In this document: piece after piece, positions 1 to 64,000 of the stretch | Numbering within the stretch: the first letter of the stretch is position 1 | How the letters are laid out: each line of letters begins with the position of its first letter | From: Dehalococcoidia bacterium | GTDB taxonomy: Bacteria; Chloroflexota; Dehalococcoidia; Lucifugimonadales; JAGWBF01 | Length of the DNA stretch: 64,000 nucleotides | Assembly (NCBI GenBank): GCA_965220375.1 | Contig: OZ244824.1 | Coordinates: forward strand, 2,125,133-2,189,132 | Direction: 5' to 3' | Translations under genes and position numbers: made by a program | Notes under the pieces: generated by a model | Database searches by the model: none | What the model saw: the letters and a program-made list of their open reading frames with translations, nothing else | What the model was told of the DNA's origin: nothing

Positions 1-141
1 GGTCCCTGGTCACCGAAAAGATACACACCATCAGCGGTGTTGTACGTACCGTTACCTGCGTGGCAGTTGGCAGCTAGGTAGCTGCCTCGGGTCCATCCGA
101 GCTCTCGGTCCTTTGTTTCCGTCCCCAGGAGGCGCAACACC

Positions 142-1317
142 ATGGATTTTCGGCTATCCTCTGCTGACGAAGACTTCCGCACATCCCTATTGCAGTTTCT
201 TGGCCAAGAGTTGCCTCCGGGATGGGAGGGAAGGGGGCGTTGGGCTGAGGATGATGATTGGGACTTCACCAAGGACCTGCGCGGGAAGCTGGCTGACAAG
301 GGCTGGCTGACCATGCACTGGCCCGAGGAGTATGGCGGGCAAGGGACTTCTCCCGTGCGCTCGGCTTTGTTCAACGAGGAGATGTCCTACAACCGCGCTC
401 CTGGACGGGATATCTTCGGCGTCCGAATGTTGGCCCCGACCCTCATGATCTACGGAACAGAGGAGCAGAAGAAGGAGTTCCTTCTTCCCGTGGCTAAGGG
501 GGAAGTGCAGTGGTGCCAGGGCTACAGCGAACCGGGGTCGGGGTCCGATCTGGCCTCCCTGCAAACGCGGGCTGTCGCCGATGGCGATGACTACGTGATC
601 AATGGCAGCAAAATATGGACGACCATGGCCCACAGGGCCGACTGGATCATGCTGCTGGCCCGCACCGATACCGATGCCCCCAAGCACCGGGGAATCAGCT
701 TCATCCTGGTGGATATGAAGACCCCCGGCGTAACCGTGCAGCCTGTCCACAACATGACGGGCGGTCATGACTTCAACCAGGTGTTCTTCGACAATGTCCG
801 CGTTCCCAAGCGTAACCTGGTCGGTGAAGAAAACAGGGGCTGGTACGTTGGCGTTACCCTTCTGGACTTCGAGCGGTCGGGGATCGACTATTCGGCCATA
901 TCCCGGCGCATCCTTTCGGATGTGACGGAGTATGCGAAAAACACCAAGGCCAACGGGGGAACATTGGTTTCCGACCCCCGCGTCCGCAACCTGCTCATCG
1001 AACGTCATATAGAATCGGAAACGGCAAGGCTGCTTGCATACGGCGTGGCCTGGATGCAGGGAGAAGGGATGGTGCCCAACAAAGAGGCGTCAATGAGCAA
1101 GGTGTTCGGCTCGGAGACCTTGCAGCGAGTAACCGCATCCTGCCTTGAGATCCTGGGTCTTTACGGCCAGCTCCGCGATGGAGATGCCTGGGCGCCCCTC
1201 AAGGGTCGGGTGCCTGAGGACTGGATGCACTCCTTCTCCCACACCGTGGCGGCCGGCACATCGGAGGTTCAGCGCAACATAATCGCCTCCAGGGGACTGG
1301 GCCTGCCCCGAGGGTAA
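142..1317 (+). CDS. acyl-CoA dehydrogenase family protein
   Basis: 391-aa ORF. It has an ACAD-like N-terminus and the central motif 'QGYSEPGSGSDLASLQTRA...INGSKIWTT'. Confidence 0.85.
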   Translation: MDFRLSSADEDFRTSLLQFLGQELPPGWEGRGRWAEDDDWDFTKDLRGKLADKGWLTMHWPEEYGGQGTSPVRSALFNEEMSYNRAPGRDIFGVRMLAPTLMIYGTEEQKKEFLLPVAKGEVQWCQGYSEPGSGSDLASLQTRAVADGDDYVINGSKIWTTMAHRADWIMLLARTDTDAPKHRGISFILVDMKTPGVTVQPVHNMTGGHDFNQVFFDNVRVPKRNLVGEENRGWYVGVTLLDFERSGIDYSAISRRILSDVTEYAKNTKANGGTLVSDPRVRNLLIERHIESETARLLAYGVAWMQGEGMVPNKEASMSKVFGSETLQRVTASCLEILGLYGQLRDGDAWAPLKGRVPEDWMHSFSHTVAAGTSEVQRNIIASRGLGLPRG

Positions 1318-1457
1318 TCGTCAAGGGGCCTCCAACCCCCCTTCGCAAGGTCTATAGTTTCGACAAGACTGGCAGACTTCCGGCCCGGCAGGGCCATCCT
1401 GTCTGAACATGGGATTCTCCGAGAACTCCAAATCATAGTCCCGCAGGGAGGACAGCA

Positions 1458-1820
1458 ATGCCCCAAGAGGTGCACTTCGATATACCCATCAACGAGTCCG
1501 ACAGGGCCGAAAGGTTCTACGGAGGTCTGTTCGGCTGGTCTTTTAAGAAGGTACCGGCGCCCAACATGGAGTACTGGGTGATACGCGCTGCCGAAGGGGA
1601 TGCGCTGGGGGGCCTCATTCAACGAACCGGCCCGGACCAGACCAACGTCAACTACTACACCGTGGACTCTATTGATGAAGCGCTGGCTAGGGTGGGAGAG
1701 CTGGGGGGCAGGGTCGTCGTAGGCAAGACGGCTATTCCTTACGTCGGATACAATGCCCAATGCGTGGACTCCGAGGGCAATCCCTTGGGCTTATGGCAGA
1801 ACGACAAGGATGCAAGGTAG
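1458..1820 (+). CDS. VOC (glyoxalase/bleomycin-resistance fold) family protein
   Basis: 120-aa ORF. 'HFDIPINESDRAERFYGGLFGW' and the C-terminal 'DSEGNPLGLWQ' are typical of small VOC proteins. Confidence 0.7.
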   Translation: MPQEVHFDIPINESDRAERFYGGLFGWSFKKVPAPNMEYWVIRAAEGDALGGLIQRTGPDQTNVNYYTVDSIDEALARVGELGGRVVVGKTAIPYVGYNAQCVDSEGNPLGLWQNDKDAR

Positions 1821-1849
1821 GGACCAAGGGAGAAGATGAGGAGATTTCC

Positions 1850-2983
1850 ATGGACTTAGGGCTTACCGAAACTCAGCAGATGCTGAAAAGCAGCGCCCGG
1901 GAATTCCTGGAGAGCGAATGTCCCCCTGCCCTGGTCCGCCAGATGGAAGAGGATGAGAGAGGCCATCCCGAGCAGGTGTGGAGGCAGATGTCAGCCCTGG
2001 GATGGTGCGGTCTTGCCTTCCCCGAGGAGCACGGCGGCACCGGCGGGGACTTCATGGACCTGGCCGTTCTCCTGGAGGAGATGGGAAGGGCGCTGTTGCC
2101 AGGGCCTTTCTTCTCCACCGTTGTGCTGGGAGGCCTGACGATCATGGATGGTGGTACCGAAGGTCAGAAGCGCGAGTACATCCCGCCGATTTGCGAGGGC
2201 CGAACTACCGTGGCCTTGGCCTTGGTCGAGGACAGCGCCACTTATGAGCCTTGGGGAGTAAAGGCCAGCGCCCGCCGGTCCGGGGATGGATACATCATCG
2301 ATGGCGCGAAGCTGTTCGTGCCCGATGGTCAGATTGCCGACGTGTTTCTCGTCGCTGCCCGAACATCGGAAAGCTCCGACCCCGCCGACGGCATAAGCTG
2401 CTTCCTCGTACCGTCGAGCCTTGCAGGCATCGCCATCAGGCCCATGCGGACGCTGGCGGGCGACAAGCAGTGTGAGGTGGTGCTTGCTGGCGTGGAAGTG
2501 CCCGAAGCGGCGCTTCTGGGGCTGGAGGGCAAGGGTTGGCCTCTGTTGGAGCGCACCCTGAAGAGGGCGACGGCAGCGAAGTCCCTGGAGATGCTGGGGG
2601 GCGCCGAGGCTGTGCTGGATTTGACGGTCGGCTACGCCAAGCAGCGGGTGCAGTTCGGTCGTCCCGTGGGCAGCTTTCAGGCAGTACAGCACCACTGCGC
2701 GAACATGGCTACGGAAGTCGAATGCTGCCGTTACGTTGCCTACCAGGCAGCCTGGAAGCTTACCGAGGATGGTGCCGCGGACAGAGAAATTTCGATGGCC
2801 AAGGCTTGGACCAGCCGCTCCTACCAGCGGGTCTGTTCCCTGGCCCACCAGTGCCACGGCGCCATCGGCTTCACCTGGGACCACGACCTCCAGCTGTACA
2901 CACGCAGAGCGAAGGCCCAGGAGTCCCTCTACGGCGGTCCGGGGTACCATGAGGACCTGGTCGGCCAAGCATTGGGCATCTAA
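1850..2983 (+). CDS. acyl-CoA dehydrogenase family protein
   Basis: ACAD-like sequence ('FPEEHGGTG', 'GAKLFVPDG', 'RVQFGRPVGSFQAVQH'). The start is moved from 1760 to the ATG at 1850, which follows GAGGAG with about 6 nt spacing and avoids overlap with the upstream gene. Confidence 0.85.
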   Translation: MDLGLTETQQMLKSSAREFLESECPPALVRQMEEDERGHPEQVWRQMSALGWCGLAFPEEHGGTGGDFMDLAVLLEEMGRALLPGPFFSTVVLGGLTIMDGGTEGQKREYIPPICEGRTTVALALVEDSATYEPWGVKASARRSGDGYIIDGAKLFVPDGQIADVFLVAARTSESSDPADGISCFLVPSSLAGIAIRPMRTLAGDKQCEVVLAGVEVPEAALLGLEGKGWPLLERTLKRATAAKSLEMLGGAEAVLDLTVGYAKQRVQFGRPVGSFQAVQHHCANMATEVECCRYVAYQAAWKLTEDGAADREISMAKAWTSRSYQRVCSLAHQCHGAIGFTWDHDLQLYTRRAKAQESLYGGPGYHEDLVGQALGI

Positions 2984-3005
2984 TTTGCCGGGAAGGAAGG
3001 GCTAA

Positions 3006-3464
3006 ATGCGGATCGAAAAGCGAATGGAAGAGCTGGGCATGGAGATGCCCACTGCTCGTCCCGTGCGCGCCAACAGGGTCTATGCTATGCGCACCGGAAA
3101 CATCGTGTACGTCTCGGGCAGCACCGCCAACTATCCCGATGGCCGGAGAGTCTTGGGGAAGGTGGGCCGGGACGTTACCGTGGAAGAAGCTTATCAAGGC
3201 GCCCGTCAAGCCGCCATAAACCTGCTGGCATCCCTCAAAGAGTGCATAGGCGACCTGGACGATGTAAGGCAGATAGTAAAGCTGCTGTGCATGGTGAACA
3301 CGGCGGAAGATTTCTACGATGCCCCCAGCGTGGCCAACGGCGCTTCCGACGTCTTCGTGGAGCTGTACGGCGAGCGGGGACGACACGCCCGCTCCGCAGT
3401 GGGTATCGCCTGTCCTGCCGGGAACTCTTGCATCGAAGTGGAAATGGTGGTGGAGGTAGCTTAG
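3006..3464 (+). CDS. RidA/YjgF family reactive-intermediate deaminase-like protein
   Basis: 152-aa ORF with a YjgF/L-PSP-like sequence ('VYVSGSTA', 'ARSAVGIA...CIEVEMVVE'). Confidence 0.75.
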   Translation: MRIEKRMEELGMEMPTARPVRANRVYAMRTGNIVYVSGSTANYPDGRRVLGKVGRDVTVEEAYQGARQAAINLLASLKECIGDLDDVRQIVKLLCMVNTAEDFYDAPSVANGASDVFVELYGERGRHARSAVGIACPAGNSCIEVEMVVEVA

Positions 3465-3472
3465 GAGGCCGC

Positions 3473-3832
3473 ATGGTTACTAGGGACTGCATCTTCTGCA
3501 GGATAGCCAGGGAGGAACCGCCGGGTCAGATCATCTACAGGGATGATCGTGTCTTCGTGATCAGGGATGTACAACCCCAAGCCCCGGTGCATCTGCTGAT
3601 CCTCCCCCTCCATCACATGGCTTCCCTGGCCTATGTCGGGCCAGGCCAAGAGCAGATGATGGGCCACATCTTCATGGTGGCCGAGGAGATGGCGCGGCGG
3701 GAGGGGGTCACCATTGGCGGGTACCGTCTCGCGATAAACCAGGGTCCCGATGCGGGCCAGACGGTGGAGCACACCCATGTGCACCTCCTCGGCGGGGAAC
3801 CTCTGTCGCCCGTGGGCACCAGCCGGCGGTGA
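3473..3832 (+). CDS. HIT family (histidine triad) nucleotide hydrolase
   Basis: 'CIFCRI' N-terminus and the histidine triad 'HTHVHLLGG'. The ATG at 3473 follows an AGGAGG-like site, and the longer 3242 ORF overlaps the RidA gene. Confidence 0.85.
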   Translation: MVTRDCIFCRIAREEPPGQIIYRDDRVFVIRDVQPQAPVHLLILPLHHMASLAYVGPGQEQMMGHIFMVAEEMARREGVTIGGYRLAINQGPDAGQTVEHTHVHLLGGEPLSPVGTSRR

Positions 3833-4419
3833 TGGCAGGTCTTCAGGATCTGCTGGAGCAGAAGGTCAGCCTTTTGCCCAGGGGTCTGCAGCAGCATATC
3901 TCCCGTGTTGTGTCCGTGGCCGAACACCTTGCGCGGCATCACGGCGTCGATGAGGAGACGACAAGGCTGGGGGCCTTGGCCCACGATCTGGCCCGTGCGA
4001 TGAAGGGCGAGGAGCTGCTGAGGATGGCGAGGGAGCTGAAGGTGCCCATTCATCCCGTGGAAGAGCGGGTGCCCATTCTCCTGCATGGCCCCGTCGCGGC
4101 GGAGATACTGCGACAGCAGGAGGGACTGGACGATGACAGCATCCATGAAGCCATCTACTGGCACAGCACCGCCCACCCTGGACTGGATGCTGCCGGCAAG
4201 GTGGTCTTCCTGTCGGACAAGCTGGACCCCAAGAAGATAGACCGCTACCCATACCTGCCCCAGCTTGCGGAGTTGGCGGAGAGCAGCCTGGACAAGGCGG
4301 TGCTGGACTTCCTGGACCGAGAGCTGGCCGCGCTCTTCCGGCAGGGAAGCCTGGTCCACCCAACCTCGGTGGAAACCCGCAATCAGCTTCTAATGACCCT
4401 GGGCAGCGCATCCTCGTAA
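3829..4419 (+). CDS. HD-domain phosphohydrolase, YqeK-like
   Basis: 'HISRVVSVAEHLARHHG...LGALAHDLARA' is an HD motif arrangement as in YqeK. Its start overlaps the HIT stop (ATGA). Confidence 0.65.
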   Translation: MMAGLQDLLEQKVSLLPRGLQQHISRVVSVAEHLARHHGVDEETTRLGALAHDLARAMKGEELLRMARELKVPIHPVEERVPILLHGPVAAEILRQQEGLDDDSIHEAIYWHSTAHPGLDAAGKVVFLSDKLDPKKIDRYPYLPQLAELAESSLDKAVLDFLDRELAALFRQGSLVHPTSVETRNQLLMTLGSASS

Positions 4420-4431
4420 CCAGGGGGACAC

Positions 4432-5616
4432 ATGGCAATTTCATCCAAGATACGTGGGCTGGCGGGGGAGGGGAGCGCCATCCGCAAGATGTTCGAAGCG
4501 GGTATCGCCCTCAAGGCCCAACACGGCGAGGATAAGGTGTTCGATCTCTCCTTGGGGAACCCGGTTGCCGAGCCGCCGGACAGGTTTCGCCAGGTGCTAA
4601 GGGAGCTGGCGCGGGAACCCCGGCCCGGAATGCACCGTTACATGCCCAACGCGGGCTACAACGACACCCGAAGGGCTGTCGCCGAGGGACTCACGGCCGA
4701 AACCGGCATCGCCTTCTCCCTGGAAGATGTGGTCATGACCTGCGGGGCTGCGGCTGCCCTCAACGTCGTCCTGAAGACTATCATCGACCCTGGCGACGAG
4801 GTGCTCTTCTTCGCCCCTTACTTCGTCGAGTACCGCTACTATGCCGATAATCACAACGGCATCCCTGTGGTGGTCCCCACCGATGCAGACTTTCAGCCGG
4901 ACCTGGCGGCCCTGGAGTCCCTGGTATCGCCCAAGACAAGGGCGGTGCTGATAAACTCACCCAACAATCCTTCCGGGGCTGTGTACTCGGCAGAGCGGAT
5001 TTCCGCTCTCTGCGCCCTGCTGGAAGAGAAGAGCAGCCGTTTTGGCACCGAGATCTTCCTGGTCAGCGACGAGCCATACAGGCAGCTGCTCTACGATGGC
5101 CTCAGCTACCCCCACGTCTTTCCCTACTACGGCCCCACTATAACGGTCCACTCCCACGCCAAGGACCTGGCGCTGCCCGGCGAGAGGATCGGACACATCG
5201 CGGTCAATCCGGCTTACGAGAGCCGCCGCGAGCTGGTGGACGGGCTTGTCTTCTGCAACCGCATCCTGGGATTCGTCAACGCTCCCGCCCTCATGCAGCA
5301 TGCCGTGCGGGAGCTTCAGGGGATCTCCGTGGATGTAGCCGACTATCAGCGCAAGCGGGACTTCCTATATGGTGAGCTGGTGGGGATGGGTTACTCCTGC
5401 TTCAAACCCCAGGGAGCCTTCTACCTGTTCCCCCGGTCCCCCGTGGAAGATGAAGAGGCATTTGTAGAGGAGCTACAGTCCTGGAATGTGCTCGTTGTAC
5501 CGGGACGCACCTTCGGTTCCCCGGGATTCTTCCGCATCTCCTACTGCGTCGAGGACCGGGTGCTGGAAGGGTCGTTGGAAGGGTTTCGCCAGGCGGCCCT
5601 GAAGTTCGGCCTGTAG
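4432..5616 (+). CDS. pyridoxal-phosphate-dependent aminotransferase (class I/II)
   Basis: 394-aa ORF. 'LINSPNNPSG' and 'SHAKDLALPGERIG' (PLP-lysine context) are typical of Asp/Ala aminotransferases. Confidence 0.85.
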   Translation: MAISSKIRGLAGEGSAIRKMFEAGIALKAQHGEDKVFDLSLGNPVAEPPDRFRQVLRELAREPRPGMHRYMPNAGYNDTRRAVAEGLTAETGIAFSLEDVVMTCGAAAALNVVLKTIIDPGDEVLFFAPYFVEYRYYADNHNGIPVVVPTDADFQPDLAALESLVSPKTRAVLINSPNNPSGAVYSAERISALCALLEEKSSRFGTEIFLVSDEPYRQLLYDGLSYPHVFPYYGPTITVHSHAKDLALPGERIGHIAVNPAYESRRELVDGLVFCNRILGFVNAPALMQHAVRELQGISVDVADYQRKRDFLYGELVGMGYSCFKPQGAFYLFPRSPVEDEEAFVEELQSWNVLVVPGRTFGSPGFFRISYCVEDRVLEGSLEGFRQAALKFGL

Positions 5617-5643
5617 GCTGCCCGCCCTTGCTGTTCCCGGCCG

Positions 5644-6948
5644 CTAGACGGTCGCCGACCTGCGAGCGGGCTTTCGCATCAGTGCAAAGCAGACTGCCGC
5701 GGTCCCGATAAACACCAGGCACAGCATCAGGGGGAAGCTGTAGTCTCCCCCGGTATGGTCGGCCCACCAGCCGACGAACATCGGAGAACCCACCAGCACA
5801 CCGCTTTGGGAGAAGGTGATGATTCCCCTCAGGCTGGCGAACTTGCGACGCCCGTAATAGTCTCCCAAAGCTGCCCAGCCGATGATGCCCACGCTCTCCC
5901 CGATACCCGTGAACACCAGGTACAGCACTATGGCCCAGGGAGAGGTGTCCCACGATCCCATGAGAATCAGCAGACAAGCCAGGGAACCGACGACCGCGCA
6001 GAGGGTCATTATGGGTGGCTTGGGCCACCGGTCGGACGCCCAGCCGATGGCAACCCTGGCGACCACGTTGGTCGCCAGCATCAGGGCGATCAGATAGCCG
6101 GCGGTCTCCAGGCTGGCTCCCTTCCAGATGAGTATAGGCTGGAGATTGACCAAGATGCCCATGACGGCGAGCTGGCGCAGCACCATGCCGAGCAGCAGCA
6201 GCCAGTATGTGCTGGTCCGTAATGCCTCCGAGATGCTGAAGTCTCTCGGATCGATGGCGGGTCGGCTGCCGGAAGCCCCCTGCTCCCTCGCGGGTTGGGG
6301 GCCGGAGGCAGGGTCATCGCCGTCGGGAAGCAGTCCTATGCTTTCGGGAGAGGTCCTGATCACAAGGGTGAAGGGCAGCACCACCCCGAGGAATATCAAG
6401 CCTGACATGAATGAAGCCCACTCCCATCCCGCGCGGGCGATCAACAGGGTCAATATGGGAATGAGCACAACGCCCCCCAGGGCGGCTGATGAGGCGAGCA
6501 GGGACAATGCCAAGGCCCGATTGCGGATGAACCACATGTTCAGTCCCGCAAAGATGGCGTGCTGGAAGGAGACGCTGGCGCCCAGGGATATCATTCCAAG
6601 GTACACCAGGGCAAAGGAGATGAAGTCGTCCACCCTGGCAAACAACAGGTAGCCGATCCCCGCAATGATGATGCCCAGGACTGCCAGCAGCCGGTTCCCA
6701 AACTTGTCGATCAGGTATCCCGCCGCGGGACCTTCCAGGCCGCCTTCAGCCCGGGATATGGAGAAGACCAGCGAGGTCTGGAAGTTGGTCAGGCGCAGAG
6801 AGTCCCTCAGAGGAACGAAGAAGACCGAGAATCCCCTGAAGAAGATGCCGCTGGCAAAGAACATCATGAAGCATGATGCAGCGGCCACTTTCCAGCCGTA
6901 GTAGATGCCCTTTGTCCCTGACCCCGGTAACCAAGCTCGCAGATTCAA
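5644..6948 (-). CDS. MFS transporter
   Basis: 434-aa polytopic hydrophobic protein in two six-helix halves, joined by a hydrophilic central loop. Confidence 0.8.
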   Translation of the reverse strand: MNLRAWLPGSGTKGIYYGWKVAAASCFMMFFASGIFFRGFSVFFVPLRDSLRLTNFQTSLVFSISRAEGGLEGPAAGYLIDKFGNRLLAVLGIIIAGIGYLLFARVDDFISFALVYLGMISLGASVSFQHAIFAGLNMWFIRNRALALSLLASSAALGGVVLIPILTLLIARAGWEWASFMSGLIFLGVVLPFTLVIRTSPESIGLLPDGDDPASGPQPAREQGASGSRPAIDPRDFSISEALRTSTYWLLLLGMVLRQLAVMGILVNLQPILIWKGASLETAGYLIALMLATNVVARVAIGWASDRWPKPPIMTLCAVVGSLACLLILMGSWDTSPWAIVLYLVFTGIGESVGIIGWAALGDYYGRRKFASLRGIITFSQSGVLVGSPMFVGWWADHTGGDYSFPLMLCLVFIGTAAVCFALMRKPARRSATV

Positions 6949-7097
6949 TGATGGTCGATTCTTTCAGGTTGAATATCGGCGGGTTGAAGGTGGATTCCCA
7001 GCAGATATAGTGGATGATTATACACTCCGGGGAGAGCATCCCCATCGTATTGTCATAATCTGCATTGGATTTGCCAAAAAATCCAAGCTGCGTAGAT

Positions 7098-7127
7098 ACG
7101 ACATATCCATGTCCAAGATGGTATAAT
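7098..7127 (+). promoter_or_regulatory. candidate sigma70-type promoter with extended -10 (TGgTATAAT) upstream of gyrB
   Basis: TGgTATAAT lies at 7119..7127, with a weak -35-like ACGACA 18 nt upstream. It sits in an AT-rich divergent intergenic region. Confidence 0.35.
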
Positions 7128-7151
7128 TTAACTATACCTCGACCAGCATGA

Positions 7152-9197
<2,046 letters not shown>

Positions 9198-9345
9198 GCT
9201 CAGGGTTCGGGACGGCTCCCGCGCGCTGGCGCCACTGGTCAGGAAGCCTGCAGCAACCTAGCTACGCCTGCGGACGGAAGGGCGCCAGATTCCCGTTTGC
9301 ACAGGAATGACGAATGGCGGGGGGACCATTGTGTAACCTTAGGTG

Positions 9346-9394
9346 ACGGCTGTCCGTTCGCCCTGAGGCAACTCGAAGGGGAACGGACAGCCGT
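9346..9394. repeat. hairpin intergenic repeat (GTCCGTTCGCCCTGAGG...TCGAAGGGGAACGGAC family), copy 1
   Basis: Near-perfect inverted repeat acggctgtccgttc / gaacggacagccgt around a 21-nt loop. Related copies lie at 9547..9590 (inverted) and 44004..44054. Confidence 0.8.
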
Positions 9395-9399
9395 AACTG

Positions 9400-9546
9400 C
9401 GCCTTGAATCCTGCCCTGCCCTTCCCGCGTTTGTGCCCCCCGGGGATCTGAGCCAAGGTCCCCAGTGGGAGAGGAGATGGGGTGGGGTGAGAGGGGTCTT
9501 ACTTGGTGAGCAGCATCTCAAGCACTTTGGGCAGCGCCTGCCTTGG
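9400..9546. repeat. diverged direct-repeat copy of 10335..10471, including a relic of the selenoprotein gene 3' end
   Basis: Alignable by eye to 10335..10471. The minus-strand reading of 9497..9541 gives '...RQALPKVLEMLLTK*', against '...RQALPKVLEILLTK*' at the live gene end. Confidence 0.7.
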
Positions 9547-9590
9547 CCCGCCCGTTCCCCTTCGAATGCCTCAGGGCGAACGGACGGGGG
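9547..9590. repeat. hairpin intergenic repeat, copy 2 (inverted orientation)
   Basis: cccgcccgttccccttcgaatgcctcagggcgaacggacggggg is the reverse-orientation version of the 9346 element. Confidence 0.75.
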
Positions 9591-9827
9591 AGGGGCCCAC
9601 CACGGACGGGCGTCGGGGGCTCACCACGAACGACCAACCATGGTTTTGCCCCGAAAATTGGGTGGATAAAGCACTGGCATACAAGCCTCCCCAAAAAAAG
9701 TGAGACAGACCAACGAGAACGGCATGACAGAACCACGAAAGCGAAAGTCTAAACCATAACAAGAGGGCGTAGCAGTACAATGGGGCGAGACAACCTCTAG
9801 GATGATGAGGGGAGGAACACACTCAGA

Positions 9828-10322
9828 ATGCAAGCGGCTCGCAAACTCGGTCTTGGTGTTCTTGGTGCGGGCCTGCACGTCTTCAACGTCCCCAGCTACC
9901 TATCAAACGGCATATGGTGGGACGGCCTCCTAGGAGGAGGAGTCATAGTTCAGATAGTGATAGCGGTCGTAGGGACAGCTCTAATACTTACGTCCGTTAT
10001 TATGTTGGCGCTGCCGAACAGAAAGGAGACTCCTCAACAGCGATTCCGTCGAATATATCTCGACATTCGATGGTTAGCCGGTCGGATCGCTCGCGATGGA
10101 GTATTCCGGGGAGGCATCCCCAGCGACGATATCAGGTTCAGGGGCATCCAAGCGGAGCTAGTCGACTTGGAGATCCCTTTCGATCCCGAGGCAGCATTCT
10201 GTTACCAATTCTTGGTTGACCTAGCTGTGCTCTCAAAGCGTGGCACGCTAGAGCCAGCTCGCACTCTCTGGCTTTACTATGTTTCTAAGGAGATCAAGCC
10301 TTCTGCCATTGAGGCAAGTTAA
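9828..10322 (+). CDS. hypothetical membrane-anchored protein
   Basis: 164-aa ORF with one or two N-terminal hydrophobic helices and no recognisable family. Local composition is more AT-rich than the flanks. Confidence 0.4.
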   Translation: MQAARKLGLGVLGAGLHVFNVPSYLSNGIWWDGLLGGGVIVQIVIAVVGTALILTSVIMLALPNRKETPQQRFRRIYLDIRWLAGRIARDGVFRGGIPSDDIRFRGIQAELVDLEIPFDPEAAFCYQFLVDLAVLSKRGTLEPARTLWLYYVSKEIKPSAIEAS

Positions 10323-10334
10323 CCATATATTAGC

Positions 10335-10471
10335 CTAATCCTGCCCTTCCCATCCCGCGTTGCGTGCAGTCCGGGCCTGCCCGCGCAAAAGACCCCTCTC
10401 CCACGGGGGAGAGGGGTTGGGTGAGGGAGCTTACTTGGTCAGCAGTATCTCTAGCACTTTGGGCAGTGCCT
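10335..10471. repeat. direct-repeat copy B (contains a 10-bp-stem hairpin cccctctccc/gggagagggg and the live 3' end of the selenoprotein gene)
   Basis: Aligns to 9400..9546. The perfect hairpin at about 10391..10414 sits just downstream of the stop at 10431. Confidence 0.7.
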
Positions 10472-10973
10472 GCCTTGCCCGCTCCATGACCACCCAGTCC
10501 TCGACGCTTCCCACCGGATGGGTCACAACCGCAAAGGGATAGCCGTCGATCCCACGAATCTTCGCGATGGAGCGTCCCGTAGGAACGAAAGGCTCGGTGC
10601 ATATGGCAGCCGCCGGCTTGCCTGCCTTCTCCACTGTGATGGCATCGTGCACACTGCACGAGCTGCAGGACCCTCAATCACCTGTCGCGGTAATCACCAG
10701 GTCGCACTTGCGCAGCAGCTCATCCACCACCGGCGTCGGGGCGGGACGGGATGCGTCCCCCTTGTTCACCCGCACGGCGCCCTGCAGCTCGTAGCGCTCA
10801 TCCAGCAGGGTATAGACCGCCTCCAGCAGCTTGTCGGAGTTGCGTTTCCCATTGGCCAGCAGGCCGACCATCAGGCCGTCCAGGTCTGCAGGCCTGGGGG
10901 CCATGTTGGTGTGGTCTGCCATCGCCTCGACGGTAGGGTCCAGGATCGTCAGCTTAGTTGCTTCGATGACCAT
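10431..10973 (-). CDS. UGSC-motif selenoprotein (in-frame UGA at 10674..10676 read as Sec)
   Basis: ORFs 10674..10973 and 10431..10652 are in the same frame and separated by a single TGA. The joined product reads '...LVITATGD-U-GSCSSCSVHDAITVEKAGK...', and an RNA hairpin follows the TGA directly. Confidence 0.65.
10641..10673 (-). promoter_or_regulatory. candidate bacterial SECIS stem-loop
   Basis: The minus-strand RNA GGGUCCUGCAGCUCGUGCAGUGUGCACGAUGCC can form either CUGCA-GCUCG-UGCAG or GUGCA-GUG-UGCAC immediately 3' of the UGA. Confidence 0.35.
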
Positions 10974-11038
10974 GCTGTCACTCTCCCATCAGATTGGCGT
11001 CATTATACCACCGGGCGCGCCCCGGCATTCGCCCCCTG

Positions 11039-12091
11039 CTACAGGTTCCCCATGTCGATCTCTTGGCTGACCGAGTGGGAGCCGACCCCCTTGGACCAGC
11101 GGGGCACCAGGCATGACCAGGGCCCTCCCGGCCCTCCGCCCGCCAGGAGCACCAGGGACTCGGGGCCCAGCAGCACCGTGACCATCGCATCCTCGGAGCC
11201 TCGGTGGGGCGCCTCCCCCTTGTAGACGGAAGCCCATTCCGAGGCCGACCTTCGGGCCCGCTGGTGCACGAACTCCCGCACCTGGGCCTTGTCCCAACCC
11301 GCATCCTTGAAGAAGCCCCCGTGCTCCTGGGAGACCATCAGCAGCAGCTCCCGGTGGCCGTGGCCAAAGCCCATCATGCTGTCGATGGCGCCCGTCAGCA
11401 TCGCCTCGGCGGTCCCGGCGGGACGGGACTCCAGCTGGGTTGGCCCCAGGGACGTGAACAGGGTGACGGTGCTGGCTTCGGGGGAGAAGCCCCGCTCCAC
11501 GTGCAGAGACTCCCATGGGCTGTTCTCCTCATCCTCGGCGATGCAGTAGGTGTACTTGCCCGGATGTCCCAGGGTGGAGCGGTCGAGAACGCCGGGGTGG
11601 TTCTCCAGCACGTTGATGAGGAGCAGGCGGACGGCGCGGCCCACGGTGGCGTTGGTCCTGCGGTCTGGGCCGGGGCCGAAGATGTTGTGGCTGCTGGCGA
11701 ACCCCAGGCGGTGGCGCACCGGGCCGTTGACGACGATGAGGGGGGCGGACCCGCCGGTGCTGGCCGAGCTTCCGTGGAGGTTGTACTGGGGCTGCACCAT
11801 GCACTCCACGGCGGCGATGACCACGGGCATGTATTCGGGCAGGCAGCCGGCCATGACAGCGTTTATGGCCACCTTCTCGGCGGTGATGACTCGCCCGCGC
11901 ACCGGCTCGACGCCGATGATATCCGAGGGGCGGCGCTCCACGATCTCAAGGTAGCGCAGCACCTTCTCTTCCGTGGGGGGCACCACGGGCAGGCCGTCGG
12001 TCCAGCCCTTGCGGTAGCACATCTCCATGGCATCTTCGGTCCCGTCGGCATCCACCCGCCCGGACATCAGCGCGCCGGCGTCGTTGGTCAT
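11039..12091 (-). CDS. conserved hypothetical protein (upstream operon partner of the UGSC selenoprotein)
   Basis: 350-aa ORF ('MCYRKGWTDGLPVVPPT...', 'SSASTGGSAPLIVVNGP') whose family I do not recognise. Same strand, 65 nt upstream of the selenoprotein gene. Confidence 0.6.
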   Translation of the reverse strand: MTNDAGALMSGRVDADGTEDAMEMCYRKGWTDGLPVVPPTEEKVLRYLEIVERRPSDIIGVEPVRGRVITAEKVAINAVMAGCLPEYMPVVIAAVECMVQPQYNLHGSSASTGGSAPLIVVNGPVRHRLGFASSHNIFGPGPDRRTNATVGRAVRLLLINVLENHPGVLDRSTLGHPGKYTYCIAEDEENSPWESLHVERGFSPEASTVTLFTSLGPTQLESRPAGTAEAMLTGAIDSMMGFGHGHRELLLMVSQEHGGFFKDAGWDKAQVREFVHQRARRSASEWASVYKGEAPHRGSEDAMVTVLLGPESLVLLAGGGPGGPWSCLVPRWSKGVGSHSVSQEIDMGNL

Positions 12092-12116
12092 GGTCGCACC
12101 TTCTTTCCTGAGTAAC

Positions 12117-13937
12117 CTACGCTGGTAGGCCAGCTGTGGGGTCTCCGAACGTTTTGGCCATTTGAAGAGCGCTGGTTAAGTTGGACTCGATTGCCCGGTA
12201 ATTTGCAGGAGTACGGAAAAACTCGCGATGCCCTCGATATTCGCCACGGTCTTCTGTAGTTTGCCGTGCGGACCTAATCGCAGCGACAGAAATATCATAT
12301 ATAGGCTGGAATGAGTGGTCTATCACAGCCACTATCGACTCCGAATGGGCGGTCGAGAAAAGGAAGCTCTGGCCCAATCTATAGTGCTCTCGAAGGATAT
12401 CCCCTATTAGCCAAACTATGTGAAACCGTGCATATTCCAGCCAGTCGTCGTGTTCTTTATCCTCAGCAACCCTTTTCCACACTTTTCTCTGAACTACAGC
12501 TGGCAGCAGGAGCTGCTTTGCATTAAGGGACTGTGTGTAAATTCGATGATAGCTAAGCGGGCTCTCCCTCGAGATTGGAGAAAGGTCATCCGCCTTGTTG
12601 AGGAAGTCCCTTATCTTATCTTTAGCTTCCCCGGGGAAGCCTGCAAACGCAACGGCGGCTTGGGCGACTTCCTTGCTTGTTAACTTTCTGAATCCTTCTG
12701 TTGGGTCTCTATACTTCTCTTTTTCGTGCTGCCCCCCTAGCATCTTGCTCCACTCGCCTCGCTTGATCTGGTAGAACCAAGGCGGATCAATCTCATTAAA
12801 TTCGTTCTGAAGACGAATCTGTATGGCCTCGTTTGAAATGAAGTCTTCAGCCCGCATGGATGCCTGTGTGTTGGTCTTGTCCGCGATTGCTTGAGCAAAA
12901 TGCTGAGGACACTCGGTGAGTTTCACAGTTACCAGCACGTCCGGATCGTGCTGAACGGCTGCCCTAGCGTCCCAAATGGTCACTGTTGTTTGGCACCCGT
13001 TAACGATCTGGAAATTCTTCACCATCAGCTTATTGTTTTCTAACTTCCACGAGTCGCATATAGCTGTAATCCCGTTATTCAACAGGTGGAATCGTTGCCT
13101 ATCGGTCGGATCTGTGAGAGTACGCTTTATGTTTGCATTGATTCTGTTCCCTAGGGGACCGCGAGGGTTAAGCCGAAATAGCTTGTATCCATGTTTTCTA
13201 AAAGCTTCAACGACCTGCCTTACTGGTGTTGTCATGGAGAGGGTAGGATAAATGTTTGTTGTTTGGTGGTAAGCACTTGGTTCTAGCTGAAACTCTACAT
13301 CACAAGTCGTCAACATGTCGTCGCTGTCTCGTTGAGTAATGTGCTGTTGGTACAACCTCGCGAGGTCCCAACACTCAAGCGTAACCTTAACTTCGAATGC
13401 ACTGCCGTCAATTTCTTTGGTTACTGTCCAAGATCCCTTTTCTTCTGCGTATTTCCGGGACTGTGGGCTCAGATTGCCACTGGTTACCCAAACCAAATTT
13501 ATGGTGCATCCGTAATTGCTTTCCTTAAGCATTTTGATTAAGCGATCATGCAAATCCTTTGTCTCCTCATTTCGGCTTCCCACAACCTCGTTGGGGTTCA
13601 AAATGCGATTTACTGATTCCATGAATGGGGCTATCTCTGCAACTCCAATTGTTGTTCCAGCTCTACGATGTTTGCTCTGCACCAAATTCACTACGGCATC
13701 ATCATCTAATTCTGGGATATACCTGCCATCTATCTCAAAATCGTCCGGGCCGTCTATCGCAGTACATTCCACTATGTCTGTGTCCTGAATATCGTGGCCA
13801 ACCGTGAAGATGGTCGCAAAGGCCCAGTGAAGGAATCCTTTGTCTTGGTTTCCGCGGTAGTATTGTTCCGCGGCTTCGTCAATGAACGGAAGGACTTGGT
13901 CGTACCAATCTTGCTGTTGTTGCTTTTTACTGACCAT
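12117..13937 (-). CDS. AIPR (abortive-infection phage-resistance) family protein
   Basis: 606 aa. The N-terminal 'GFLHWAF...' region and the central 'LLNNGITAICD...FQIVNGCQTT' resemble the AIPR/Abi-like signature. The DNA is markedly more AT-rich than its neighbours. Confidence 0.7.
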   Translation of the reverse strand: MVSKKQQQQDWYDQVLPFIDEAAEQYYRGNQDKGFLHWAFATIFTVGHDIQDTDIVECTAIDGPDDFEIDGRYIPELDDDAVVNLVQSKHRRAGTTIGVAEIAPFMESVNRILNPNEVVGSRNEETKDLHDRLIKMLKESNYGCTINLVWVTSGNLSPQSRKYAEEKGSWTVTKEIDGSAFEVKVTLECWDLARLYQQHITQRDSDDMLTTCDVEFQLEPSAYHQTTNIYPTLSMTTPVRQVVEAFRKHGYKLFRLNPRGPLGNRINANIKRTLTDPTDRQRFHLLNNGITAICDSWKLENNKLMVKNFQIVNGCQTTVTIWDARAAVQHDPDVLVTVKLTECPQHFAQAIADKTNTQASMRAEDFISNEAIQIRLQNEFNEIDPPWFYQIKRGEWSKMLGGQHEKEKYRDPTEGFRKLTSKEVAQAAVAFAGFPGEAKDKIRDFLNKADDLSPISRESPLSYHRIYTQSLNAKQLLLPAVVQRKVWKRVAEDKEHDDWLEYARFHIVWLIGDILREHYRLGQSFLFSTAHSESIVAVIDHSFQPIYDISVAAIRSARQTTEDRGEYRGHREFFRTPANYRAIESNLTSALQMAKTFGDPTAGLPA

Positions 13938-13939
13938 TG

Positions 13940-14275
13940 CTAGTCCCCAATATGCAGCATGATGTAGTCGTTCTTCCAGGGTAGGTTGTCAATCCAGTGC
14001 CGCAATTCGGACTTCGTGGTCGCGTCGATGTTGCGAGAGGTTACCCAGCGATCAACTCGCCAGTCCAGGTATTGGCGGCTGAACTCGACTATCGCGTTGA
14101 GGGACCAGACGTAATCTTCCCCGTCGAAATCGTCTTCTGCTTCGTATTCATCGTCGCAGTCCCCTAAAGTTGGGTCCAATGACAGGGAGGCCAGGAAATC
14201 ATGTACCGGCCCTCTTGGACGTTCTAGATAATCAATGGTTACAACGCCTACATCCACGAGATGAACCCTTCTCAA
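13940..14275 (-). CDS. hypothetical small acidic protein, translationally coupled to the AIPR gene
   Basis: 111-aa ORF whose stop is 2 nt before the AIPR ATG. It has an acidic stretch 'DCDDEYEAEDDFDGEDY', the same AT-rich composition and no recognisable family. Confidence 0.5.
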   Translation of the reverse strand: MRRVHLVDVGVVTIDYLERPRGPVHDFLASLSLDPTLGDCDDEYEAEDDFDGEDYVWSLNAIVEFSRQYLDWRVDRWVTSRNIDATTKSELRHWIDNLPWKNDYIMLHIGD

Positions 14276-14392
14276 AGTGGTGCTTCAAGTTTACCAGATG
14301 CGGGTGATTTCCGTGTCGATTCTTGTCAGTTTATGGGCTTTCACCCTCGGCTGACCCTCTGTGGGAATAGCGGAGGCCTATCACCCTCCCCC

Positions 14393-15289
14393 CTACCACA
14401 GGCTGACCATGCAGACGCCGCCGATAATGGTGGCCACGGCTATGGCTTTCTGCAGCAGTACTTCTTTCTCCAGGGGCTCGTCCATTATGTTCAGCTTCGG
14501 TGTGCTTAGGATTGTGCTATAGGCAAAAACGAACAAAGGCCTTGTGGCCAGAAGGGACGACACCAGGGAGACAGGTCCCATGTCGGTGGCTATGAGCACA
14601 AGAGTAAGGGCGCAACTGCTGCCCGCCAGCTCCGCCAGCACAAATAGGCCCATGGCCTTCCTGTTCTTGAGGGAGGTGCGAATGCCTGCCAGCCGAGACG
14701 GGCGGAAGAAGGTGAGGAAGATGCACGCCATGCCCAGGCTGCGGAATATGAAGACATCGTAAACGGGCATCAGCTCCAGGGCGGGCTTGCTTAAGAGTAT
14801 GGCCAATGCGATGAAGAGGCTGGATGCAACAAGTATTGGCAAGGAACGGTTGAACCTTATCAGCCCGGACCTGAGCGAACCCCGGAATGAGATGATGGCC
14901 GCCCCCACCACCACGGCCACGATGCCCGCCCACTGCCCGGCGTTCAGCACCTCGTCCAGGAAGATGAGGGCCAGGATGGACACGAACACGGGGAAGGTCT
15001 GGTAGATGGCAACTACCCTGGATGCCTCCTCCATGCGGAAGCCGAGGAACACGCACATGAGCCCGACTCCCCAGATGAGCCCCGACAGGTATGCCAGCAG
15101 GATGCCCTCCCCCGATTGGGGGATGCCGGCTGCCAGCAGCACCGTCGTCCCCGAGATGGTGAGGAATACTCCCTCCCATATGAAGAAGACGGACACCAGG
15201 GGAAAGTGGCGGCTCAGCAGGATGCGGTCTGCGATGTTGACGCCGCCGAAGATAGCTGAGCTGCCCAGGGCAGCGAGGATCCAGTACAT
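14393..15289 (-). CDS. EamA/DMT-family transporter
   Basis: 298 aa with about 10 hydrophobic helices and a two-fold EamA-like organisation. Confidence 0.75.
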   Translation of the reverse strand: MYWILAALGSSAIFGGVNIADRILLSRHFPLVSVFFIWEGVFLTISGTTVLLAAGIPQSGEGILLAYLSGLIWGVGLMCVFLGFRMEEASRVVAIYQTFPVFVSILALIFLDEVLNAGQWAGIVAVVVGAAIISFRGSLRSGLIRFNRSLPILVASSLFIALAILLSKPALELMPVYDVFIFRSLGMACIFLTFFRPSRLAGIRTSLKNRKAMGLFVLAELAGSSCALTLVLIATDMGPVSLVSSLLATRPLFVFAYSTILSTPKLNIMDEPLEKEVLLQKAIAVATIIGGVCMVSLW

Positions 15290-15359
15290 CTATCTATGAA
15301 AGGCGGGGGCCGGCTCCGGCGCGGGCAACCCAAAACTCTGATTACGCAACTAGGAACCC

Positions 15360-15388
15360 TTTACAAATCTTTGTTGGATGCTTAGAAT
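15360..15388 (+). promoter_or_regulatory. candidate sigma70-type promoter of the ilv-leu leader (TTTACA-17 nt-TAGAAT)
   Basis: -35 TTTACA at 15360..15365, an exact 17-nt spacer, and -10 TAGAAT at 15383..15388, just upstream of the T-box leader. Confidence 0.5.
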
Positions 15389-15394
15389 TGTACA

Positions 15395-15661
15395 AGCAAG
15401 TCAATAGTTCCGCGTCTGAAGGGGAGTAGTAGGGACCGAGAGCCCCCAGAGAGCCGGCGACAGGTGAAAGGCCGGCGGCTGCCAAATCCCGAACTCGCCC
15501 CGGAGCGGCCCTCCTGAAAGCGCCCGCCGTGTGCGTTCGCCGGGTAGGGAAGGGCGGTGGACACCGATAACGTCATCGAGGTGCTCGGGTGATGCAAATC
15601 ACCGGGAACGAGGGTGGTACCGCGGGAAAGTGACCCGTCCCTTAGGGATGGGTCTTTTTTT
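15395..15661 (+). ncRNA. T-box riboswitch leader, probable Leu (CUC) specifier
   Basis: Stem I elements are present: GAAGG..AGUAGUA, CAGAGAG and GGUGAAAGG. The specifier-loop candidate is 'GAA CUC G'. The canonical T-box motif AGGGUGGUACCGCG lies at 15611..15624 and overlaps a terminator. Downstream is ilvBNC-leuACD. Confidence 0.75.
15632..15661 (+). terminator. intrinsic terminator of the T-box leader
   Basis: The hairpin GACCCGUCCC-UUA-GGGAUGGGUC is followed by a run of 7 U. Confidence 0.8.
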
Positions 15662-15684
15662 ATAAGGCCCAGCGAGGTTAGACG

Positions 15685-17406
15685 ATGAAGCTCACAGGTG
15701 CCCAGTTAGTCTGCGAAAGCCTTCTCAAGGAGAAGGTGGAGGTGGCTTTCGGCCTGCCCGGCGGGGCGATCCTGCCGTTGTACGGAGCGATGCCCGAATA
15801 CCCCCAGCTGCGCCACATACTGGTGCGTCATGAACAGGCGGCAGCTATGGCCGCCGACGGCTACGCCAGGGTTACGGGCAAGGTCGGGGTGTGCATCGCC
15901 ACTTCGGGGCCGGGGGCGACTAACCTGGTAACGGGCATCGCCACCGCCCAGATGGACTCCATCCCCATCGTGGCCATCACCGGGCAGGTGCCGAGGGCGG
16001 CCATCGGCAAGGATGCCTTCCAGGAAACGGATATGACGGGCATCACCCTGCCTGTTACGAAGCACAACTACTTGATCATGTCGGCGGCGGAGATACCCCA
16101 GGCGATCAAGGAGGCATTCTACATCGCCAACACGGGCAGGCCCGGCCCCGTCCTCATAGATATCCCCAAGGATGTACTGCTGAACGACCAGGCGGAGTTC
16201 TCCTACCCGGACAATGTGGACCTGCCGGGGTACAAGCCAACGGTGGACGGGCACCCTGCCCAGATACAGAAGGCTGCCCAGCTAATTTCCCAAGCCAAGA
16301 GGCCGCTGATCCTGGCGGGGCACGGCATCATCATCTCCAGGGCTTACGAAGAGGTCTTGGAGCTGGCGGAGAAGGCGCAAATCCCTGTGGTGACAACGCT
16401 GCTGGGCATAAGCTCCTTCCCCTCGGACCACTTCCTGAACGTGGGTATGCCGGGCATGCACGGGATGGCTTACGCCAGCATGGCCATAGACCAGGCGGAC
16501 GTCCTCATCTCCCTAGGGATGCGATTCGATGACCGGGTAACGGGTCGGCTGTCCGATTTCGCGCCCAATGCGAAGGTGGTGCACATCGACGTTGACCCGT
16601 CGGAGATCAGCAAGAACGTTAAGGCCGATGTCCCCATCGTGGGCGACCTGAAGCGGGTGCTAAAGGCGCTGCTTCCCCACGTGGAGCAGGCGGTGCATTC
16701 CGATTGGGTGCAGCAGGTGGAAGATATGCGGGTGGAGCATCCCTCGCACCGGATTCGGGAGACGGACCAGATGCTTCCCCAGTTCATCCTGCGCACCCTG
16801 TCCGACGTAACCGACGGGAAGGCCCTGGTGGTAACGGGCGTGGGCCAGCACCAGATGTGGGCTGCCCAGCACTGCCGGTTCAAGGACCCCAATAGCCTGA
16901 TAACCTCTGGGGGATTGGGCGCCATGGGGTTCGAGGTGCCGGCGGCCATGGGGGCCAAGGTGGGCGCCCCTGACAAGGTGGTCTGGTCCATCGCCGGGGA
17001 CGGCGGGTTCCAGATGACCTTGTGCGACCTGGCGACCTGCGTGGAGAACAACATCGACGTCAAGTTCGCCATTATGAACAACGGGTATTTGGGCATGGTG
17101 CGTCAGTGGCAGGACTTCTTCTACGACAAGGTCTATACGGCCACCAGCTACTCCCACAACCCCGACTTTGTGAAGCTGGCGGAGGCCTACGGGGTGCCCG
17201 GAATACGGGTTACCGACAAGTCTCAGGTGGAGTCCTCAATACGGCAGGCGATGATGGAGCCGGGGCCGGTGGTGGTGGACTTCCTCGTAGAGCCTGAGGA
17301 GAACGTCTTCCCGATGATCCCGGCGGGGGAGAGCTTGGCACAGATGCTGGAGGAGCCGGGCCAGGAGCCCGCCTTCCAAGCCAGCAACGAAGGGATAGCC
17401 ACATGA
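15685..17406 (+). CDS. ilvB: acetolactate synthase, large (catalytic) subunit
   Basis: 573 aa with ThDP-enzyme motifs ('GGAILPLYGA', 'ATSGPGATNL', 'GGLGAMGFEVPAAMGA', 'GDGGFQM'). Confidence 0.92.
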   Translation: MKLTGAQLVCESLLKEKVEVAFGLPGGAILPLYGAMPEYPQLRHILVRHEQAAAMAADGYARVTGKVGVCIATSGPGATNLVTGIATAQMDSIPIVAITGQVPRAAIGKDAFQETDMTGITLPVTKHNYLIMSAAEIPQAIKEAFYIANTGRPGPVLIDIPKDVLLNDQAEFSYPDNVDLPGYKPTVDGHPAQIQKAAQLISQAKRPLILAGHGIIISRAYEEVLELAEKAQIPVVTTLLGISSFPSDHFLNVGMPGMHGMAYASMAIDQADVLISLGMRFDDRVTGRLSDFAPNAKVVHIDVDPSEISKNVKADVPIVGDLKRVLKALLPHVEQAVHSDWVQQVEDMRVEHPSHRIRETDQMLPQFILRTLSDVTDGKALVVTGVGQHQMWAAQHCRFKDPNSLITSGGLGAMGFEVPAAMGAKVGAPDKVVWSIAGDGGFQMTLCDLATCVENNIDVKFAIMNNGYLGMVRQWQDFFYDKVYTATSYSHNPDFVKLAEAYGVPGIRVTDKSQVESSIRQAMMEPGPVVVDFLVEPEENVFPMIPAGESLAQMLEEPGQEPAFQASNEGIAT

Positions 17407-17984
17407 GCGCTGCATCCGAACGCCATACCATAGTTGCGCTGGTGCAGGACCGGCCCGGCGTCCTGAACCGGGTTTCAAGCCTGTTCCGGCGGCGGGGGTT
17501 CAACATCGCCAGCTTGGCCGTTGGGCAGAGCGAGCAGCCCAACCTCTCCCGCATGACCTTCGTGGTCGAAGGGGATATTGCCACCATGGAGCAGGTGACC
17601 AAGCAGCTGAACAAGCTGATCGACGTGGTGAAGGTGTCGGAGCTGGTGGAGGAGGAGATAGTCGCCAGGGAAGTTGCGTTGATCAAGGTGCGGGCCACCC
17701 CCACAGCCCGGAGCGAGATCATCCAGCTGGTGAACATCTTCCGGGCCAACATCGTGGATGTCGGCCCCCAGTCCCTCATCATCGAGATAACCAGCGGTGA
17801 AGACAAGATAGATGCTATGTACAACCTGCTGCGTCCCTTCGGGATACGAGAGGTGATGCGCACCGGGCGCATCGCCATGTCCCGGAGCGTAGCTGAAACC
17901 AGGACTGAACGGCCCAGGGGCGATACGCCCACACCAACAAGAAACGGCGCCGAACATGAACAGACCCAGGTGCCGTACGGATGA
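17403..17984 (+). CDS. ilvN: acetolactate synthase, small (regulatory) subunit
   Basis: 'HTIVALVQDRPGVLNRVSSLFRRRGFNIASLAVG' is the ACT domain. The start overlaps the ilvB stop. Confidence 0.9.
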   Translation: MSAASERHTIVALVQDRPGVLNRVSSLFRRRGFNIASLAVGQSEQPNLSRMTFVVEGDIATMEQVTKQLNKLIDVVKVSELVEEEIVAREVALIKVRATPTARSEIIQLVNIFRANIVDVGPQSLIIEITSGEDKIDAMYNLLRPFGIREVMRTGRIAMSRSVAETRTERPRGDTPTPTRNGAEHEQTQVPYG

Positions 17985-17996
17985 GGTGCTATTAGT

Positions 17997-18995
17997 ATGC
18001 CCAACGTCTATTACGACAACGACGCCAACCTGGAAACGCTCCAGGACAAGACCATCGGCATTATCGGATATGGCAGCCAGGGCCACGCCCATGCCCTGAG
18101 CCTCAAGGACAATGGGCAGAGGGTGAAGGTGGGCCTGCCACCCACCAGCGCCAGCCGCGCCAAGGCCCAGGACGCGGGACTGGAAGTGGATGGTGTGGAG
18201 CAGGTCACCAAGGACAGCGAGGTGGTGATGGTGCTGATTCCCGACCATGTGCAGGGCCGGGTGTATAGAGAGTCCATCCAACCCAACCTCGCTCCCCAAA
18301 GCACCCTGATGTTCGGGCACGGCTTCAACATCCACTACAAGCAGATCGTTCCCCCGGACAACGTAAACGTGACCATGGTGGCCCCCAAGGCCCCGGGACA
18401 TCGTATGCGGGAGATGTTCGTGGACGGCATCGGCGTCCCGGCCTTGATGGCCATCGAGCAGGATGCCACCGGCGATGCAAAGCCGATTACCCTGGCATAT
18501 GCCAAGGGAATTGGCTGCACGGGCGCCGGGGTGCTGGAAACGACCTTCAAGGATGAAACGGAGACGGACCTGTTCGGCGAGCAGAACGTGCTCTGCGGGG
18601 GCATAACCGCCCTCATAAAGACGGCCTTCGAGACCCTGGTGGAAGCGGGCTACGAGCCGGAGCTGGCCTACTTCGAGTGTCTCCATGAGATGAAGCTGAT
18701 CGTAGACCTCATATTCCAGGGAGGCTTCAAGTACATGCGTTACTCGGTGAGCGACACCGCCGAGTATGGCGACTACACCCGGGGGCCGAGGGTTATTGAC
18801 GAGCACGTCCGGGAGAACATGCGCAAAATACTACGGGACATACAGGATGGCAGCTTTGCCAGGGAGTGGATGGCGGAGAACGATGAAGGACGGAAGCGCT
18901 TCCTCCGGCTTAGAGAGGAAGGCTCCGAGCACCAAATCGAGGAGGTCGGCAGGGATCTCCGTCGCATGATGCCATGGATGAACCCTGTCGAATGA
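17997..18995 (+). CDS. ilvC: ketol-acid reductoisomerase
   Basis: 332 aa ('[21 protein letters not shown]', 'GHGFNIHY', '[11 protein letters not shown]'). Confidence 0.93.
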
Positions 18996-19192
18996 ACACG
19001 GGGGATAGCATGTTCGGGATGAATGCCATGATGGAGGACATGAATAGCGTAGTCCGCCACACCTCACGGCGCCGAGAAGGGCTTGAGGCGGCGGACTGCG
19101 TTATCCTGCGACCCCTTCTGAAACCATAGCCCGACAGATATGGCGGAATGGCCTACGGGCCTAATTCAAGAGTCAGAAGGGAGAAGGAAGAG

Positions 19193-20752
19193 ATGGCAGA
19201 AGATCATGTAAGGATATTTGACACAACCCTCCGGGACGGGGAGCAGTCGGCGGGCATCGGCATGACCGGCGAAGAGAAGCTGGAGATTGCCCACCAGCTG
19301 GCCCGCCTCAAGGTGGACGTCATCGAAGCGGGCTTCGCAGCTAGCTCGCCAGGAGACTTCGAGGCGGTCAAGACCATCGCCCGGGTCGTGAAGGGCCCGA
19401 TTATTGCTTCCCTGGCCCGCGCCCATGCCGATGATGTGGACAAGGCTTGGGAGGCGCTGAAGGAAGCCGAGTCTCCCAGGATTCATGTGTTCCTCTCCAG
19501 CTCCGACATCCAGATACTCCACCAGCTTCGCAAGAACCGGGAAGAGGTCATGGAGATGGCGGTGGAGATGGTTGCGAGGGCGAAGAAGTACTGCGACGAC
19601 GTCGAGTTCTCTCCCATGGATGCCACTCGAACTACCCCCGAATACCTGTACCACCTGCTCGAAGCCGTTATCGACGCTGGCGCAACGACGGTCAACATAG
19701 CCGACACCGTTGGCTACGCCATACCCTCCCACTTCACCAATCTGTTGAAGGACATACAGGCAAACGTGCCCAACATGCACAAGGCGGTGCTTAGCGTCCA
19801 CTGCCACAATGACCTGGGCTTCGCCGTTTCCAACAGCGTGGCCGCCATACAGTCGGGCGCGCGCCAGGTGGAGGGGTGCATCAACGGCATAGGCGAGCGG
19901 GCCGGCAACGCAGCCCTGGAAGAGATAATCATGGCGCTGCACACCCGCCGGGATATTCTGAACGTAACCACCAACATCGATACCACCCAGATCTACCCGA
20001 CCAGCCGCATGGTGAGCCGGATTACGGGCATGCCTATCCAGCCCAACAAGTCGGTCATCGGCGAGAATGCCTTCCGACATGCCTCGGGCATCCACCAGGA
20101 CGGTGTGCTCAAGGAGCGCACTACCTTCGAGGTGATGGACCCGGTGACTGTCGGCTGGCCGGGCAACTCCCTGGTGCTGGGCAAGCTCAGCGGCCGCGCC
20201 GGGCTGCGCTCCCGCCTGGAAGCCCTCGGCTATAACCTTTCCCGCGAAGACCTGGACCGGGTGTTCGAGGCCTTCAAGCTCCTTGCCGACCGCAAGAGCG
20301 AGGTTACCGACAGGGACCTGGAATCCCTGATGGCCGAGGAGAAGCGAGTAGCTATAGAGCCTGCCACCTACCTGCTGGACCAGGTGCAATTCTCCGGGGG
20401 TGACCATGACATCGCCACAGCGACGGTGCGGGTAACCGGCCCCGGAGAACGGTCCTACAGCGACGCCGCCACCGGCAACGGTCCCGTGGATGCGGTGTGC
20501 AGGGCCATCGAAAGGGCAACGGGAGTGCAGGCCAGGCTGGCCGACTTCAATGTGCACTCGGTAACCGAGGGCAAGGACTCCATCGGAGAAGTGGTGGTGC
20601 GGGTCCAGCAGAATGGCGAGGTTTACATGGGCAGGGGCGCATCAACGGACATTATCGTAGCCAGCGCCAAGGCCTACCTGAGCGCCGTCAACCGCATGAT
20701 TTCCCAGGAGGGCTTGGGAGCGGCGGCGGCGCCCCTTACCACACCTGACTAG
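19193..20752 (+). CDS. leuA: 2-isopropylmalate synthase
   Basis: 'VRIFDTTLRDGEQS', 'HCHNDLG' and a C-terminal LeuA dimerisation/regulatory region. The start is placed at the internal ATG (MAEDH...); the ORF extends back to 19148. Confidence 0.9.
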   Translation: MAEDHVRIFDTTLRDGEQSAGIGMTGEEKLEIAHQLARLKVDVIEAGFAASSPGDFEAVKTIARVVKGPIIASLARAHADDVDKAWEALKEAESPRIHVFLSSSDIQILHQLRKNREEVMEMAVEMVARAKKYCDDVEFSPMDATRTTPEYLYHLLEAVIDAGATTVNIADTVGYAIPSHFTNLLKDIQANVPNMHKAVLSVHCHNDLGFAVSNSVAAIQSGARQVEGCINGIGERAGNAALEEIIMALHTRRDILNVTTNIDTTQIYPTSRMVSRITGMPIQPNKSVIGENAFRHASGIHQDGVLKERTTFEVMDPVTVGWPGNSLVLGKLSGRAGLRSRLEALGYNLSREDLDRVFEAFKLLADRKSEVTDRDLESLMAEEKRVAIEPATYLLDQVQFSGGDHDIATATVRVTGPGERSYSDAATGNGPVDAVCRAIERATGVQARLADFNVHSVTEGKDSIGEVVVRVQQNGEVYMGRGASTDIIVASAKAYLSAVNRMISQEGLGAAAAPLTTPD

Positions 20753-20860
20753 AGTTGCAAAATCGGCCGCTGGGACAGCCCCCTCCCTTGCCGGAACTTG
20801 CAGGGCATAGGGCTGCCGGACTCACCCAGGGAGATAACTGGGTTCCAAGGAGGGTCGCCT

Positions 20861-22258
20861 ATGGCGAAGACCATGTTGGACAAGATATGGGATGCCCACG
20901 TCGTCCACCAGGAAGCGGGACAGCCTGCTCTTCTGTACATTGACCTGCACCTGGTGCACGAGGTTACCTCCCCCCAGGCCTTCGATGGCCTGCGCCTTGC
21001 CGGCCGGAGGGTCCGCCAGCCCAGCCTGACCGTAGCTACAGCCGACCACAACACGCCGACGTGGGACTTGTCCCTGCCGGTAACCGACGAAATATCGCGG
21101 AGGCAGCTGGAGGCGTTGTCGGCAAACTGCGAAGAGTTCGGCATCACCCTGTACGACCGGTTCAGCGCACTGCAGGGAATAGTTCACATAATCGGCCCGG
21201 AACAGGGCTACACCCAGCCGGGCAAGACCATCGTCTGCGGGGACAGCCATACTGCAACCCACGGCGCTTACGGCGCGCTGGCTTTCGGGATCGGCACCTC
21301 CGAGGTTGAACACGTCCTGGCGACCCAGACTCTGCGGCAGGCCAAGCCCCGGAACATGGAAGTGAGGGTGGAGGGGGAGTTGCCGCTGGGGGTTACCGCC
21401 AAGGATATGATCCTGGGCATAATCGGGCGCATCGGCATCAACGGCGGCGCGGGCCATGCCATCGAATACACCGGAGAGGCGGTGCGGTCCCTGTCCATGG
21501 AAGGGCGGATGACCGTTTGCAACATGAGCATCGAGGCTGGGGCACGGGCAGGTATGGTGGCTCCAGACGACGTTACCTTCGATTACATGAAGGGAAGGGC
21601 GCAGGTGCCCCAGGGCAGGGACTTCGATCAAGCCGTTGAATCATGGAGGCAGCTTCCCTCCGATGCCGACGCATCCTACGACAAGGTCGTCCAAATCAAT
21701 GCAAGAGACCTGGAACCCTACGTAACTTGGGGGACCAACCCCGGAATGGTGGCGCCGGTGACGAGCCGGGTGCCCGATCCTGCATCCCTTGCCGAAGCGG
21801 CCGAAAGGGAAGCAGCCGAGCGTGCCCTGACCTACCTTGGGCTGGAGCCCAACGTGCCCATACAAGACATAGCCATAGACAGGGTGTTCCTTGGCTCATG
21901 CACTAATGGTCGACTGGAAGACTTGCGGGCCGCCGCCGAAGTAGTCAAAGGCCGGAAGGTCAACGAGAAGGTCTATGCCATGGTGGTGCCCGGCTCCAAT
22001 GCCATCAAGAGGCAGGCGGAAGCGGAAGGGTTGGATGCCGTCTTCACGGACGCAGGTTTCGATTGGCGGGAGGCGGGATGCTCCATGTGCCTGGGGATGA
22101 ATCCCGATGTGCTGGACCCGGGCCAGCGATGCGCCTCCACCTCCAACCGGAACTTCGAAGGCCGACAGGGCAAGGGTGGGCGCACCCACCTGGTCAGCCC
22201 CGCCATGGCCGCTGCGGCTGCAATTGCAGGACACTTCGTGGACATACGGGAATGGTAG
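20861..22258 (+). CDS. leuC: 3-isopropylmalate dehydratase large subunit
   Basis: '[15 protein letters not shown]' start with aconitase-family Cys motifs ('GSCTNGR', 'CSMCLGMN'). The ORF extends back to 20798. Confidence 0.92.
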
Positions 22259-22309
22259 TGCCACGAACGTCAGCGCGGCCGCGCCGACGAACGTGATGAA
22301 GAGGAAGAT

Positions 22310-22903
22310 ATGGAAACCTTTGTGAAGCTGACCGGCAACGTTGCACCCTTAGACCGGGTAAGCGTCGACACGGACCAGATCATACCGGCGGTGTACCTCA
22401 AGAGGATTGAACGCACGGGATATGGAGAGTTCCTGTTTTCCCGATGGCGGTTCAACGAGGACGGCAGCCCCAAGCCGGACTTTGTCTTGAACCAGCCAGG
22501 TTACCGAGATGCCAAGGTGCTGGTGGCGGGCCGTAACTTCGGCTGCGGGTCGTCTAGGGAGCATGCGCCGTGGGCCCTGGACGGGTATGGCATTCGCTGC
22601 GTCATCGCTCCCAGCTTTGCCGACATCTTCTACAACAACTGCTTTCAGAATGGCCTTCTTCCGGTGATTCTCCCTGAGGATGCTGTGCGCACTATCCTGG
22701 ACAGGGCCTTGGCCAAACCGGGCTACCAACTGAACATCGACCTGGAGGCCCAGCGGGTCTGGGACGCCGATGAAGAGGTATCTTTCGCGTTTGAAATAGA
22801 CGCCTTTCGCAAACATGCGTTGTTGAACGGCCTGGATGACATAGGCCTGACCCTTCAGCACGAAGACAGGATCACGGCTTATGAAGAGGGTCGGGGAACC
22901 TAA
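22310..22903 (+). CDS. leuD: 3-isopropylmalate dehydratase small subunit
   Basis: 197 aa ('[17 protein letters not shown]', 'SFADIFYNN'). Confidence 0.92.
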
Positions 22904-22930
22904 CTAACTCAAGCCGGCAGGCAGGCGGGG

Positions 22931-23197
22931 ATGGCTATGGCGCGTCGGGAAAGAAGGCGGCACCCCGGGGGTAGGACTAAGAAGGCCGGACGCAGGCTGG
23001 ACCGCAGTATGCAAGTTACTTGTGATGCCTGCCGCACCCGGTTCAAGCCGCTGCAGGAGTTGTCCGTCAAAAGGATGCTGCTCCTGTCCTTGCTGCTGGT
23101 TGTTCCGGCTTGGATCTACTTCAACAACCGCTTCAAATGTCCCAATTGCGGCATCAGCCAGATCCACGCCCTGGCACAGGCAAGAAGCTCCCGCTAG
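22931..23197 (+). CDS. hypothetical small protein with a split zinc-ribbon (CxxC ... CxxC) around one hydrophobic helix
   Basis: 'CDAC'...'LLLSLLLVVPAWIYF'...'CPNC'. The start is uncertain; an internal ATG lies at 23009. Confidence 0.3.
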   Translation: MAMARRERRRHPGGRTKKAGRRLDRSMQVTCDACRTRFKPLQELSVKRMLLLSLLLVVPAWIYFNNRFKCPNCGISQIHALAQARSSR

Positions 23198-23218
23198 GGA
23201 AACGCCGGCAGGCCCGGC

Positions 23219-23728
23219 CTACTCCTCAAGAACGATGTCGCCGCTCTTGCCCCCGGTCTTCTTCACCAAACGGATCCCCTCCAGCCGGATGCCCCGGTCC
23301 ACGGCTTTGCACATGTCATAGATGGTGAGGGCTGCGACTGAAACCGCAGTCATGGCTTCCATCTCCACGCCTGTCTTCGCCGATGTGCGGGCGGTGGCGG
23401 TTATGCGAACTCCGACGTTCTCGCGGTCCACGTCAAGGTCCACCGTGACTTGGTCGATGGGGATAGGGTGGCATAGGGGAATGAGCTGCGGGGTCGCCTT
23501 GGCTGCCATGATCCCGGCGAGCCGGGCAGTGGCGAGCACATCCCCTTTTTCGAAGGAGCCGTCAACGATGAGCTGGAGGGTACGGGGCTGCACCGAGACG
23601 AACCCCCGGGCGACCGCCTCCCGCCGGGTCTCAGGCTTCCACCCCACATCGACCATCGATGCCTTTCCCTCGTCGTCCAGATGGGTCAGGGCAGGGTCTG
23701 CCGGTTGTCTCTCTTGCGGGTCTGGCAT
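23219..23728 (-). CDS. moaC: cyclic pyranopterin monophosphate synthase
   Basis: 169 aa ('[14 protein letters not shown]', '[23 protein letters not shown]'). Confidence 0.9.
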
Positions 23729-23738
23729 TGCAGGGCCT

Positions 23739-24767
23739 CTATCCTCCGATTTGATACATCTCGACCTTGGGGCTCGAGCCGGCAGTGGCCAGAGCCCGAA
23801 GCTCCGAGTAGCGGTCGTCCCGCACAGCCCAGATGCTTCTAATCAACTCCAGCAGGCCTTGATCGCTGGCGCCGGAACGCATCGGCCCCCGCAGGTCGGT
23901 TCCCCGACCAGAGAATAAACAGGTGTAGAGTTTGCCGTCGGTGGAGAGGCGCAGCCTGGTGCATGCTCCACAGAAAGGTTGGGTCACGGAGGCGATGATG
24001 CCAATCTCACCTTCACCATCTCGGTACCGATACCTGAGGGCTACCTCCCCCCGGTAGTTGGGGTCCATCGGCTCCAATGGCATGCTCCGGTCGATGGCCT
24101 CGAAGATGTCCTGCGCAGGCATAACCTCGTCCAGCTTCCAGCCGTTCAGGTTGCCCACATCCATATACTCGATGAAGCGGACAATGCACCCCGTTCCTTT
24201 GAAGTGCCGGGCCAGGTCCAGGATGGTGTGGTCGTTCACACCCTTCTGCACCACGCAGTTGATCTTTATGGGATCGAAGCCCAAATCTTGGGCTATCCGG
24301 ACCCCTTCCAGCACCCGGTCAGGGGAGAATCCCCGCCCGTTCATAGCCTTGAACACCTCTTCGTCCAGGGAGTCCAGGCTGATGGTGATGCGCCGAAGTC
24401 CGGCTTTCCTCAGGGCCTCCGCCTGTTGGGGCAGCAGGTAGCCGTTGGTTGTCAGGGTGAGATCTTGCAATTGGGGGATGGGAGCAAGGAGGGAAACAAG
24501 ATGAGGGACCCCGGTGCGGACGAGGGGTTCCCCCCCGGTCAGCCTGATCTTGGTTACGCCCAGCCAGACCATCAGCCCGCTTAAGCGGGCGATCTCCTCG
24601 AAGGAGAGTATCTCCTTTTTGGGCAGGAACTGGTACCGCTCGCCATAGACCTCAGCGGGCATGCAGTAGGGGCAGCGGAAGTTGCACCGGTCGGTCACCG
24701 AGACCCGCAGGTCCCGCAGCGGCCGCCCCAAGGCATCGGACGTTGTTGGCAGTGAATCAGTCTGCAT
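23739..24767 (-). CDS. moaA: GTP 3',8-cyclase (radical SAM)
   Basis: '[18 protein letters not shown]' radical-SAM cluster motif and a C-terminal '[15 protein letters not shown]'. Confidence 0.92.
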
Positions 24768-24768
24768 C

Positions 24769-25485
24769 TTACGTGGGCCACTCCCTCAGCAGGGCCAGGG
24801 CCTTCTGGGCTGCCTTGGCCCGGTGGCTGATGACGTTCTTCTCATCCATGCTCATCTCGGAGGTCGTCTTTCCAATGGAGGGCACGTAGAATATCGGGTC
24901 GTAACCAAACCCCCCGGTCCCTCGAGGCTCGAAAATAATCATGCCTTCGACCGATCCTTCCACCGTCGTTAACTTTCCCGCAGGAGTGGAGATGGCGATG
25001 GTGCTTCGAAACCTCCCGGCTCTTTCCTCCCAGGGGATGTTCTTCATGTTGTCCAAGAGCAGCCGGACTCGGCCTTCATCATCGTAGCCCGGGCCTCCGT
25101 ACCTGGCCGACCTCACCCCAGGCTCGCCCCCCAGGGTATCCACTTCCAACCCCGAATCCTCAGCCAGTGTCAAGAGTCCGCTGGCCTCCGCATAAGCCCT
25201 AGCCTTGATGCTGGCATTGTCATAGAAGGTGCTGCCAGTCTCCTCGACATCCATATCCGAAGGAACCCCCGCCTCATCAAGGGAAATCAGTTCGAAGGGA
25301 ATGTCCTGCAGAAGTCGCTCGAACTCTCGTACCTTGCCGGGGTTCCGTGTGGCCACAACCAGCTTATCTACCGGATGCCTCCTGAGGGCCGAAACCGGTT
25401 GTGCGTGCCACCAAGCGTCTGCGATTCGGCCATATTGCCGCTTTCTTCTAATTGTAGCATGACGATATGGACTAACGAGGCGCAT
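24769..25485 (-). CDS. rdgB: XTP/dITP diphosphatase (RdgB/HAM1 family)
   Basis: 'LVVATRNPGKVREF', 'GEPGVRSARY' and 'FGYDPIF'. The true start is probably downstream of 25485 (non-ATG, near 'VDKLVVAT'). Confidence 0.8.
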   Translation of the reverse strand: MRLVSPYRHATIRRKRQYGRIADAWWHAQPVSALRRHPVDKLVVATRNPGKVREFERLLQDIPFELISLDEAGVPSDMDVEETGSTFYDNASIKARAYAEASGLLTLAEDSGLEVDTLGGEPGVRSARYGGPGYDDEGRVRLLLDNMKNIPWEERAGRFRSTIAISTPAGKLTTVEGSVEGMIIFEPRGTGGFGYDPIFYVPSIGKTTSEMSMDEKNVISHRAKAAQKALALLREWPT

Positions 25486-25714
25486 CAGGGGTTCCCTGGT
25501 TTGCGAAACAGGCGGGCTTTCAAAAGAAGTGTGAAGAGAATGGAGGCGCAGAATCCAACGTAAAGCTCAGGTGCAAGGCGCGCTCTGAGTGTCCCGGCAT
25601 CCTGCGCTTCTCGAAGGAACAATGTCAGTTATTCCTAAGGACCCTTGGGAAGTTGCCTGGTCCTGGACCGCGGAGTGTCGAGAATGCGATATCCGCTTTC
25701 GATATTCCCTGCCC

Positions 25715-26887
25715 TTAGTCCGCTGTCGCTTTCTCCGCCTGGATGTCCTCCGCCTTTCCGTTGCGGAACATAAAGCGGTCCACCAGACCCGTTACCGTTG
25801 TCCTGAAACCGCTGTATTCCAGCTCGGTATAAGGCAGCATCGCTGCGCCCGACCAGCCTTGGCTTCGCATCTCCATCCCCTTCTCCTGGGCCCTGATCCT
25901 CACCACATCCCAAGCAGGGTTGTCAAAGAAGTCAACGAAGGAGTCGGAGAAATGCCCGTCAGGACTGACGGAAAACCCCGTGCAGGATACGAGGGGAAGG
26001 CAGTATATTCCGGTTACCGGCGTGTTGATAGGCACGGGCATCAGGGGCATTACATGCGAGCCCCTAGCGTCCCCACCCACGTAATGGGCCTTGGCAAAGG
26101 GTGAAGTCAGCTCCTCGGGCGCCGGGAATATGCCTTGGTTGCGTACCAGAGCTACGGGGTCGTCCTTGCCGGTGTATGTGCCTGCGATGTTGTGCAGACG
26201 CTGGGCCGAGATGGACGCCGCCTGCTGTCCATTGGAGCGGGAGTATATACGGTCGATGCCGAAGCGCTCGTTGTCCCTGAGAAGGGCTGCGATGCGATAG
26301 TAGTCTTCAGGGGCGTTCAGTTCGATGATGCTGTCCCCGCCGGTGTTGTCCATGTCGATGATGTGGAAAGTGAATCCCTGGATCATATTGGGGAGCATCA
26401 GCCCACCGCAGTACATCGGGTCGGCGAAGCCCAGGAAGATCGGCAGGTTGTAGGCGCCGGGGCCGCACTTGTCGGCGGCCAGCATCATGAAAGACTCGGC
26501 GGGCCTTACCCGGTTGCCTTTGCCCGGCTCATGCTCGAACTCCAGCTCAGCAACGGCGGGGCCTGCGCCCCGGATGTTGCCCGAGGGCGCATCCACCAGC
26601 AGGTCTTGGCCCGCCCCGTAAAGCCCGTGGCTTGAGGCGATCTCAGTGGCCTTGATAAAGGTGTTCCATGCAAACTGGTGTATGTTTGTGTCGTCGGGTC
26701 CCTTGGTGTGGGACATCAGAATGGCGATATCGTCGCCGGTGTGGGAGACCCATCCATCGATTATCAGTCCCGAGCTGATGGCTGCTTCCGTATCCTGGCG
26801 GACGGCATCCAACATCTTGTCGCTTGGCTTGGTGTGTCCGCCCACGGAACCCACATCTGCCTTGAGAATTGACAAAGTTAGCTTCAT
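25715..26887 (-). CDS. fbp: fructose-1,6-bisphosphate aldolase/phosphatase (class V FBPase)
   Basis: The 'MKLTLSILKADVGSVGGHTKPS' N-terminus is characteristic of the archaeal-type bifunctional enzyme. 390 aa. Confidence 0.88.
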   Translation of the reverse strand: MKLTLSILKADVGSVGGHTKPSDKMLDAVRQDTEAAISSGLIIDGWVSHTGDDIAILMSHTKGPDDTNIHQFAWNTFIKATEIASSHGLYGAGQDLLVDAPSGNIRGAGPAVAELEFEHEPGKGNRVRPAESFMMLAADKCGPGAYNLPIFLGFADPMYCGGLMLPNMIQGFTFHIIDMDNTGGDSIIELNAPEDYYRIAALLRDNERFGIDRIYSRSNGQQAASISAQRLHNIAGTYTGKDDPVALVRNQGIFPAPEELTSPFAKAHYVGGDARGSHVMPLMPVPINTPVTGIYCLPLVSCTGFSVSPDGHFSDSFVDFFDNPAWDVVRIRAQEKGMEMRSQGWSGAAMLPYTELEYSGFRTTVTGLVDRFMFRNGKAEDIQAEKATAD

Positions 26888-27086
26888 GGCTGCTCCTTAG
26901 AATTTGGTGGTACTCTGCCAACTTCCTTTGCGGTGATCATGTTGGAGGCAATGACGTTTCCCTGAGTGCAAGGGCTGCACCGGCGATATGTGGGGTTATC
27001 AAGGAAGGGGGCTAAACACGAGGCCAGTGTAGCAGAGGCCCAGAATCCCTGTCAACGAAAGCGGGAGTCCGTGGGCGGACGGCCTG

Positions 27087-28751
27087 CTAGTATCCCCAAG
27101 TGGGCTGGTACTCGCCGAAGACCTCTCTCAGCACATCCATCATCTCACCCAGGGTGGCGTAGGCTTTGACCGCCTCGATAAGGGGCACCATGAGATTTTG
27201 GTCATTTCGCGCTGCGTGTCCCAGCTCTGCCAGCTTGGCGCGTACTTGCCTGCCGTCCCTGTTCCGCCGGATGCCGTTGAGACGTTCGAGGTGATGGGCT
27301 TCCCCCTCTTCATCCATCCTGAGCAGAGGTATTTCAGGGGCATCGCCGGTTACGTACTTGTTGACGCCGACGGTAATCCTCTCGCCACGATCAACCTCCA
27401 GCTGGTACCTGTAGGCGGCCCCGGCGATCTCCTGCTGGAAGTAGCCCATCTCGATGGAGGGGAGCACACCGCCCAGGTCTTCGATCCGATGGAAGTAATC
27501 GTGGGCTTCCGTTTCCATCTGCCGGGTGAGACTTTCCAGGTAGTAGCTCCCCCCAAGGGGGTCCACGATGTTGGCCACTCCGCTCTCGTGGGCTATGACC
27601 TGCTGGGTGCGTAGGGCCAGAAGCACAGCCTGCTCGGAAGGCAGCGCCCACGCTTCGTCCATGGAGTTTGTATGGAGGGACTGGGCGCCCCCCATCACCG
27701 CCGCCAGCGCCTGGATGCCCACGCGGATGGCGTTGTTCTCGGGCTGCTGGGCTGTCAGCGACCAGCCTGCCGTCTGGGCATGGGTGCGCATCCACCATGA
27801 GCGGGGGTCCTTGGCATGAAAGGTGTCCCGCATCTCCTGGGCCCATATCTTCCGGGCAGCGCGAAGCTTGGCTATCTCCTCGAAGAAGTAGTTGTCGACG
27901 TTGAAGAAGAAGCTCAGACGGGGCGCAAAGTCGTCTATGTCCAAGCCTCGGGCCAAGCCCCAGCGTACATACTCCCGGCCATCCTCCAGGGTGAACGCCA
28001 GCTCCTGCACGGCCGTCGCGCCGGCCTCCCTGATGTGGTAACCGCTGATGCTGATAGGGTTCCACCGGGGCATGTGCTTGGAGGCAAACTCGATGGTATC
28101 CACCACCAGGCGCATGGAGGGTTCCGGTGGAAAGATGTACTCGTTCTGGGCGATGTATTCCTTCAGGATATCGTTCTGGAGGGTACCCCCCATACTGTCT
28201 ATTGCCAGGCCCTTCTGTTCGGCCACGGCGATGTACATGGCCCAGACTATGGCGGCCGGGCTGTTTATGGTCATCGACGTAGTGATCCCCTGGAGGGGGA
28301 TTTCGTCGAAGAGCACCTCCATGTCGGCCAGTGAGGAGATAGCCACACCGCACTTGCCGAACTCGCCGGCGGCCTGGGGGGCATCGGTGTCGTAGCCGTA
28401 GAGGGTGGGCATATCGAAAGCGACGCTGAGACCCGTCTGGCCGTTCTCGAGCAAGTACTTGAACCGCTCGTTGGTTTCTTCTGCAGTGCCATAGCCTGCA
28501 AACATGCGCATGGTCCAGAGGCGGCCCCGGTAGCCTGTGGGGTGCACTCCCCGCAGGAAGGGAAATTCACCCGGGTAACCGATTTCATCGGCATGGCCGG
28601 CGTCATTCAGGTCCAAGGGCGAGTAGGCGGCCTTGACGGGAATCTGGGAGGGAGTGTTGAACGCAGCCTTGGTCTGGGGCGCCTTTGCTGCGCTTCTTTC
28701 CCATGCAGCTTCAGCTTCCCGCATGGATTCCATGTCATGCTGCTCGGTCAA
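27087..28751 (-). CDS. methylmalonyl-CoA mutase family, large catalytic subunit (no B12 domain)
   Basis: 554 aa ('[30 protein letters not shown]', '[13 protein letters not shown]'). It has a TTG start, and the B12-binding domain is not fused. Confidence 0.88.
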
Positions 28752-28853
28752 GCCTTCACCTCTGGCAGGTTTCGCCGACGTCCTGGCAACCGAATATGAT
28801 GGTAACTTGCCTTCCCAGAGTCTAGCAACGGGCAGCGCAAACGGTCAAACCTG
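28734..28853. repeat. 120-bp direct repeat, copy 1 (mutase start codon, first 5-6 codons and upstream region)
   Basis: Aligns base-for-base with 29589..29708, with roughly ten mismatches by eye. Confidence 0.85.
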
Positions 28854-28967
28854 TGGACTAGGACCTTCTTGACTCAGGGCGAGGGCTTGCTCCTGCTGAT
28901 GTTCCTCCCTGCAATCAGGACGGAGTTGTGCCAGGGTTGTGTTGGCAGGACTGGACACTTCTGATTC

Positions 28968-29324
28968 TCAGGATGTCGGCGGATGCGATATACGGATTCG
29001 TCCGCCTCGCACGGTTACTACAGATCGCTCCTCAAGTGCTTGATGGTGGCCTTCGAGGACGGCTTTAACCGCTTCGATTCGCTGGGGCACTCGAACATCG
29101 GGCAGGAGTATCATTCCCGAGTGCGAAACCCGTCGCAGGTAGATCAGTTCTCCGATGTCCTTGTCCATTGTGACGAGAACGCGGTCCTCTGCCCCCGCCC
29201 GTTCCAGCAATGCCCTGTCGCCTGGATCCGAACCGAGGGTCTGGGCCTCAACCACATCGTGACCGTTATTGCTCAACCATTCTGCCAACCTGCGTCCGGC
29301 GCATCGATCTACCAGGAACCTCAC
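28968..29324 (-). CDS. PIN-like toxin (DUF5615/Mut7-C-like)
   Basis: 'VRFLVDRCAGRRLAEWLSNNGHDVV...VLVTMDKDIGEL'. The GTG start overlaps the antitoxin stop (GTGA); the ORF extends back to 29393. Confidence 0.65.
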   Translation of the reverse strand: MRFLVDRCAGRRLAEWLSNNGHDVVEAQTLGSDPGDRALLERAGAEDRVLVTMDKDIGELIYLRRVSHSGMILLPDVRVPQRIEAVKAVLEGHHQALEERSVVTVRGGRIRISHPPTS

Positions 29325-29593
29325 GGTGGCGGTGCTACTGACACGCGCGCTAGGGTATCGCCGGCTATCACCGCGTGGGCGTAGGCGATGCAAGCCCGTA
29401 TGTCATCCGGTTCCAGTCCCGGATAATCGTCTATGAGTTCATCCTGGGCAGCTCCTTGGCTGAGTAGGCTCAACACAAGTTCCACCGATATACGGATGTC
29501 ACGGACTATCGGTTTGCCGCCAAATACGTCGGGGCGGGCTGTTATGCGCTCCAGCAGTTCCCCGTTATCTGCCATAGCTTCCTCTTGCGTCAT
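29321..29593 (-). CDS. DUF433-family antitoxin-like protein
   Basis: 'ITARPDVFGGKPIVRDIRISVELVLSLLSQGAAQDELIDDYPGLEPDDIRACIAYA' matches the DUF433 pattern. An alternative start is the second ATG (MADNG...). Confidence 0.7.
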   Translation of the reverse strand: MTQEEAMADNGELLERITARPDVFGGKPIVRDIRISVELVLSLLSQGAAQDELIDDYPGLEPDDIRACIAYAHAVIAGDTLARVSVAPPP

Positions 29594-29708
29594 GCTGCTC
29601 GGTCAAGCCTTCACCTCTGGCAGGTTTCGCCGATGTTCTGGCAACCGAATATGATGGAAGCCTGCCTTCCCAGAGTCTAGCAACGGCCAGTGCCAACGGT
29701 CAAACCTG
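29589..29708. repeat. 120-bp direct repeat, copy 2 (upstream of the toxin-antitoxin pair)
   Basis: See 28734..28853. The offset between copies is 855 bp. Confidence 0.85.
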
Positions 29709-29740
29709 CCCGGTTTCTCCCGTCCCATCCGGACAGGCCG

Positions 29741-30985
29741 CTACCCTGCACGGATGCTTCTTCCGGCAACCAACACGAAGTTCACCGATGCTGCCGCCAC
29801 TATGATGCTGTCGATCCACAAGGCCCATCTGAAGTCAAGAAGGTCGGACAGCCCGCCAAACAGCAAAGCGCCACCCAGGAAGCCTGCTCCCCCTATGGTC
29901 CTGAACAGGCCAAGGGTGATACCTTCGGCCCCCGGCGGAGCCGCGTCGGCAACGTAAGCTGTTGGGGGAGGGCCCGCAAACCCTTCGCCTATGCCCAGGA
30001 AGACCGCCGAGACCAGGAGCAGGTAGATGTTCTCTGCCTGGATAAATATGAATATGCCAAGGATGATGCAGGCTGCTGCCGGTAGCACTGTGGATACTCG
30101 CCCGAACCGGTCGGATATAAAGGCTGTGAGGGGGAGAAACATCAGCTGGGGGATATGAGTCACCGTCAGGAATACTCCCAGCTGTCCGAGACCGAAGCCC
30201 TTCGCGCTCCCCAGGAGGGGCATTATGGCGAAACGGCCTCCCTGCCTGTTGGCGACGATGGCAAGATTGAACAGGCATGCCGATACGAAGCCCGGATGAC
30301 GCAGCAGGATGTTCAGTCCTCGGAGGGTGCTCATTCTCTGAGCGGTCGGGCCCGGCTGATCTGAGGACTGGGCCCCCTTTGAAGCCAATGCCCTGCTTCC
30401 CGCCTGGGTCTCCGGCAGCCACAGTTGCACCACCAGCACCCCCACGCCGACGGCCACAGCCTGCGCATACAGGGGCGCCCTGATTCCCAGCCACTCCGCC
30501 ATGTATCCCCCGATGAACGGGCCTACCAGGACCCCTAGGACCACGCTGATCTCCTGCAAGCTCTGGAATCTTGCCCTGGTCTCCGGGGTGGAGACATCCC
30601 GCAGGTATATGGCTGCCCCGACCATGTACGCGCCCCCGCCAAGTCCCGCAATGCCTCGGTAAATCATCAGCTCGTTCAGGCTGCCGGAAAAAGGCACCAG
30701 GATGGACCCCACAGCGGCGAGGCCGGTCCCCCCTATGAGGACTATGCGCCGGCCATAGCGCTGGGCCAGGATGCCCGAGGGTATGCCCATGGCAACCCGT
30801 CCGAAGCCGAAGATTCCTACGGCGAGGCCGACAAGGAAGGGGCTGTCGTTGAAGTCCTCCGCGAAGAGGGGCAGCACCGGCGAGATGATCCCCTGGGAAA
30901 GGAGACTGAAGAAAATGGCGACGCATAGCACCACCACTCCCCGACGGGACGGTGAAAGGGTGGACAGCTGGTGGGATATCCGCAT
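29741..30985 (-). CDS. MFS transporter
   Basis: 414 aa, 12 predicted helices, with 'GRRIVLIGG' and 'DRFGR' loop motifs. Confidence 0.8.
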   Translation of the reverse strand: MRISHQLSTLSPSRRGVVVLCVAIFFSLLSQGIISPVLPLFAEDFNDSPFLVGLAVGIFGFGRVAMGIPSGILAQRYGRRIVLIGGTGLAAVGSILVPFSGSLNELMIYRGIAGLGGGAYMVGAAIYLRDVSTPETRARFQSLQEISVVLGVLVGPFIGGYMAEWLGIRAPLYAQAVAVGVGVLVVQLWLPETQAGSRALASKGAQSSDQPGPTAQRMSTLRGLNILLRHPGFVSACLFNLAIVANRQGGRFAIMPLLGSAKGFGLGQLGVFLTVTHIPQLMFLPLTAFISDRFGRVSTVLPAAACIILGIFIFIQAENIYLLLVSAVFLGIGEGFAGPPPTAYVADAAPPGAEGITLGLFRTIGGAGFLGGALLFGGLSDLLDFRWALWIDSIIVAAASVNFVLVAGRSIRAG

Positions 30986-31002
30986 GCTACGTGGGAGCTT
31001 CT

Positions 31003-31188
31003 TCAGCGAGGCAGGACTTCCCTGACCCGCCGCTCCAGGTATGAGCGCTGCAGCATTACCTGGCGGGAACAGCCTTCACACCTGATGCCGATGTCCGCCC
31101 CCAGGCGCACCACCTGCCACATGCTGCTGCCGCAGGGGTGGGTCTTCTTCAGGCGAAGCATGTCGCCGATGCGCAACTCTAGGACCAT
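31003..31188 (-). CDS. DUF951 family protein
   Basis: 61 aa: 'LRLKKTHPCGSSMWQVVRLGADIGIRCEGCSRQVML'. Confidence 0.7.
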   Translation of the reverse strand: MVLELRIGDMLRLKKTHPCGSSMWQVVRLGADIGIRCEGCSRQVMLQRSYLERRVREVLPR

Positions 31189-31216
31189 CCCTTGCCTTCC
31201 TGCTCCAAGACTGCGT

Positions 31217-32014
31217 TCATCTGCTCCCGCAGCTCCAGGGCGGCCCGACGGGCAGCCTGGGGATAGTCCGATTCCTTGGATGCGTACAGTACCCCCTGGA
31301 CGAGCTTACGATAGCCATGCGCCCTGCTGCGTTGGTGCCCAACCGCACCGACTCCTCCAGGTCACCCCCTTGGGCGCCAACGCCCGGAATCAGAAAGGGC
31401 ATGTCGGGACAGGCGTCCCTCACCCTCCTCATCTCCTGGGGGTAGGTAGCCCCCACCACCAGCCCAAGATTGCCGTTGTCGTTCCAAGATTGGGTCTTCT
31501 CAGCCAGCACTTCGAAGACGGGACGCTGGCGCCCGTTGGAGCCGACGGGCAGGTCCTGGATATCGCCGGCGGTGTCGTTAGAGCTGCGGCACCAGACGAA
31601 AATCCCCTTTTCCTTATGATCGAGGAAGGGTTGAAGCGAACCCCGGCCACCCCAAGCGTTGGCGGTTATAGCGTCGAACCCCCATACATCGAACATGGCC
31701 TTGGCGTAGCTTTCGGCCGAAGGTCCCAGCTCTCCGCGCTTGGCATCGCCGATGACCGGTATCCCTGCGCCTGTGCTCCCGATGTATTCCACAGTTTCTT
31801 TAAGGGCTTGCAGACCTGGGATGCCCTGGGCTTCATAGAAGGACAGGTTTGGCTTGTAGGCGCAGACCAGGTCCAAGGTGGCATCGATAATGGCGCGGTT
31901 GAATTCGAACACGTCGGACACAGGCATATGCCTGGGGTCGGGGTCCAGCCCCACGCAAAGAAGACTCCGGTTCGCCGAGCATGCGGCCTCCAGCTTTTCC
32001 ACGAACGACGCCAA
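31217..32014 (-). CDS. pyrF: orotidine 5'-phosphate decarboxylase (type 2)
   Basis: 'LCVGLDPDP', 'DAKRGELG' and 'FLIPGVGAQGG'. Confidence 0.88.
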   Translation of the reverse strand: MASFVEKLEAACSANRSLLCVGLDPDPRHMPVSDVFEFNRAIIDATLDLVCAYKPNLSFYEAQGIPGLQALKETVEYIGSTGAGIPVIGDAKRGELGPSAESYAKAMFDVWGFDAITANAWGGRGSLQPFLDHKEKGIFVWCRSSNDTAGDIQDLPVGSNGRQRPVFEVLAEKTQSWNDNGNLGLVVGATYPQEMRRVRDACPDMPFLIPGVGAQGGDLEESVRLGTNAAGRMAIVSSSRGYCTHPRNRTIPRLPVGPPWSCGSR

Positions 32015-32177
32015 GCTTCACCTCCCTCCCCGATCTGCTGGTTATTATATCTGCCTTCTCACGCTGAAGCTATCGCACCCATTCCAGGTTGCCGGGTCAT
32101 GCAGGCAGTTGTAGCATGGTCTTGGGTCTTGAAAAACTCGTAGCTGTGCTGCTTCGGGAGCGGGGGGAGTCGGTAAT

Positions 32178-32867
32178 ATGGTCCAATTCGGCAAGCTTGT
32201 TGAAGCCCGGTTCATTCGCCGGCTGAACCGCTTTGCAGCCCTTGTTGACATAAACGGGAACGAGACCCTGGTCCACGTCGCCAACTCGGGACGCATGAGG
32301 GAGCTCTTGGTTGAGGGACGACGGGTGTACCTTGTGCCGGCCTCGGGAGGCCATCGAAAGACCTCCTTCGACCTTGCCCTGGTGGACCTGGGGCATACCT
32401 TGGCGTCGGCCGATGCTAGGCTGCCCAACAAGCTGGTCCGAGAAGCCCAGGCACAGGGCCGGCTGGATTGCTTCTCCGGGTACGACAGCATCAGGATGGA
32501 GGCTACCTATGGCGACAGCCGCCTGGATCTGGCGCTGTCGGGAGAGCAAGGTACCTGCTTGGTGGAAGCAAAGTCGGTTACGTTGGTGGAAGGAAGGATG
32601 GGAATTTTCCCCGATGCTCCCACCATCCGAGGCCGTAAGCATGTGCTGAACCTTGCCGAGCAGGTGAAGGAGGGTTGCAGGGGGGCGGTGGTGTTCGTGG
32701 TGCAGAGGGAAGATGCCGATTCCGTGTCGCCCAACAATGAGTCAGACCCCGACTTCGGCGCTGCCCTGCGGAGGGCTGTGGAGCTGGGCGTGGAAGCCTA
32801 TGCCTTCCGGTGCTCGGTCAGCGCCCGGGAGATCGTGCTTTCCCAGCAGATTCCCGTGGCGCTCTAG
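32178..32867 (+). CDS. sfsA: SfsA family DNA/RNA nuclease-like protein
   Basis: 229 aa ('ARFIRRLNRFAALVDINGNETLVHVANSGRMRELL', 'EAKSVTLVE'). Confidence 0.85.
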   Translation: MVQFGKLVEARFIRRLNRFAALVDINGNETLVHVANSGRMRELLVEGRRVYLVPASGGHRKTSFDLALVDLGHTLASADARLPNKLVREAQAQGRLDCFSGYDSIRMEATYGDSRLDLALSGEQGTCLVEAKSVTLVEGRMGIFPDAPTIRGRKHVLNLAEQVKEGCRGAVVFVVQREDADSVSPNNESDPDFGAALRRAVELGVEAYAFRCSVSAREIVLSQQIPVAL

Positions 32868-32876
32868 CGCAGCGCT

Positions 32877-33590
32877 TTACGGCAGCAGGGCGAGCACCGC
32901 CGCTGGGCTCCCGGAGCCTCCCCTAAGCCGGAGCAGGCCGATGAACAGCGTCGCTCCGGTGGCGGGCAGCTGCTCAAGGTTTACCAGGTTTTCGAGTACG
33001 ATGCGTTGCTGGGAAAGGGCCATGCGGTTGGTGCTGTAGCTGCCGTCGTGGGTGTCCACGCCGGGGCTGTCGATTCCCAGGCCGGCAGCTCCCCGCTGGT
33101 CCAGGAGGTAGCCAGAGGCATCCACCTCTATCCCTGGATACCGGGGCTTTCCCGAGGCGTCGAGGTTCATATAGGCGGCCGGCTCTCCCCAGCGCCTGCT
33201 CCATCCGGTGTTCACCAGCGCCACGCTGCCCTCTGGGACAGGTCCATGGTCTTGTTCCCACCGGTGTATATCCTCCACGGACAGGTCTCTTTCCGCCCCC
33301 CTGCCGGTATCGGTGATCAGGTGGATCACAATCGCGGGCTTCACCAGAGACTCGGCATCGTAGCTTTCGACACTTGCGCCGCCTTCATGGAAGGAGGCCG
33401 GGGCGTTTATGTGGGTCGCTGAATGCTCCCCCATGGAGAGCCGCCTCAGGAAGTATCCTTCGCTGGGAATCTCGGCGACAGTTTCGAGCTCCACCGGAGG
33501 GTCGCCGGGCCAGGCGGGAATGTGGGGGTCAATGATGTGGGAGAGGTGAACTATGCGGGAGTAGGACAGGGTGTGCCTAGGGGGGTGCAA
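32877..33590 (-). CDS. cyclase family protein (arylformamidase-like)
   Basis: 237 aa with a 'GEHSATHINAPASF' metal-binding motif context. Confidence 0.7.
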   Translation of the reverse strand: MHPPRHTLSYSRIVHLSHIIDPHIPAWPGDPPVELETVAEIPSEGYFLRRLSMGEHSATHINAPASFHEGGASVESYDAESLVKPAIVIHLITDTGRGAERDLSVEDIHRWEQDHGPVPEGSVALVNTGWSRRWGEPAAYMNLDASGKPRYPGIEVDASGYLLDQRGAAGLGIDSPGVDTHDGSYSTNRMALSQQRIVLENLVNLEQLPATGATLFIGLLRLRGGSGSPAAVLALLP

Positions 33591-34050
33591 AGTCGATCTC
33601 GTACAGGTCGTAGTTGGTGTTGGACATTCCCAAGCTTGTGTATGTGGCCTGGGCTATGTGGTTGTCCTTGTCCACGTATAGGCGCACACCGCAGACGCCT
33701 CTGTTGGCTTCGGCAGCCTCCAAGAGCCAGCTGTGGAGCAGCCGGTAGATCCCTCGTCGCCGCCAGTCGGGCCTGACGTACACGCTCTGCACCCACCAAA
33801 AGGCGGCGTTGCGCCAATCGCTCCACTCCTCCATGTAGAGGAGGCCTCCCACCAGCTCGCCGCCGGCTTCAGCTACGAGGTAGCAGCCCCTTTGAGGGGA
33901 ATCGAACACAGCCTTCGTGCCTTCCCTGATCGTGTCCGGGTCGAGGGAGCGTCCCTCGGTCTCCATGGCCATAGATGCGTTGAAGCTTGCCAGGACGTCG
34001 ATATCGGCGGGGGTGGCCTTCCTGACGTGTACGTTATCGGGGGTCGCCAA
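33577..34050 (-). CDS. GNAT family N-acetyltransferase
   Basis: 157 aa with an acetyl-CoA-binding 'VRPDWRRRGIYRLL' motif. Confidence 0.8.
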   Translation of the reverse strand: MATPDNVHVRKATPADIDVLASFNASMAMETEGRSLDPDTIREGTKAVFDSPQRGCYLVAEAGGELVGGLLYMEEWSDWRNAAFWWVQSVYVRPDWRRRGIYRLLHSWLLEAAEANRGVCGVRLYVDKDNHIAQATYTSLGMSNTNYDLYEIDFAPP

Positions 34051-34062
34051 GGTGAGATGCCC

Positions 34063-34350
34063 CTAGCCGGCTACTTCGAAGCGTTCGGACTGGGGAGGCG
34101 CCGACCACAGCTCCTCGGCCCCCGCCATTGCTGTTGCCCGCTCGGGGCTGGCGCGCCACTGGTCGTAGATATCGTTGTTGTCCCACAGGACCAGGGTGGT
34201 GATCTTGCAGGGGTCGCTGTGGGAGTACAGGGTCTGCCGGCCGCCGAAGCCGGGGGCTTTGCTCTGGGCGAGGCCGTTGCCGTCCAGGAGGGCCCGTGCT
34301 GCCTCCACTTGGTCTTCCTTCGCCCAATGGTGGGTGAGAATGCCGATCAT
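34063..34350 (-). CDS. antibiotic-biosynthesis-monooxygenase (ABM) domain protein
   Basis: 95 aa of ferredoxin-like ABM pattern ('ITTLVLWDNNDIYDQW'). Confidence 0.6.
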   Translation of the reverse strand: MIGILTHHWAKEDQVEAARALLDGNGLAQSKAPGFGGRQTLYSHSDPCKITTLVLWDNNDIYDQWRASPERATAMAGAEELWSAPPQSERFEVAG

Positions 34351-34425
34351 GGTTCAGCTCCGTTGGGGGGATGTTGGTGGCTACTGACCGGGCAATTATA
34401 GCACCCTGGGGGAAGCTGCGAAGGG

Positions 34426-34454
34426 TTGCGTGGATGTCTGCCCGTTGCTACAAT
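34426..34454 (+). promoter_or_regulatory. candidate sigma70-type promoter of tRNA-Ile (TTGCGT-17 nt-TACAAT)
   Basis: -35 TTGCGT at 34426..34431, a 17-nt spacer, and -10 TACAAT at 34449..34454, which is 14 nt before the mature tRNA 5' end. Confidence 0.55.
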
Positions 34455-34467
34455 TGCTATCTAGCGT

Positions 34468-34544
34468 GGGCCCGTAGCTCAGGTGGTTAGAGCGCGGTCC
34501 TGATAAGACCGAGGTCGATAGTTCGAGTCTATCCGGGCCCACCA
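34468..34544 (+). tRNA. tRNA-Ile (anticodon GAU)
   Basis: Manual cloverleaf: acceptor GGGCCCG/CGGGCCC, D arm GCTC..GAGC, anticodon stem CGGTC/GACCG with loop CTGATAA, T arm GATAG-TTCGAGT-CTATC, and an encoded CCA. Confidence 0.92.
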
Positions 34545-34719
34545 GCTGATTCCGATTTGTGAACGGCCGGCCGGAAGGTGGTCTGAGCGATGTCGGCGTC
34601 GCGCCGGGGGGATGATTTAGCCGATCGTCACCTTGCCGGATTGTACTTCGACCACCTTCACGAACGAGCAGACTAGCGCCTTTGTCCCCAACGGTGGGCG
34701 AAAAGGACTACAGGCGATT

Positions 34720-35028
34720 TCAGTCGCACTCCGGATCTAGCAGGTTCACATAGTTCGAATACTTTGGATAGACTTGGTACAGTTTCTTGAAATCGGAGTC
34801 GTTTGTGACCAAGGTGACTGTTCGACCAAGTTCTCTCGCCCAAAGGCACGAGGAACGTAGGTGCCCAGCATCCCAAGCTTTGAAGCTGCGACCGTGGTCA
34901 CGGGTTACCCATCTGACAATTGCCATCACGTCCTCAATCAGTCGTGGTGGAGTCGCAAGGACTTCGATTCTCCCGGCTGCTACGCCAGAGCGTCCATACC
35001 CGGTCGCCCATAGTGAGAGGAAGCACAT
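34720..35028 (-). pseudogene. PIN-domain (VapC-like) gene fragment
   Basis: The C-terminal PIN pattern 'DAGHL...ARELGRTVTLVTNDSDF' is present. The N-terminal acidic motif and a partner antitoxin are absent. It lies just 3' of the tRNA. Confidence 0.45.
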
Positions 35029-35184
35029 AACTCTAGGAAGTCGAGAGCCCTCTCGCTACGCTAGGGAGAACAGGTGTTACCGTTTGGGATGCTGGTCGGT
35101 CATGGTAGCCAGCTAGAAATGCCTGAAGTCAACTCGATTCTCCAACGGCGACCAACAATACTACGTAAGTAAGGCGGATTAGCT

Positions 35185-37017
35185 ATGAACAGATTCGGCA
35201 GCCTGTGCATTCTATTCTTAACAGCCCTTCTGATGTTGCTCACCGTGATGGCTTGCAGTGAGGAAGACTCTGCACCGTTAACCCCTGCGACTGCGCCATC
35301 CTCGGCGACGGCTTCACCTGAGGCCACAACGCCAAAGCCGACCGCCACGCCAAGTCTGATAACCATTGACTGCAATGATCCGCGTTTTACAAAGCAGATT
35401 CTGGAACTATCGGAGGACAATCAGAATCAGTTCTCGCCACGTATCCTGAAATTGTATTCAGATGCGGAGGAAATAGAACGGACGGAAAGCGTATTGCGTT
35501 GCAGAGGCACAGCGACCCTAAGCCGAGGCGGCGAATCGAACATTACCTACCACTATGAGATAGACCGTGATGGCGACGCATTCATCGGATACGAGATTGG
35601 AGACCCTATTGCGACACCCACACCTGCCACGAGTCCCTCACCAGGCTTCACCTTGGACAATCCCCTTTCGGCGGGTGAACCCCTGCAAGGCTCCGACGGT
35701 ACGGAGACACGTGTCTTAGGCGTAGTCGAAGATGCCCGACGGCAGGTAGCCGAGGAAAACCAGTTCAACGACCCGCCGCAAGAGGGGAAGCGCTTCTATA
35801 TGGTCTCAGTCGAGGTTTCATATCCTTCTGGCAGTAGTTCTATCGCAGTGAGCGACACAGATTTCAGTCTCATTGGTGAGAATCGCGTTGTCTACGACTC
35901 ATTCGATTACGACTGCGGCGTCATCCCCAACGAGCTTGATGGTGAAGTTTACGGTGGAGGCAGAATACAGGGCAACATCTGCTTCGAGATTCCCGATGAC
36001 GAGGGCGGCTTCATCCTAATACATGAACCCGGATATGGAGCAGATTCGCGCCGTTTCCTCAGACTCACCTATGGTGAAGCCAAGGAGCCGACACCGACCC
36101 CGGAAGCGACAGCCTCCCCTACGACAACACCTATGCCGACGGCCATCCCAACACCCGAATCCAAGCCCACAGAGCCTGCTACATCAGAACCCACTTCAGA
36201 ACCAGCACCCACTGAGGCTGCTGCATCAGAACCTACTTCCGAACCAGCGCCTACTCGGGATGCCCCAGTCGGCTTCGGTCCTGGGACCTACCAGGTCGGC
36301 GAGGACGTATCTCCCGGCACATATGCTGGCAGAGCGGGTACCGGAATTCTGGATTCGTGTACGTGGGAGCGGCTGAGCGGCGCATCAGGAGAGTTTTCTG
36401 ACATCATTGCAATCGAGATTGCCAACGGGCAGTTCTATGTGGAGGTTCTCGACACTGACAGGTACTTTAGAACCTCTTGCGTTGTAACGGTGCTTGATGA
36501 GTGGCCAGTGCCTGATGAGCCTTTGTCCATGATCGGTATCGGCACACACATGATTGGAAGAGACATATCTCCCGGCACATATGCTGGCAGAGCGGGTACC
36601 GGAATTCTGGATTCGTGTACGTGGGAGCGGCTGAGCGGCGTATCTGGAGAATTTTCTGAGCTTGTCGCAATCGAAATTGCCAACGGGCAGTTCTACGTAG
36701 AGGTTCTCGATACTGACAGGTACTTTAGAACCTCTTGCGTTGTAACGTCGCTGGATGAGTGGCCAATGCCTGATGAGCCCTCGTCCACAATCGATATCGG
36801 CACACACATAATTGGAAGGGACATTTTGCCTGGTACATATACGGGTAGAGCTGGTACCGGAGTTCTGGATTCGTGTACGTGGAAACGGCTGAGTGGTGTC
36901 TCTGGAGAGTTTTCTGAGCTTATCGCAATCGAGATTGCAAACGGGCAGTTCTATGTAGAGGTTCTCGACACTGATAGATACTTAAGAACTTCCTGTGTTC
37001 TTGAATTGGTTGAGTAG
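35185..37017 (+). CDS. secreted lipoprotein with a DUF4352-like domain, a Pro/Thr/Glu linker and three C-terminal 86-aa repeats
   Basis: Signal peptide with lipobox 'LLTVMAC'. A 'GKRFYMVSVEVSY...FSLIG' DUF4352-like region is followed by a PT-rich linker and 3x 'PGTYAGRAGTGILDSCTWERLSG..GEFS..IAIEIANGQFYVEVLDTDRYFRTSCV'. Confidence 0.75.
   Translation: MNRFGSLCILFLTALLMLLTVMACSEEDSAPLTPATAPSSATASPEATTPKPTATPSLITIDCNDPRFTKQILELSEDNQNQFSPRILKLYSDAEEIERTESVLRCRGTATLSRGGESNITYHYEIDRDGDAFIGYEIGDPIATPTPATSPSPGFTLDNPLSAGEPLQGSDGTETRVLGVVEDARRQVAEENQFNDPPQEGKRFYMVSVEVSYPSGSSSIAVSDTDFSLIGENRVVYDSFDYDCGVIPNELDGEVYGGGRIQGNICFEIPDDEGGFILIHEPGYGADSRRFLRLTYGEAKEPTPTPEATASPTTTPMPTAIPTPESKPTEPATSEPTSEPAPTEAAASEPTSEPAPTRDAPVGFGPGTYQVGEDVSPGTYAGRAGTGILDSCTWERLSGASGEFSDIIAIEIANGQFYVEVLDTDRYFRTSCVVTVLDEWPVPDEPLSMIGIGTHMIGRDISPGTYAGRAGTGILDSCTWERLSGVSGEFSELVAIEIANGQFYVEVLDTDRYFRTSCVVTSLDEWPMPDEPSSTIDIGTHIIGRDILPGTYTGRAGTGVLDSCTWKRLSGVSGEFSELIAIEIANGQFYVEVLDTDRYLRTSCVLELVE
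36277..37014 (+). repeat. three tandem 258-bp coding repeats inside the lipoprotein gene
   Basis: The period is exactly 258 bp (for example ggcacacaca at 36541 and 36799). Repeats 1 and 2 share an identical run of more than 60 nt (36310..36377 and 36568..36635). Confidence 0.85.
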
Positions 37018-37224
37018 CAATCGTACACCGATGATTAGAGGGATTAAGCCCGTGGGCTTGCCATTTGGCTTGAAATCTCCTTTCGGAGAGGCATCCTAGT
37101 GAAAAAGCTGAATCCTCAAGGGCGGGTATCACCTCTGTGATGGATGTGGAATCGCCGGTAGTGAGGTCCCAGAACCCCGGTAGCCTGATTAGCACGGGAT
37201 GCCAGCGGTTTCATGGTTTACTAG

Positions 37225-37404
37225 GCCGCCCGGCTCGCAGGGCAGCCTCTTCACACGGGTGCGTACTCGAGCCCCCGAGTTGTCCTGGTCCCAGGCTCGC
37301 TTTGGCAGTTGCTCTTGTATTGCCGCGGTCCCTTCACTTCGGGACGGACACCGGCGAGTCCTGGACTCTGTCTATTGCCACAGGTCGGGATCGGGTCGGT
37401 TCAT
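37225..37404. repeat. diverged direct-repeat copy X of 39590..39770 (response-regulator relic plus last 10 codons of a membrane-protein gene)
   Basis: The terminal 33 nt (ctattgccacaggtcgggatcgggtcggttcat) are identical to 39738..39770. The upstream part is alignable by eye with many substitutions. Confidence 0.7.
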
Positions 37405-37949
37405 CGAGGGAATGGACCGGGCGGTCGAGGAGAACGGTCCGACCGCGCCGTGGTATCAGCCCATGGAGACCCGGCGCAGAACGCTGGCCAATGGCCTGTA
37501 CAGGATTCCGCTGGGCCGCAAGGCGCTCATCGGGGCATCCAGGCTGGCCGAGGTGCTTGGGGCGTTCCCGAAGGGCTCCGCGGACGTTGTTAGGCTGCTG
37601 GATCGGACCGCCAACGCCCTTGTCGCGGGCGGCAGGGCCGGGATCTTCACGCCGTTGTACTGTTTTCTGGCTCGCAAACCTCTTTGACAGGCTGCGGAAG
37701 AGGGGTTTTTCCGGTGCCCAGACCTGCCTTCTCGGATGCGCAGCGGCGATGATTGAGGCCGGACTGCATTTCCCTGTTGGTGAAAGGAAGTGCGCCCGGT
37801 CACGCTTGGGAGATCACTTGCGCCTATTTAGGGTGGCGTGGCCATTTCCTTACATTTGGACCTCCCACCGAAAAATTCGCAGTACGGTATGCTTCGGCCC
37901 ACCATTTCCCTTCAGCTTTTCTAAGTGTATGATGTTGTCTGGAGGGGAA

Positions 37950-38327
37950 ATGCCTTTGCAGCTAGACCACACAATCGTGCCCGCTTATGACAAGGTGAAG
38001 TCTGCGGAATTCATTGCCCGCATGTTCGGGCTGAAGTATGAGGCCCCTTGGGGGCACTTCGCGCCAGTCAAGGTCAACGACATATTGACCCTGGACTTCG
38101 ATGACTCGGATAATCCTCGCTCCAATCACTACGCTTTTCTGGCTTCGGACGAGGAATTCGATGCAATCCTCCAGCGGATCAACAGCGAGGGAGTCGCCTT
38201 CGGCAGCGGGCCGCGCTCGCGGACGGACGGGGAGATCAACCACAAGCACCAGGGGCGTGGGTTCTATTTCGAGTGTGAGAACGGCCACGTCTGGGAGGTT
38301 ATCACTCACAGGTACGTCACCGATTGA
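37950..38327 (+). CDS. VOC/glyoxalase-fold family protein
   Basis: 125-aa core 'LDHTIVPAYDKVKSAEFIARMFGL...HYAFLASDEEFDAILQRI' with GGAGGGGAA ahead of the ATG at 37950. The 396-aa ORF from 37137 is a high-GC artefact. Confidence 0.65.
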   Translation: MPLQLDHTIVPAYDKVKSAEFIARMFGLKYEAPWGHFAPVKVNDILTLDFDDSDNPRSNHYAFLASDEEFDAILQRINSEGVAFGSGPRSRTDGEINHKHQGRGFYFECENGHVWEVITHRYVTD

Positions 38328-38615
38328 CCCTCGTTGGGGGAATGACCACATCGCTTCAAGTAACGACGTGACGGTAGAGTTACTGGGCGTGATCAGCAAC
38401 CTCCACGACTGGAGGAAGCTGTCAGAGCATTTCGGAGTCGTTGAGGAGCTGTCTTCCGGACGCTCCCCGTAGGGCCTAGCAGCTGGCACCGTGTGACCCG
38501 GCTGCAATTTCCATCCCACCTTATACTGCCAATTGCACCCCACACTTAAGTCTGCTCTTGACATGCGTTAGTTTATAATAGAAACTAGTTTATATAACTA
38601 TTTGGAGGAATCGGC

Positions 38616-39251
38616 ATGAGGGAGCAAGAGAGCGAAGGACAACAGATCACTCCGGACCAAGGATGGAGGTCAATACATGCAACCCTGGACAGGTCCCATA
38701 GTGCCATGTACGTGGCGGGCTGGCCCAACATCATGCTTTTGTGGGGCGCCATCGTCGCTGTGGGATACTTTTCCATGTACGCCATTGAAACACTGGCGCC
38801 AGTGTTTGCAGACGACTATCCATGGTACCCCGGTCTCCTGTGGTCCGGCCTCGGAATCTCAGGCATGATCGGGAGCTCGATCATTGGCCACCGGGCCAGC
38901 AAGCAGAATGCAAGCGGGCCCGCCGCCACAGCGGCGGGCCTCCGGGTCTTCGCATTCTGGATGACCGTGGTCGCGGCCGGCTTCATCATTCCTTGGGCGT
39001 CAGGTCTGTGGACCGCCGACTCCGACCCCGTCGCTATCAGGGGGGTTGCTATCGGCATAGTTGCGCTGGGGTACATCTTGTTCGGCATCATGCATCACTT
39101 CGCAATTGCCCTGGTAGGTCTTGGCATCGCCGCTGCCTACTACCTGCCCGAGCACTTTGCCGGCGACGTCGCGCCCGTGGTATCGGCGGTGCTCATGCTT
39201 GCCATCGTAGCTGTCGCATGGGTATGGATTCGCAAGAGCCGTGTGGCATGA
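38616..39251 (+). CDS. hypothetical integral membrane protein
   Basis: 211 aa with 5-6 hydrophobic helices. It is translationally coupled (ATGA) to the downstream regulator. Confidence 0.6.
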   Translation: MREQESEGQQITPDQGWRSIHATLDRSHSAMYVAGWPNIMLLWGAIVAVGYFSMYAIETLAPVFADDYPWYPGLLWSGLGISGMIGSSIIGHRASKQNASGPAATAAGLRVFAFWMTVVAAGFIIPWASGLWTADSDPVAIRGVAIGIVALGYILFGIMHHFAIALVGLGIAAAYYLPEHFAGDVAPVVSAVLMLAIVAVAWVWIRKSRVA

Positions 39252-39559
39252 GTGAGGTTCCGGTCGTTCTGAATGAGACGATCCATCAGTCCACACGGCT
39301 GCGTATCATGACGCTGTTGGTGTCCCAGTCCGACTCGGACCGGGTGGCCTATGGCTTCATCCAACAGACGTTGGGCCTGACAGGCGGCAACCTCACCATC
39401 CACCTGCGCAAGCTGGAGGATGCCGGATACGTCAACACCACCAAGGAATTCCTTGATTCAAAGCCACGGACATGGGTGGAGGCGACGGCCGTCGGCCGCC
39501 GAGCCTTCACCGAGTACCTCGGCGACTTGGAACGCGCCATCAATATGCCCCTGCGATAG
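39248..39559 (+). CDS. winged-helix transcriptional regulator
   Basis: 103 aa. 'IHQSTRLRIMTLL...YGFIQQTLGLTGGNLTIHLRKLEDAGYV' is the wHTH pattern of small ArsR/MarR-like regulators. Confidence 0.65.
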   Translation: MSEVPVVLNETIHQSTRLRIMTLLVSQSDSDRVAYGFIQQTLGLTGGNLTIHLRKLEDAGYVNTTKEFLDSKPRTWVEATAVGRRAFTEYLGDLERAINMPLR

Positions 39560-39589
39560 GAGGTCATACCACCAGGCTTCGGGCTGCCG

Positions 39590-39723
39590 GCATCGTCGCT
39601 CAGCTTGCGGCCTAGTCTCTTCACATAGGTGCGCACCGGGCGCGGGACGCCGGAGTTGTCCTGGCCCCAGGCTCTCTTTTGGCAGATGCTTGTGGACAGC
39701 CGCCGTCCCTTGAGCGCCGGCAA
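39590..39723 (-). pseudogene. relic of an OmpR-type response-regulator C-terminus (part of direct-repeat copy Y, 39590..39770)
   Basis: The minus-strand reading '...AWGQDNSGVPRPVRTYVKRLGRKLSDDAGSPKP' resembles the winged-helix 'vWG...r.v.v.i.rLRrKL.dd' consensus. There is no receiver domain and no start. Confidence 0.45.
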
Positions 39724-39737
39724 GTCCTAGACTCTTT

Positions 39738-40418
39738 CTATTGCCACAGGTCGGGATCGGGTCGGTTCATGAGTCCGTAGCCCAGATATCCATACCAGAT
39801 AACCAGCAGCACGTAAAAGCTTCGGGCCAGGGTGATAAATGTGTCGCGCCCGTCGTTGTAGAGTATGGCTATCATGAAGAAGGCCATTACGGCCAGGCTG
39901 ATAAGGGCAGCCAACAGGGAGATTATCCGGTTGAAGTCGTCTCTCGTGGAGAGGCCCAACGCGAAAATGAAGCCGCCGAACCCAAGGGCAATTCCACCCG
40001 CGTAGACGAGAGCGGAGCCGGCATAGTAGACGGGAACGCTTCCCACGATCTGGTCACTGGTCTGAGCATCGGCCAGAATGAAGTCCATGCCCCCGGATAG
40101 AATCCAGCCGGTCAGCCCCACGAAGATCATGAAAAAGCCCATCTGAACAAACGCCTTGCCGTTGCCCTGCAAGGTTACGTTCCGCATCAGCGCATAGAGG
40201 CCCGAGAGGATTAGGGCCAAGCCAAGGATTATCCCGATGTTGGTTACATTGGTCAGCGCGGCGTTGCCACCCTTGGCCGTTATGGAGCCAACAGCGTCCG
40301 ACACTTCGGCGCTGTCTATCAGTAGTCCGCCCGGCTCTACGAGAAAGAAGACGAAGGCGATTATCGGGCCGAATATGAGGGACAGCCCCGCCAGCCGGTT
40401 CACTGATATTGTGCCCAT
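39738..40418 (-). CDS. hypothetical integral membrane protein (paralogue family with 42313..43029)
   Basis: 226 aa from the ATG at 40418, preceded by GAAGGGGG, with 6-7 helices. The ORF extension to 40853 is non-hydrophobic, Arg/Ser/Pro-rich and judged spurious. Confidence 0.6.
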   Translation of the reverse strand: MGTISVNRLAGLSLIFGPIIAFVFFLVEPGGLLIDSAEVSDAVGSITAKGGNAALTNVTNIGIILGLALILSGLYALMRNVTLQGNGKAFVQMGFFMIFVGLTGWILSGGMDFILADAQTSDQIVGSVPVYYAGSALVYAGGIALGFGGFIFALGLSTRDDFNRIISLLAALISLAVMAFFMIAILYNDGRDTFITLARSFYVLLVIWYGYLGYGLMNRPDPDLWQ

Positions 40419-41079
40419 GTTCAAACCCCCTTCACGTGATGTCGTGAGAAGGATCCATTGGGTTCGATCCCTTCCTGGGTACATCCTGCCCCCAGAGCTG
40501 TGTAATTTCAATAGGAAAGTTGCCTGCCCCCGATAGTTGGACCGCCCGCTATCTGATTTTCGTGGGGCGTCCGTGCCCACAAACGAGTCCATCAAGCATC
40601 GCGACGGTTTGGCAGTACAGAGGCCAGGGAACATGGAACCTGGAGAGGCGCGAGATACCGTATGACGCCAGGTGGAAGATTCCGGTCTGGAATAGTCCGC
40701 TCCAGTCTGAGCTGGACAGCCTGGGCCATGCCTGTGATTGCTGGGGCGCCTTTGGCCGGGTTGTTCGACTAGTTCCCGGATTGGACAGAGTCCTGGAGGC
40801 GTCCTGGGAGAGATTGTGCTGCCGGCGCTGTCCGAGGTGCTCCGAATGCCCACTCAGCAACGCCTTCGCCTCCTCTGCCGTGCTCTCCTTGCCCTGGCAG
40901 AGACGCAGTGTCGATAATTGGAGTTGGTCTGCTCCCTTGCGTCCGATGCTGGAGCACCAGGGCATTTCTCTAGTGTGGGTATCCCCAGGCTGCGGGCATC
41001 CGCATGTTCATGGGGAGGGACTGCATGGGGACATATCTCCTAGACTTGTTGTGATTCTCGATGACTGTAAAAACTTGGT

Positions 41080-42162
41080 GTGCGAGAACTTTGTCATGCA
41101 TCGGATTTTCAGGCATTGGGCATCATAGTTGATGAGGTCGCTCTTGTAGAGCGGCACACCCCACTCATGGTGCTGTATCCCGAGATCCCGCCGGGCAGCT
41201 TGAGGAGAGTCAGTGAGAGTTACCCCCATGAATCGCCCCTTGCATACGACTATCACCCGAGGGACATTCGCCTGGTACTTGCCAATGTGGGCTTTTACAG
41301 CCGTTTCAGGCCATGGAAGGATAAGCCCCAGGACTGGGACGGTATGTTGGGCAGGATGGAGAGGGCCCGCTACGAGAGAGACCTGGACGTGGCGCCCCAT
41401 TTGAAGCTGGATGACAGAGAGGGGTTCTGGGACGCTTACGCTGCTATTCCGAAAAACAGGGATGAATTCCAAAGGTGCTGCTATGCCCGTGTGGTGACGG
41501 GAAAGGGCATCCACCACGACCGGGTCTTGGTGCAGTACTGGTATCCCTATTTCTACAACGACTTCTGGAACACCCACGAAATGGACTGGGAAGTCATAAT
41601 GATGGTAGTCAGAGTCGTCGATGGGGATGCCAGGCCGGTCGCATGCGCCTACTCGGCCCACGGCGGAGGGCATTGGCTCAAATGGGCCGATGTGGAGAAG
41701 GCCGATGATAGCGAGCAGCTGTGTCCGAGGGGGACTCATCCCGTTGCGTATGTGGCGAATGGTTCCCACGCTAACTACTTCTACGGCTCGAGTCTATACG
41801 TTACCGCCCCGCCTATTGTCAGAATGGCGGCCAAGCTTCGCAAGAAGCCCAGGAGTTTGATAGATTACACAACCTCCCTCGAAGAGGGAGAGCGCCACCT
41901 TGTGAATCCGAAGCTAGTCCCCCACGCCGAAGGAGGTGTGTGGACGGGCGAGTGGCGCTGGCTGAACCAGAAAAGCCTGTGGGGTTCACCGGGCAAATTC
42001 TTCGACCTTGAGTTCGGAGACTCTGGACCGCAGGGGCCTCCTCAGGGAGGCGACAGGTGGGACTTTCCATTTCGTTGGATTGACACCGCCTGCGCGCTGG
42101 CGCCGTCGAGGATGGAGTGTCGAGCTCCGACCCTCCTCTCTTCAGACGACATTCCAGCATGA
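41080..42162 (+). CDS. hypothetical protein, Vps62/DUF946-like
   Basis: 'VLVQYWYPYFYNDFWNTHEMDWEVIMMVV...AYSAHGGGHW...ANGSHANYF' resembles the Vps62-family core. The start is uncertain. Confidence 0.45.
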   Translation: MRELCHASDFQALGIIVDEVALVERHTPLMVLYPEIPPGSLRRVSESYPHESPLAYDYHPRDIRLVLANVGFYSRFRPWKDKPQDWDGMLGRMERARYERDLDVAPHLKLDDREGFWDAYAAIPKNRDEFQRCCYARVVTGKGIHHDRVLVQYWYPYFYNDFWNTHEMDWEVIMMVVRVVDGDARPVACAYSAHGGGHWLKWADVEKADDSEQLCPRGTHPVAYVANGSHANYFYGSSLYVTAPPIVRMAAKLRKKPRSLIDYTTSLEEGERHLVNPKLVPHAEGGVWTGEWRWLNQKSLWGSPGKFFDLEFGDSGPQGPPQGGDRWDFPFRWIDTACALAPSRMECRAPTLLSSDDIPA

Positions 42163-42312
42163 CGCCCTCCCTCGCTCCCTGTCTGCGGGCTTGGTTCGAA
42201 GGTCTTCGTGCAGCTCGTTGCCAATACTATTCCGCACTCGCAGGGTCCTGTTCTTGCGAATCCACAGGCCGTTGGGCTACCATCTCCAGAATCTGCATGT
42301 CAGGGGAATGAA

Positions 42313-43029
42313 ATGGCGTTAGGCTCGGCGGCTGGCTGGGCGCTAATCCTTGCTGTGATCATTGGTTGGGTTGCGTCGTTGCTAACCCCGGGTGGGTTGC
42401 TGATCGATCCTGTAGATTCCGCCAGCTTCCGGGAGGCGGCGGGCGTCCTGGGGGACAACGCTTCATTAGCCCAAGTGTTGACCTTGCTCTTCGTTATTAG
42501 CGTGGTGCTCTATTGGTTCGGATTGCACACCTTGCACCGGGCATTCAGCAGCAGCTCGGTCATGGATCGCGGATCTCGCTTTGCCCTGAATATCTTTCTG
42601 GTCGGGTACGCCTTTCTCATCGTCGAGTTGAGCGTCCGGCACATTCTGACCCATGTGCTGGCCCACGGCGTTGGAGGCACCGACGCGGAACACCAGGGTA
42701 TGGCGACCACCCTCTTTATGGCCGCTGCAGGTATTCACATTGCCTTCCTGTACGTAACATCCATCGGCTCTACCATATTTGGGTTAGCCTTGGCATGCCG
42801 GTGTGAGGGTATGAGCATCTTCAAGCTTGGGGTGTTGGGACTGGGGCTCACAGGCCTGCTGAGCTTCGTCGTGCTGATGACTGCGGAACACGTAACGGCC
42901 ATAGACCTGCATGGGGTTGCCGTAGCTAGCAATGGTGTGCTGTTCCTCGGGTCCCTCTGCATTGCGGTCATCGGTGTGGGCATCATGCAGGGACGCCAGG
43001 AATTCGTGGGAGAGGAAGCGGCGGCATAG
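42313..43029 (+). CDS. hypothetical integral membrane protein (paralogue family with 39738..40418)
   Basis: 238 aa from the ATG at 42313. It shares the N-terminal 'PGGLLID....S' and 'G.NA.L' motifs with the 39738..40418 product. Confidence 0.55.
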   Translation: MALGSAAGWALILAVIIGWVASLLTPGGLLIDPVDSASFREAAGVLGDNASLAQVLTLLFVISVVLYWFGLHTLHRAFSSSSVMDRGSRFALNIFLVGYAFLIVELSVRHILTHVLAHGVGGTDAEHQGMATTLFMAAAGIHIAFLYVTSIGSTIFGLALACRCEGMSIFKLGVLGLGLTGLLSFVVLMTAEHVTAIDLHGVAVASNGVLFLGSLCIAVIGVGIMQGRQEFVGEEAAA

Positions 43030-43145
43030 GCAGCGTCTCGGAGACGAACTTGGCTGCCCAGGCTGGTGTCGCCTTGCTGATGCTGTGTGTTATTCGATCA
43101 GGAGCGAAGGCTGTCTGAAGGCTGCCCCAATAACTGGTTGGAGGA

Positions 43146-43919
43146 GTGAAAGTGCCGGGGCATCGATCTGACCCGAAGGAGGATCCATCGGTGACTCTGG
43201 GGCAGAGCGTCCGCGTTGGCGACACCATCATCGATTATCGAGTCCGCCGCAGCGGGCGGCGCAAGAAGACGGTGCAGATAACCGTTGATGGCAGTGGCGT
43301 GAGGGTTGCCGCTCCGATGGCGACGCCCGACGGACAGCTGAGGGACATCGTCCGAAAGCGGGCGCCCTGGATACTGCGCCACACCTCAAAGGCGACGCTC
43401 GAGGCCCCTCCCCAAAGGGTCGCAAACGGGGAGACGCTGCCTTATCTCGGCCGTAACCTCCGCCTAATCATCGAAGCTGGCGATGCGGCTTGCGCTATCG
43501 TCCGATTTGACCACTGGAGCTTCAGGGTCCAAGTGCCAAACGCTTTGGAAGATAGTGAACGCTGCCGGTCCGTTCGCGAGGCTCTTGTGCGGTGGTACAG
43601 GGACCGGGCCGCCGAGCGGATGGAGTCCATGGTGGAAGTGTGGTGGCCGCGGCTCGGCAGGGAAGGGAGGCCGAGGGTCCTTATCCGCGACCAGCTCCGG
43701 CGCTGGGGGAGCTGCGCACCCGACGGGACGCTCCGCTTCAACTGGAGGCTCATCATGCTGAAGCCGGAACTCATGGAATACGTGGTTGTACATGAGCTGG
43801 CCCACCTCACCCATCCCAACCACTCGAAGCATTTCTGGGCCTTGGTATCCGAGGTGTTGTCCGATGCCCCGCAGCGCCGCTTACGCCTCCGGGAGGAAGG
43901 GCATGCACTTCCTTTGTGA
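43146..43919 (+). CDS. M48-family/DUF45 (YgjP-like) metal-dependent hydrolase
   Basis: 'VVHELAHLTHPNHSKHFW' zinc motif at the C-terminus, in the DUF45 layout. The start is uncertain. Confidence 0.75.
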   Translation: MKVPGHRSDPKEDPSVTLGQSVRVGDTIIDYRVRRSGRRKKTVQITVDGSGVRVAAPMATPDGQLRDIVRKRAPWILRHTSKATLEAPPQRVANGETLPYLGRNLRLIIEAGDAACAIVRFDHWSFRVQVPNALEDSERCRSVREALVRWYRDRAAERMESMVEVWWPRLGREGRPRVLIRDQLRRWGSCAPDGTLRFNWRLIMLKPELMEYVVVHELAHLTHPNHSKHFWALVSEVLSDAPQRRLRLREEGHALPL

Positions 43920-44003
43920 ACCTCGCCTGACCACTGCCTTGAGGGAAGGGAGCAGAAACATACTTCCCCGCTCCCTCAAGGAGACCTTTGCGTAACCTGG
44001 GGC

Positions 44004-44054
44004 CTGGGTTGTCCGTTCGCCCTGAGGGAAATCGAAGGGTGAACGGACAGCGTG
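44004..44054. repeat. hairpin intergenic repeat, copy 3
   Basis: gttgtccgttcgccctgagggaaatcgaagggtgaacggacagc belongs to the same family as 9346..9394. The flanking 'gtaacct' and 'aatcct' are also shared. Confidence 0.75.
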
Positions 44055-44108
44055 TCCAATCCTAATCCTCTTCCTAAAGGGTGAGCGTCCCATCGGTGAG
44101 ACCCGCGG

Positions 44109-44894
44109 CTAGAAGGTGTCAGAGCCTTCGCCGACCCACTTGCGGAGCAAATCGTTCAGCGTGCCGTCCGCCTTCATTGACGCGATGGCTTCGTTGAACC
44201 TCTCCCGGAGAGGGCTGTCCTCCCGTATCCCGATGCCGAACCCCTGGTCAAGGGGCACTCCGGGACCGACGATGGCGACCCGGCCCTCATGCTCCGCTAG
44301 CTTCTCAAGGGCGTATGGCCGGTCCACGAGGATAGCATCGATTTCGCCGGACAATAGGGCATCAAGGGAGCCTTCCGGGTCCTCGAAGCCCACGTACTGC
44401 CTGTCCGTTGCCTGGAAATAGTTGGAATGGATGGTCTCCTCCATGGCTCCTAGCGTGCCCTGGATGGCATCGTCGCCTTCGCCGGCGCGGGCAATATAGA
44501 CGGAAGGCGTCGGCGGATAATAGGGCTCGGTGAAGTCGATGAGCTCGTCCCGCGCCGAGGTGATGGACATGCCCGCCATGATGGCGTCGAACTGATCGGT
44601 GCGCAGGTCAGGAATCATGTCCTCCCATGCGTTGATGGTCCATTTGCACTCGAGCCCGGCCCTGCGGCAGAGCTCGTCTCCCAGCTCTCGCTCCAAGCCG
44701 TCGATTTCTCCTGTGTCCTCGTTGACAAAGTTGAAAGGATGGTACTCGCCGTCGGTGGCGATCAAGACCTTGTCCGACTTGCAGGCGATGGCAAGGACGG
44801 CAAGAGCCATCACCGCTGCCATCAGAAAGAGAATACGCAGAAACTTGGGCAACCCCGGCTTGAAAGCCCTCAAGGTCTTCGTCTTTTTTAGCAT
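44109..44894 (-). CDS. ABC-transporter substrate-binding protein (amino-acid-binding, family 3)
   Basis: Signal/lipobox 'LAIAC' and a PBP type 2 pattern ('YHPFNFV', 'FDAIMAGMSIT..R'). The start is set at the second ATG after GGAGG; the ORF extends to 44927. Confidence 0.8.
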   Translation of the reverse strand: MLKKTKTLRAFKPGLPKFLRILFLMAAVMALAVLAIACKSDKVLIATDGEYHPFNFVNEDTGEIDGLERELGDELCRRAGLECKWTINAWEDMIPDLRTDQFDAIMAGMSITSARDELIDFTEPYYPPTPSVYIARAGEGDDAIQGTLGAMEETIHSNYFQATDRQYVGFEDPEGSLDALLSGEIDAILVDRPYALEKLAEHEGRVAIVGPGVPLDQGFGIGIREDSPLRERFNEAIASMKADGTLNDLLRKWVGEGSDTF

Positions 44895-44990
44895 CATGAC
44901 CTCCGAACAGAGTATAATATAGGCCATTGAGTGGCTGATTACCTAGAGGAACGCAACGCAAAGAGGAGATATTCGGGGTTTACGGTGGGA

Positions 44991-45899
44991 ATGAGACGAA
45001 TTATGACGGTGCTGGCGGCGGCGATGTTGCTGTTGTGGGCGGCGGCATGCGGCGGTCAGCCTGCGGCCACTACCCCGACGGAGTCCGGGACCGATGTGTC
45101 CATAGCCCCGGCTTCTACACCTACTGCTGGTGCGACCGATACGCCTATGACAGAAGGGGAGGACCCGACGGCCCCGCCGAAAGCGACTTCTACTTCAATG
45201 CCGGAGACTCCTCCAACAGAAGCTACCGACTCTGGGCAAACGACCGCATCGAATGTTGATAACGTGGCGACGCCAACAGCAAGTGTTGGGGAAGCCGTAC
45301 CACCGGGGCCTACTACGGGACCAACCGGGAGCCCCGCAAGCACAGAGGGGCCTACTTCGACCGTCCCTCTAATGGAAGAGGCCGCTACCCCCACACCGGC
45401 TCCCCTTCCCACCAGTACGCCGACGGCCGTCCCCACCGAGGAGCCCACCCCTGACATCCCGGTCGGTTCCAATGTGGGCAACCGGGCGCCCGAGTTCTCC
45501 CTGACCCTCAACGGGGGACAGGTGGTGTCCTCCGAGGACCTGCGGACTCAGGGCAGACCGGTCCTGCTCTTTTTCCACTCTACTACTTGACCGACCTGCC
45601 GCGCCGAGTTACGGCGCATCACCCAGGTTTACCCAGCCTTTCAAGAGTCAGTGGACTTCTACGTTGTCGGCACCTTCCAGGGCTTGGACAAGCTGACCAG
45701 CAACCAGAACCAGGAAGCCTACCCCGGACAGGTGGCCGAGCCGTCGAGGAGCATGCTTGAGGACTTCAGGGTGCTCAAACAATCGACGAAGGTCGGCATC
45801 GATGAGAGTTGGGCCATAGTGTACCGAGCCGGCTTCGGTGATGTCGGTGCAGATGGCTGGCAGGGGGTCTTCGAAGACTTGGCCTCCGGCGCCTCTTAG
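44991..45899 (+). CDS. TlpA/redoxin-like thiol-disulfide oxidoreductase lipoprotein with a U-x-x-C active site (in-frame UGA at 45588..45590 read as Sec)
   Basis: ORFs 44931..45590 and 45651..45899 share a frame. Read-through gives 'GNRAPEFSL...GRPVLLFFHSTT-U-PTC-RAELRRI...', with the TGA exactly where thioredoxin-fold proteins carry the first Cys of CxxC. The lipobox is 'LWAAAC'. Confidence 0.65.
45601..45617 (+). promoter_or_regulatory. candidate bacterial SECIS stem-loop
   Basis: GCGCCG-AGUUA-CGGCGC, a 6-bp GC stem, begins 13 nt after the U of the UGA. Confidence 0.4.
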
Positions 45900-45927
45900 T
45901 TAGCCAAGCTCGCCCGTTTTCGGAAGA

Positions 45928-47328
45928 TTAGGGCCAGGCAGCCACGTTATGTCCCAGGGGCACGGCTGGTCGCGCCCAGCGAGGCGGCGTCTCCGACAGC
46001 TTCAGCACCGGCGCCAAATGCCTTAAGCGGCCCGTAGGCGTTTCGCTGACCATTGTCCAACCATCCACCTCCTCGGGAGAGAACTCTTCCGGCACACCGG
46101 CCAGCTCACTTTGGGGCACTTGGCCGCGTTCCAGAAGCCAGCGTCCCGTCTGGGCCAGGGATGCCCGGACCAGCCAGCTTCCTCCCTCCCGTGCCCGTCG
46201 AGCGAGGGCGATCATGGTGCCGAAGGCCATCAGGTATCCCGTCAGGTAGTCGATGGCCGATACGGGATAGAACTGGGGTCCCGCCTCACCCCCTGGGAAG
46301 AGTTCCCCCTGCCGGCTGGCTATGCCGCTGACGGCTTGCACCACGGTGTCGAATCCCCTCCGGGATGCCCAGGGACCCTCGTGCCCGAATGCGGAAAGGG
46401 AAATGTAGATGATTCCCGGGCGCAGCTCAGCCAGCTCATGGGGAGACAGCCCCCGTCCAGCTAAAGTTCCGGGTCGGTAGCTCTGGGAGAACACATCGCA
46501 ATTCTTCACCAGTCCCCTCAGCGTGTCCAGGTCCTGCTCCCCACGCAGGTCCAGGTAGGCCGATAATTTGCCATGCCCGGTATCGAACTCCTGGTAGCCT
46601 ATGTTCGGCAGGTGGGAGGCGGTGATCTTGAGAACATCGGCGCCATGCTCGGCCAGCGTGCGCGCGCATGTAGGCCCGGCCAGCACCCGGGTCAGGTCCA
46701 ATGCCCTGATCCCCGACAGGGGACGGTCTCCCTCGGGCAACGACTCAGCCGGGCTGTCGCCGATCCTGACTATCTCCAACAGGGGCAGGGAAGCGACAGC
46801 GGCAGCTTGGGGATGCTGCGCCCACTCATCCATGGTGCGGACCATGCCACCAGCCCCATTGGCGGCGATGATGGCCTCCTCCAGCTCCAGGGCATTCCAT
46901 CCTGCTACCGCTGAGGCCACAGCCTCCCGGTCTTCGGGCACGCCCAGAACGCTGAGGGCGGCTGCCCGGTGATTGGGGAAGTTGCAGTGCAGATAGCTCC
47001 ACCGCCCGTTTTTTGCCGGGTAGAAGCCCATGATGGGATTCCGGCCCGTGGAGACGGGGGCGTCCTCCATCTTCATGTAAGTCCCGCTCCGCAGGGAAGC
47101 CGTCGCTTGGCGGGTGTCCACGGTAATTTCCTGGCGGCGTCCCGTGCGAATCTCCCATATATCTGATACGGCGAGGCCGACGGCGGCCAGAGCGGCAGAT
47201 GAGGCTTCGCCTATGCGAAAGGGGGTGGGCAGAATGGGGTCGGCTGGGCCGGTGATCTGGACTTCCCTCAGACGGGACTCTCCTCCGGGCACTAAGGGCA
47301 GCAGGGTGTTAACGGCATCGTGGTCCAT
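45928..47328 (-). CDS. CoA transferase, family III (CaiB/BaiF)
   Basis: 'IRALDLTRVLAGPTCARTLAEHGADVLKI' is the signature. The start is set at the ATG at 47328, downstream of GGGAGGGGG; the ORF extends to 47379. Confidence 0.85.
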   Translation of the reverse strand: MDHDAVNTLLPLVPGGESRLREVQITGPADPILPTPFRIGEASSAALAAVGLAVSDIWEIRTGRRQEITVDTRQATASLRSGTYMKMEDAPVSTGRNPIMGFYPAKNGRWSYLHCNFPNHRAAALSVLGVPEDREAVASAVAGWNALELEEAIIAANGAGGMVRTMDEWAQHPQAAAVASLPLLEIVRIGDSPAESLPEGDRPLSGIRALDLTRVLAGPTCARTLAEHGADVLKITASHLPNIGYQEFDTGHGKLSAYLDLRGEQDLDTLRGLVKNCDVFSQSYRPGTLAGRGLSPHELAELRPGIIYISLSAFGHEGPWASRRGFDTVVQAVSGIASRQGELFPGGEAGPQFYPVSAIDYLTGYLMAFGTMIALARRAREGGSWLVRASLAQTGRWLLERGQVPQSELAGVPEEFSPEEVDGWTMVSETPTGRLRHLAPVLKLSETPPRWARPAVPLGHNVAAWP

Positions 47329-47432
47329 GATTGATGTCCCCCTCCCATTAAGTGGGTCGTTGCCTGGGCATTGGTGCAATTATAACCAAAATGGGCGCCT
47401 GATTTGTGATAACCTACTGACATTGGGGGACG

Positions 47433-48179
47433 ATGAACCTGGGCAAACCGATAAAGGCAGCCGATGGCGTGTTCCAGATTCGAGTCTTGGGCGCCAGGGT
47501 GACCGTCCTGGTGGAAAAGGGCGAAGCCATTCTGGTCGATGCCGGTCTGTGGGGAAGCCAGGGCTTGATTGCGGATGGGCTGAAGAGCCTGGGGATATCC
47601 CGCGAGAGCCTGAGGATGGTAATCATCACCCACGCTCACCCGGACCATTCGGGCGGGTTGAGGGGGCTGGTCGAAGGAACGGGGGTCCCGGTGGGTGTGC
47701 ACAAGCTCGAGGCCGACATCGTAGAAGGCCGGGCGCCTCCTCCCAGCCCTCTGCGAAATCCCCGCTTGGCGAAGCTCACCCAGCCTGTATTCTCGAAACT
47801 GATGGGAGGTCCCGTTTCGGTCAACGATCGCCTTGAGGATGGTGATGTCATCCCCTTTGGGACAGAGGTGCAGGTGGTGCATCTGCCCGGACATACCGTG
47901 GGGAGCATCGGCCTTCACCTGCCCCGTAAGAGGACGACTATCGTGGGAGATGCCCTCCAGTACAAGCTCGCCCGCAGCCTCAGCCCCCCGGCGGCAGGGG
48001 TCACCCAGGATGCAAGAGAGGCGATAGCCTCCCTTGAAAAGCTCCTGGACATGGACCTCGATACTATATGTTTCAGCCACTTTCCTCCCATGAGGCACAA
48101 CGCATGTGAAGCCTTGGGGATGCTGCTTCGAGGGCATGCGTCCGCCGGACGTCCGGCAGCAAGGGGCAAGCCTGCATGA
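47433..48179 (+). CDS. MBL-fold metallo-hydrolase
   Basis: 'ITHAHPDHSGG' motif. 248 aa. Confidence 0.85.
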   Translation: MNLGKPIKAADGVFQIRVLGARVTVLVEKGEAILVDAGLWGSQGLIADGLKSLGISRESLRMVIITHAHPDHSGGLRGLVEGTGVPVGVHKLEADIVEGRAPPPSPLRNPRLAKLTQPVFSKLMGGPVSVNDRLEDGDVIPFGTEVQVVHLPGHTVGSIGLHLPRKRTTIVGDALQYKLARSLSPPAAGVTQDAREAIASLEKLLDMDLDTICFSHFPPMRHNACEALGMLLRGHASAGRPAARGKPA

Positions 48180-50683
48180 AAGAGACCCTTGTGGCCGGTC
48201 CGCCTGTTTGTAACACCATCCCGGAATTCTTGAGAATGGCCGTCGAGAAGCACGGTCGCCGGGATGCTCTGCTGTTCAAACCCGCCTTCCGCTATAGGAG
48301 GTGGAGCTATTCCCAGCTGGGGGCGCAGTCGGGCCAGGTTTCCACCTTCCTTCAGCAGAGAGGACTCAAGAAGGGCGACCAGGTGGTCTTGTGGGGTCCC
48401 AACTGTCCCCAGTGGGTGCTGGCCTTTCTCGGCTGCATCAAGGCCGGGGTCGTCGTAATCCCCCTGGACCTGCGCAGCGCTCCCGACTACGTGTCAAGGG
48501 TCATATCCCGCATCGAACCGAAGCTGGCCTTTACGTCACGGCTCACTCCCAAGGATGGGGTGGAGCTGGGGGTACCCGAGATTGGCTTCGAGGACCTGGA
48601 AGCCTCCATACAGGGCCTGCCCCAGCCGGAAGATGTGGACATATCGCCCGACGACCTGGCTGAGATCATGTTCACCTCAGGCACCACAGGTGACCCGAAG
48701 GGCGTCATGCTCACCCACCGGAACCTGCTGGCCAATGTGGAAGGGGTGTGCCAGTACATCTCCTGCAAGCCTTCCAGCCGCCTGCTGTCCATCCTTCCCC
48801 TCAGCCATATGTACGAGCAGATGGGAGGCCTGTTCATAGCCCTGCACTCCGGCGCCAGCGTGACTTACCCCACCAGCCGCCAGCCGACCGTACTGGCCCG
48901 CACCATGCGTGAGCGAAGGGTCACCATACTGCTCCTTGTTCCCCAGGCGTTGGAGCTGTTGATGAACGGGGTTGAGCGGGAGGTGAAGAGGCAAGGTAAG
49001 GAGGCCCTCTGGAACAAGCTCTTGAGAGTCGCCGAATCATTGCCCTTGCCCATGAGACGACTCCTGTTTCGCCGAGTGCACAAGCAGTTTGGCGGCAAGC
49101 TGGATTTCATCGTTTCGGGAGGCGCAGCCCTCGACCCGGACCTGGGGCGCAAATGGGAGGCGCTGGGCATCAAGATCGTCCAGGGTTACGGCACAACCGA
49201 GGCATCCCCGGTCATCAGCAATCACAGCCTGAGGGAGCGGCGCCTCGACTCTGCGGGGCGCCCCCTTCCCAACGTGGAGCTGAAGATCAGCGATGAAGGT
49301 GAAATCCTGGTCAGAGGGGAGAACATCACGCCGGGCTACTGGCGGGCGCCCCAAGAAACCGAGGCGGCCTTCGACGGCGAGTGGTACAAGACGGGTGACC
49401 TGGGGTTCCTGGATGGGGAGGGCTTCCTGCACATCCAGGGGCGCAAGAAGGACATGATCGTGCTCTCCAGCGGCCAGAATATCTTCCCGGAGGATATCCA
49501 GGGAGTGCTGGCCAAGCATCCGAAGGTCGCCGACTCCGCGGTGGTCGGGTTGGACAAGGGGTCGTCGGTGGAGGTCCACGCCGCCCTTATCCTGGAGGAT
49601 GCAGACGCGGCCCAGGAGGTTGTTTCCTGGGCCAATGGGCAACTGGCTGAGCAGCAGAGGATCAGGGGCTTCACCATCTGGCCGGAGGAGGACTTCCCCC
49701 GTACCCACACCCTGAAGGTGAAGAAGGGTGTAGTGCTGGACACGATTCTCGGAAAGATTCAGCCGGAAGCTCCGGCGGAGCAGCCTTCGGGGAACCGCGC
49801 CGGAGGCCAGAGCAGAAGCTTGGTCGATATCATCGCCGAGGTGAGCAAGCGGGAGGCCGGGGCGGTGCGCGATCTTTCCACATTGGGCGGTGACCTGGAG
49901 CTGGACTCCCTGGGGCGCGTTGAGCTGCTGTCCGCTATAGAAGCGGAGCTGGGCGTCTATTTGGATGAGGGCATGCTGGGGCCCGACATGACTGTGGGAG
50001 CGCTGACATCCCTGGTAGAAGAAGGGTCGAAGAACCCGCCCATGATGAGTTTCCCCAGCTGGGGTATGCGATGGTGGTGCCGCATGTTGAGGGGTTTCCT
50101 CCAGCGCGCCGTCGTATTCCCGGTGGTCAGCCTTCCCTATTCGTTGAAAGTGTTGGGCCGTGAGAACCTGGAGGGCATCACCGGGCCTGTGCTGTTTGCC
50201 TCCAACCACCACCTGGGCCTAGATAACCCGTTAATCATCAAGGCTGTCCCCTTGAAGTGGCGCCGGCGGATGGCAGTGGCCGGCGCTGCCGACCTTTGGA
50301 AGAACCCGGTCTGGTGGATAGTGAATCCCCTTCTGGGCAATGCCTTTCCCCTTGCCAGGGAGGGATCTGTGAAGCCCAGCCTCGAGAACATGGGCAGGAT
50401 CATGGACAACGGATGGTCGGTGCTGATTTACCCTGAGGGTGAGCTTACCCTGGGAGGCCCCATCAAGCCATTCATGAACGGGACTGGCCTGGTGGCAGTG
50501 GAGGGAGGAATCCCCGTGGTGCCCCTCCGTCTGCACATTCACAGGCTGGGCAGCCCCGTTCGCTTCCCAGTTCTGCGCCGTGGCAAAGTGGAGGTGCGAC
50601 TGGGAGAGCCGCTTACCTTCCCGGCGGGTACGGACTACCAGGAAGCAACCTCAGCCATCGAACAGGCCGTCAGGTCACTATAG
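48176..50683 (+). CDS. tri-domain fusion: acyl-AMP ligase (AMP-binding) - carrier protein - PlsC-type acyltransferase
   Basis: 'MFTSGTTGDPKGVMLTHRN' and 'GWYKTGDLG' mark adenylation. 'LGGDLELDSLGRVELLSAIE' is the phosphopantetheine site. 'FASNHHLGLDNP' and 'IYPEGELT' are the NHx4D and PEG acyltransferase motifs. Confidence 0.85.
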   Translation: MKETLVAGPPVCNTIPEFLRMAVEKHGRRDALLFKPAFRYRRWSYSQLGAQSGQVSTFLQQRGLKKGDQVVLWGPNCPQWVLAFLGCIKAGVVVIPLDLRSAPDYVSRVISRIEPKLAFTSRLTPKDGVELGVPEIGFEDLEASIQGLPQPEDVDISPDDLAEIMFTSGTTGDPKGVMLTHRNLLANVEGVCQYISCKPSSRLLSILPLSHMYEQMGGLFIALHSGASVTYPTSRQPTVLARTMRERRVTILLLVPQALELLMNGVEREVKRQGKEALWNKLLRVAESLPLPMRRLLFRRVHKQFGGKLDFIVSGGAALDPDLGRKWEALGIKIVQGYGTTEASPVISNHSLRERRLDSAGRPLPNVELKISDEGEILVRGENITPGYWRAPQETEAAFDGEWYKTGDLGFLDGEGFLHIQGRKKDMIVLSSGQNIFPEDIQGVLAKHPKVADSAVVGLDKGSSVEVHAALILEDADAAQEVVSWANGQLAEQQRIRGFTIWPEEDFPRTHTLKVKKGVVLDTILGKIQPEAPAEQPSGNRAGGQSRSLVDIIAEVSKREAGAVRDLSTLGGDLELDSLGRVELLSAIEAELGVYLDEGMLGPDMTVGALTSLVEEGSKNPPMMSFPSWGMRWWCRMLRGFLQRAVVFPVVSLPYSLKVLGRENLEGITGPVLFASNHHLGLDNPLIIKAVPLKWRRRMAVAGAADLWKNPVWWIVNPLLGNAFPLAREGSVKPSLENMGRIMDNGWSVLIYPEGELTLGGPIKPFMNGTGLVAVEGGIPVVPLRLHIHRLGSPVRFPVLRRGKVEVRLGEPLTFPAGTDYQEATSAIEQAVRSL

Positions 50684-50717
50684 AGTCTGCTGGGATCGTG
50701 TCCTCAGGCTGCGGGAG

Positions 50718-51800
50718 CTAGAAGACGACGACGGACCGCAGCACCTCACCCCTCTGCATCTTGCCGAATGCATCCTCCACCCCGTCAAGGGGAATCGTCT
50801 CCGAGACGAAACCGTCCAAATCCAGGCGGCCCTGGAGGTATAGGTCTATAAGCTCAGGGAAGTCCCTGGTGGGCAGGCAGTCGCCGTACCAGGAGGACTT
50901 CAGCGCGCCGCCCCGGCCAAACACCTCCAGCAGGGGCAGCTCTATCTTCATTTCAGGGTTCGGCACTCCCACCAGTACGACGGTGCCGGCGTGGTCCCGA
51001 GCATAAAAGGCCTGCCGGTAAGTTTCGGGTATGCCAACGGCATCAATGCACACGTTGGCCCCGTTGCCCCCAGTCAGCTCCTTGATGGCTTCCACCGGAT
51101 CGTTGGCGGAAGCATCGATGGCGTGGGTTGCCCCGAAGGCCCTGGCTTGGGGAAGCTTCCTGCTATCTATGTCCACGCCGATGATGGTGTGGGCCCCTGC
51201 CAGCTTAGCCCCTGCAATGGCGGCATCTCCCACGCCCCCGCAGCCGAAGACGGCTACCGAGTCGCCGCGGCCCACGTTACCTGTGTTCAGCGCTGCCCCC
51301 AAGCCCGCCATGATTCCGCATCCCACCAGGCCGGCGGCCTCGGGCCGGGCGCGAGGGTCCACCTTGATCGCTTGGTCGGCGTGCACCAGGGACAGCTCGG
51401 CAAAAGCCCCGATCCCCAGGGCGTTGGTGAGAGATGTCCCGTCGGTCAGCGTCATGGGCTGGCTGGCGTATTGGCTGGCGAAGCAGTACCAGGGCCTGCC
51501 TCGGAGGCATGACCGGCAGGTGCCGCAGGGCGCGCGCCAAGCCAGGATAACGTAGTCCCCTACAGCAACGTTCTCCACGCCGGACCCCACTTTTTCCACG
51601 ACTCCGGCCGCTTCGTGGCCCAGGAGAATGGGGTAGTCATTGGTGATGGCGCCCTCCCGGTAGTGGAGGTCCGTGTGGCAGACTCCGCAGGCCTGCACCT
51701 GCACCCGCGCCTCCCCCGGGCCCGGATCGGGCACCATGATGGTCTCAACGCTTACGGTCGCGCCCTTGGACCTGGAAACAACACCTTTGACCTGCTCCAT
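50718..51800 (-). CDS. zinc-dependent alcohol dehydrogenase, class III-like
   Basis: '[10 protein letters not shown]' and '[10 protein letters not shown]' Rossmann motif. 360 aa. Confidence 0.85.
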
Positions 51801-51825
51801 TTACACTCCCGGATGATGTCCCGTT

Positions 51826-52899
51826 CTAGGCGGGTATAAGGTATTTGTAGTGGTCGCCCTTTGATATGGCCGGCAGCCCGGATGCTGCGCAATACCAGTT
51901 GTCGCCCCCGTCGTCGCTGCACCAGACCTCCCCGGCGGCGGTGGCGCTGAACAGGGAGAAACCATCTCCCCAATCTTCCAGGCTCATAGCCTCGAAGGCG
52001 GACTGCATATCGTCGGGCACTCCCGCCGTTACCGTGCTCCAGGTGCGCCCGCCATCGGCGCTGCGGGATATCTTGGAACCGGCGTAGTGAGTCGCCCTCC
52101 AGCCACCCGGGTTCTCCTGGGACGCTCCCACGAACATGGTCTCGGGCTGGCGAGGGTGCATCACCAGCACATCGGGATATCCCCCGATGGGGTCTTGCCG
52201 GGTGCTCCAATGCTCCCAGGAGTCTCCGCCGTCGGAGGTAACGTAAATCCCGTCCCCGCCGGTGACGTAGATGCGGTCAGGGTCGTCGGGATTTATGAGG
52301 GTGCGGTGCACATCGTCGTCCATGCCCCGCATGACGTCGAAGCTCTCGCCGAAGTTCGTGCTCTTGAGCAGGCCCCCCTGCTCGATGCTGACGAACATGG
52401 TCTTCGGGTCGTCGGGATGGAAGTTGATGTGCTTGGTGTGGGCTATGTGGGGAGGCGCCGGGAAGCACCAGCCTGACATATCCACCGAGCGCATCGCAGG
52501 CAGCTCATTCCAGGTCAAGCCCAGGTCGTCGCTGCAGAACAGGTGGGCCGGTTCGGTCCCGGCGAAGATGCGCACCCCGCCGTCATGCCGGGAGAAGGAG
52601 AGGCTGTAGATGTCGTCCTGGGTCAGGCCCCGCTCTCGAAGCTCCCAGGTGTACCCTCCGTCAAGGCTGGCATGGACGGAACCCTTTGTCGCCCCCGCAA
52701 ATATGATGCCGGAGGCGGGTTCGACCATCAGGGCGTGGATGTGCTTGTGGAGCAGTCCCCGGTGGGCTGTCCGCCAAGGGCCTCCCGCCTGGTCTCGCTC
52801 CAGTATGACCACGCCTTCGATGGTGCCAACCAGCACCTGGCTGGAGGGGGATGGCGAGGAGTAGATGGTTGGTCCGCCGTGGGAAAGGGCGATAGTCAT
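51826..52899 (-). CDS. BNR/Asp-box repeat beta-propeller protein
   Basis: Six SxDxGxTW-like boxes: 'SLDGGYTWE', 'SDDLGLTWN', 'STNFGESFD', 'TSDGGDSWE', 'SADGGRTWS' and 'SDDGGDNW'. Confidence 0.75.
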   Translation of the reverse strand: MTIALSHGGPTIYSSPSPSSQVLVGTIEGVVILERDQAGGPWRTAHRGLLHKHIHALMVEPASGIIFAGATKGSVHASLDGGYTWELRERGLTQDDIYSLSFSRHDGGVRIFAGTEPAHLFCSDDLGLTWNELPAMRSVDMSGWCFPAPPHIAHTKHINFHPDDPKTMFVSIEQGGLLKSTNFGESFDVMRGMDDDVHRTLINPDDPDRIYVTGGDGIYVTSDGGDSWEHWSTRQDPIGGYPDVLVMHPRQPETMFVGASQENPGGWRATHYAGSKISRSADGGRTWSTVTAGVPDDMQSAFEAMSLEDWGDGFSLFSATAAGEVWCSDDGGDNWYCAASGLPAISKGDHYKYLIPA

Positions 52900-52973
52900 G
52901 CTATCCTCCTGTCGTTATCTCTCATGCAACTCACCCCGCCGGTGGGGTTGGATGGGACGGCTGCTCCGGCGGG

Positions 52974-54161
52974 CTAGCTTAGGCGCAGAAAGTCGGCCGC
53001 ATTGCCGTACATGTGCTTCTGCAGCGCATCGTGGCTGTAGTCCTTCCAGAAGTCCCATTCGATGACCTCTTTGGCCGTCTCGGGGAACCAGGACTGGCCG
53101 TGGGGGTAATCGGACTGGTGCATCAGACTATCTTCGCCCAGGATATCGATGCATGCCTTGGTCATGGCAGGTCCTTCGAAGGGTTCGGCCGCGCAGCGGA
53201 ATCGCCCCATCTGGACATACTCGATCGGCGTGTACTTCAGGTCGGGAGTAACGCCGGAAACGTAGCTCTTGTTGAATCCCAGCCGGATGACCCAGTTAGG
53301 CAGCCATCCATGACCTACCTCGGACACACCGGCGCGAAATCTGGGGTACCGGTCGAATATCCCTGAGAGTATGAGGTAGGAGCAGAGACGGGCGGCGCCC
53401 CATGGATGGGCAGCGGTCCTGGCCACTACCGTGTTGCCCCAGACATCCTTGTACCCGGGAAAGTAAGGCGGCTCCATGAAGAAGCTATGGTGCACCAAGG
53501 GCAGGTCCAGATCATTCATGATCGCCCATACCGGCTCAAGGGAAGGGTCGTCCACGGGCAGGCCTTCCTTAAGATGCACCCAAACGGCAGAAACCCAGCT
53601 TTCGTTGGCCCACCTCTTGATCTCGGCAACGGTCCATTCCGGGTCTATTCCGGGCACCTGGAGGCAGCCGGTGAGCCGGTCCGGCGCGGTAGAGCAGTAC
53701 TCCTTCATGTAGTGATGAAACCCGCGGTACAGTCCTTCACCCAAGGTAACATCATCCAGGCCGGTCACGGTGGAAGCTTGACCACCGCCGGGGAAGATGA
53801 AGTCGATGTCGCGGCCTTCAAGGTCCATATCTATCAGCCGGCCTTCCACATCTTCCAGCTCCACCATGGGGTGGGCTTGAGCGCGGTGCATGTTGACGGT
53901 CCGACCATCCAAAGCACCACGTCCGCCCAAGGTTGCAGCATCATCTTCGGACCTGGGCGCCGTGCCTGGAAATCGGTCGAAGGGAATTGCGCCCATGCTT
54001 ATGTCGGTTGCAGTGCTGCCGTCTTTCAGGGTCCTGCTCTTCTGATAGGGTTTGAACTCCTCCATCCGCGGCCTGAAACTCGGCTCTACGTATTTTGACA
54101 GAATCTCCAAGGAGGGCCGGACATGGGTATCCATGTCGATTATCTTAATGCCATCTCTCAT
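52974..54161 (-). CDS. amidohydrolase-2 (ACMSD-like) family protein
   Basis: 395 aa. An 'IIDMDTHV' N-terminal metal motif and a C-terminal 'SDYPH' are typical of the family. Confidence 0.75.
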   Translation of the reverse strand: MRDGIKIIDMDTHVRPSLEILSKYVEPSFRPRMEEFKPYQKSRTLKDGSTATDISMGAIPFDRFPGTAPRSEDDAATLGGRGALDGRTVNMHRAQAHPMVELEDVEGRLIDMDLEGRDIDFIFPGGGQASTVTGLDDVTLGEGLYRGFHHYMKEYCSTAPDRLTGCLQVPGIDPEWTVAEIKRWANESWVSAVWVHLKEGLPVDDPSLEPVWAIMNDLDLPLVHHSFFMEPPYFPGYKDVWGNTVVARTAAHPWGAARLCSYLILSGIFDRYPRFRAGVSEVGHGWLPNWVIRLGFNKSYVSGVTPDLKYTPIEYVQMGRFRCAAEPFEGPAMTKACIDILGEDSLMHQSDYPHGQSWFPETAKEVIEWDFWKDYSHDALQKHMYGNAADFLRLS

Positions 54162-54243
54162 GGTGAACCTCCAACGGGTCTATATTTCAGCTTCTTGCTG
54201 GCAGCCAGGTCGAGACCTCTGTTATCTGGCCATGGGGTTTCAG

Positions 54244-55050
54244 CTAGTCAGTCCCGGCGGCGACCAGCCCAGCTTCGGCACCAACAGAGGTGTTCAGGTA
54301 GCGTTCGAACCAGCCAAGCACCTTCTCCCACCCGTCCCCTGCGGCAGGCTGGCGATAGCTTGGTCGGTCTACTGCGAAGAACCCATGCCCCGCATTGGGG
54401 TACATGTGGAACTCGTAGGTCTTGCCCAAGCGCTTGAGCTCAACTTCCGTCTCCGCCACGGCTTCAGGGGAAGGCCGCGCATCTTCATCTCCAAACAACC
54501 CCAGCAGAGGGCACTCGATGCCGGAGGTGAGGTCTATGGGGGCCACAGGCTGCCTTTCGGTGAGCTCCTGCTCGGACCTGACCACTCCCCCGCCCCAGCA
54601 ATCTACGGCGGCGGCTATCCCCGGTATTGTGCAGGCTGCAAGGTAAGTCTGGCGGCCACCGGAGCAGAATCCGATGACGCCTATGCGCCCGTTCACATAA
54701 GGCAAAGAGCGCAGGTACTCCATCGCCCCTGCTACGTCTCCCATAGCCCGGGCATCGGGCATTCCCCCCTCTTCCCGCACATAGGTCGACACATCGGCAT
54801 CGCTGGCATCGGTCCCTACCACCTGGCGTTGCAGGTAATGGAAGTCCGGGGATATGGTTACGTAACCATTGGCGGCCAGCTTTCGGGCCATCTCCTTTGA
54901 TGCTTGGTCCCAACCCGGCATATGGTGGATCAACACCACAGCCCCGTGGGGGCCCGGCCCCATGGGGCGCGCCAGGTAGCCATCGATCTGGACGTCTTCA
55001 TGTCCATTGAACCTAACCGTTTCTGCCATCATGTTCTCGTATCTTGCCAT
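54244..55050 (-). CDS. dienelactone hydrolase family protein
   Basis: 'GVIGFCSGG' nucleophile elbow and 'YPNAGHGF'. 268 aa. Confidence 0.8.
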   Translation of the reverse strand: MARYENMMAETVRFNGHEDVQIDGYLARPMGPGPHGAVVLIHHMPGWDQASKEMARKLAANGYVTISPDFHYLQRQVVGTDASDADVSTYVREEGGMPDARAMGDVAGAMEYLRSLPYVNGRIGVIGFCSGGRQTYLAACTIPGIAAAVDCWGGGVVRSEQELTERQPVAPIDLTSGIECPLLGLFGDEDARPSPEAVAETEVELKRLGKTYEFHMYPNAGHGFFAVDRPSYRQPAAGDGWEKVLGWFERYLNTSVGAEAGLVAAGTD

Positions 55051-55104
55051 AGATACCTCCTATGTTTGCTTATCCGGTCTGCTTCGCTCCACCGGTCTTG
55101 CGGA

Positions 55105-56523
55105 CTAGTTCAATTGGGGTCGGATATGACTCCATGGGCGCACCTTTTCGAAAGCCGCCGATGCGGCCAGCACCGTGACCTCGTCCTTGGGACGCCCTAC
55201 GATGTGCAGCCCTATGGGCATGCCGTCGGAGGAGAAGCCGCAGGGTATGCTGGCAGCCGGCTGGCCCGTCAAGTTGAAGATGATGTTGAAGGGATTGAAG
55301 CCCCAGTCGGCGCCCACGCTGACTCCGCCTATGTTGTCGGGGTACTCGCCGATGGGGAAGGCCGGCACTGCCATGGTCGGAGTCATCAGCAGGTCGTAGG
55401 TCTCCATCAGCACGAACACCTGGTGACGGATCTCTTCCAGCAGTCGCATGGACTGGGCGTACTCCAGGCCGGTTACTTCTTTCCCTCGGCCCAGGCGGCC
55501 CCTGGCGTAGTTCGTCAGCTTCTCCGGCTGCTCGTCCAGCAGGTGCCCGTAAGCTGCGTAGGAGTTTGCCGACGTGATGCGGCTCAACCGGGTGACAGGC
55601 TGCTCCATGTTTATGCCCGGCTCATCCACGGACGCGCCCAGCTCCTCGAAGATACGGGCTGCTTGGGACGTGGCGGTAGCCACCTCCGGGTCCACGCCCG
55701 CATACCCAAGGTCAGCGCTCCAGGCGATGCGCAGGCCGGACACCCCCGTATCCAGGGCAGCCAGGTAATCGGGAGGTGTCTCCCTGATCATGTTGGCATC
55801 CCGGTCATCGGGGCCCGCCAGGGCTTGGAGCAAGATGGCGGCATCCCGCACGTTGGTTGTCATGGGACCGCTCTGGGCAACCAGGTTCGGCGAAGGTCGT
55901 CCCAAGCCCCCGAAGCGGGGCACCCGTCCCAGGTTGGGCTTGATGCCGTAGGTGCCGCAGAAGCTGGATGGGATGCGAATGGAGCCGCCGGCGTCCGTGG
56001 CGGTAGCCAAGGGGCAGAGTCCCGCGGCGACCGCAGCCCCGGCGCCTCCGCTGGAGCCTCCGGGTGTCCGGTCGGTGTTCCAGGGATTCCTGCAGGGATC
56101 GCCCAGTAGGTTCTCGGTGGTGCCCCGCATGCCGAATTCGGGTGTGTTGGTCTTGCCCAGGATGATGGCCCCCGATGCTTTGACCCGCTCCACCACTCCC
56201 GAATCGTGGCTGGGAACATGGTCCTTATAAATGAGGGAGCCGAGGGTAGAGCGGATGCCCGACGTCATCTCCAGGTCCTTCACCGATATAGGGACCCCGT
56301 GCAGAGCACCCTTGACCTCCCCGGCCATGAGATCTGACTCGGCGGTCCTGGCTGATGCCATAGCTTCGTCGCCGGCAACGGTGAGGTAGGCGTTCAGCTG
56401 GCCGTTCAGCGCTTCGATGCGCCGAAGGTAGTGTTCCGTCAGCTCGACGGGGGAGATTTCCTTGTTTCTTAGCTGTAAGGCCAGCTCATGCGCCGGGGTG
56501 TCCGTCCATTCATCCGATGCCAT
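55105..56523 (-). CDS. amidase (amidase-signature family)
   Basis: 'GGSSGGAGAAVAAG' and 'TDAGGSIRIPSSFCG' are the AS signature. 472 aa. Confidence 0.88.
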   Translation of the reverse strand: MASDEWTDTPAHELALQLRNKEISPVELTEHYLRRIEALNGQLNAYLTVAGDEAMASARTAESDLMAGEVKGALHGVPISVKDLEMTSGIRSTLGSLIYKDHVPSHDSGVVERVKASGAIILGKTNTPEFGMRGTTENLLGDPCRNPWNTDRTPGGSSGGAGAAVAAGLCPLATATDAGGSIRIPSSFCGTYGIKPNLGRVPRFGGLGRPSPNLVAQSGPMTTNVRDAAILLQALAGPDDRDANMIRETPPDYLAALDTGVSGLRIAWSADLGYAGVDPEVATATSQAARIFEELGASVDEPGINMEQPVTRLSRITSANSYAAYGHLLDEQPEKLTNYARGRLGRGKEVTGLEYAQSMRLLEEIRHQVFVLMETYDLLMTPTMAVPAFPIGEYPDNIGGVSVGADWGFNPFNIIFNLTGQPAASIPCGFSSDGMPIGLHIVGRPKDEVTVLAASAAFEKVRPWSHIRPQLN

Positions 56524-56596
56524 AATGCTCCTCGCAAGTCTTTGCGTGGCCTGCCGCCAATTCTATCCCACGACCCAGTGATGGGCAACCGCAACC

Positions 56597-57769
56597 CTAG
56601 CCGCGTCCGTTGGTCTGGTATTCCTTAATGGCGGGCAACACCTCTTTCCCCAAGAGGTCGATGCACCGGGAAGCGGAGTCGTGGGTTATGGGGCCTTCCC
56701 GTCCCCAGATGATTAGGCTGGCCGGATCGACCACATCCACTATGTCCTTCAGCTTACGGGTCACGGTGTCGGGGTTTCCGGTGATTATCTGGTAGGTGGC
56801 GTGGGCCTCGTCGTAGCCTATCCCTCCCGTGGTCACCGCACGGGCGGCGTCCCTGGCGGCTTCCTGGGGGCTGGCGGCCGCTGTCCTGCTCATGTGGCCC
56901 GGGGGCGCCTGCCAGTGCCGGGGCGCCACTCCGAAGGACGTGCCCAGCTGCCAGTAGAACTTCTTGCCCTCTTCGTAGGCGGCCTCGTCGCTGTCCGCAA
57001 CGAAAGCGCGGACGGCATATCCCCTGTTTTCGGGGCCATCCTCGTAACCCGTTTCCACGGCGGCCTTGTGGTATATGTCGTAGATGCCTTTAGCCAGCTC
57101 CAATGGGGGAGCCAGGGCGATGTAGGGGTATTTGTGCTGGGCGGCGAACTCGATGGTTTCGGGGCTGGACACGCCCGGAATCCATATAGGTGGATGGGGC
57201 TTCTGCATGGGAAGCACCCAGGGATTGACCACCCGCAGGTTATAGTGCTTCCCTTCCCAACGGAAGGGACCCGGGGTCGTCCACGTCTTGATTATCAGGT
57301 CGTGGGCTTCTTCGAAGCGCTCCCGGTTGTGCACAGGGTTGATATTCGTGGCCAGGGTCTCCTGGCCGACCCCTCGAACAAAGCCCGAAATGACGCGCCC
57401 GCCGGATATGACATCGACGATGGCCAGCTCCTCGGCGACCCGCACCGGGTTTTCATGGATGGGGAGCACGTTACCCAGGAAGACAATCTTCCCTTTAGCC
57501 AGGGCCTTGGCCAGCATCCCGCCTATGACGTTGATGGACGCCATCATCGACAGGGGGTTGTTGTGGTGCTCGTTGATCATCACGCCGTCGAAGCCCACTT
57601 CCACGGTCTGCTGATGCTCTTCGAAGTACATATCGTAGAGTTGCTTGGCTTTCTGGGGAACGAAGTTCTCGTTGGGCAGCATAAGGCTGGTGTAGCCGTA
57701 GCTGGCGGCCACCTCCTGGGAGTAGGCGGTGTATCCCATCTCGGTGAAGAAGAAGACCTCTTTAACCAC
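56597..57769 (-). CDS. LLM-class flavin-dependent oxidoreductase
   Basis: Luciferase-like pattern ('INEHHNNP', 'RVAEELAIVDVISGGRV'). The start is set at the GTG at 57769, 7 nt after GGAG; the ORF extends to 57856. Confidence 0.8.
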   Translation of the reverse strand: MVKEVFFFTEMGYTAYSQEVAASYGYTSLMLPNENFVPQKAKQLYDMYFEEHQQTVEVGFDGVMINEHHNNPLSMMASINVIGGMLAKALAKGKIVFLGNVLPIHENPVRVAEELAIVDVISGGRVISGFVRGVGQETLATNINPVHNRERFEEAHDLIIKTWTTPGPFRWEGKHYNLRVVNPWVLPMQKPHPPIWIPGVSSPETIEFAAQHKYPYIALAPPLELAKGIYDIYHKAAVETGYEDGPENRGYAVRAFVADSDEAAYEEGKKFYWQLGTSFGVAPRHWQAPPGHMSRTAAASPQEAARDAARAVTTGGIGYDEAHATYQIITGNPDTVTRKLKDIVDVVDPASLIIWGREGPITHDSASRCIDLLGKEVLPAIKEYQTNGRG

Positions 57770-57931
57770 GCACTCGCTCCGGGGGAAGGATGGGGACGCT
57801 TGGGGGATTATAGCTGTTGGGAGAGGGCATGGGCAACGGTTGATCTTGAGGCCCATTGCCAGGGTGCTGTGCGACCGCCACGAGGCTTTACACCTGGCAG
57901 GGGAGGCACTACCATACGCCGGGAGGCAATC

Positions 57932-58252
57932 ATGGAGAATCAGGGCAAGGCTTTCAGCAAATGGTGGACCATTGACATAGTTGCTGTGGGCAGCAACTCG
58001 ATAGGCCTTGTCGCAGCAGGCACATGGAACTCCATTGGCCTCGTGGCAATAAGCTTCCTTAACGCCATGGGCTTGGTAACCATCGGCCCCATAAATTCAA
58101 TGGGGTTTGTGGCAATAGGAGGAGTTAACGCCATGGGAGTCGTCGCTATCGGCGGCGTCAACGCCGTGGGTCTTGTCGCCATAGGAGGCATTAGCGCCAC
58201 GGGCCTCTTTGCCATAGGTCCGGGAAACGCCCGAAGCGCTTTCCCCATCTAG
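57932..58252 (+). CDS. small hydrophobic protein made of about seven 11-residue repeats ([SA]-x-G-[LVF]-V-A-I-G-G-x-N)
   Basis: The ATG at 57932 follows GGGAGG, and the gene sits 27 nt upstream of the next + strand gene. It is a 33-nt periodic coding repeat, and the antisense frame is also open because of the repetitiveness. Confidence 0.5.
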   Translation: MENQGKAFSKWWTIDIVAVGSNSIGLVAAGTWNSIGLVAISFLNAMGLVTIGPINSMGFVAIGGVNAMGVVAIGGVNAVGLVAIGGISATGLFAIGPGNARSAFPI

Positions 58253-58279
58253 CCGTTTATCCACTAAAGAGGTGAAAAC

Positions 58280-58789
58280 ATGGTCAACCAGTCGCCGGCC
58301 AAGCTGACCCCCCATGCTGTCCTGGGCGAGATGCTGAAGAACGAGATCACCCATGTGGTGTGTCTCCCCGACAGCGAGACCAACTGGCTGTACATGCTCA
58401 TGGAGAAGGAGCCCAGCCTGGACCTGGTCCGCGTTGCCAGGGAAGGCCAGGCCATCTCCACAGCCTCGGGCATATCCGTGGGCGGCAAGAAGCCCGTTGT
58501 GCTCATCCAGAACACCGGCCTCATGGAGAGTGGAGACTCTATTCGGGGATGGGCTATGGGCCTCAACAGGCCCCTGGTGCTCATCGTGGGATACCGAGGC
58601 TGGACCCGAAAGGGCGTAACCCCCGACACCGCCGCTGTCTATACAGAGCGGTTTCTGAACGCATTCAACATCGACTACTACCTGGTCGAGTCCGACGAGG
58701 ATGTTTCCCGGATCTCCCTAGCATTCAGCGAAGCAAAGAAGAAGAACCAACCCGTGGCTGTGCTGATAGGCGTGGAGTACGAAAGTTAG
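58280..58789 (+). CDS. ThDP-dependent decarboxylase, alpha (N-terminal PYR-domain) subunit; sulfopyruvate/phosphonopyruvate decarboxylase-like
   Basis: 169 aa ('VVCLPDSETNWLY', 'VLIQNTGLMESGDS'), with a separate beta subunit downstream. Confidence 0.7.
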   Translation: MVNQSPAKLTPHAVLGEMLKNEITHVVCLPDSETNWLYMLMEKEPSLDLVRVAREGQAISTASGISVGGKKPVVLIQNTGLMESGDSIRGWAMGLNRPLVLIVGYRGWTRKGVTPDTAAVYTERFLNAFNIDYYLVESDEDVSRISLAFSEAKKKNQPVAVLIGVEYES

Positions 58790-58819
58790 GCCCTCCTCCT
58801 CCTTTGAGAGACTTTTGCA

Positions 58820-58900
58820 CAATCGTTATTGCGGCGGAAGCCGCAATCCAGTCCCGGGCATTTCTGGAAACCGGCGAAAGCCGGTATGACGTTTATGACG
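58820..58900. repeat. two-hairpin intergenic element of the same architecture as the 59701 array units
   Basis: cgttATTGCGGC-ggaa-GCCGCAATcc ... aaaCCGGC-gaaa-GCCGGtatgacg is hairpin 1, a spacer, then hairpin 2 ending in tATGACG. The array units have the same design with different stems. Confidence 0.6.
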
Positions 58901-59067
58901 TTAAAGAGGGGCCGGTATGATGGCTATGCGATGGTCTTCTCGAGGGAGTGGGTTGGGGTGTGGGTGATATTCAATGGATTCGGGCACAAGTCGAAATGAC
59001 GAATGATTGCGCGAAGGTCTCCTAAGGGAGCACGCCAGGGTAAAGGACTGAATAAACGGAGGCTGAG

Positions 59068-59658
59068 ATGATCGATACCTTAGATATGCTCAGGGTGTTT
59101 GCCCAGTACCGGGGCAACTCCATCGTGATCCCCGGCAGAGGCGGGCGCCACTGGGTAACCCTGAGCGACCAGCCCAGCCGGGACCTGCCGTTGAGGGACC
59201 CGGCCATGGGGGGACATGCTTCTTTTGCTTTCGGCATGGCCCTGGCACTGCCCCAGGAGAGGGTCGTGCTGTTCGATTCCGAGGGCGATATCATCATGAA
59301 CATGGGCGCCCTCACCACCATTGCAGAGAAGGCGCCGGAGAACTTCTACCACTTTCTTCTGGACAACGAGTGCTACGCCACCACGGGCGGGCAGGCCATA
59401 CCCAACGCCACCCGCACAGCCTACGATGTGATCGCAAAGGGAGCGGGCTACCGGGCTGCCTACGCCTACGACGATTTGGAAGAGCTGTCCAACGACATGG
59501 AGCGGATACTATCGGAGCCAGGGCCGGTGCTGGTGGCGATGAAGGTGAAGCCGGAGATAGAGACCCTCGCCATCAGTGCCAGGCCTGCGTGGGTCACCCG
59601 CACCCGCGATCAGATAATCGCCGACGTCCAAGGTGAGGTAGGCGTGTCGGCCCGGTAG
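59068..59658 (+). CDS. ThDP-dependent decarboxylase, beta (PP-domain) subunit
   Basis: 196 aa with a 'GDIIMNMGAL...LLDNECY' ThDP-binding motif. Confidence 0.7.
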   Translation: MIDTLDMLRVFAQYRGNSIVIPGRGGRHWVTLSDQPSRDLPLRDPAMGGHASFAFGMALALPQERVVLFDSEGDIIMNMGALTTIAEKAPENFYHFLLDNECYATTGGQAIPNATRTAYDVIAKGAGYRAAYAYDDLEELSNDMERILSEPGPVLVAMKVKPEIETLAISARPAWVTRTRDQIIADVQGEVGVSAR

Positions 59659-59700
59659 GGCATAAGGTGCTCACCGACACTCTATCCTGGCCTAGGGCCG

Positions 59701-60245
59701 CGACTGCTCCACCGTCACTCCCCCGACTGCTCCACCGTCACTCCCGTGAAGACGGGAGTCTATGTGGATGAAGGGCCGCCCCCCAGGGCCTGTAGCAAGA
59801 GGGAATAGATACCCGCGTTCGCGAGCATGACGGAATAGCTATCGTCACTGCCGCGACTGCTCCACCGTCACTCCCGTGAAAACGGGAGTCTACGTGTGTG
59901 AAGGGCCGCGCGCTAGGGCCTGTAGCAAGAAGGGAATAGATACCCGCGTTCGCGAGTATGACGGAATAGCTATCGTCACTCCCCCGACTGCTCCACCGTC
60001 ACTCCCGTGAAAACGGGAGTCTACGTGTGTGAAGGGCCGCGCGCTAGGGCCTGTAGCAAGAAGGGAATAGATACCCGCGTTCGCGAGTATGACGGAATAG
60101 CTATCGTCACTGCCGCGACTGCTCCACCGTCACTCCCGTGAAGACGGGAGTCTATGTGGATGAAGGGCCGCCCCCCAGGGCCTGTAGCAAGAGGGAATAG
60201 ATACCCGCGTTCGCGAGCATGACGGAATAGCTATCGTCACTGCCG
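59701..60245. repeat. tandem array of four 130/131-bp multi-hairpin units (plus a 23-bp partial leader copy) in variant order A-B-B-A; non-coding
   Basis: Unit starts (cgactgctccaccgtcact) lie at 59724, 59854, 59985 and 60116, with a partial copy at 59701. Units 1 and 4 read identically, as do units 2 and 3. No ORF of 60 aa or more is present. Confidence 0.9.
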
Positions 60246-60289
60246 AGCACCCCCGCGCGTGCTGCAGGGGCAACTCTTGTGCCCGCCCC

Positions 60290-61489
60290 CTATGCGCGGA
60301 TCTCGTTCTTCATTTGTCTGATCCTTCCGGCCAGGTTCCTGACTTGGGCCAGCACATCATCGAAGGAAACATCCAGGTCGAGGGCGGCTACTTCGAGGCG
60401 CTTGCCTGAATGCCGGACGTGGTATATAGCAGGTTCGGCTTCACCCTTGGCGTAGATGAGCAGTCCTCCGGGCAAGTTGGCAGCTGTGGTGTAGGCTAGG
60501 AGCTGGTAGAGATCGGCGTTGGGCATCCGCACATCGTAAAGGTTCTTGTACTTGGCATCCCCTACGAACACGCACTTCTTCCCCTGTTGCCATGCCAGGT
60601 CGGGCTTGAGGTGGATCCTGCCACCTTTGTCCAGGCTGTCCATGATCCGTTCGCCGAAGTCCCCCTCGAAAGGATGGAGGGCTTCCCGCAGGGCCTCGGT
60701 AACGAACTCCTGGAAGACCACGTTCATGTCTATGAGGAACCCCGACGCCCTCACCTCGCCCCTCTGGGCCTCAAAGGAGGTGTGCCGCAGGATGAGACGC
60801 GCCAGTCCTATGACGTTGCCGTAATGCTCGTTGAGCCGATGTAGCGGTACGGCAGGCACATTTCCGGGCGCATACTCGGCCAGCCCAACGTTGTCGAGGA
60901 CTGCCCCAATCCACCCAAGGCCCACGCGGGCATTCCTGTTGCGCAAGCGCATCCGGCTGAGCCTATGGGCCGCTGCCTTAACCAGGCGGTTCTCTGGAAT
61001 GTCTTCGGTGTACTCGTCATAACGGACCTCGACAGGCAGGGGAACGCCGAACCTGCGCCTTATCTGTTCGGCGAACATGATGCGCCCCCGCACGGTGAGC
61101 TGCGCCTCTTCTTCGGTGACGTAACCCCGGTACACTCCCCGTCCGAAGGCTTGGCGTGCCGCTTTGCCTAACGCCAGCGCCAATATGTCTGGCAGGGCGT
61201 GCGCCTCAGGGTAGTCGAACAGCCCTTCCTGGGGTCTGAATGCGCCCATGGCGTAGCAGACCATGGACAAGAGCTGGGGTATGCCAATCTTGGGCTGGAT
61301 CAGCACCGACAGGTTGCCAAGCTCGACCGCGCCGACGGTGGAGCCGGGCCTCAGAATGTACGAGTCTTGCTCACCGGGTACGGGTGTGGCTTCTAGGCCG
61401 CCGATTGTCGCGAGGAGGGCATCGCGCTCCGGCGCAGCAAGCTGGAACGGGTCGCTCCGTTCATACTCCCGCAGGCTGATCTCACGCAT
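60290..61489 (-). CDS. mcrC: McrC-like nuclease subunit of a type IV (McrBC-type) restriction system
   Basis: 399 aa with a C-terminal PD-(D/E)xK-like 'LKPDLAWQQGKKCVFVGDAKYK'. Immediately downstream of the McrB-like gene. Confidence 0.8.
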   Translation of the reverse strand: MREISLREYERSDPFQLAAPERDALLATIGGLEATPVPGEQDSYILRPGSTVGAVELGNLSVLIQPKIGIPQLLSMVCYAMGAFRPQEGLFDYPEAHALPDILALALGKAARQAFGRGVYRGYVTEEEAQLTVRGRIMFAEQIRRRFGVPLPVEVRYDEYTEDIPENRLVKAAAHRLSRMRLRNRNARVGLGWIGAVLDNVGLAEYAPGNVPAVPLHRLNEHYGNVIGLARLILRHTSFEAQRGEVRASGFLIDMNVVFQEFVTEALREALHPFEGDFGERIMDSLDKGGRIHLKPDLAWQQGKKCVFVGDAKYKNLYDVRMPNADLYQLLAYTTAANLPGGLLIYAKGEAEPAIYHVRHSGKRLEVAALDLDVSFDDVLAQVRNLAGRIRQMKNEIRA

Positions 61490-61491
61490 AG

Positions 61492-63087
61492 CTAACCTGT
61501 GCTGCCGGAAGGCCCGTCATGGGGGGCACCTTGCTCGGTGGCTCCATTGGCCTCCCCAAGCACAGAGGTGTTGGCCGCCCGTAATGCCTCTAGGTTGAAC
61601 TCCTTTAGGCGCTCCGGCTGGCCGTGTAGAAGCTCCGAGATGTAGGGAAGTATGTTGTGCTTCCAGATGCGCTTGACCGACTCCTCAGTGAGGTTGTCCT
61701 TCATGAAGTAGCTGGGGCCGATGGCGGCGTCCCGGTCCTTTTGCAGGAGCGCATTCACCTTATCCACGACATCGGCGACCCATTCCAAGCCCGAAGCATT
61801 CTCCTTCAAGAATCGGTTAAGTACGCTCTTCACTGGCTCTTCGTCGGGGTGGAACTCGACGAAGTGAAACCGCCTTCTCAGCGCGAGGTCCACCAGTGCA
61901 ATGGAGCGGTCGGCGGTGTTCATGGTGCCGATGATGTACAGATTCTGGGGCAGAGAGAAGGGCTCGTTCGAGTACTGGAGGGACATCTCCCTGTCCCGGT
62001 ATTCCAGCAGGAAGTAGAGCTCGCCAAACACCTTGGCCAGATTCCCCCGATTTATCTCGTCGATGACCAGGAAATGTTTCTTGTCCGACTCTTTCTTCGC
62101 ATTGTCAGCAGCCCGTTTCAGGGGGCCTTCCCGCAACTCGAAGCCGGCCTGTCCATTAACGAGTGAGGGGCGAAATCCCTGCACGAAGTCCTCGTAGGCG
62201 TAGGATGGATGGAACTGGACCAGGGTTACCCGTTGCGTCGAGCCAGCCAAGCATTCCGCCAGTTCCTGAGCAACGTAGGTCTTGCCCGTCCCAGGCGGCC
62301 CCTGGAATATGACCTGCTTCTTATCCTCCAGCAGCTCGACGATCTCCTCCAGGAACTCCTCGGTGAGGTAAGTGCGCTGGCCTAAGTCTGCCAGGTCGGG
62401 CGCAAACACCTGTTCCGGACCCTTCTGCTTATCCTCTTCATCGCCGCCGTTCTTGACTACTTCAATATCGGATGGGAGCATCCATAGCACCGATTGAGCG
62501 TCGAGGCGGTGCCTAAGTTTGACTCCTCTCTGTTCTGCTTCCTGGATGAACCGGTCGAGGAAGCCGAGGGCGTGCTGATACAAGGTCGCCTCGTCCATAT
62601 AGCCATCGGGTCTGCTGTATCCGGTGAGCTCATACGCTTTATTAAATACCCTGATTCTAAATGGCGGATACAGGTAAACGTCGGACGCCATCAGCAGCAC
62701 AGAAATAACAGTGGTACGAATCCCAAGTGCACCTCTCACGGCTGTGCGTGGGAAGTTGTGGCAAAACTCGCGGATTCGCTGATCTACGGATGTTCGGTCT
62801 TGCCTCCACAGACTCTGAAGTGCCTCCAAAGCTTCACTGGAATGATTAGCGCACCAATCGCTGATTTCAGCTATTGTTCGAAAGTTCATGGGGTGCCCAG
62901 GCCTAGCTCTCATCGCGTGCTTCAAATGGCTGGGCCATCCGCTTGCACCGTTTATCACACTCTCCTGGGCTGAGGCGAGTTCTTGGCCCATCTTCACCTT
63001 GTAGCCTATTTCTTCCTCTTCTAACCGGCCGTTAGCTATAGACTCGTTTGCTCGCCTAACTAACGCATCCCAAGTTGAATTATTCAT
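61492..63087 (-). CDS. mcrB: McrB-like AAA+ GTPase subunit
   Basis: 'VIFQGPPGTGKTY', 'FHPSYAYEDFVQGFRP', 'LVIDEINRGNLAKVFGELYFLLEYR' and 'IIGTMNTADRS' are present. The start is set at the ATG at 63087, 1 nt after the upstream stop; the ORF extends to 63135. Confidence 0.85.
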   Translation of the reverse strand: MNNSTWDALVRRANESIANGRLEEEEIGYKVKMGQELASAQESVINGASGWPSHLKHAMRARPGHPMNFRTIAEISDWCANHSSEALEALQSLWRQDRTSVDQRIREFCHNFPRTAVRGALGIRTTVISVLLMASDVYLYPPFRIRVFNKAYELTGYSRPDGYMDEATLYQHALGFLDRFIQEAEQRGVKLRHRLDAQSVLWMLPSDIEVVKNGGDEEDKQKGPEQVFAPDLADLGQRTYLTEEFLEEIVELLEDKKQVIFQGPPGTGKTYVAQELAECLAGSTQRVTLVQFHPSYAYEDFVQGFRPSLVNGQAGFELREGPLKRAADNAKKESDKKHFLVIDEINRGNLAKVFGELYFLLEYRDREMSLQYSNEPFSLPQNLYIIGTMNTADRSIALVDLALRRRFHFVEFHPDEEPVKSVLNRFLKENASGLEWVADVVDKVNALLQKDRDAAIGPSYFMKDNLTEESVKRIWKHNILPYISELLHGQPERLKEFNLEALRAANTSVLGEANGATEQGAPHDGPSGSTG

Positions 63088-63088
63088 C

Positions 63089-63589
63089 CTAAAGCTCGTT
63101 CCCTTCCGTGATCTCCCGGAATCTAGGCTCCTCAAGAGCGCACAATGCGTGGCTAGAGAATCTGGGAGAGGTTATGACTTTCTCCAAATCCTTCCAGCGA
63201 ACGTGTAGGAAGTAGGCATGGTCTTCTGGAAATGGACCCGCCTGCTCCTGTGCCATCTCCCGGCTATAGAAAGGATGCCCTGTAACCTCTCCCATTCCAA
63301 TCACGCTGCCTATTCCACGGCGGGCCAAGATCTTGTCTCTGGCTTTGACCTTGTACCAAAAGCACTTCAACTGACGTAGGCCATGGGCCCCCCATGGCTT
63401 TTTCTCCCCTCGTTCAATTCGCCGGGGTGCCTCCAGCCAATACATCTCCTCCAATTGCTGTGGTGAATCAAACTGCCCAACGTTCCATCCTATGGATATG
63501 ACACCTTTGGACTTGTCATAGCTCCATACTTGGTCGAAGTGGCCGCGGGCGTCGTTGGCTATAGGGGCCATTATCCAGTAATTAGGCAT
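63089..63589 (-). CDS. PUA-like (EVE/ASCH-type) domain protein, putative modified-base reader encoded separately from McrB
   Basis: 166 aa. The start 'MPNYWIMAPI...' and 'FWYKVKARDKILARRG.GSVIGMGEVTG' resemble the EVE-like beta-barrel layout. It is the first gene of the mcrBC operon. The assignment is tentative. Confidence 0.4.
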   Translation of the reverse strand: MPNYWIMAPIANDARGHFDQVWSYDKSKGVISIGWNVGQFDSPQQLEEMYWLEAPRRIERGEKKPWGAHGLRQLKCFWYKVKARDKILARRGIGSVIGMGEVTGHPFYSREMAQEQAGPFPEDHAYFLHVRWKDLEKVITSPRFSSHALCALEEPRFREITEGNEL

Positions 63590-63731
63590 ATCGTCCTCTT
63601 CAGAGCTTCATGAAGGGTGTGACTCTGGTCCCTCGCGCATATCCTTTTCATCCCTCACATATAGGAAGACTGGAAGAGGGGCGCTACAAATGATTGAGCG
63701 ACGGTAACTTGAAGGCCCTTCCCGCCACCCC

Positions 63732-64000
63732 CTAGTGGGCGACGTTGAGCTTGCCCTGCTCGGCCATGAAGGGGTTGCCTGCGAAACGCTCCCGCATGGC
63801 AATGGATGCATCCCAGCCCCGCTCCTTGAAGTCGGTCAGGAACTGCCACCCCGAGGCGTTCATGGCCATGACCATCTCGTAGGGATGGCGCACCTCGCAC
63901 ACGCCAATCTCCTTGGCGAGCTGGTAGTTCATCCATGCCGCGGGCACGGTGCAGGGCACGTTGACCTCCCTCAGCACCGTCTTCACATCCTCGGCATTCT
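63732..64000 (-). CDS. partial CDS (C-terminal end; continues beyond the window), unassigned
   Basis: The reading frame is open to the window edge ('...VKTVLREVNVPCTVPAAWMNYQLAKEIG...'). I do not recognise a family. Confidence 0.4.
   Translation of the reverse strand, partial: NAEDVKTVLREVNVPCTVPAAWMNYQLAKEIGVCEVRHPYEMVMAMNASGWQFLTDFKERGWDASIAMRERFAGNPFMAEQGKLNVAH

Follow-up and report, generated by a model that had tools for sequence, protein, structure and literature searches.

The locus at 44991..45899 of the window, by which we mean the whole 64-kb stretch of DNA analysed (60% G+C), holds a single gene and not two. The first-pass annotation had described two ORFs, 44931..45590 and 45651..45899, that share one frame with a TGA as their only break, and translation bore this out: the sole interruption of the frame is the TGA at codon 200. 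Around this codon, the translation reads ...FFHSTT-(stop)-PTCRAELRRITQVY..., which matches the peptide quoted in that annotation exactly. Gene callers split the gene at codon 200 and call all of its orthologues as two pieces, and public annotation carries the gene and every orthologue as two unnamed fragments without Pfam domains. Two in-frame ORFs on either side of a single TGA are uninformative alone; a lax scan of the window returned 108 such junctions. When the junctions were ranked by codon-usage score on both sides, the site at 45588-45590 came first and the UGA of a gene of the UGSC family came third; the second-ranked junction consists of two neighbouring genes that share a frame by chance. 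Scanning for promoters and terminators around the gene yielded nothing beyond shuffle expectation, and a terminator-like site at 45549-45566 was rejected, as it lies inside coding sequence and is within chance prediction. The coordinates of all features are collected in Table 1.

Table 1. Features of the proposed selenoprotein gene and of the second candidate in the window.
Feature	Position	Strand	Basis
Complete CDS of the proposed selenoprotein (302 codons and TAG stop)	44991..45899	+	single frame, one TGA
Predicted signal peptide and lipobox, MRRIMTVLAAAMLLLWAAA-C	44991..45050	+	read by eye from translation
Putative lipidated Cys, codon 20, TGC	45048-45050	+	read by eye
Pro/Thr/Ala-rich low-complexity linker from lipid anchor to domain, ~137 residues	45051..45461	+	translation
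TlpA/ResA-like thioredoxin-fold domain, residues 158-302	45462..45896	+	Pfam match, profile versus PDB, Cys-form model
UGA, probably read as selenocysteine U200, first position of U-P-T-C	45588..45590	+	orthologue TGA, Cys-form TGT/TGC
SECIS-like element	45594..45628	+	RNAalifold consensus, covariation, published bSECIS criteria
Lower helix of the element	45594-45598 pairs with 45624-45628	+	RNAalifold consensus
Apical stem GCGCCG/CGGCGC with loop AGUUA	45601-45606/45612-45617, loop 45607-45611	+	
Cys203 (TGC), resolving cysteine of UxxC	45597..45599	+	column invariant in all family alignments
Ser265 (TCG) of invariant Q-S-T-K, cis-proline position	45783..45785	+	profile alignments to 2m72 and 4nmu
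UGSC family selenoprotein gene	10431..10973	-	PF24696, NF041046

The predicted protein begins with a basic and hydrophobic segment ending in A-A-A-C that, judged by eye only, is conserved across the family. Homologues with selenocysteine (Sec forms) and with cysteine (Cys forms) at the active site both retain the Cys that follows the hydrophobic stretch and is preceded by small residues at -1 and -2. Comparable linkers, differing in length, are present in orthologues. With the Sec residue written as Cys, the joined protein matched Pfam AhpC-TSA (45 bits against a gathering cutoff of 26; 1.3e-11) and Redoxin (34.6 bits against a gathering cutoff of 26.6; 1.9e-8), and both matches span the UGA. 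A profile of the family searched against the PDB retrieved 2m72 (2.6e-17), ResA (8e-13), and CcmG (7e-12). The AlphaFold model of a Cys-form homologue, P0011 (45% identical), had a pLDDT >94 in the domain and superposed on ResA with a TM score of 0.81-0.90 and an rmsd of 1.6-2.0 Å. Its top PDB matches were all ResA/TlpA-like, and it contains the N-terminal hairpin and the central insertion of the TlpA type. The segment downstream of the UGA, whose alignment to the thioredoxin fold had been named as a check on the original proposal, forms the C-terminal half that completes the ResA-like fold. Each part of the first-pass reading that was open to checking was upheld, but its description of the layout as canonical TlpA/redoxin is slightly too strong, since the canonical cis-proline is absent.

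The protein belongs with the TlpA/ResA/CcmG-like thiol-disulfide oxidoreductases (CDD cd02966) and not with the peroxiredoxins. Inspection of the alignments did not find the combination of a PxxxT/SxxC motif and a catalytic Arg expected of AhpC/Prx/BCP proteins; the family motif is F-[FWH]-[AS]-T-[WTH]-[C/U]-x-x-C, which is TlpA-like (FWATWC). In both the structural and the profile comparisons, peroxiredoxins ranked far below ResA/TlpA-like entries. Weak Pfam matches to peroxiredoxin and to Sco1/SenC families were rejected because these comparisons favour ResA/TlpA. Pfam and NCBIfam matches to iodothyronine-deiodinase-like families were weak, below cutoffs, and confined to the N-terminal half. 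The NCBIfam equivalogs for ResA, DsbE, and MauD scored 27-28 bits against cutoffs of 170-359; the protein is therefore a TlpA-like paralogue and not an orthologue of ResA, DsbE (CcmG), or MauD.

In alignment with E. coli CcmG/DsbE, the UGA falls on the first Cys of WCPTCRAE, and U-P-T-C as a whole aligns with C-P-T-C of CcmG and with the CxxC of ResA. Together with the Cys that occupies this column in full-length homologues, this places the UGA at the first Cys of CxxC, as had been proposed. The position of the cis-proline is different. This residue is nearly universal among thioredoxin-fold oxidoreductases, and [IV]P[TH] fills the corresponding column in canonical TlpA relatives. In profile alignments, Ser265 stands opposite the Pro of PG_2175 (2m72) and of ResA (4nmu), and the Ser is invariant in both Sec and Cys forms of the subfamily. 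Without the cis-proline, the family may follow a chemistry other than that of ResA and TlpA.

We then examined homologues of the gene. A TGA occupies the same codon in 8-9 Dehalococcoidia orthologues, which come from different samples and different assemblers, have conserved gene order, and keep an intact frame downstream. More distant Sec forms with TGA at this position are L019 (46% identity), L060, and three sites in L064. Cys-form homologues (P0011-P0016 and L020/L061/L062/L063) have TGT or TGC aligned to the UGA, and relatives from Acidiferrobacterales and Isosphaeraceae also carry Cys there. Full-length Cys forms without interruption were found at 45-52% identity; one of them, P0011, carries the record name [quoted passage not shown]. 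In a neighbour-joining tree, the Sec form L060 fell among Cys forms, with support of 36% or less. Purifying selection acts on the segment downstream of the UGA: dN/dS was 0.08-0.20 in all 21 of 21 pairwise comparisons, at dS values of 0.37-1.1. Orthologues that end at the UGA had been named as an outcome that would speak against recoding, and instead this segment is conserved in frame. As a separate observation, four Sec codons lie within 2.8 kb at L064.

A GC-rich stem-loop, GCGCCG-AGUUA-CGGCGC, had been reported 13 nt after the UGA, and this distance is correct when counted from the U; 10 nt separate the A of the UGA from the 6-bp stem. When the window sequence was folded singly, the hairpin only mildly exceeded shuffled sequences (z = -1.70; 12 of 200 shuffles folded as well), and its significance therefore comes from comparative data rather than from one sequence. 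Across the 13 Sec sites, the hairpin paired in 72 of 72 cells and none of 500 shuffles was as good, whereas slid controls paired in just 19-56% of cells. Compensatory changes were present at three of the six stem pairs, giving four stem variants (GCGCCG, GCGUUG, GCGCUG, and GCUCCG), and some of these changes also alter amino acids (A/V, R/Q). The loop GUU is invariant at Sec sites and is encoded through the rare Leu codons UUA and UUG, which account for 14.5% of the Leu codons across 29 window genes; at the same Leu position, Cys forms have CUC/CUG or AUG. Synonymous variation was absent from the 10 codons right after the UGA (0 of 10, against 53 of 90 elsewhere; p=3e-4).

Published criteria for bacterial SECIS elements (bSECIS) call for a loop of 3-9 nt, a stem of 4-16 bp, an MFE of <= -7.5, and G in the first two loop positions with a UGA-loop spacing of 16-37 nt (PMC13188914). 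By measured values, the hairpin fits all four constraints: the loop has 5 nt and the stem 6 bp, G at loop position 2 is followed by U, the MFE at Sec sites is -10.3 to -16.7 kcal/mol, and the spacing of 16 nt is the lower limit of the published range. At Rfam gathering thresholds, no SECIS-type family was matched, and the window scan returned only a T-box and tRNA. The expectation that no Cys form would have a hairpin proved only partly true. The stem is broken in three of four Cys forms, and L061/P0013 retains a perfect stem, but with GC in the loop instead of GU. Since this Cys form keeps the stem, part of it could be a by-product of the G+C-rich codons for R-A-E-L-R-R.

A second selenoprotein gene had been claimed elsewhere in the window, in the UGSC family. 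It matched Pfam PF24696 (1.4e-54) over positions 1-171 of 172, and it scored 140.1 bits against a cutoff of 125 with NCBIfam NF041046, "UGSC family (seleno)protein"; the claim is thus upheld by a full-length match above both curated cutoffs. The gene reads ...ATGD-U-GSCSSC, with the UGA at the U of U-G-S-C, and has its own hairpin 12 nt after the UGA. A search of the 64-kb window and of the flanks fetched for the relatives' loci found no selA, selB, selD, or tRNA-Sec gene. Support for Sec machinery in the genome is indirect and comes from the window's two selenoprotein genes and from the published count of 46-49 selenoprotein genes in Dehalococcoidia genomes (PMC13326102). A literature search linking SAR202 with selenoproteins returned no report.

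Collectively, our results make it very probable that 44991..45899 is a single gene for a lipid-anchored, TlpA/ResA-like selenoprotein whose UGA is decoded as Sec with the downstream hairpin acting as the SECIS. In the product, a signal peptide with lipobox would be followed by a long tether rich in Pro and Thr and then by a TlpA/ResA-like domain with U-P-T-C at its active site. During translation, the hairpin would recruit SelB with Sec-tRNASec to the ribosome, so that release factor 2 does not read the UGA at 45588-45590 and Sec is inserted instead. The protein would then be exported, and its lipid would anchor it to the cytoplasmic membrane on the outer side. In this position it could act as a thiol-disulfide reductase, with Sec200 as the nucleophile that attacks the substrate and forms a selenenylsulfide with it, which Cys203 would resolve; the reaction would presumably run in the reducing direction. 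None of the genes around the locus points to a substrate or an electron donor.

An alternative is that the TGA arose from a Cys codon, TGC or TGT, that mutated in a pseudogene or was misread in sequencing or assembly. Assembly errors or damage do occur in this gene family, as the L006 orthologue (low coverage, 2x) has a frameshift near its 3' end and L019 has a hard stop inside the linker. However, the same TGA stands at 13 sites from independent samples and assemblers, the frame beyond it is intact with dN/dS of the low values given above at dS up to ~1.1, and the RNA hairpin covaries. Nor can the TGAs be copies of one contaminating sequence, given amino-acid divergence of 21-55%. Conservation and selection effectively refute this reading, and we consider its probability negligible. 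The UGA could otherwise be a true stop, giving a 199-residue lipoprotein with half a fold and a separately initiated C-terminal peptide, or mostly the truncated form. Gene callers annotate two ORFs in every relative, and some truncated product is likely, because Sec insertion in bacteria is generally inefficient. Yet protein-level conservation extends over the 20 codons that separate the UGA from the first possible restart (PTCR.EL.RI..VYP), and these codons include the invariant resolving Cys. The restart codons chosen by gene callers vary among orthologues, and each Cys form is one continuous protein. A lone half of the thioredoxin fold would also be unstable; the structural model requires both halves. 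We therefore regard termination at this codon as the main outcome as highly improbable.

It is likewise very unlikely that the UGA is recoded to an amino acid other than Sec, either to Cys through a Sec-like tRNA and SelB or through lineage-wide reassignment to Trp or Gly. Cys at Sec sites has been proposed for some bacteria, and TGA is rare as a stop in the window, ending 3 of 29 genes against 20 for TAG. But TGA does terminate genes there, for example in the ATGA stop/start overlap at 48176-48179, and about 40 genes with full-length Pfam matches have no internal TGA; the genetic code is therefore not reassigned. Only two in-frame UGAs have coding signal on both sides. Both lie at redox-active Cys/Sec positions of known selenoprotein families and both are followed by a hairpin, whereas a general reassignment of UGA would need no SECIS.

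Beyond the preferred reading of a single Sec-containing lipoprotein, a further possibility, tentative and in our estimate rather unlikely, is that the gene belongs to a distinct and not separately described subfamily of TlpA-like surface lipoproteins in Dehalococcoidia/SAR202. In such a subfamily, the cis-proline may always be replaced by Ser or Thr ([ST]-[ST]-K), and Sec and Cys may have been exchanged several times. The SECIS may be built into the C-R-x-E-L-x-R codons, with retention of the stem forcing amino-acid changes, and the stem in one Cys form may either be left over from a former Sec site or predate the acquisition of Sec. Some members may be tandem multi-Sec proteins clustered with UGSC genes (L064). 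If this were true, loss of the cis-proline could mean chemistry other than disulfide reduction, such as metal or metalloid binding, and the family could represent an extracytoplasmic, selenium-based redox module in Dehalococcoidia/SAR202.

The split annotation means that a redox enzyme is missed and that selenium use is undercounted in Dehalococcoidia/SAR202, an abundant environmental group. Moreover, RNA signal and protein sequence constrain each other here within the same 17 nucleotides, which makes the locus a clean natural illustration of such mutual constraint. What is known of selenocysteine decoding is unchanged by this gene, and the UxxC thioredoxin-fold kind of selenoprotein is already well known.

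As in the E. coli fdhF-type SECIS and the bSECISearch consensus, the hairpin lies in the coding sequence just past the UGA and has a small apical loop with G then U, at least 4 bp of stem, and a UGA-loop distance of 16 nt. It differs in being a short, perfect 6-bp stem with the loop NGUUR and without a bulged U. At the protein level, Etrx1 and Etrx2 of Streptococcus pneumoniae (PDB 4hqs, 2yp6, 4hqz) are surface-exposed lipoproteins with a TlpA-like thioredoxin domain outside the cytoplasmic membrane, as is predicted for the protein described here, and the P0011 model matched their structures with E ~2e-9 and TM scores of 0.77-0.80. The Etrx proteins, however, have Cys and cis-Pro, a partner, MsrAB2, and an electron donor, CcdA, neither of which has an identifiable counterpart for the gene described here. 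ResA of Bacillus subtilis, CcmG/DsbE of E. coli, and TlpA, which are extracytoplasmic CxxC thiol-disulfide reductases, share the fold and would share the membrane anchor and the extracytoplasmic location, and the active-site context WCPTCRAE of CcmG corresponds to TT-U-PTCRAE here. In contrast to these proteins, ours would have Sec in place of the nucleophilic Cys and has the invariant Ser in place of cis-Pro, and its gene does not adjoin cytochrome c maturation genes.

The closest precedent is the group of UxxC thioredoxin-fold selenoproteins catalogued since 2004-2008 (Table 1 of PMC13188914; PMC2398784), among which an ocean survey listed Prx-like 1/3 and Trx-like 1 (PMC2398784). Like them, the protein has a PF00578/PF08534 thioredoxin-fold domain, a probable Sec at the first position of UxxC, Cys homologues, and a SECIS-like hairpin just past the UGA, and it comes from marine or environmental bacteria whose genomes also encode UGSC selenoproteins. 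Compared by description only, it differs from the catalogue entries in its predicted lipobox, its long Pro/Thr tether, and its Ser at the cis-proline position, and it would thus add a predicted exported, lipid-anchored member to the UxxC selenoproteins.

The gene at 44991..45899 (plus strand) reads as a single frame, 302 codons long with a TAG stop, and its sole interruption is the TGA at 45588-45590 (codon 200). The first-pass annotation had described an in-frame ORF pair joined across one TGA and had read a peptide through it; the frame confirms the pair, and the translation, ...GRPVLLFFHSTT-U-PTCRAELRRITQVY..., matches that peptide exactly. Because such pairs are common in a window of 60% G+C, where a lax scan returned 108 in-frame ORF-pair junctions across TGA, the pair is uninformative alone, and the significance of the observation rests on the position of the TGA. 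When all in-frame TGA junctions on both strands of the window were ranked by codon usage on both sides, the U200 junction came first. The second-ranked junction is just two adjacent genes sharing a frame, and the third is the UGSC site discussed below.

The joined protein (U entered as C) was aligned to family models, as the first pass had suggested, and exceeded the gathering scores of Pfam AhpC-TSA (45 bits, residues 162-265, across the UGA) and Redoxin (34.6 bits). Its best sequence match among solved structures is E. coli CcmG/DsbE. Since WCPTCRAE of CcmG aligns with TT-U-PTCRAE, the UGA occupies the first, nucleophilic CxxC position, where the first-pass annotation had placed it. No Pfam family was matched by the C-terminal piece on its own, so we tested the fold through homologues. 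The family profile (positions 14-148) matched full-length TlpA-like structures (2m72, 2.6e-17; ResA, 8e-13; CcmG, 7e-12). The AlphaFold model of P0011, a Cys-form homologue (domain pLDDT above 94), superposed on ResA with a TM score of 0.81-0.90 and an rmsd of 1.6-2.0 Å over ~140 columns, and its other matches include CcmG and Etrx1/2, the lipoprotein thioredoxins of pneumococcus. The downstream segment thus aligns to the C-terminal half of the thioredoxin fold, and one ResA/TlpA-like domain requires both halves. The NCBIfam equivalogs ResA, DsbE and MauD scored 27-28 bits against cutoffs of 170-359, which rules out these named enzymes and leaves a TlpA-like paralogue.

By eye, the N-terminus, MRRIMTVLAAAMLLLWAAA-C, resembles a lipoprotein signal peptide; the Cys equivalent to the lipobox Cys is conserved family-wide and is followed by a Pro/Thr/Ala-rich linker of ~137 residues. 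At the near-universal cis-proline position, Sec and Cys forms of the subfamily alike carry an invariant Ser265 (Q-S-T-K, window 45783-45785); the motif is x-P-T-x in TlpA, ResA and CcmG, whereas it is Q-S-[TS]-K in our family alignments A3 and A5. As this Ser replaces the cis-proline opposite the active site, the active-site environment of the subfamily may differ from that of ResA/TlpA.

The ten homologues of the joined domain in the database are all partial and lack Pfam annotation: N-terminal fragments terminate at ...FFHSV[HT], and C-terminal fragments span 84-98 residues. Homologue contigs and a genome scan revealed a shared gene order in Dehalococcoidia MAGs: YgjP-like, SBP_bac_3 (opposite strand), the studied gene, CoA-transferase (opposite strand) and metallo-beta-lactamase. 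One otherwise syntenic locus (L001) holds an IS21-type element (IstB ATPase and rve transposase, 3738..5755) that the window lacks. TGA occurs at the identical codon in 8 distinct orthologues, in the more distant L019 (46% identity, HATW-U-SVC) and L060 (FATW-U-GVC), and at three additional TlpA-type sites in L064. The L020/L021 protein (45% identity) is encoded by one continuous ORF with WATW-C-STC and is named by NCBI 'TlpA family protein disulfide reductase [SAR202 cluster bacterium]'; remote relatives in Acidiferrobacterales have FFHSTT-C-P[FY]C. TGA in some homologues and Cys in others make up the classic Sec/Cys pairing. In a neighbor-joining tree, the window clade grouped with L019 (78% support), and L060 fell beside L061 among the Cys forms with weak support.

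An interrupted frame of this kind could also reflect a pseudogene or an unrelated downstream ORF. Orthologues retain the downstream segment, and over 102-104 codons 3' of the UGA dN/dS was 0.08-0.20 in all pairwise comparisons (dS 0.15-1.1). These codons are therefore translated in this frame, which excludes both alternatives. Two homologues show separate disruptions. In L019, a hard stop (1051-1053) parts a signal-peptide ORF (820..1053) from the rest of the gene (1054 onward) in the same frame within the Pro/Thr-rich linker, which points either to misassembly of low-complexity sequence or to a damaged gene. In L006, an orthologue whose long-read contig has 2x coverage, the frame shifts close to the 3' end (about 3200..3331), most likely through a sequencing error.

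The GC-rich stem-loop noticed at first pass, GCGCCG/AGUUA/CGGCGC, lies at 45601-45617, 10 nt past the UGA, and is surrounded by a lower helix (45594-45598 with 45624-45628). Alone, the window hairpin stood out only modestly from shuffles (z = -1.7). Among six complete close orthologues, synonymous variation was found at 0 of 10 codons after the UGA versus 53 of 90 amino-acid-invariant codons elsewhere in the domain (Fisher p = 3e-4). Thirteen Sec sites aligned gap-free, and the 6-bp stem was paired in 72/72 cells. Four stem variants occur (GCGCCG/CGGCGC, GCGUUG/CAACGC, GCGCUG/CAGCGC and GCUCCG/CGGAGC), with compensatory double changes at three of the six pairs. No shuffle of 500 equalled the observed pairing or covariation score, and sliding the 3' arm as a control reduced pairing to 19-56%. 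Several of the stem changes are non-synonymous (A/V and R/Q), so RNA constraint overrides amino-acid identity at those positions. All Sec sites carry loop G-U-U, drawn from UUA/UUG, which are rare here (14.5% of all Leu codons across 29 window genes); the four Cys forms examined have CUC, CUG or AUG at the loop codon, and three have a broken stem. The fourth, L061 (encoding P0013), retains all six stem pairs (GCGCCG-AGCUG-CGGCGC) downstream of the TGC of CVTC, with loop GC rather than GU. The stem may therefore come partly free from R-A-E-L-R-R coding, a coding hairpin having predated the SECIS, or L061 may be a recent Sec-to-Cys conversion. The published bacterial SECIS model specifies a loop of 3-9 nt, a stem of 4-16 bp, a G within the first two loop nucleotides, with G or U next in most cases, a UGA-to-loop distance of 16-37 nt and an MFE <= -7.5 kcal/mol (PMC13188914). 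The post-UGA hairpin fits this model in all four published constraints, with a distance of 16 nt and an MFE of -10 to -17 kcal/mol.

Searches for the Sec machinery found no tRNA-Sec in the 64-kb window, no SelA, SelB or SelD among ~40 window ORFs, and none of the machinery in the relatives' flanks examined. Sec decoding by this organism nevertheless has good indirect support. The second gene proposed as recoded at first pass, 10431..10973 (minus strand), matches Pfam PF24696 from end to end (1.4e-54) and also NCBIfam NF041046, 'UGSC family (seleno)protein', above cutoff. Its one in-frame TGA (10674-10676) falls at the U of U-G-S-C and is followed after 12 nt by a 7-bp hairpin, UCGUGCA-GUG-UGCACGA, with loop GUG. 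UGA is not read as sense in general; under the standard code the other window genes have intact frames, and TGA terminates three genes, among them one at the ATGA overlap 48176-48179. Two Dehalococcoidia genomes, with 49 and 46 selenoprotein genes, rank among the top ten bacteria by this count (PMC13326102, a 2026 database paper). Among 29 Pfam-supported genes across 1..64000, stops were TAG in 20, TAA in 6 and TGA in 3, an unusually low share of TGA for a G+C-rich genome (~60%).

An exhaustive search with a Cys-form query returned 31,227 representatives at E <= 1e-3 and 12 at E <= 1e-30. Among the best 150 of the 31,227, a rough regular expression counted ~69 whose cis-Pro motif is replaced by one of the [ST][ST]K type, and at least 12 are fragments whose break coincides exactly with the U position: eight consist of the C-terminal half, and four stop just before U. 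L064 (ERZ23495173 scaffold_5137), the single locus inspected among these fragments, has a cluster of selenoprotein genes at 1994..4754. The first encodes a lipoprotein whose two TlpA-like domains stand in tandem and each contain U-P-[TA]-C (TGA at 2471 and 3218), and it is followed directly by a single-domain Sec gene (TGA at 3784). Alongside, on the opposite strand, is a split UGSC gene, giving four Sec codons in ~2.8 kb. All three TlpA-type sites have the hairpin GCUCCG-NGUUG-CGGAGC.

Elsewhere in the window, two regions of reduced G+C, 12001..14000 (0.49) and 60290..63135 (about 0.55-0.60), hold defense-type genes and are probably acquired islands.

Other annotated features of the window
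Feature	Coordinates	Strand	Remarks
AIPR protein	12117..13937	minus	Defense-type; low-G+C region 12001..14000
T-box leader	15406..15645	+	Rfam RF00230, 96 bits; 5' of TPP-enzyme gene
TPP-enzyme gene, acetolactate-synthase-like	15685..17406		3' of T-box leader
HMGL-like/LeuA gene	19148..20752		Branched-chain amino-acid gene; after TPP-enzyme gene
Aconitase-family gene	20798..22258		Branched-chain amino-acid gene; after TPP-enzyme gene
McrC-like gene	60290..61489		McrBC pair; defense-type, region 60290..63135
AAA_5 ATPase gene	61492..63135		McrBC pair; defense-type, region 60290..63135

In the mechanism we propose, SelB and Sec-tRNASec would bind the hairpin as the ribosome arrives at the UGA, and Sec200 would be inserted; UGA recoding at U200 is well supported. 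The protein would be exported, lipidated at Cys20 and held by a flexible tether outside the membrane, where the U-P-T-C center would reduce or exchange disulfides, with Sec attacking and Cys203 resolving the selenenylsulfide. We infer export, reaction direction, substrate and electron donor by analogy with ResA, TlpA and Etrx; this subfamily departs from the analogy in carrying Ser265 at the place of the near-universal cis-proline. The gene neighborhood in the window and at the relatives' loci offered no clue to substrate or electron donor.

Both the observation and the interpretation of the first-pass annotation were correct: this is a genuine selenoprotein gene split by annotation pipelines. 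The result is a useful annotation correction and is biologically ordinary for a selenoprotein-rich lineage. Thioredoxin-fold UxxC selenoproteins have long been established, and this gene works like them. In an ocean survey, UxxC selenoproteins of the Prx-like and Trx-like kinds numbered in the hundreds (PMC2398784), and a review table lists a 'Prx-like thiol:disulfide oxidoreductase' (PF00578, UxxC), a 'Redoxin family protein' (PF08534, UxxC) and a 'UGSC-containing protein' (PMC13188914). Compared by description only, the gene at 44991..45899 almost certainly falls within one of the catalogued UxxC groupings.

Follow-up and report, generated by a model that had tools for sequence, protein, structure and literature searches.

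The GIY-YIG protein SsnA (94 aa) acts on the Neisseria Transformation Sequence (NTS, CGTCATTCCCGCGMAVGCGGGAATCYRG), which encompasses the dRS3 repeat (Chenal et al. 2025, Nat Commun 16:2388, PMC11893778). SsnA binds this motif as ssDNA only and cuts a few nucleotides upstream of it, and it is inactive on dsDNA and on RNA. The same study defined a degenerate "Ssn-related motif" (SRM), likened the arrangement NTS-ssnA-NTS to an insertion sequence and drew a parallel to the REP/RAYT systems.

The superfamily of CGTC-tagged REPs was defined earlier than the SRM and includes the family CGTC-1, which corresponds to dRS3 and combines an 8-bp stem and a 4-nt loop with a tail of 3 nt (Di Nocera, De Gregorio & Rocco 2013, BMC Genomics 14:522, PMC3733652). 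Most CGTC REPs form HH dimers with the tags on the outside and spacers of 20-100 bp, but heterodimers are found too, and clusters consist of dimers that are tandemly reiterated together with flanking DNA. As of 2013, no transposase had been associated with these repeats.

The window, i.e. the whole 64-kb stretch of Dehalococcoidia DNA analysed here, contains a hairpin array that fills the gap between two convergent genes, which encode the beta subunit of a decarboxylase and McrC (Table 1). With a probability of roughly 0.8, this array arose when one head-outward dimer of CGTC-tagged REP hairpins of the NTS/SRM class was amplified locally in tandem, by the route proposed below. TRF delimits the array to positions 59713-60241 (period 131, 4.1 copies, 94% matches) and additionally reports a 23-bp duplication of 2.0 copies at 59701-59745. 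In combination with the alignment of the units, this confirms a partial copy of 23 bp followed by four units of 130/131 bp in the order A-B-B-A, as described in a sequence-only reading of the same DNA. The two A units had been called identical, which holds over all 130 nt, while the same claim for the two B units (131 nt) has to exempt two bases within the last 5 nt. About nine differences and one indel had been counted between the variants; the indel stands, and the count is 8 positions plus this 1-nt indel, or 10 positions with the junction included. The pentamers at the junctions alternate with a period of two (cccc/gccg/cccc/gccg), and they do so regardless of variant type, as had been noted.

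The 24-mer core of the forward hairpin (CACTCCCGTGAARACGGGAGTCTA) is present in four copies (0.00 expected), with no copy in the window outside the array. The longest ORFs within the array are 44-47 aa, in line with the earlier statement that it is noncoding and contains no ORF of at least 60 aa, and a coding repeat was rejected. A CRISPR was rejected as well, both in that reading and here, because the would-be spacers are repeated together with the whole units; the flanking ORFs that were scanned match no Cas family.

Table 1. Features of the hairpin array, its flanking genes and the other SRM-like sites of the window
Feature	Position	Strand	Basis or remark
Leading partial copy, 23 bp	59701-59723	+	12-mer CGACTGCTCCAC and half-site CGTCACTCCCC (5' arm of the hairpin only)
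Unit 1, variant A, 130 nt	59724-59853	+	identical to unit 4
Unit 2, variant B, 131 nt	59854-59984	+	identical to unit 3 save 2 bases in the terminal pentamer
Unit 3, variant B, 131 nt	59985-60115	+	sequence comparison of units
Unit 4, variant A, 130 nt	60116-60245	+	half-site CGTCACTGCCG at its end
Forward "type-1" SRM / CGTC-tagged hairpin CGTCACTCCCGTGAAGACGGGAGTCTAT	59736-59763	+	SRM pattern match; perfect 8-bp stem, 4-nt loop
Further forward hairpins	59866-59893, 59997-60024, 60128-60155	+	SRM pattern match
Spacer inside the doublet, 41/42 nt	59764-59804		weak GGCC...GGCC stem
Inverted degenerate SRM hairpin CGTCATGCTCGCGAACGCGGGTATCTAT, head outward	59805-59832	-	SRM pattern match on the minus strand
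Further inverted hairpins	59936-59963, 60067-60094, 60197-60224	-	SRM pattern match
Linker between doublets, 33 nt	59833-59865	+	GAATAGCTAT, half-site CGTCACTsCCs, CGACTGCTCCAC; at each junction
TPP-dependent decarboxylase beta subunit	59068-59658	+	Pfam PF02775; stop 42 nt before the array
McrC	60290-61489	-	Pfam PF10117; stop 44 nt beyond the array
McrC/McrB	60290-63135	-	flank on the far side of the array
Diverged gene-less doublet	58824-58891		between two decarboxylase subunit genes; CGTTATTGCGGCGGAAGCCGCAATCCAG (+, 58824-58851), 12-nt spacer, CGTCATACCGGCTTTCGCCGGTTTCCAG (-, 58864-58891)
Solitary NTS-like hairpin CGTCATTCCTGTGCAAACGGGAATCTGG	9285-9312	-	intergenic

Each unit is composed of an HH dimer of 97 nt, whose hairpins are separated by a 41/42-nt spacer, and of a 33-nt linker. 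In the forward hairpin, an unpaired CGTC tag precedes an 8-bp stem with a 4-nt loop, and the tail starts with C. The description of the array as being built of hairpins is borne out, and both the 8-bp stem ACTCCCGT/ACGGGAGT and the outer pairing CCGTCA...TGACGG are present in the unit. The loops GAAG and GAAA had both been assigned to the GNRA type, which is correct for GAAA and incorrect for GAAG. The proposed GGCC hairpin is present as a weak stem of only 4-5 bp within the doublet spacer, which is the most variable part of the unit, both among the variants and among strains. The third hairpin likewise exists, not as an independent element but as a degenerate inverted copy of the motif class of the first hairpin, with one or two G.T or mismatched positions in its stem. 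The half-site in the linker is an extra 5' half-copy of the hairpin, and such a half-site precedes each hairpin at a spacing of 23 nt. Among the 143 foreign copies listed, the same half-site iteration is seen only in another Dehalococcoidia MAG (L003), and the published model does not account for it.

The SRM pattern HGTCWYN(0-2)YYVSBRHN(0-5)WNVSBRGN(0-2)RNCYNB fits all eight hairpins of the array, four forward and four inverted. The whole window contains nine matches, compared with a mean of 0.76 and a maximum of 4 in 50 dinucleotide shuffles. Within the 64 kb, SRM-like sites are located at three places. Besides the array, these are the doublet at 58824-58891, whose minus-strand hairpin is kept in two other strains (L027 and L028), and the solitary hairpin at 9285-9312. 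The forward hairpin is two compensatory base-pair swaps away from the Neisseria NTS. In an alignment of 17 distinct copies, which were chosen partly because they form hairpins, 98.5% of the cells pair and six of the eight base pairs have changed on both sides; as a control, the pairing signal is lost once the partners are slid. The invariant columns include C25, which directly follows the palindrome, and G2, T3 and C4, the base triplet on its 5' side. These are the positions reported to be critical for cleavage and binding by SsnA.

The hairpins also show the anatomy of the CGTC-1 family, which is defined by an unpaired CGTC or TGTC tag at one end, a stem of 8 bp with a 4-nt loop, and a short unpaired tail, and they form HH dimers with spacers within the range of 20-100 bp (41/42 nt in the window; 62 foreign dimers). 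At stem positions 1 and 2, which are a complementary A and T in CGTC-1, the inverted hairpins carry A and T, and the forward hairpins carry A and C paired with G and T.

The forward hairpin (CGTCACTCCCGTGAARACGGGAGTC) or its exact core was found at 24 loci in MAGs of at least seven phyla, labelled as Dehalococcoidia, Chloroflexota, LCP-89, Sulfuricurvum/Campylobacteraceae, Peribacteria, Gracilibacteria, Gamma- and Alphaproteobacteria, Spirochaetia, Desulfobacteraceae and Bacteroidetes, and the exact core is present on more than 120 metagenome contigs. It is usually followed downstream by a second hairpin, GGATTCCCGC-NNNN-GCGGGAATGACG, which belongs to the same motif class in reverse complement. 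A tail-to-tail inverted partner, mostly a canonical NTS, accompanies 68 of the 147 foreign copies listed. The distance to this partner is bimodal: in 62 cases it is 5-100 nt (median 20) with no gene in between, and in five cases it is 301-305 nt with an Ssn gene inside. The spacers between the hairpins, 5 to 100 nt in length, are unrelated among loci, and conservation across phyla stops at the 28-nt hairpins. By crude ORF calling, 97 of 107 foreign copies among the matches listed are intergenic.

The complete 130-nt unit was detected at no other locus, and a doublet-specific pattern (hairpin plus CCCGCGTTCGCG within 25-55 nt) had no match in the metagenome collection. BLAST searches of plasmids and phages with the whole unit returned chance-level matches of 23-33 nt only, and the viral contigs scanned for the 24-mer contained none. 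Scattered single copies of the unit without a link to defence genes had been named beforehand as an outcome that would speak against a special role of the array; this is essentially what was found for the hairpin module, while the full unit was detected at this locus only.

Homologues of Ssn are encoded in 12 of the 120 metagenome loci listed, as determined with an Ssn profile, and in seven of them the gene lies immediately 3' of the hairpin. In the cassette, a forward type-1 hairpin is separated by 9 nt from an ssn ORF of approx. 105 aa, and an inverted canonical NTS overlaps the stop codon of this ORF; the tags of both hairpins point outward. This full architecture is seen in five loci (L034, L046, L050, L082 and L108), while one further cassette has a degenerate partner (L088) and another is cut by the end of its contig (L032). 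The cassette proteins match the GIY-YIG family PF01541 in Pfam and share 53% identity with a unique gonococcal (N. gonorrhoeae) ORF of 94 aa, which lies among seven NTS copies and is the presumptive ssnA orthologue. The cassette genes form three clades with 58-73% identity between clades. Independent observations of the cassette are few, because six of the seven come from related organisms that carry it at an orthologous site.

A profile search (hmmsearch --max) detected no Ssn homologue in the window or in the two related strains (L027 and L028), and a regular-expression search for GIY-YIG ORFs found none in the window or in the first 24 loci. The unit in the window agrees with the cassette in both of its ends and in their orientation, with 41 nt between them, and thus corresponds to a gene-less form of the Ssn cassette. 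Judged from this shared anatomy, the array unit would be a derivative of an ssn cassette that has lost ssn. The existence of a common gene-less doublet that shares the two different ends of the ssn cassette supports the view of NTS-ssn-NTS as an IS-like element with miniature derivatives.

Comparison of strains shows that the array is genuine and polymorphic in copy number, which disposes of the suspicion that its copy number could be an assembly artefact. An independent contig of a strain with 98.5% identity (L027) also contains four units, but as a mosaic A'-B-B-A'', in which unit 1 differs in its spacer loop and unit 4 carries a B-type base. A strain with 99.3% identity, represented by a circular 2.64-Mb contig at 37x coverage (L028), has only two units, A'-B. 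Two short-read contigs end within the last unit, as is expected for a repeat. The array gains and loses units and swaps sequence among them on a very short evolutionary scale. A recombination substrate, one of the options considered in the sequence-only reading, fits both the two-versus-four copy polymorphism and the mosaic units.

The symmetric order A-B-B-A had been regarded as out of reach for simple stepwise duplication of a single unit. The period-2 pattern of the junctions and the strain forms A'-B and A'-B-B-A'' indicate that unequal exchange and gene conversion are sufficient to generate this order. It carries no functional message.

The proposed origin of the amplified dimer starts from the two hairpins, which would be the termini of a small cassette. 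At other loci, this cassette contains ssn, which encodes a single-domain GIY-YIG ssDNA endonuclease of approx. 100 aa. The unit would then relate to this cassette as a REPIN or MITE relates to its transposase. As its anatomy suggests, the doublet was probably reiterated together with adjacent DNA by unequal recombination or slippage, and continued gain and loss of copies plus gene conversion accounts for the two- and four-copy arrays with their mosaic A and B units. By extension from the published Ssn/NTS system, the hairpins may extrude whenever the DNA is single-stranded, i.e. during replication, transformation, conjugation or repair. A cognate Ssn may bind the extruded hairpin and cleave on the 5' side of the CGTC tag, a few nucleotides away from it, which could lead to fragmentation of the ssDNA or could both stimulate and limit recombination at this spot. 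The inverted hairpins with their imperfect stems may have lost their function as sites. Selfish or neutral repeat DNA that resides in a convergent intergenic gap is the most fitting view of the element.

A more far-reaching version assumes that the heterotypic doublet, i.e. the type-1 hairpin plus the inverted canonical NTS, is itself a non-autonomous mobile element, the GIY-YIG counterpart of a REPIN, that is mobilised via ssDNA by a horizontally spreading Ssn cassette, and that the array resulted from self-targeted insertion or from Ssn-initiated slipped repair. We regard this as a tentative possibility, more likely wrong than right. If the doublet were truly mobile, this would explain why letter-perfect 24-mers are found across CPR, Campylobacterota, Spirochaetota and Chloroflexota, and the regular tandem array, with the half-sites in all of its linkers, would be the trace of repeated rounds of self-targeted insertion or slipped repair beside a copy already present, instead of ordinary unequal crossing-over.

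The role classically suggested for REPs would make the array a bidirectional terminator, an insulator or an mRNA stabiliser between the convergent decarboxylase and mcrC genes. Its position, filling the gap to within 42 and 44 nt of the two stop codons, and the presence of GC-rich hairpins on both strands agree with such a role, as does the report that CGTC REPs are mainly located between unidirectional and convergent ORFs, for which functions at the RNA level were suggested (PMC3733652). However, a stem followed by a T-tract is found at none of the positions between 58800 and 61000 on either strand. Nor do the foreign copies favour convergent gaps: among the 107 listed, crude ORF calling assigned 14 to convergent, 18 to divergent and 38 to co-directional flanks. 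In addition, two units suffice in the sister strain L028. Any effect on transcripts would be a by-product of the hairpins and would leave the sequence identity across phyla unexplained. The strong terminator proposed in the sequence-only reading is therefore improbable.

The same reading had suggested a structured multi-copy RNA, in which the 130-nt units with their three hairpins act in trans or are processed to monomers. In favour of this, the stems are maintained by compensatory changes, the CCGTCA/TGACGG closure is predicted in some folds, and read-through from either of the convergent genes could cover the array. Against this, Rfam 15 yields no match at E<=10 around the array and nothing relevant at the gathering score in the whole window, and a scan for promoter-like sites found none. 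The z-scores of the minimum free energy are -0.7 to -1.9 for folding as RNA, and the fold stability of units and sub-segments on both strands, as RNA or as DNA, is unexceptional (z -0.7 to -2.1). Conservation across phyla is restricted to the 28-nt hairpins, the motif is found in both orientations relative to the neighbouring genes, and the characterised partner protein binds ssDNA but not RNA of the same sequence (PMC11893778). Together, these results make an RNA gene quite improbable.

The array abuts the 3' end of mcrC, the McrBC system appears inserted between a PEP mutase and the split decarboxylase, and the N-terminus of McrB differs between strains. A function of the array as decoy, regulator or boundary of a defence islet for this adjacent system is nevertheless hardly credible and largely refuted by absent co-occurrence: tblastn detected no McrC homologue in the 144 foreign loci listed and only weak AAA+ (McrB-like) matches of approx. 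25% identity in two of them, the other McrBC boundary has no SRM copy, the second doublet lies 0.9 kb away between metabolic genes and the solitary copy 50 kb away. The array is neither an RNA gene nor a part of McrBC. A ToxI-like array of a type III toxin-antitoxin system was also rejected, because the repeats lie between convergent 3' ends and not upstream of a toxin gene.

For annotation, the assignment of the array to a known class of repeats removes a candidate for a "novel RNA or defence accessory", and conspicuous hairpin arrays should be tested first against the CGTC/SRM class of REPs. This class, and by implication Ssn-type ssDNA nucleases, extends to Chloroflexota-like MAGs and to CPR genomes. 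The locus further illustrates that doublets can amplify into regular, fast-changing tandem arrays. These disrupt the assembly of short reads and could be used to mark strains.

Among the known systems, the CGTC-1 REPs (PMC3733652) share with the array the unpaired CGTC tag, the 8-bp stem, the 4-nt loop, the 3-nt tail, the HH dimers and the tandem clusters of dimers. In contrast to CGTC-1, the forward hairpin has C:G instead of T:A at stem position 2, and its tail is CTA instead of CCA. The host phylum, Chloroflexota, to which the repeat families shared with Dehalococcoidia MAGs also point, is absent from the CGTC list of that survey, which also does not describe a regular tandem of four units whose linkers each hold a half-site. 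With the NTS/SRM system (PMC11893778), the array shares the SRM pattern and the conservation of those positions that SsnA requires for binding and cleavage, and the exact hairpin variant directly flanks genes of the Ssn family in metagenomes. Unlike the NTS, the stem is ACTCCCGT and not ATTCCCGC, and the 64-kb window contains no ssn gene. Gene-less doublets and tandem arrays of them are apparently not described in the main text of Chenal et al. (PMC11893778).

The NIMEs of Neisseria, in which dRS3 flanks RS elements (Bentley et al. 2007, PMC1797815), likewise combine hairpin repeats of 20-28 nt with spacers of approx. 50-150 bp. They occupy fixed loci, their repeat number and array length vary between strains, and they were proposed to be recombination substrates. 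NIMEs mix many different RS spacers, whereas here a single unit is reiterated almost identically. A NIME in the strict sense was rejected, because the stems are ACTCCC...GGGAGT and ATGCTC/ATACTC...GGGTAT and not the dRS3 consensus ATTCCC-N8-GGGAAT. The REPIN/RAYT systems and BIME clusters of GTAG REPs (Bertels & Rainey 2011, PMC3116915) resemble the array as non-autonomous doublets of inverted hairpins that are clustered, intergenic and akin to the ends on either side of a single-copy gene for a nuclease or transposase. A REPIN/RAYT of the GTAG type was nevertheless rejected, since the tag is CGTC and the enzyme encoded next to the hairpin elsewhere is a GIY-YIG nuclease and not a Y1 (HUH) transposase; Ssn is not known to transpose. 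The array is classed as a CGTC-tagged, Ssn-related REP dimer cluster that is functionally comparable to the NIMEs of Neisseria and to the enterobacterial BIMEs known from E. coli.

One or two half-sites, which are copies of the 5' arm alone (CGTCACTsCC), stand ahead of each full hairpin in the array at a spacing of 22-23 nt. Among the 143 hairpin copies listed from outside the window, such iteration occurs in only one other Dehalococcoidia MAG (L003), and it is found in none of 126 control windows. The half-sites could have arisen by slipped-strand duplication, or they could provide an alternative pairing or additional binding half-sites.

A second palindromic repeat family, TGTCCGTTCGCCCTGAGG...CGAAGGGnGAACGGACA, unrelated to the CGTC hairpins, is scattered through the intergenic DNA of the window and is shared with the Dehalococcoidia chromosome OY763929.1 at 88-94% identity. 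One of its copies adjoins a solitary NTS-like hairpin (9285-9312; NTS being an Ssn-related REP motif class, SRM, known from Neisseria), and the two thus form a small mosaic of REP types.

The restriction genes mcrBC and a 166-aa ORF are flanked by a PEP mutase gene on one side and a split TPP decarboxylase on the other, and the GC content drops to 0.52-0.57 in the 5' part of mcrB. The mcrBC genes and the ORF look like a defence islet inserted in a phosphonate-type biosynthesis cluster. The N-terminal region of McrB (61492-63135) is unlike that encoded by the same locus in a near-identical strain (L027, 5426-6591). McrB comprises 802 aa in L027, while the longest ORF in the window encodes 547 aa and the protein called in a second such strain (L028) has 531 aa. 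Nucleotide homology between the window and L027 ends at about 62400, and the common part is just 87% identical. These differences suggest that the DNA-recognition domain of McrB has been swapped. Elsewhere in the window, two tandem repeats are probably repeated domains inside coding sequence.

Features of the window and of compared loci
Feature	Position	Strand	Remark
T-box leader	15406-15645	+	96.4 bits, slightly over gathering score of 93
tRNA-Ile(GAT) gene	34468-34544	+	
Tandem repeat, 42 bp x2.1	36166-36255		
Tandem repeat, 258 bp x2.7	36304-36989		88% matches
Second palindromic family, window	9343-9397, ~9546-9588, 44005-44051		
Second palindromic family, L005 (compared locus)	3843-3887, 6434-6486		
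mcrBC and neighbours	58280-63600 and past window end		
TPP decarboxylase alpha	58280-58789		
TPP decarboxylase beta	59068-59658		
PEP mutase gene	directly beyond window end		
Half-site, window	59713-59735 and linker of every unit		
Half-site, L003	~2675-2720	minus	
Plasmid match to hairpin core	NC_007385.1 69071-69093		example

In 43 large plasmids of Shigella and E. coli, a stretch of unannotated DNA matches the core of the forward hairpin at 22/23 nt; this match may be due to chance (E about 4) or represent a degenerate CGTC-type REP. The Spirochaetia MAG CBDHHO01 contains five scattered hairpin copies (L010, L015, L016, L017 and L023). Since about 50 nt 3' of the hairpin (TTTGGCAAATGCTCTA...) are common to four of them, the sequences suggest a longer MITE-like element around the hairpin in this lineage. 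In a Kordiimonas MAG (L011, 1039-1346), five SRM hairpins with four stem variants lie within 300 nt in alternating orientation, two of them being type-1 copies (of the forward hairpin variant) 166 nt apart. Here, too, heterotypic doublets form a small cluster in a genome that is not from Neisseria.
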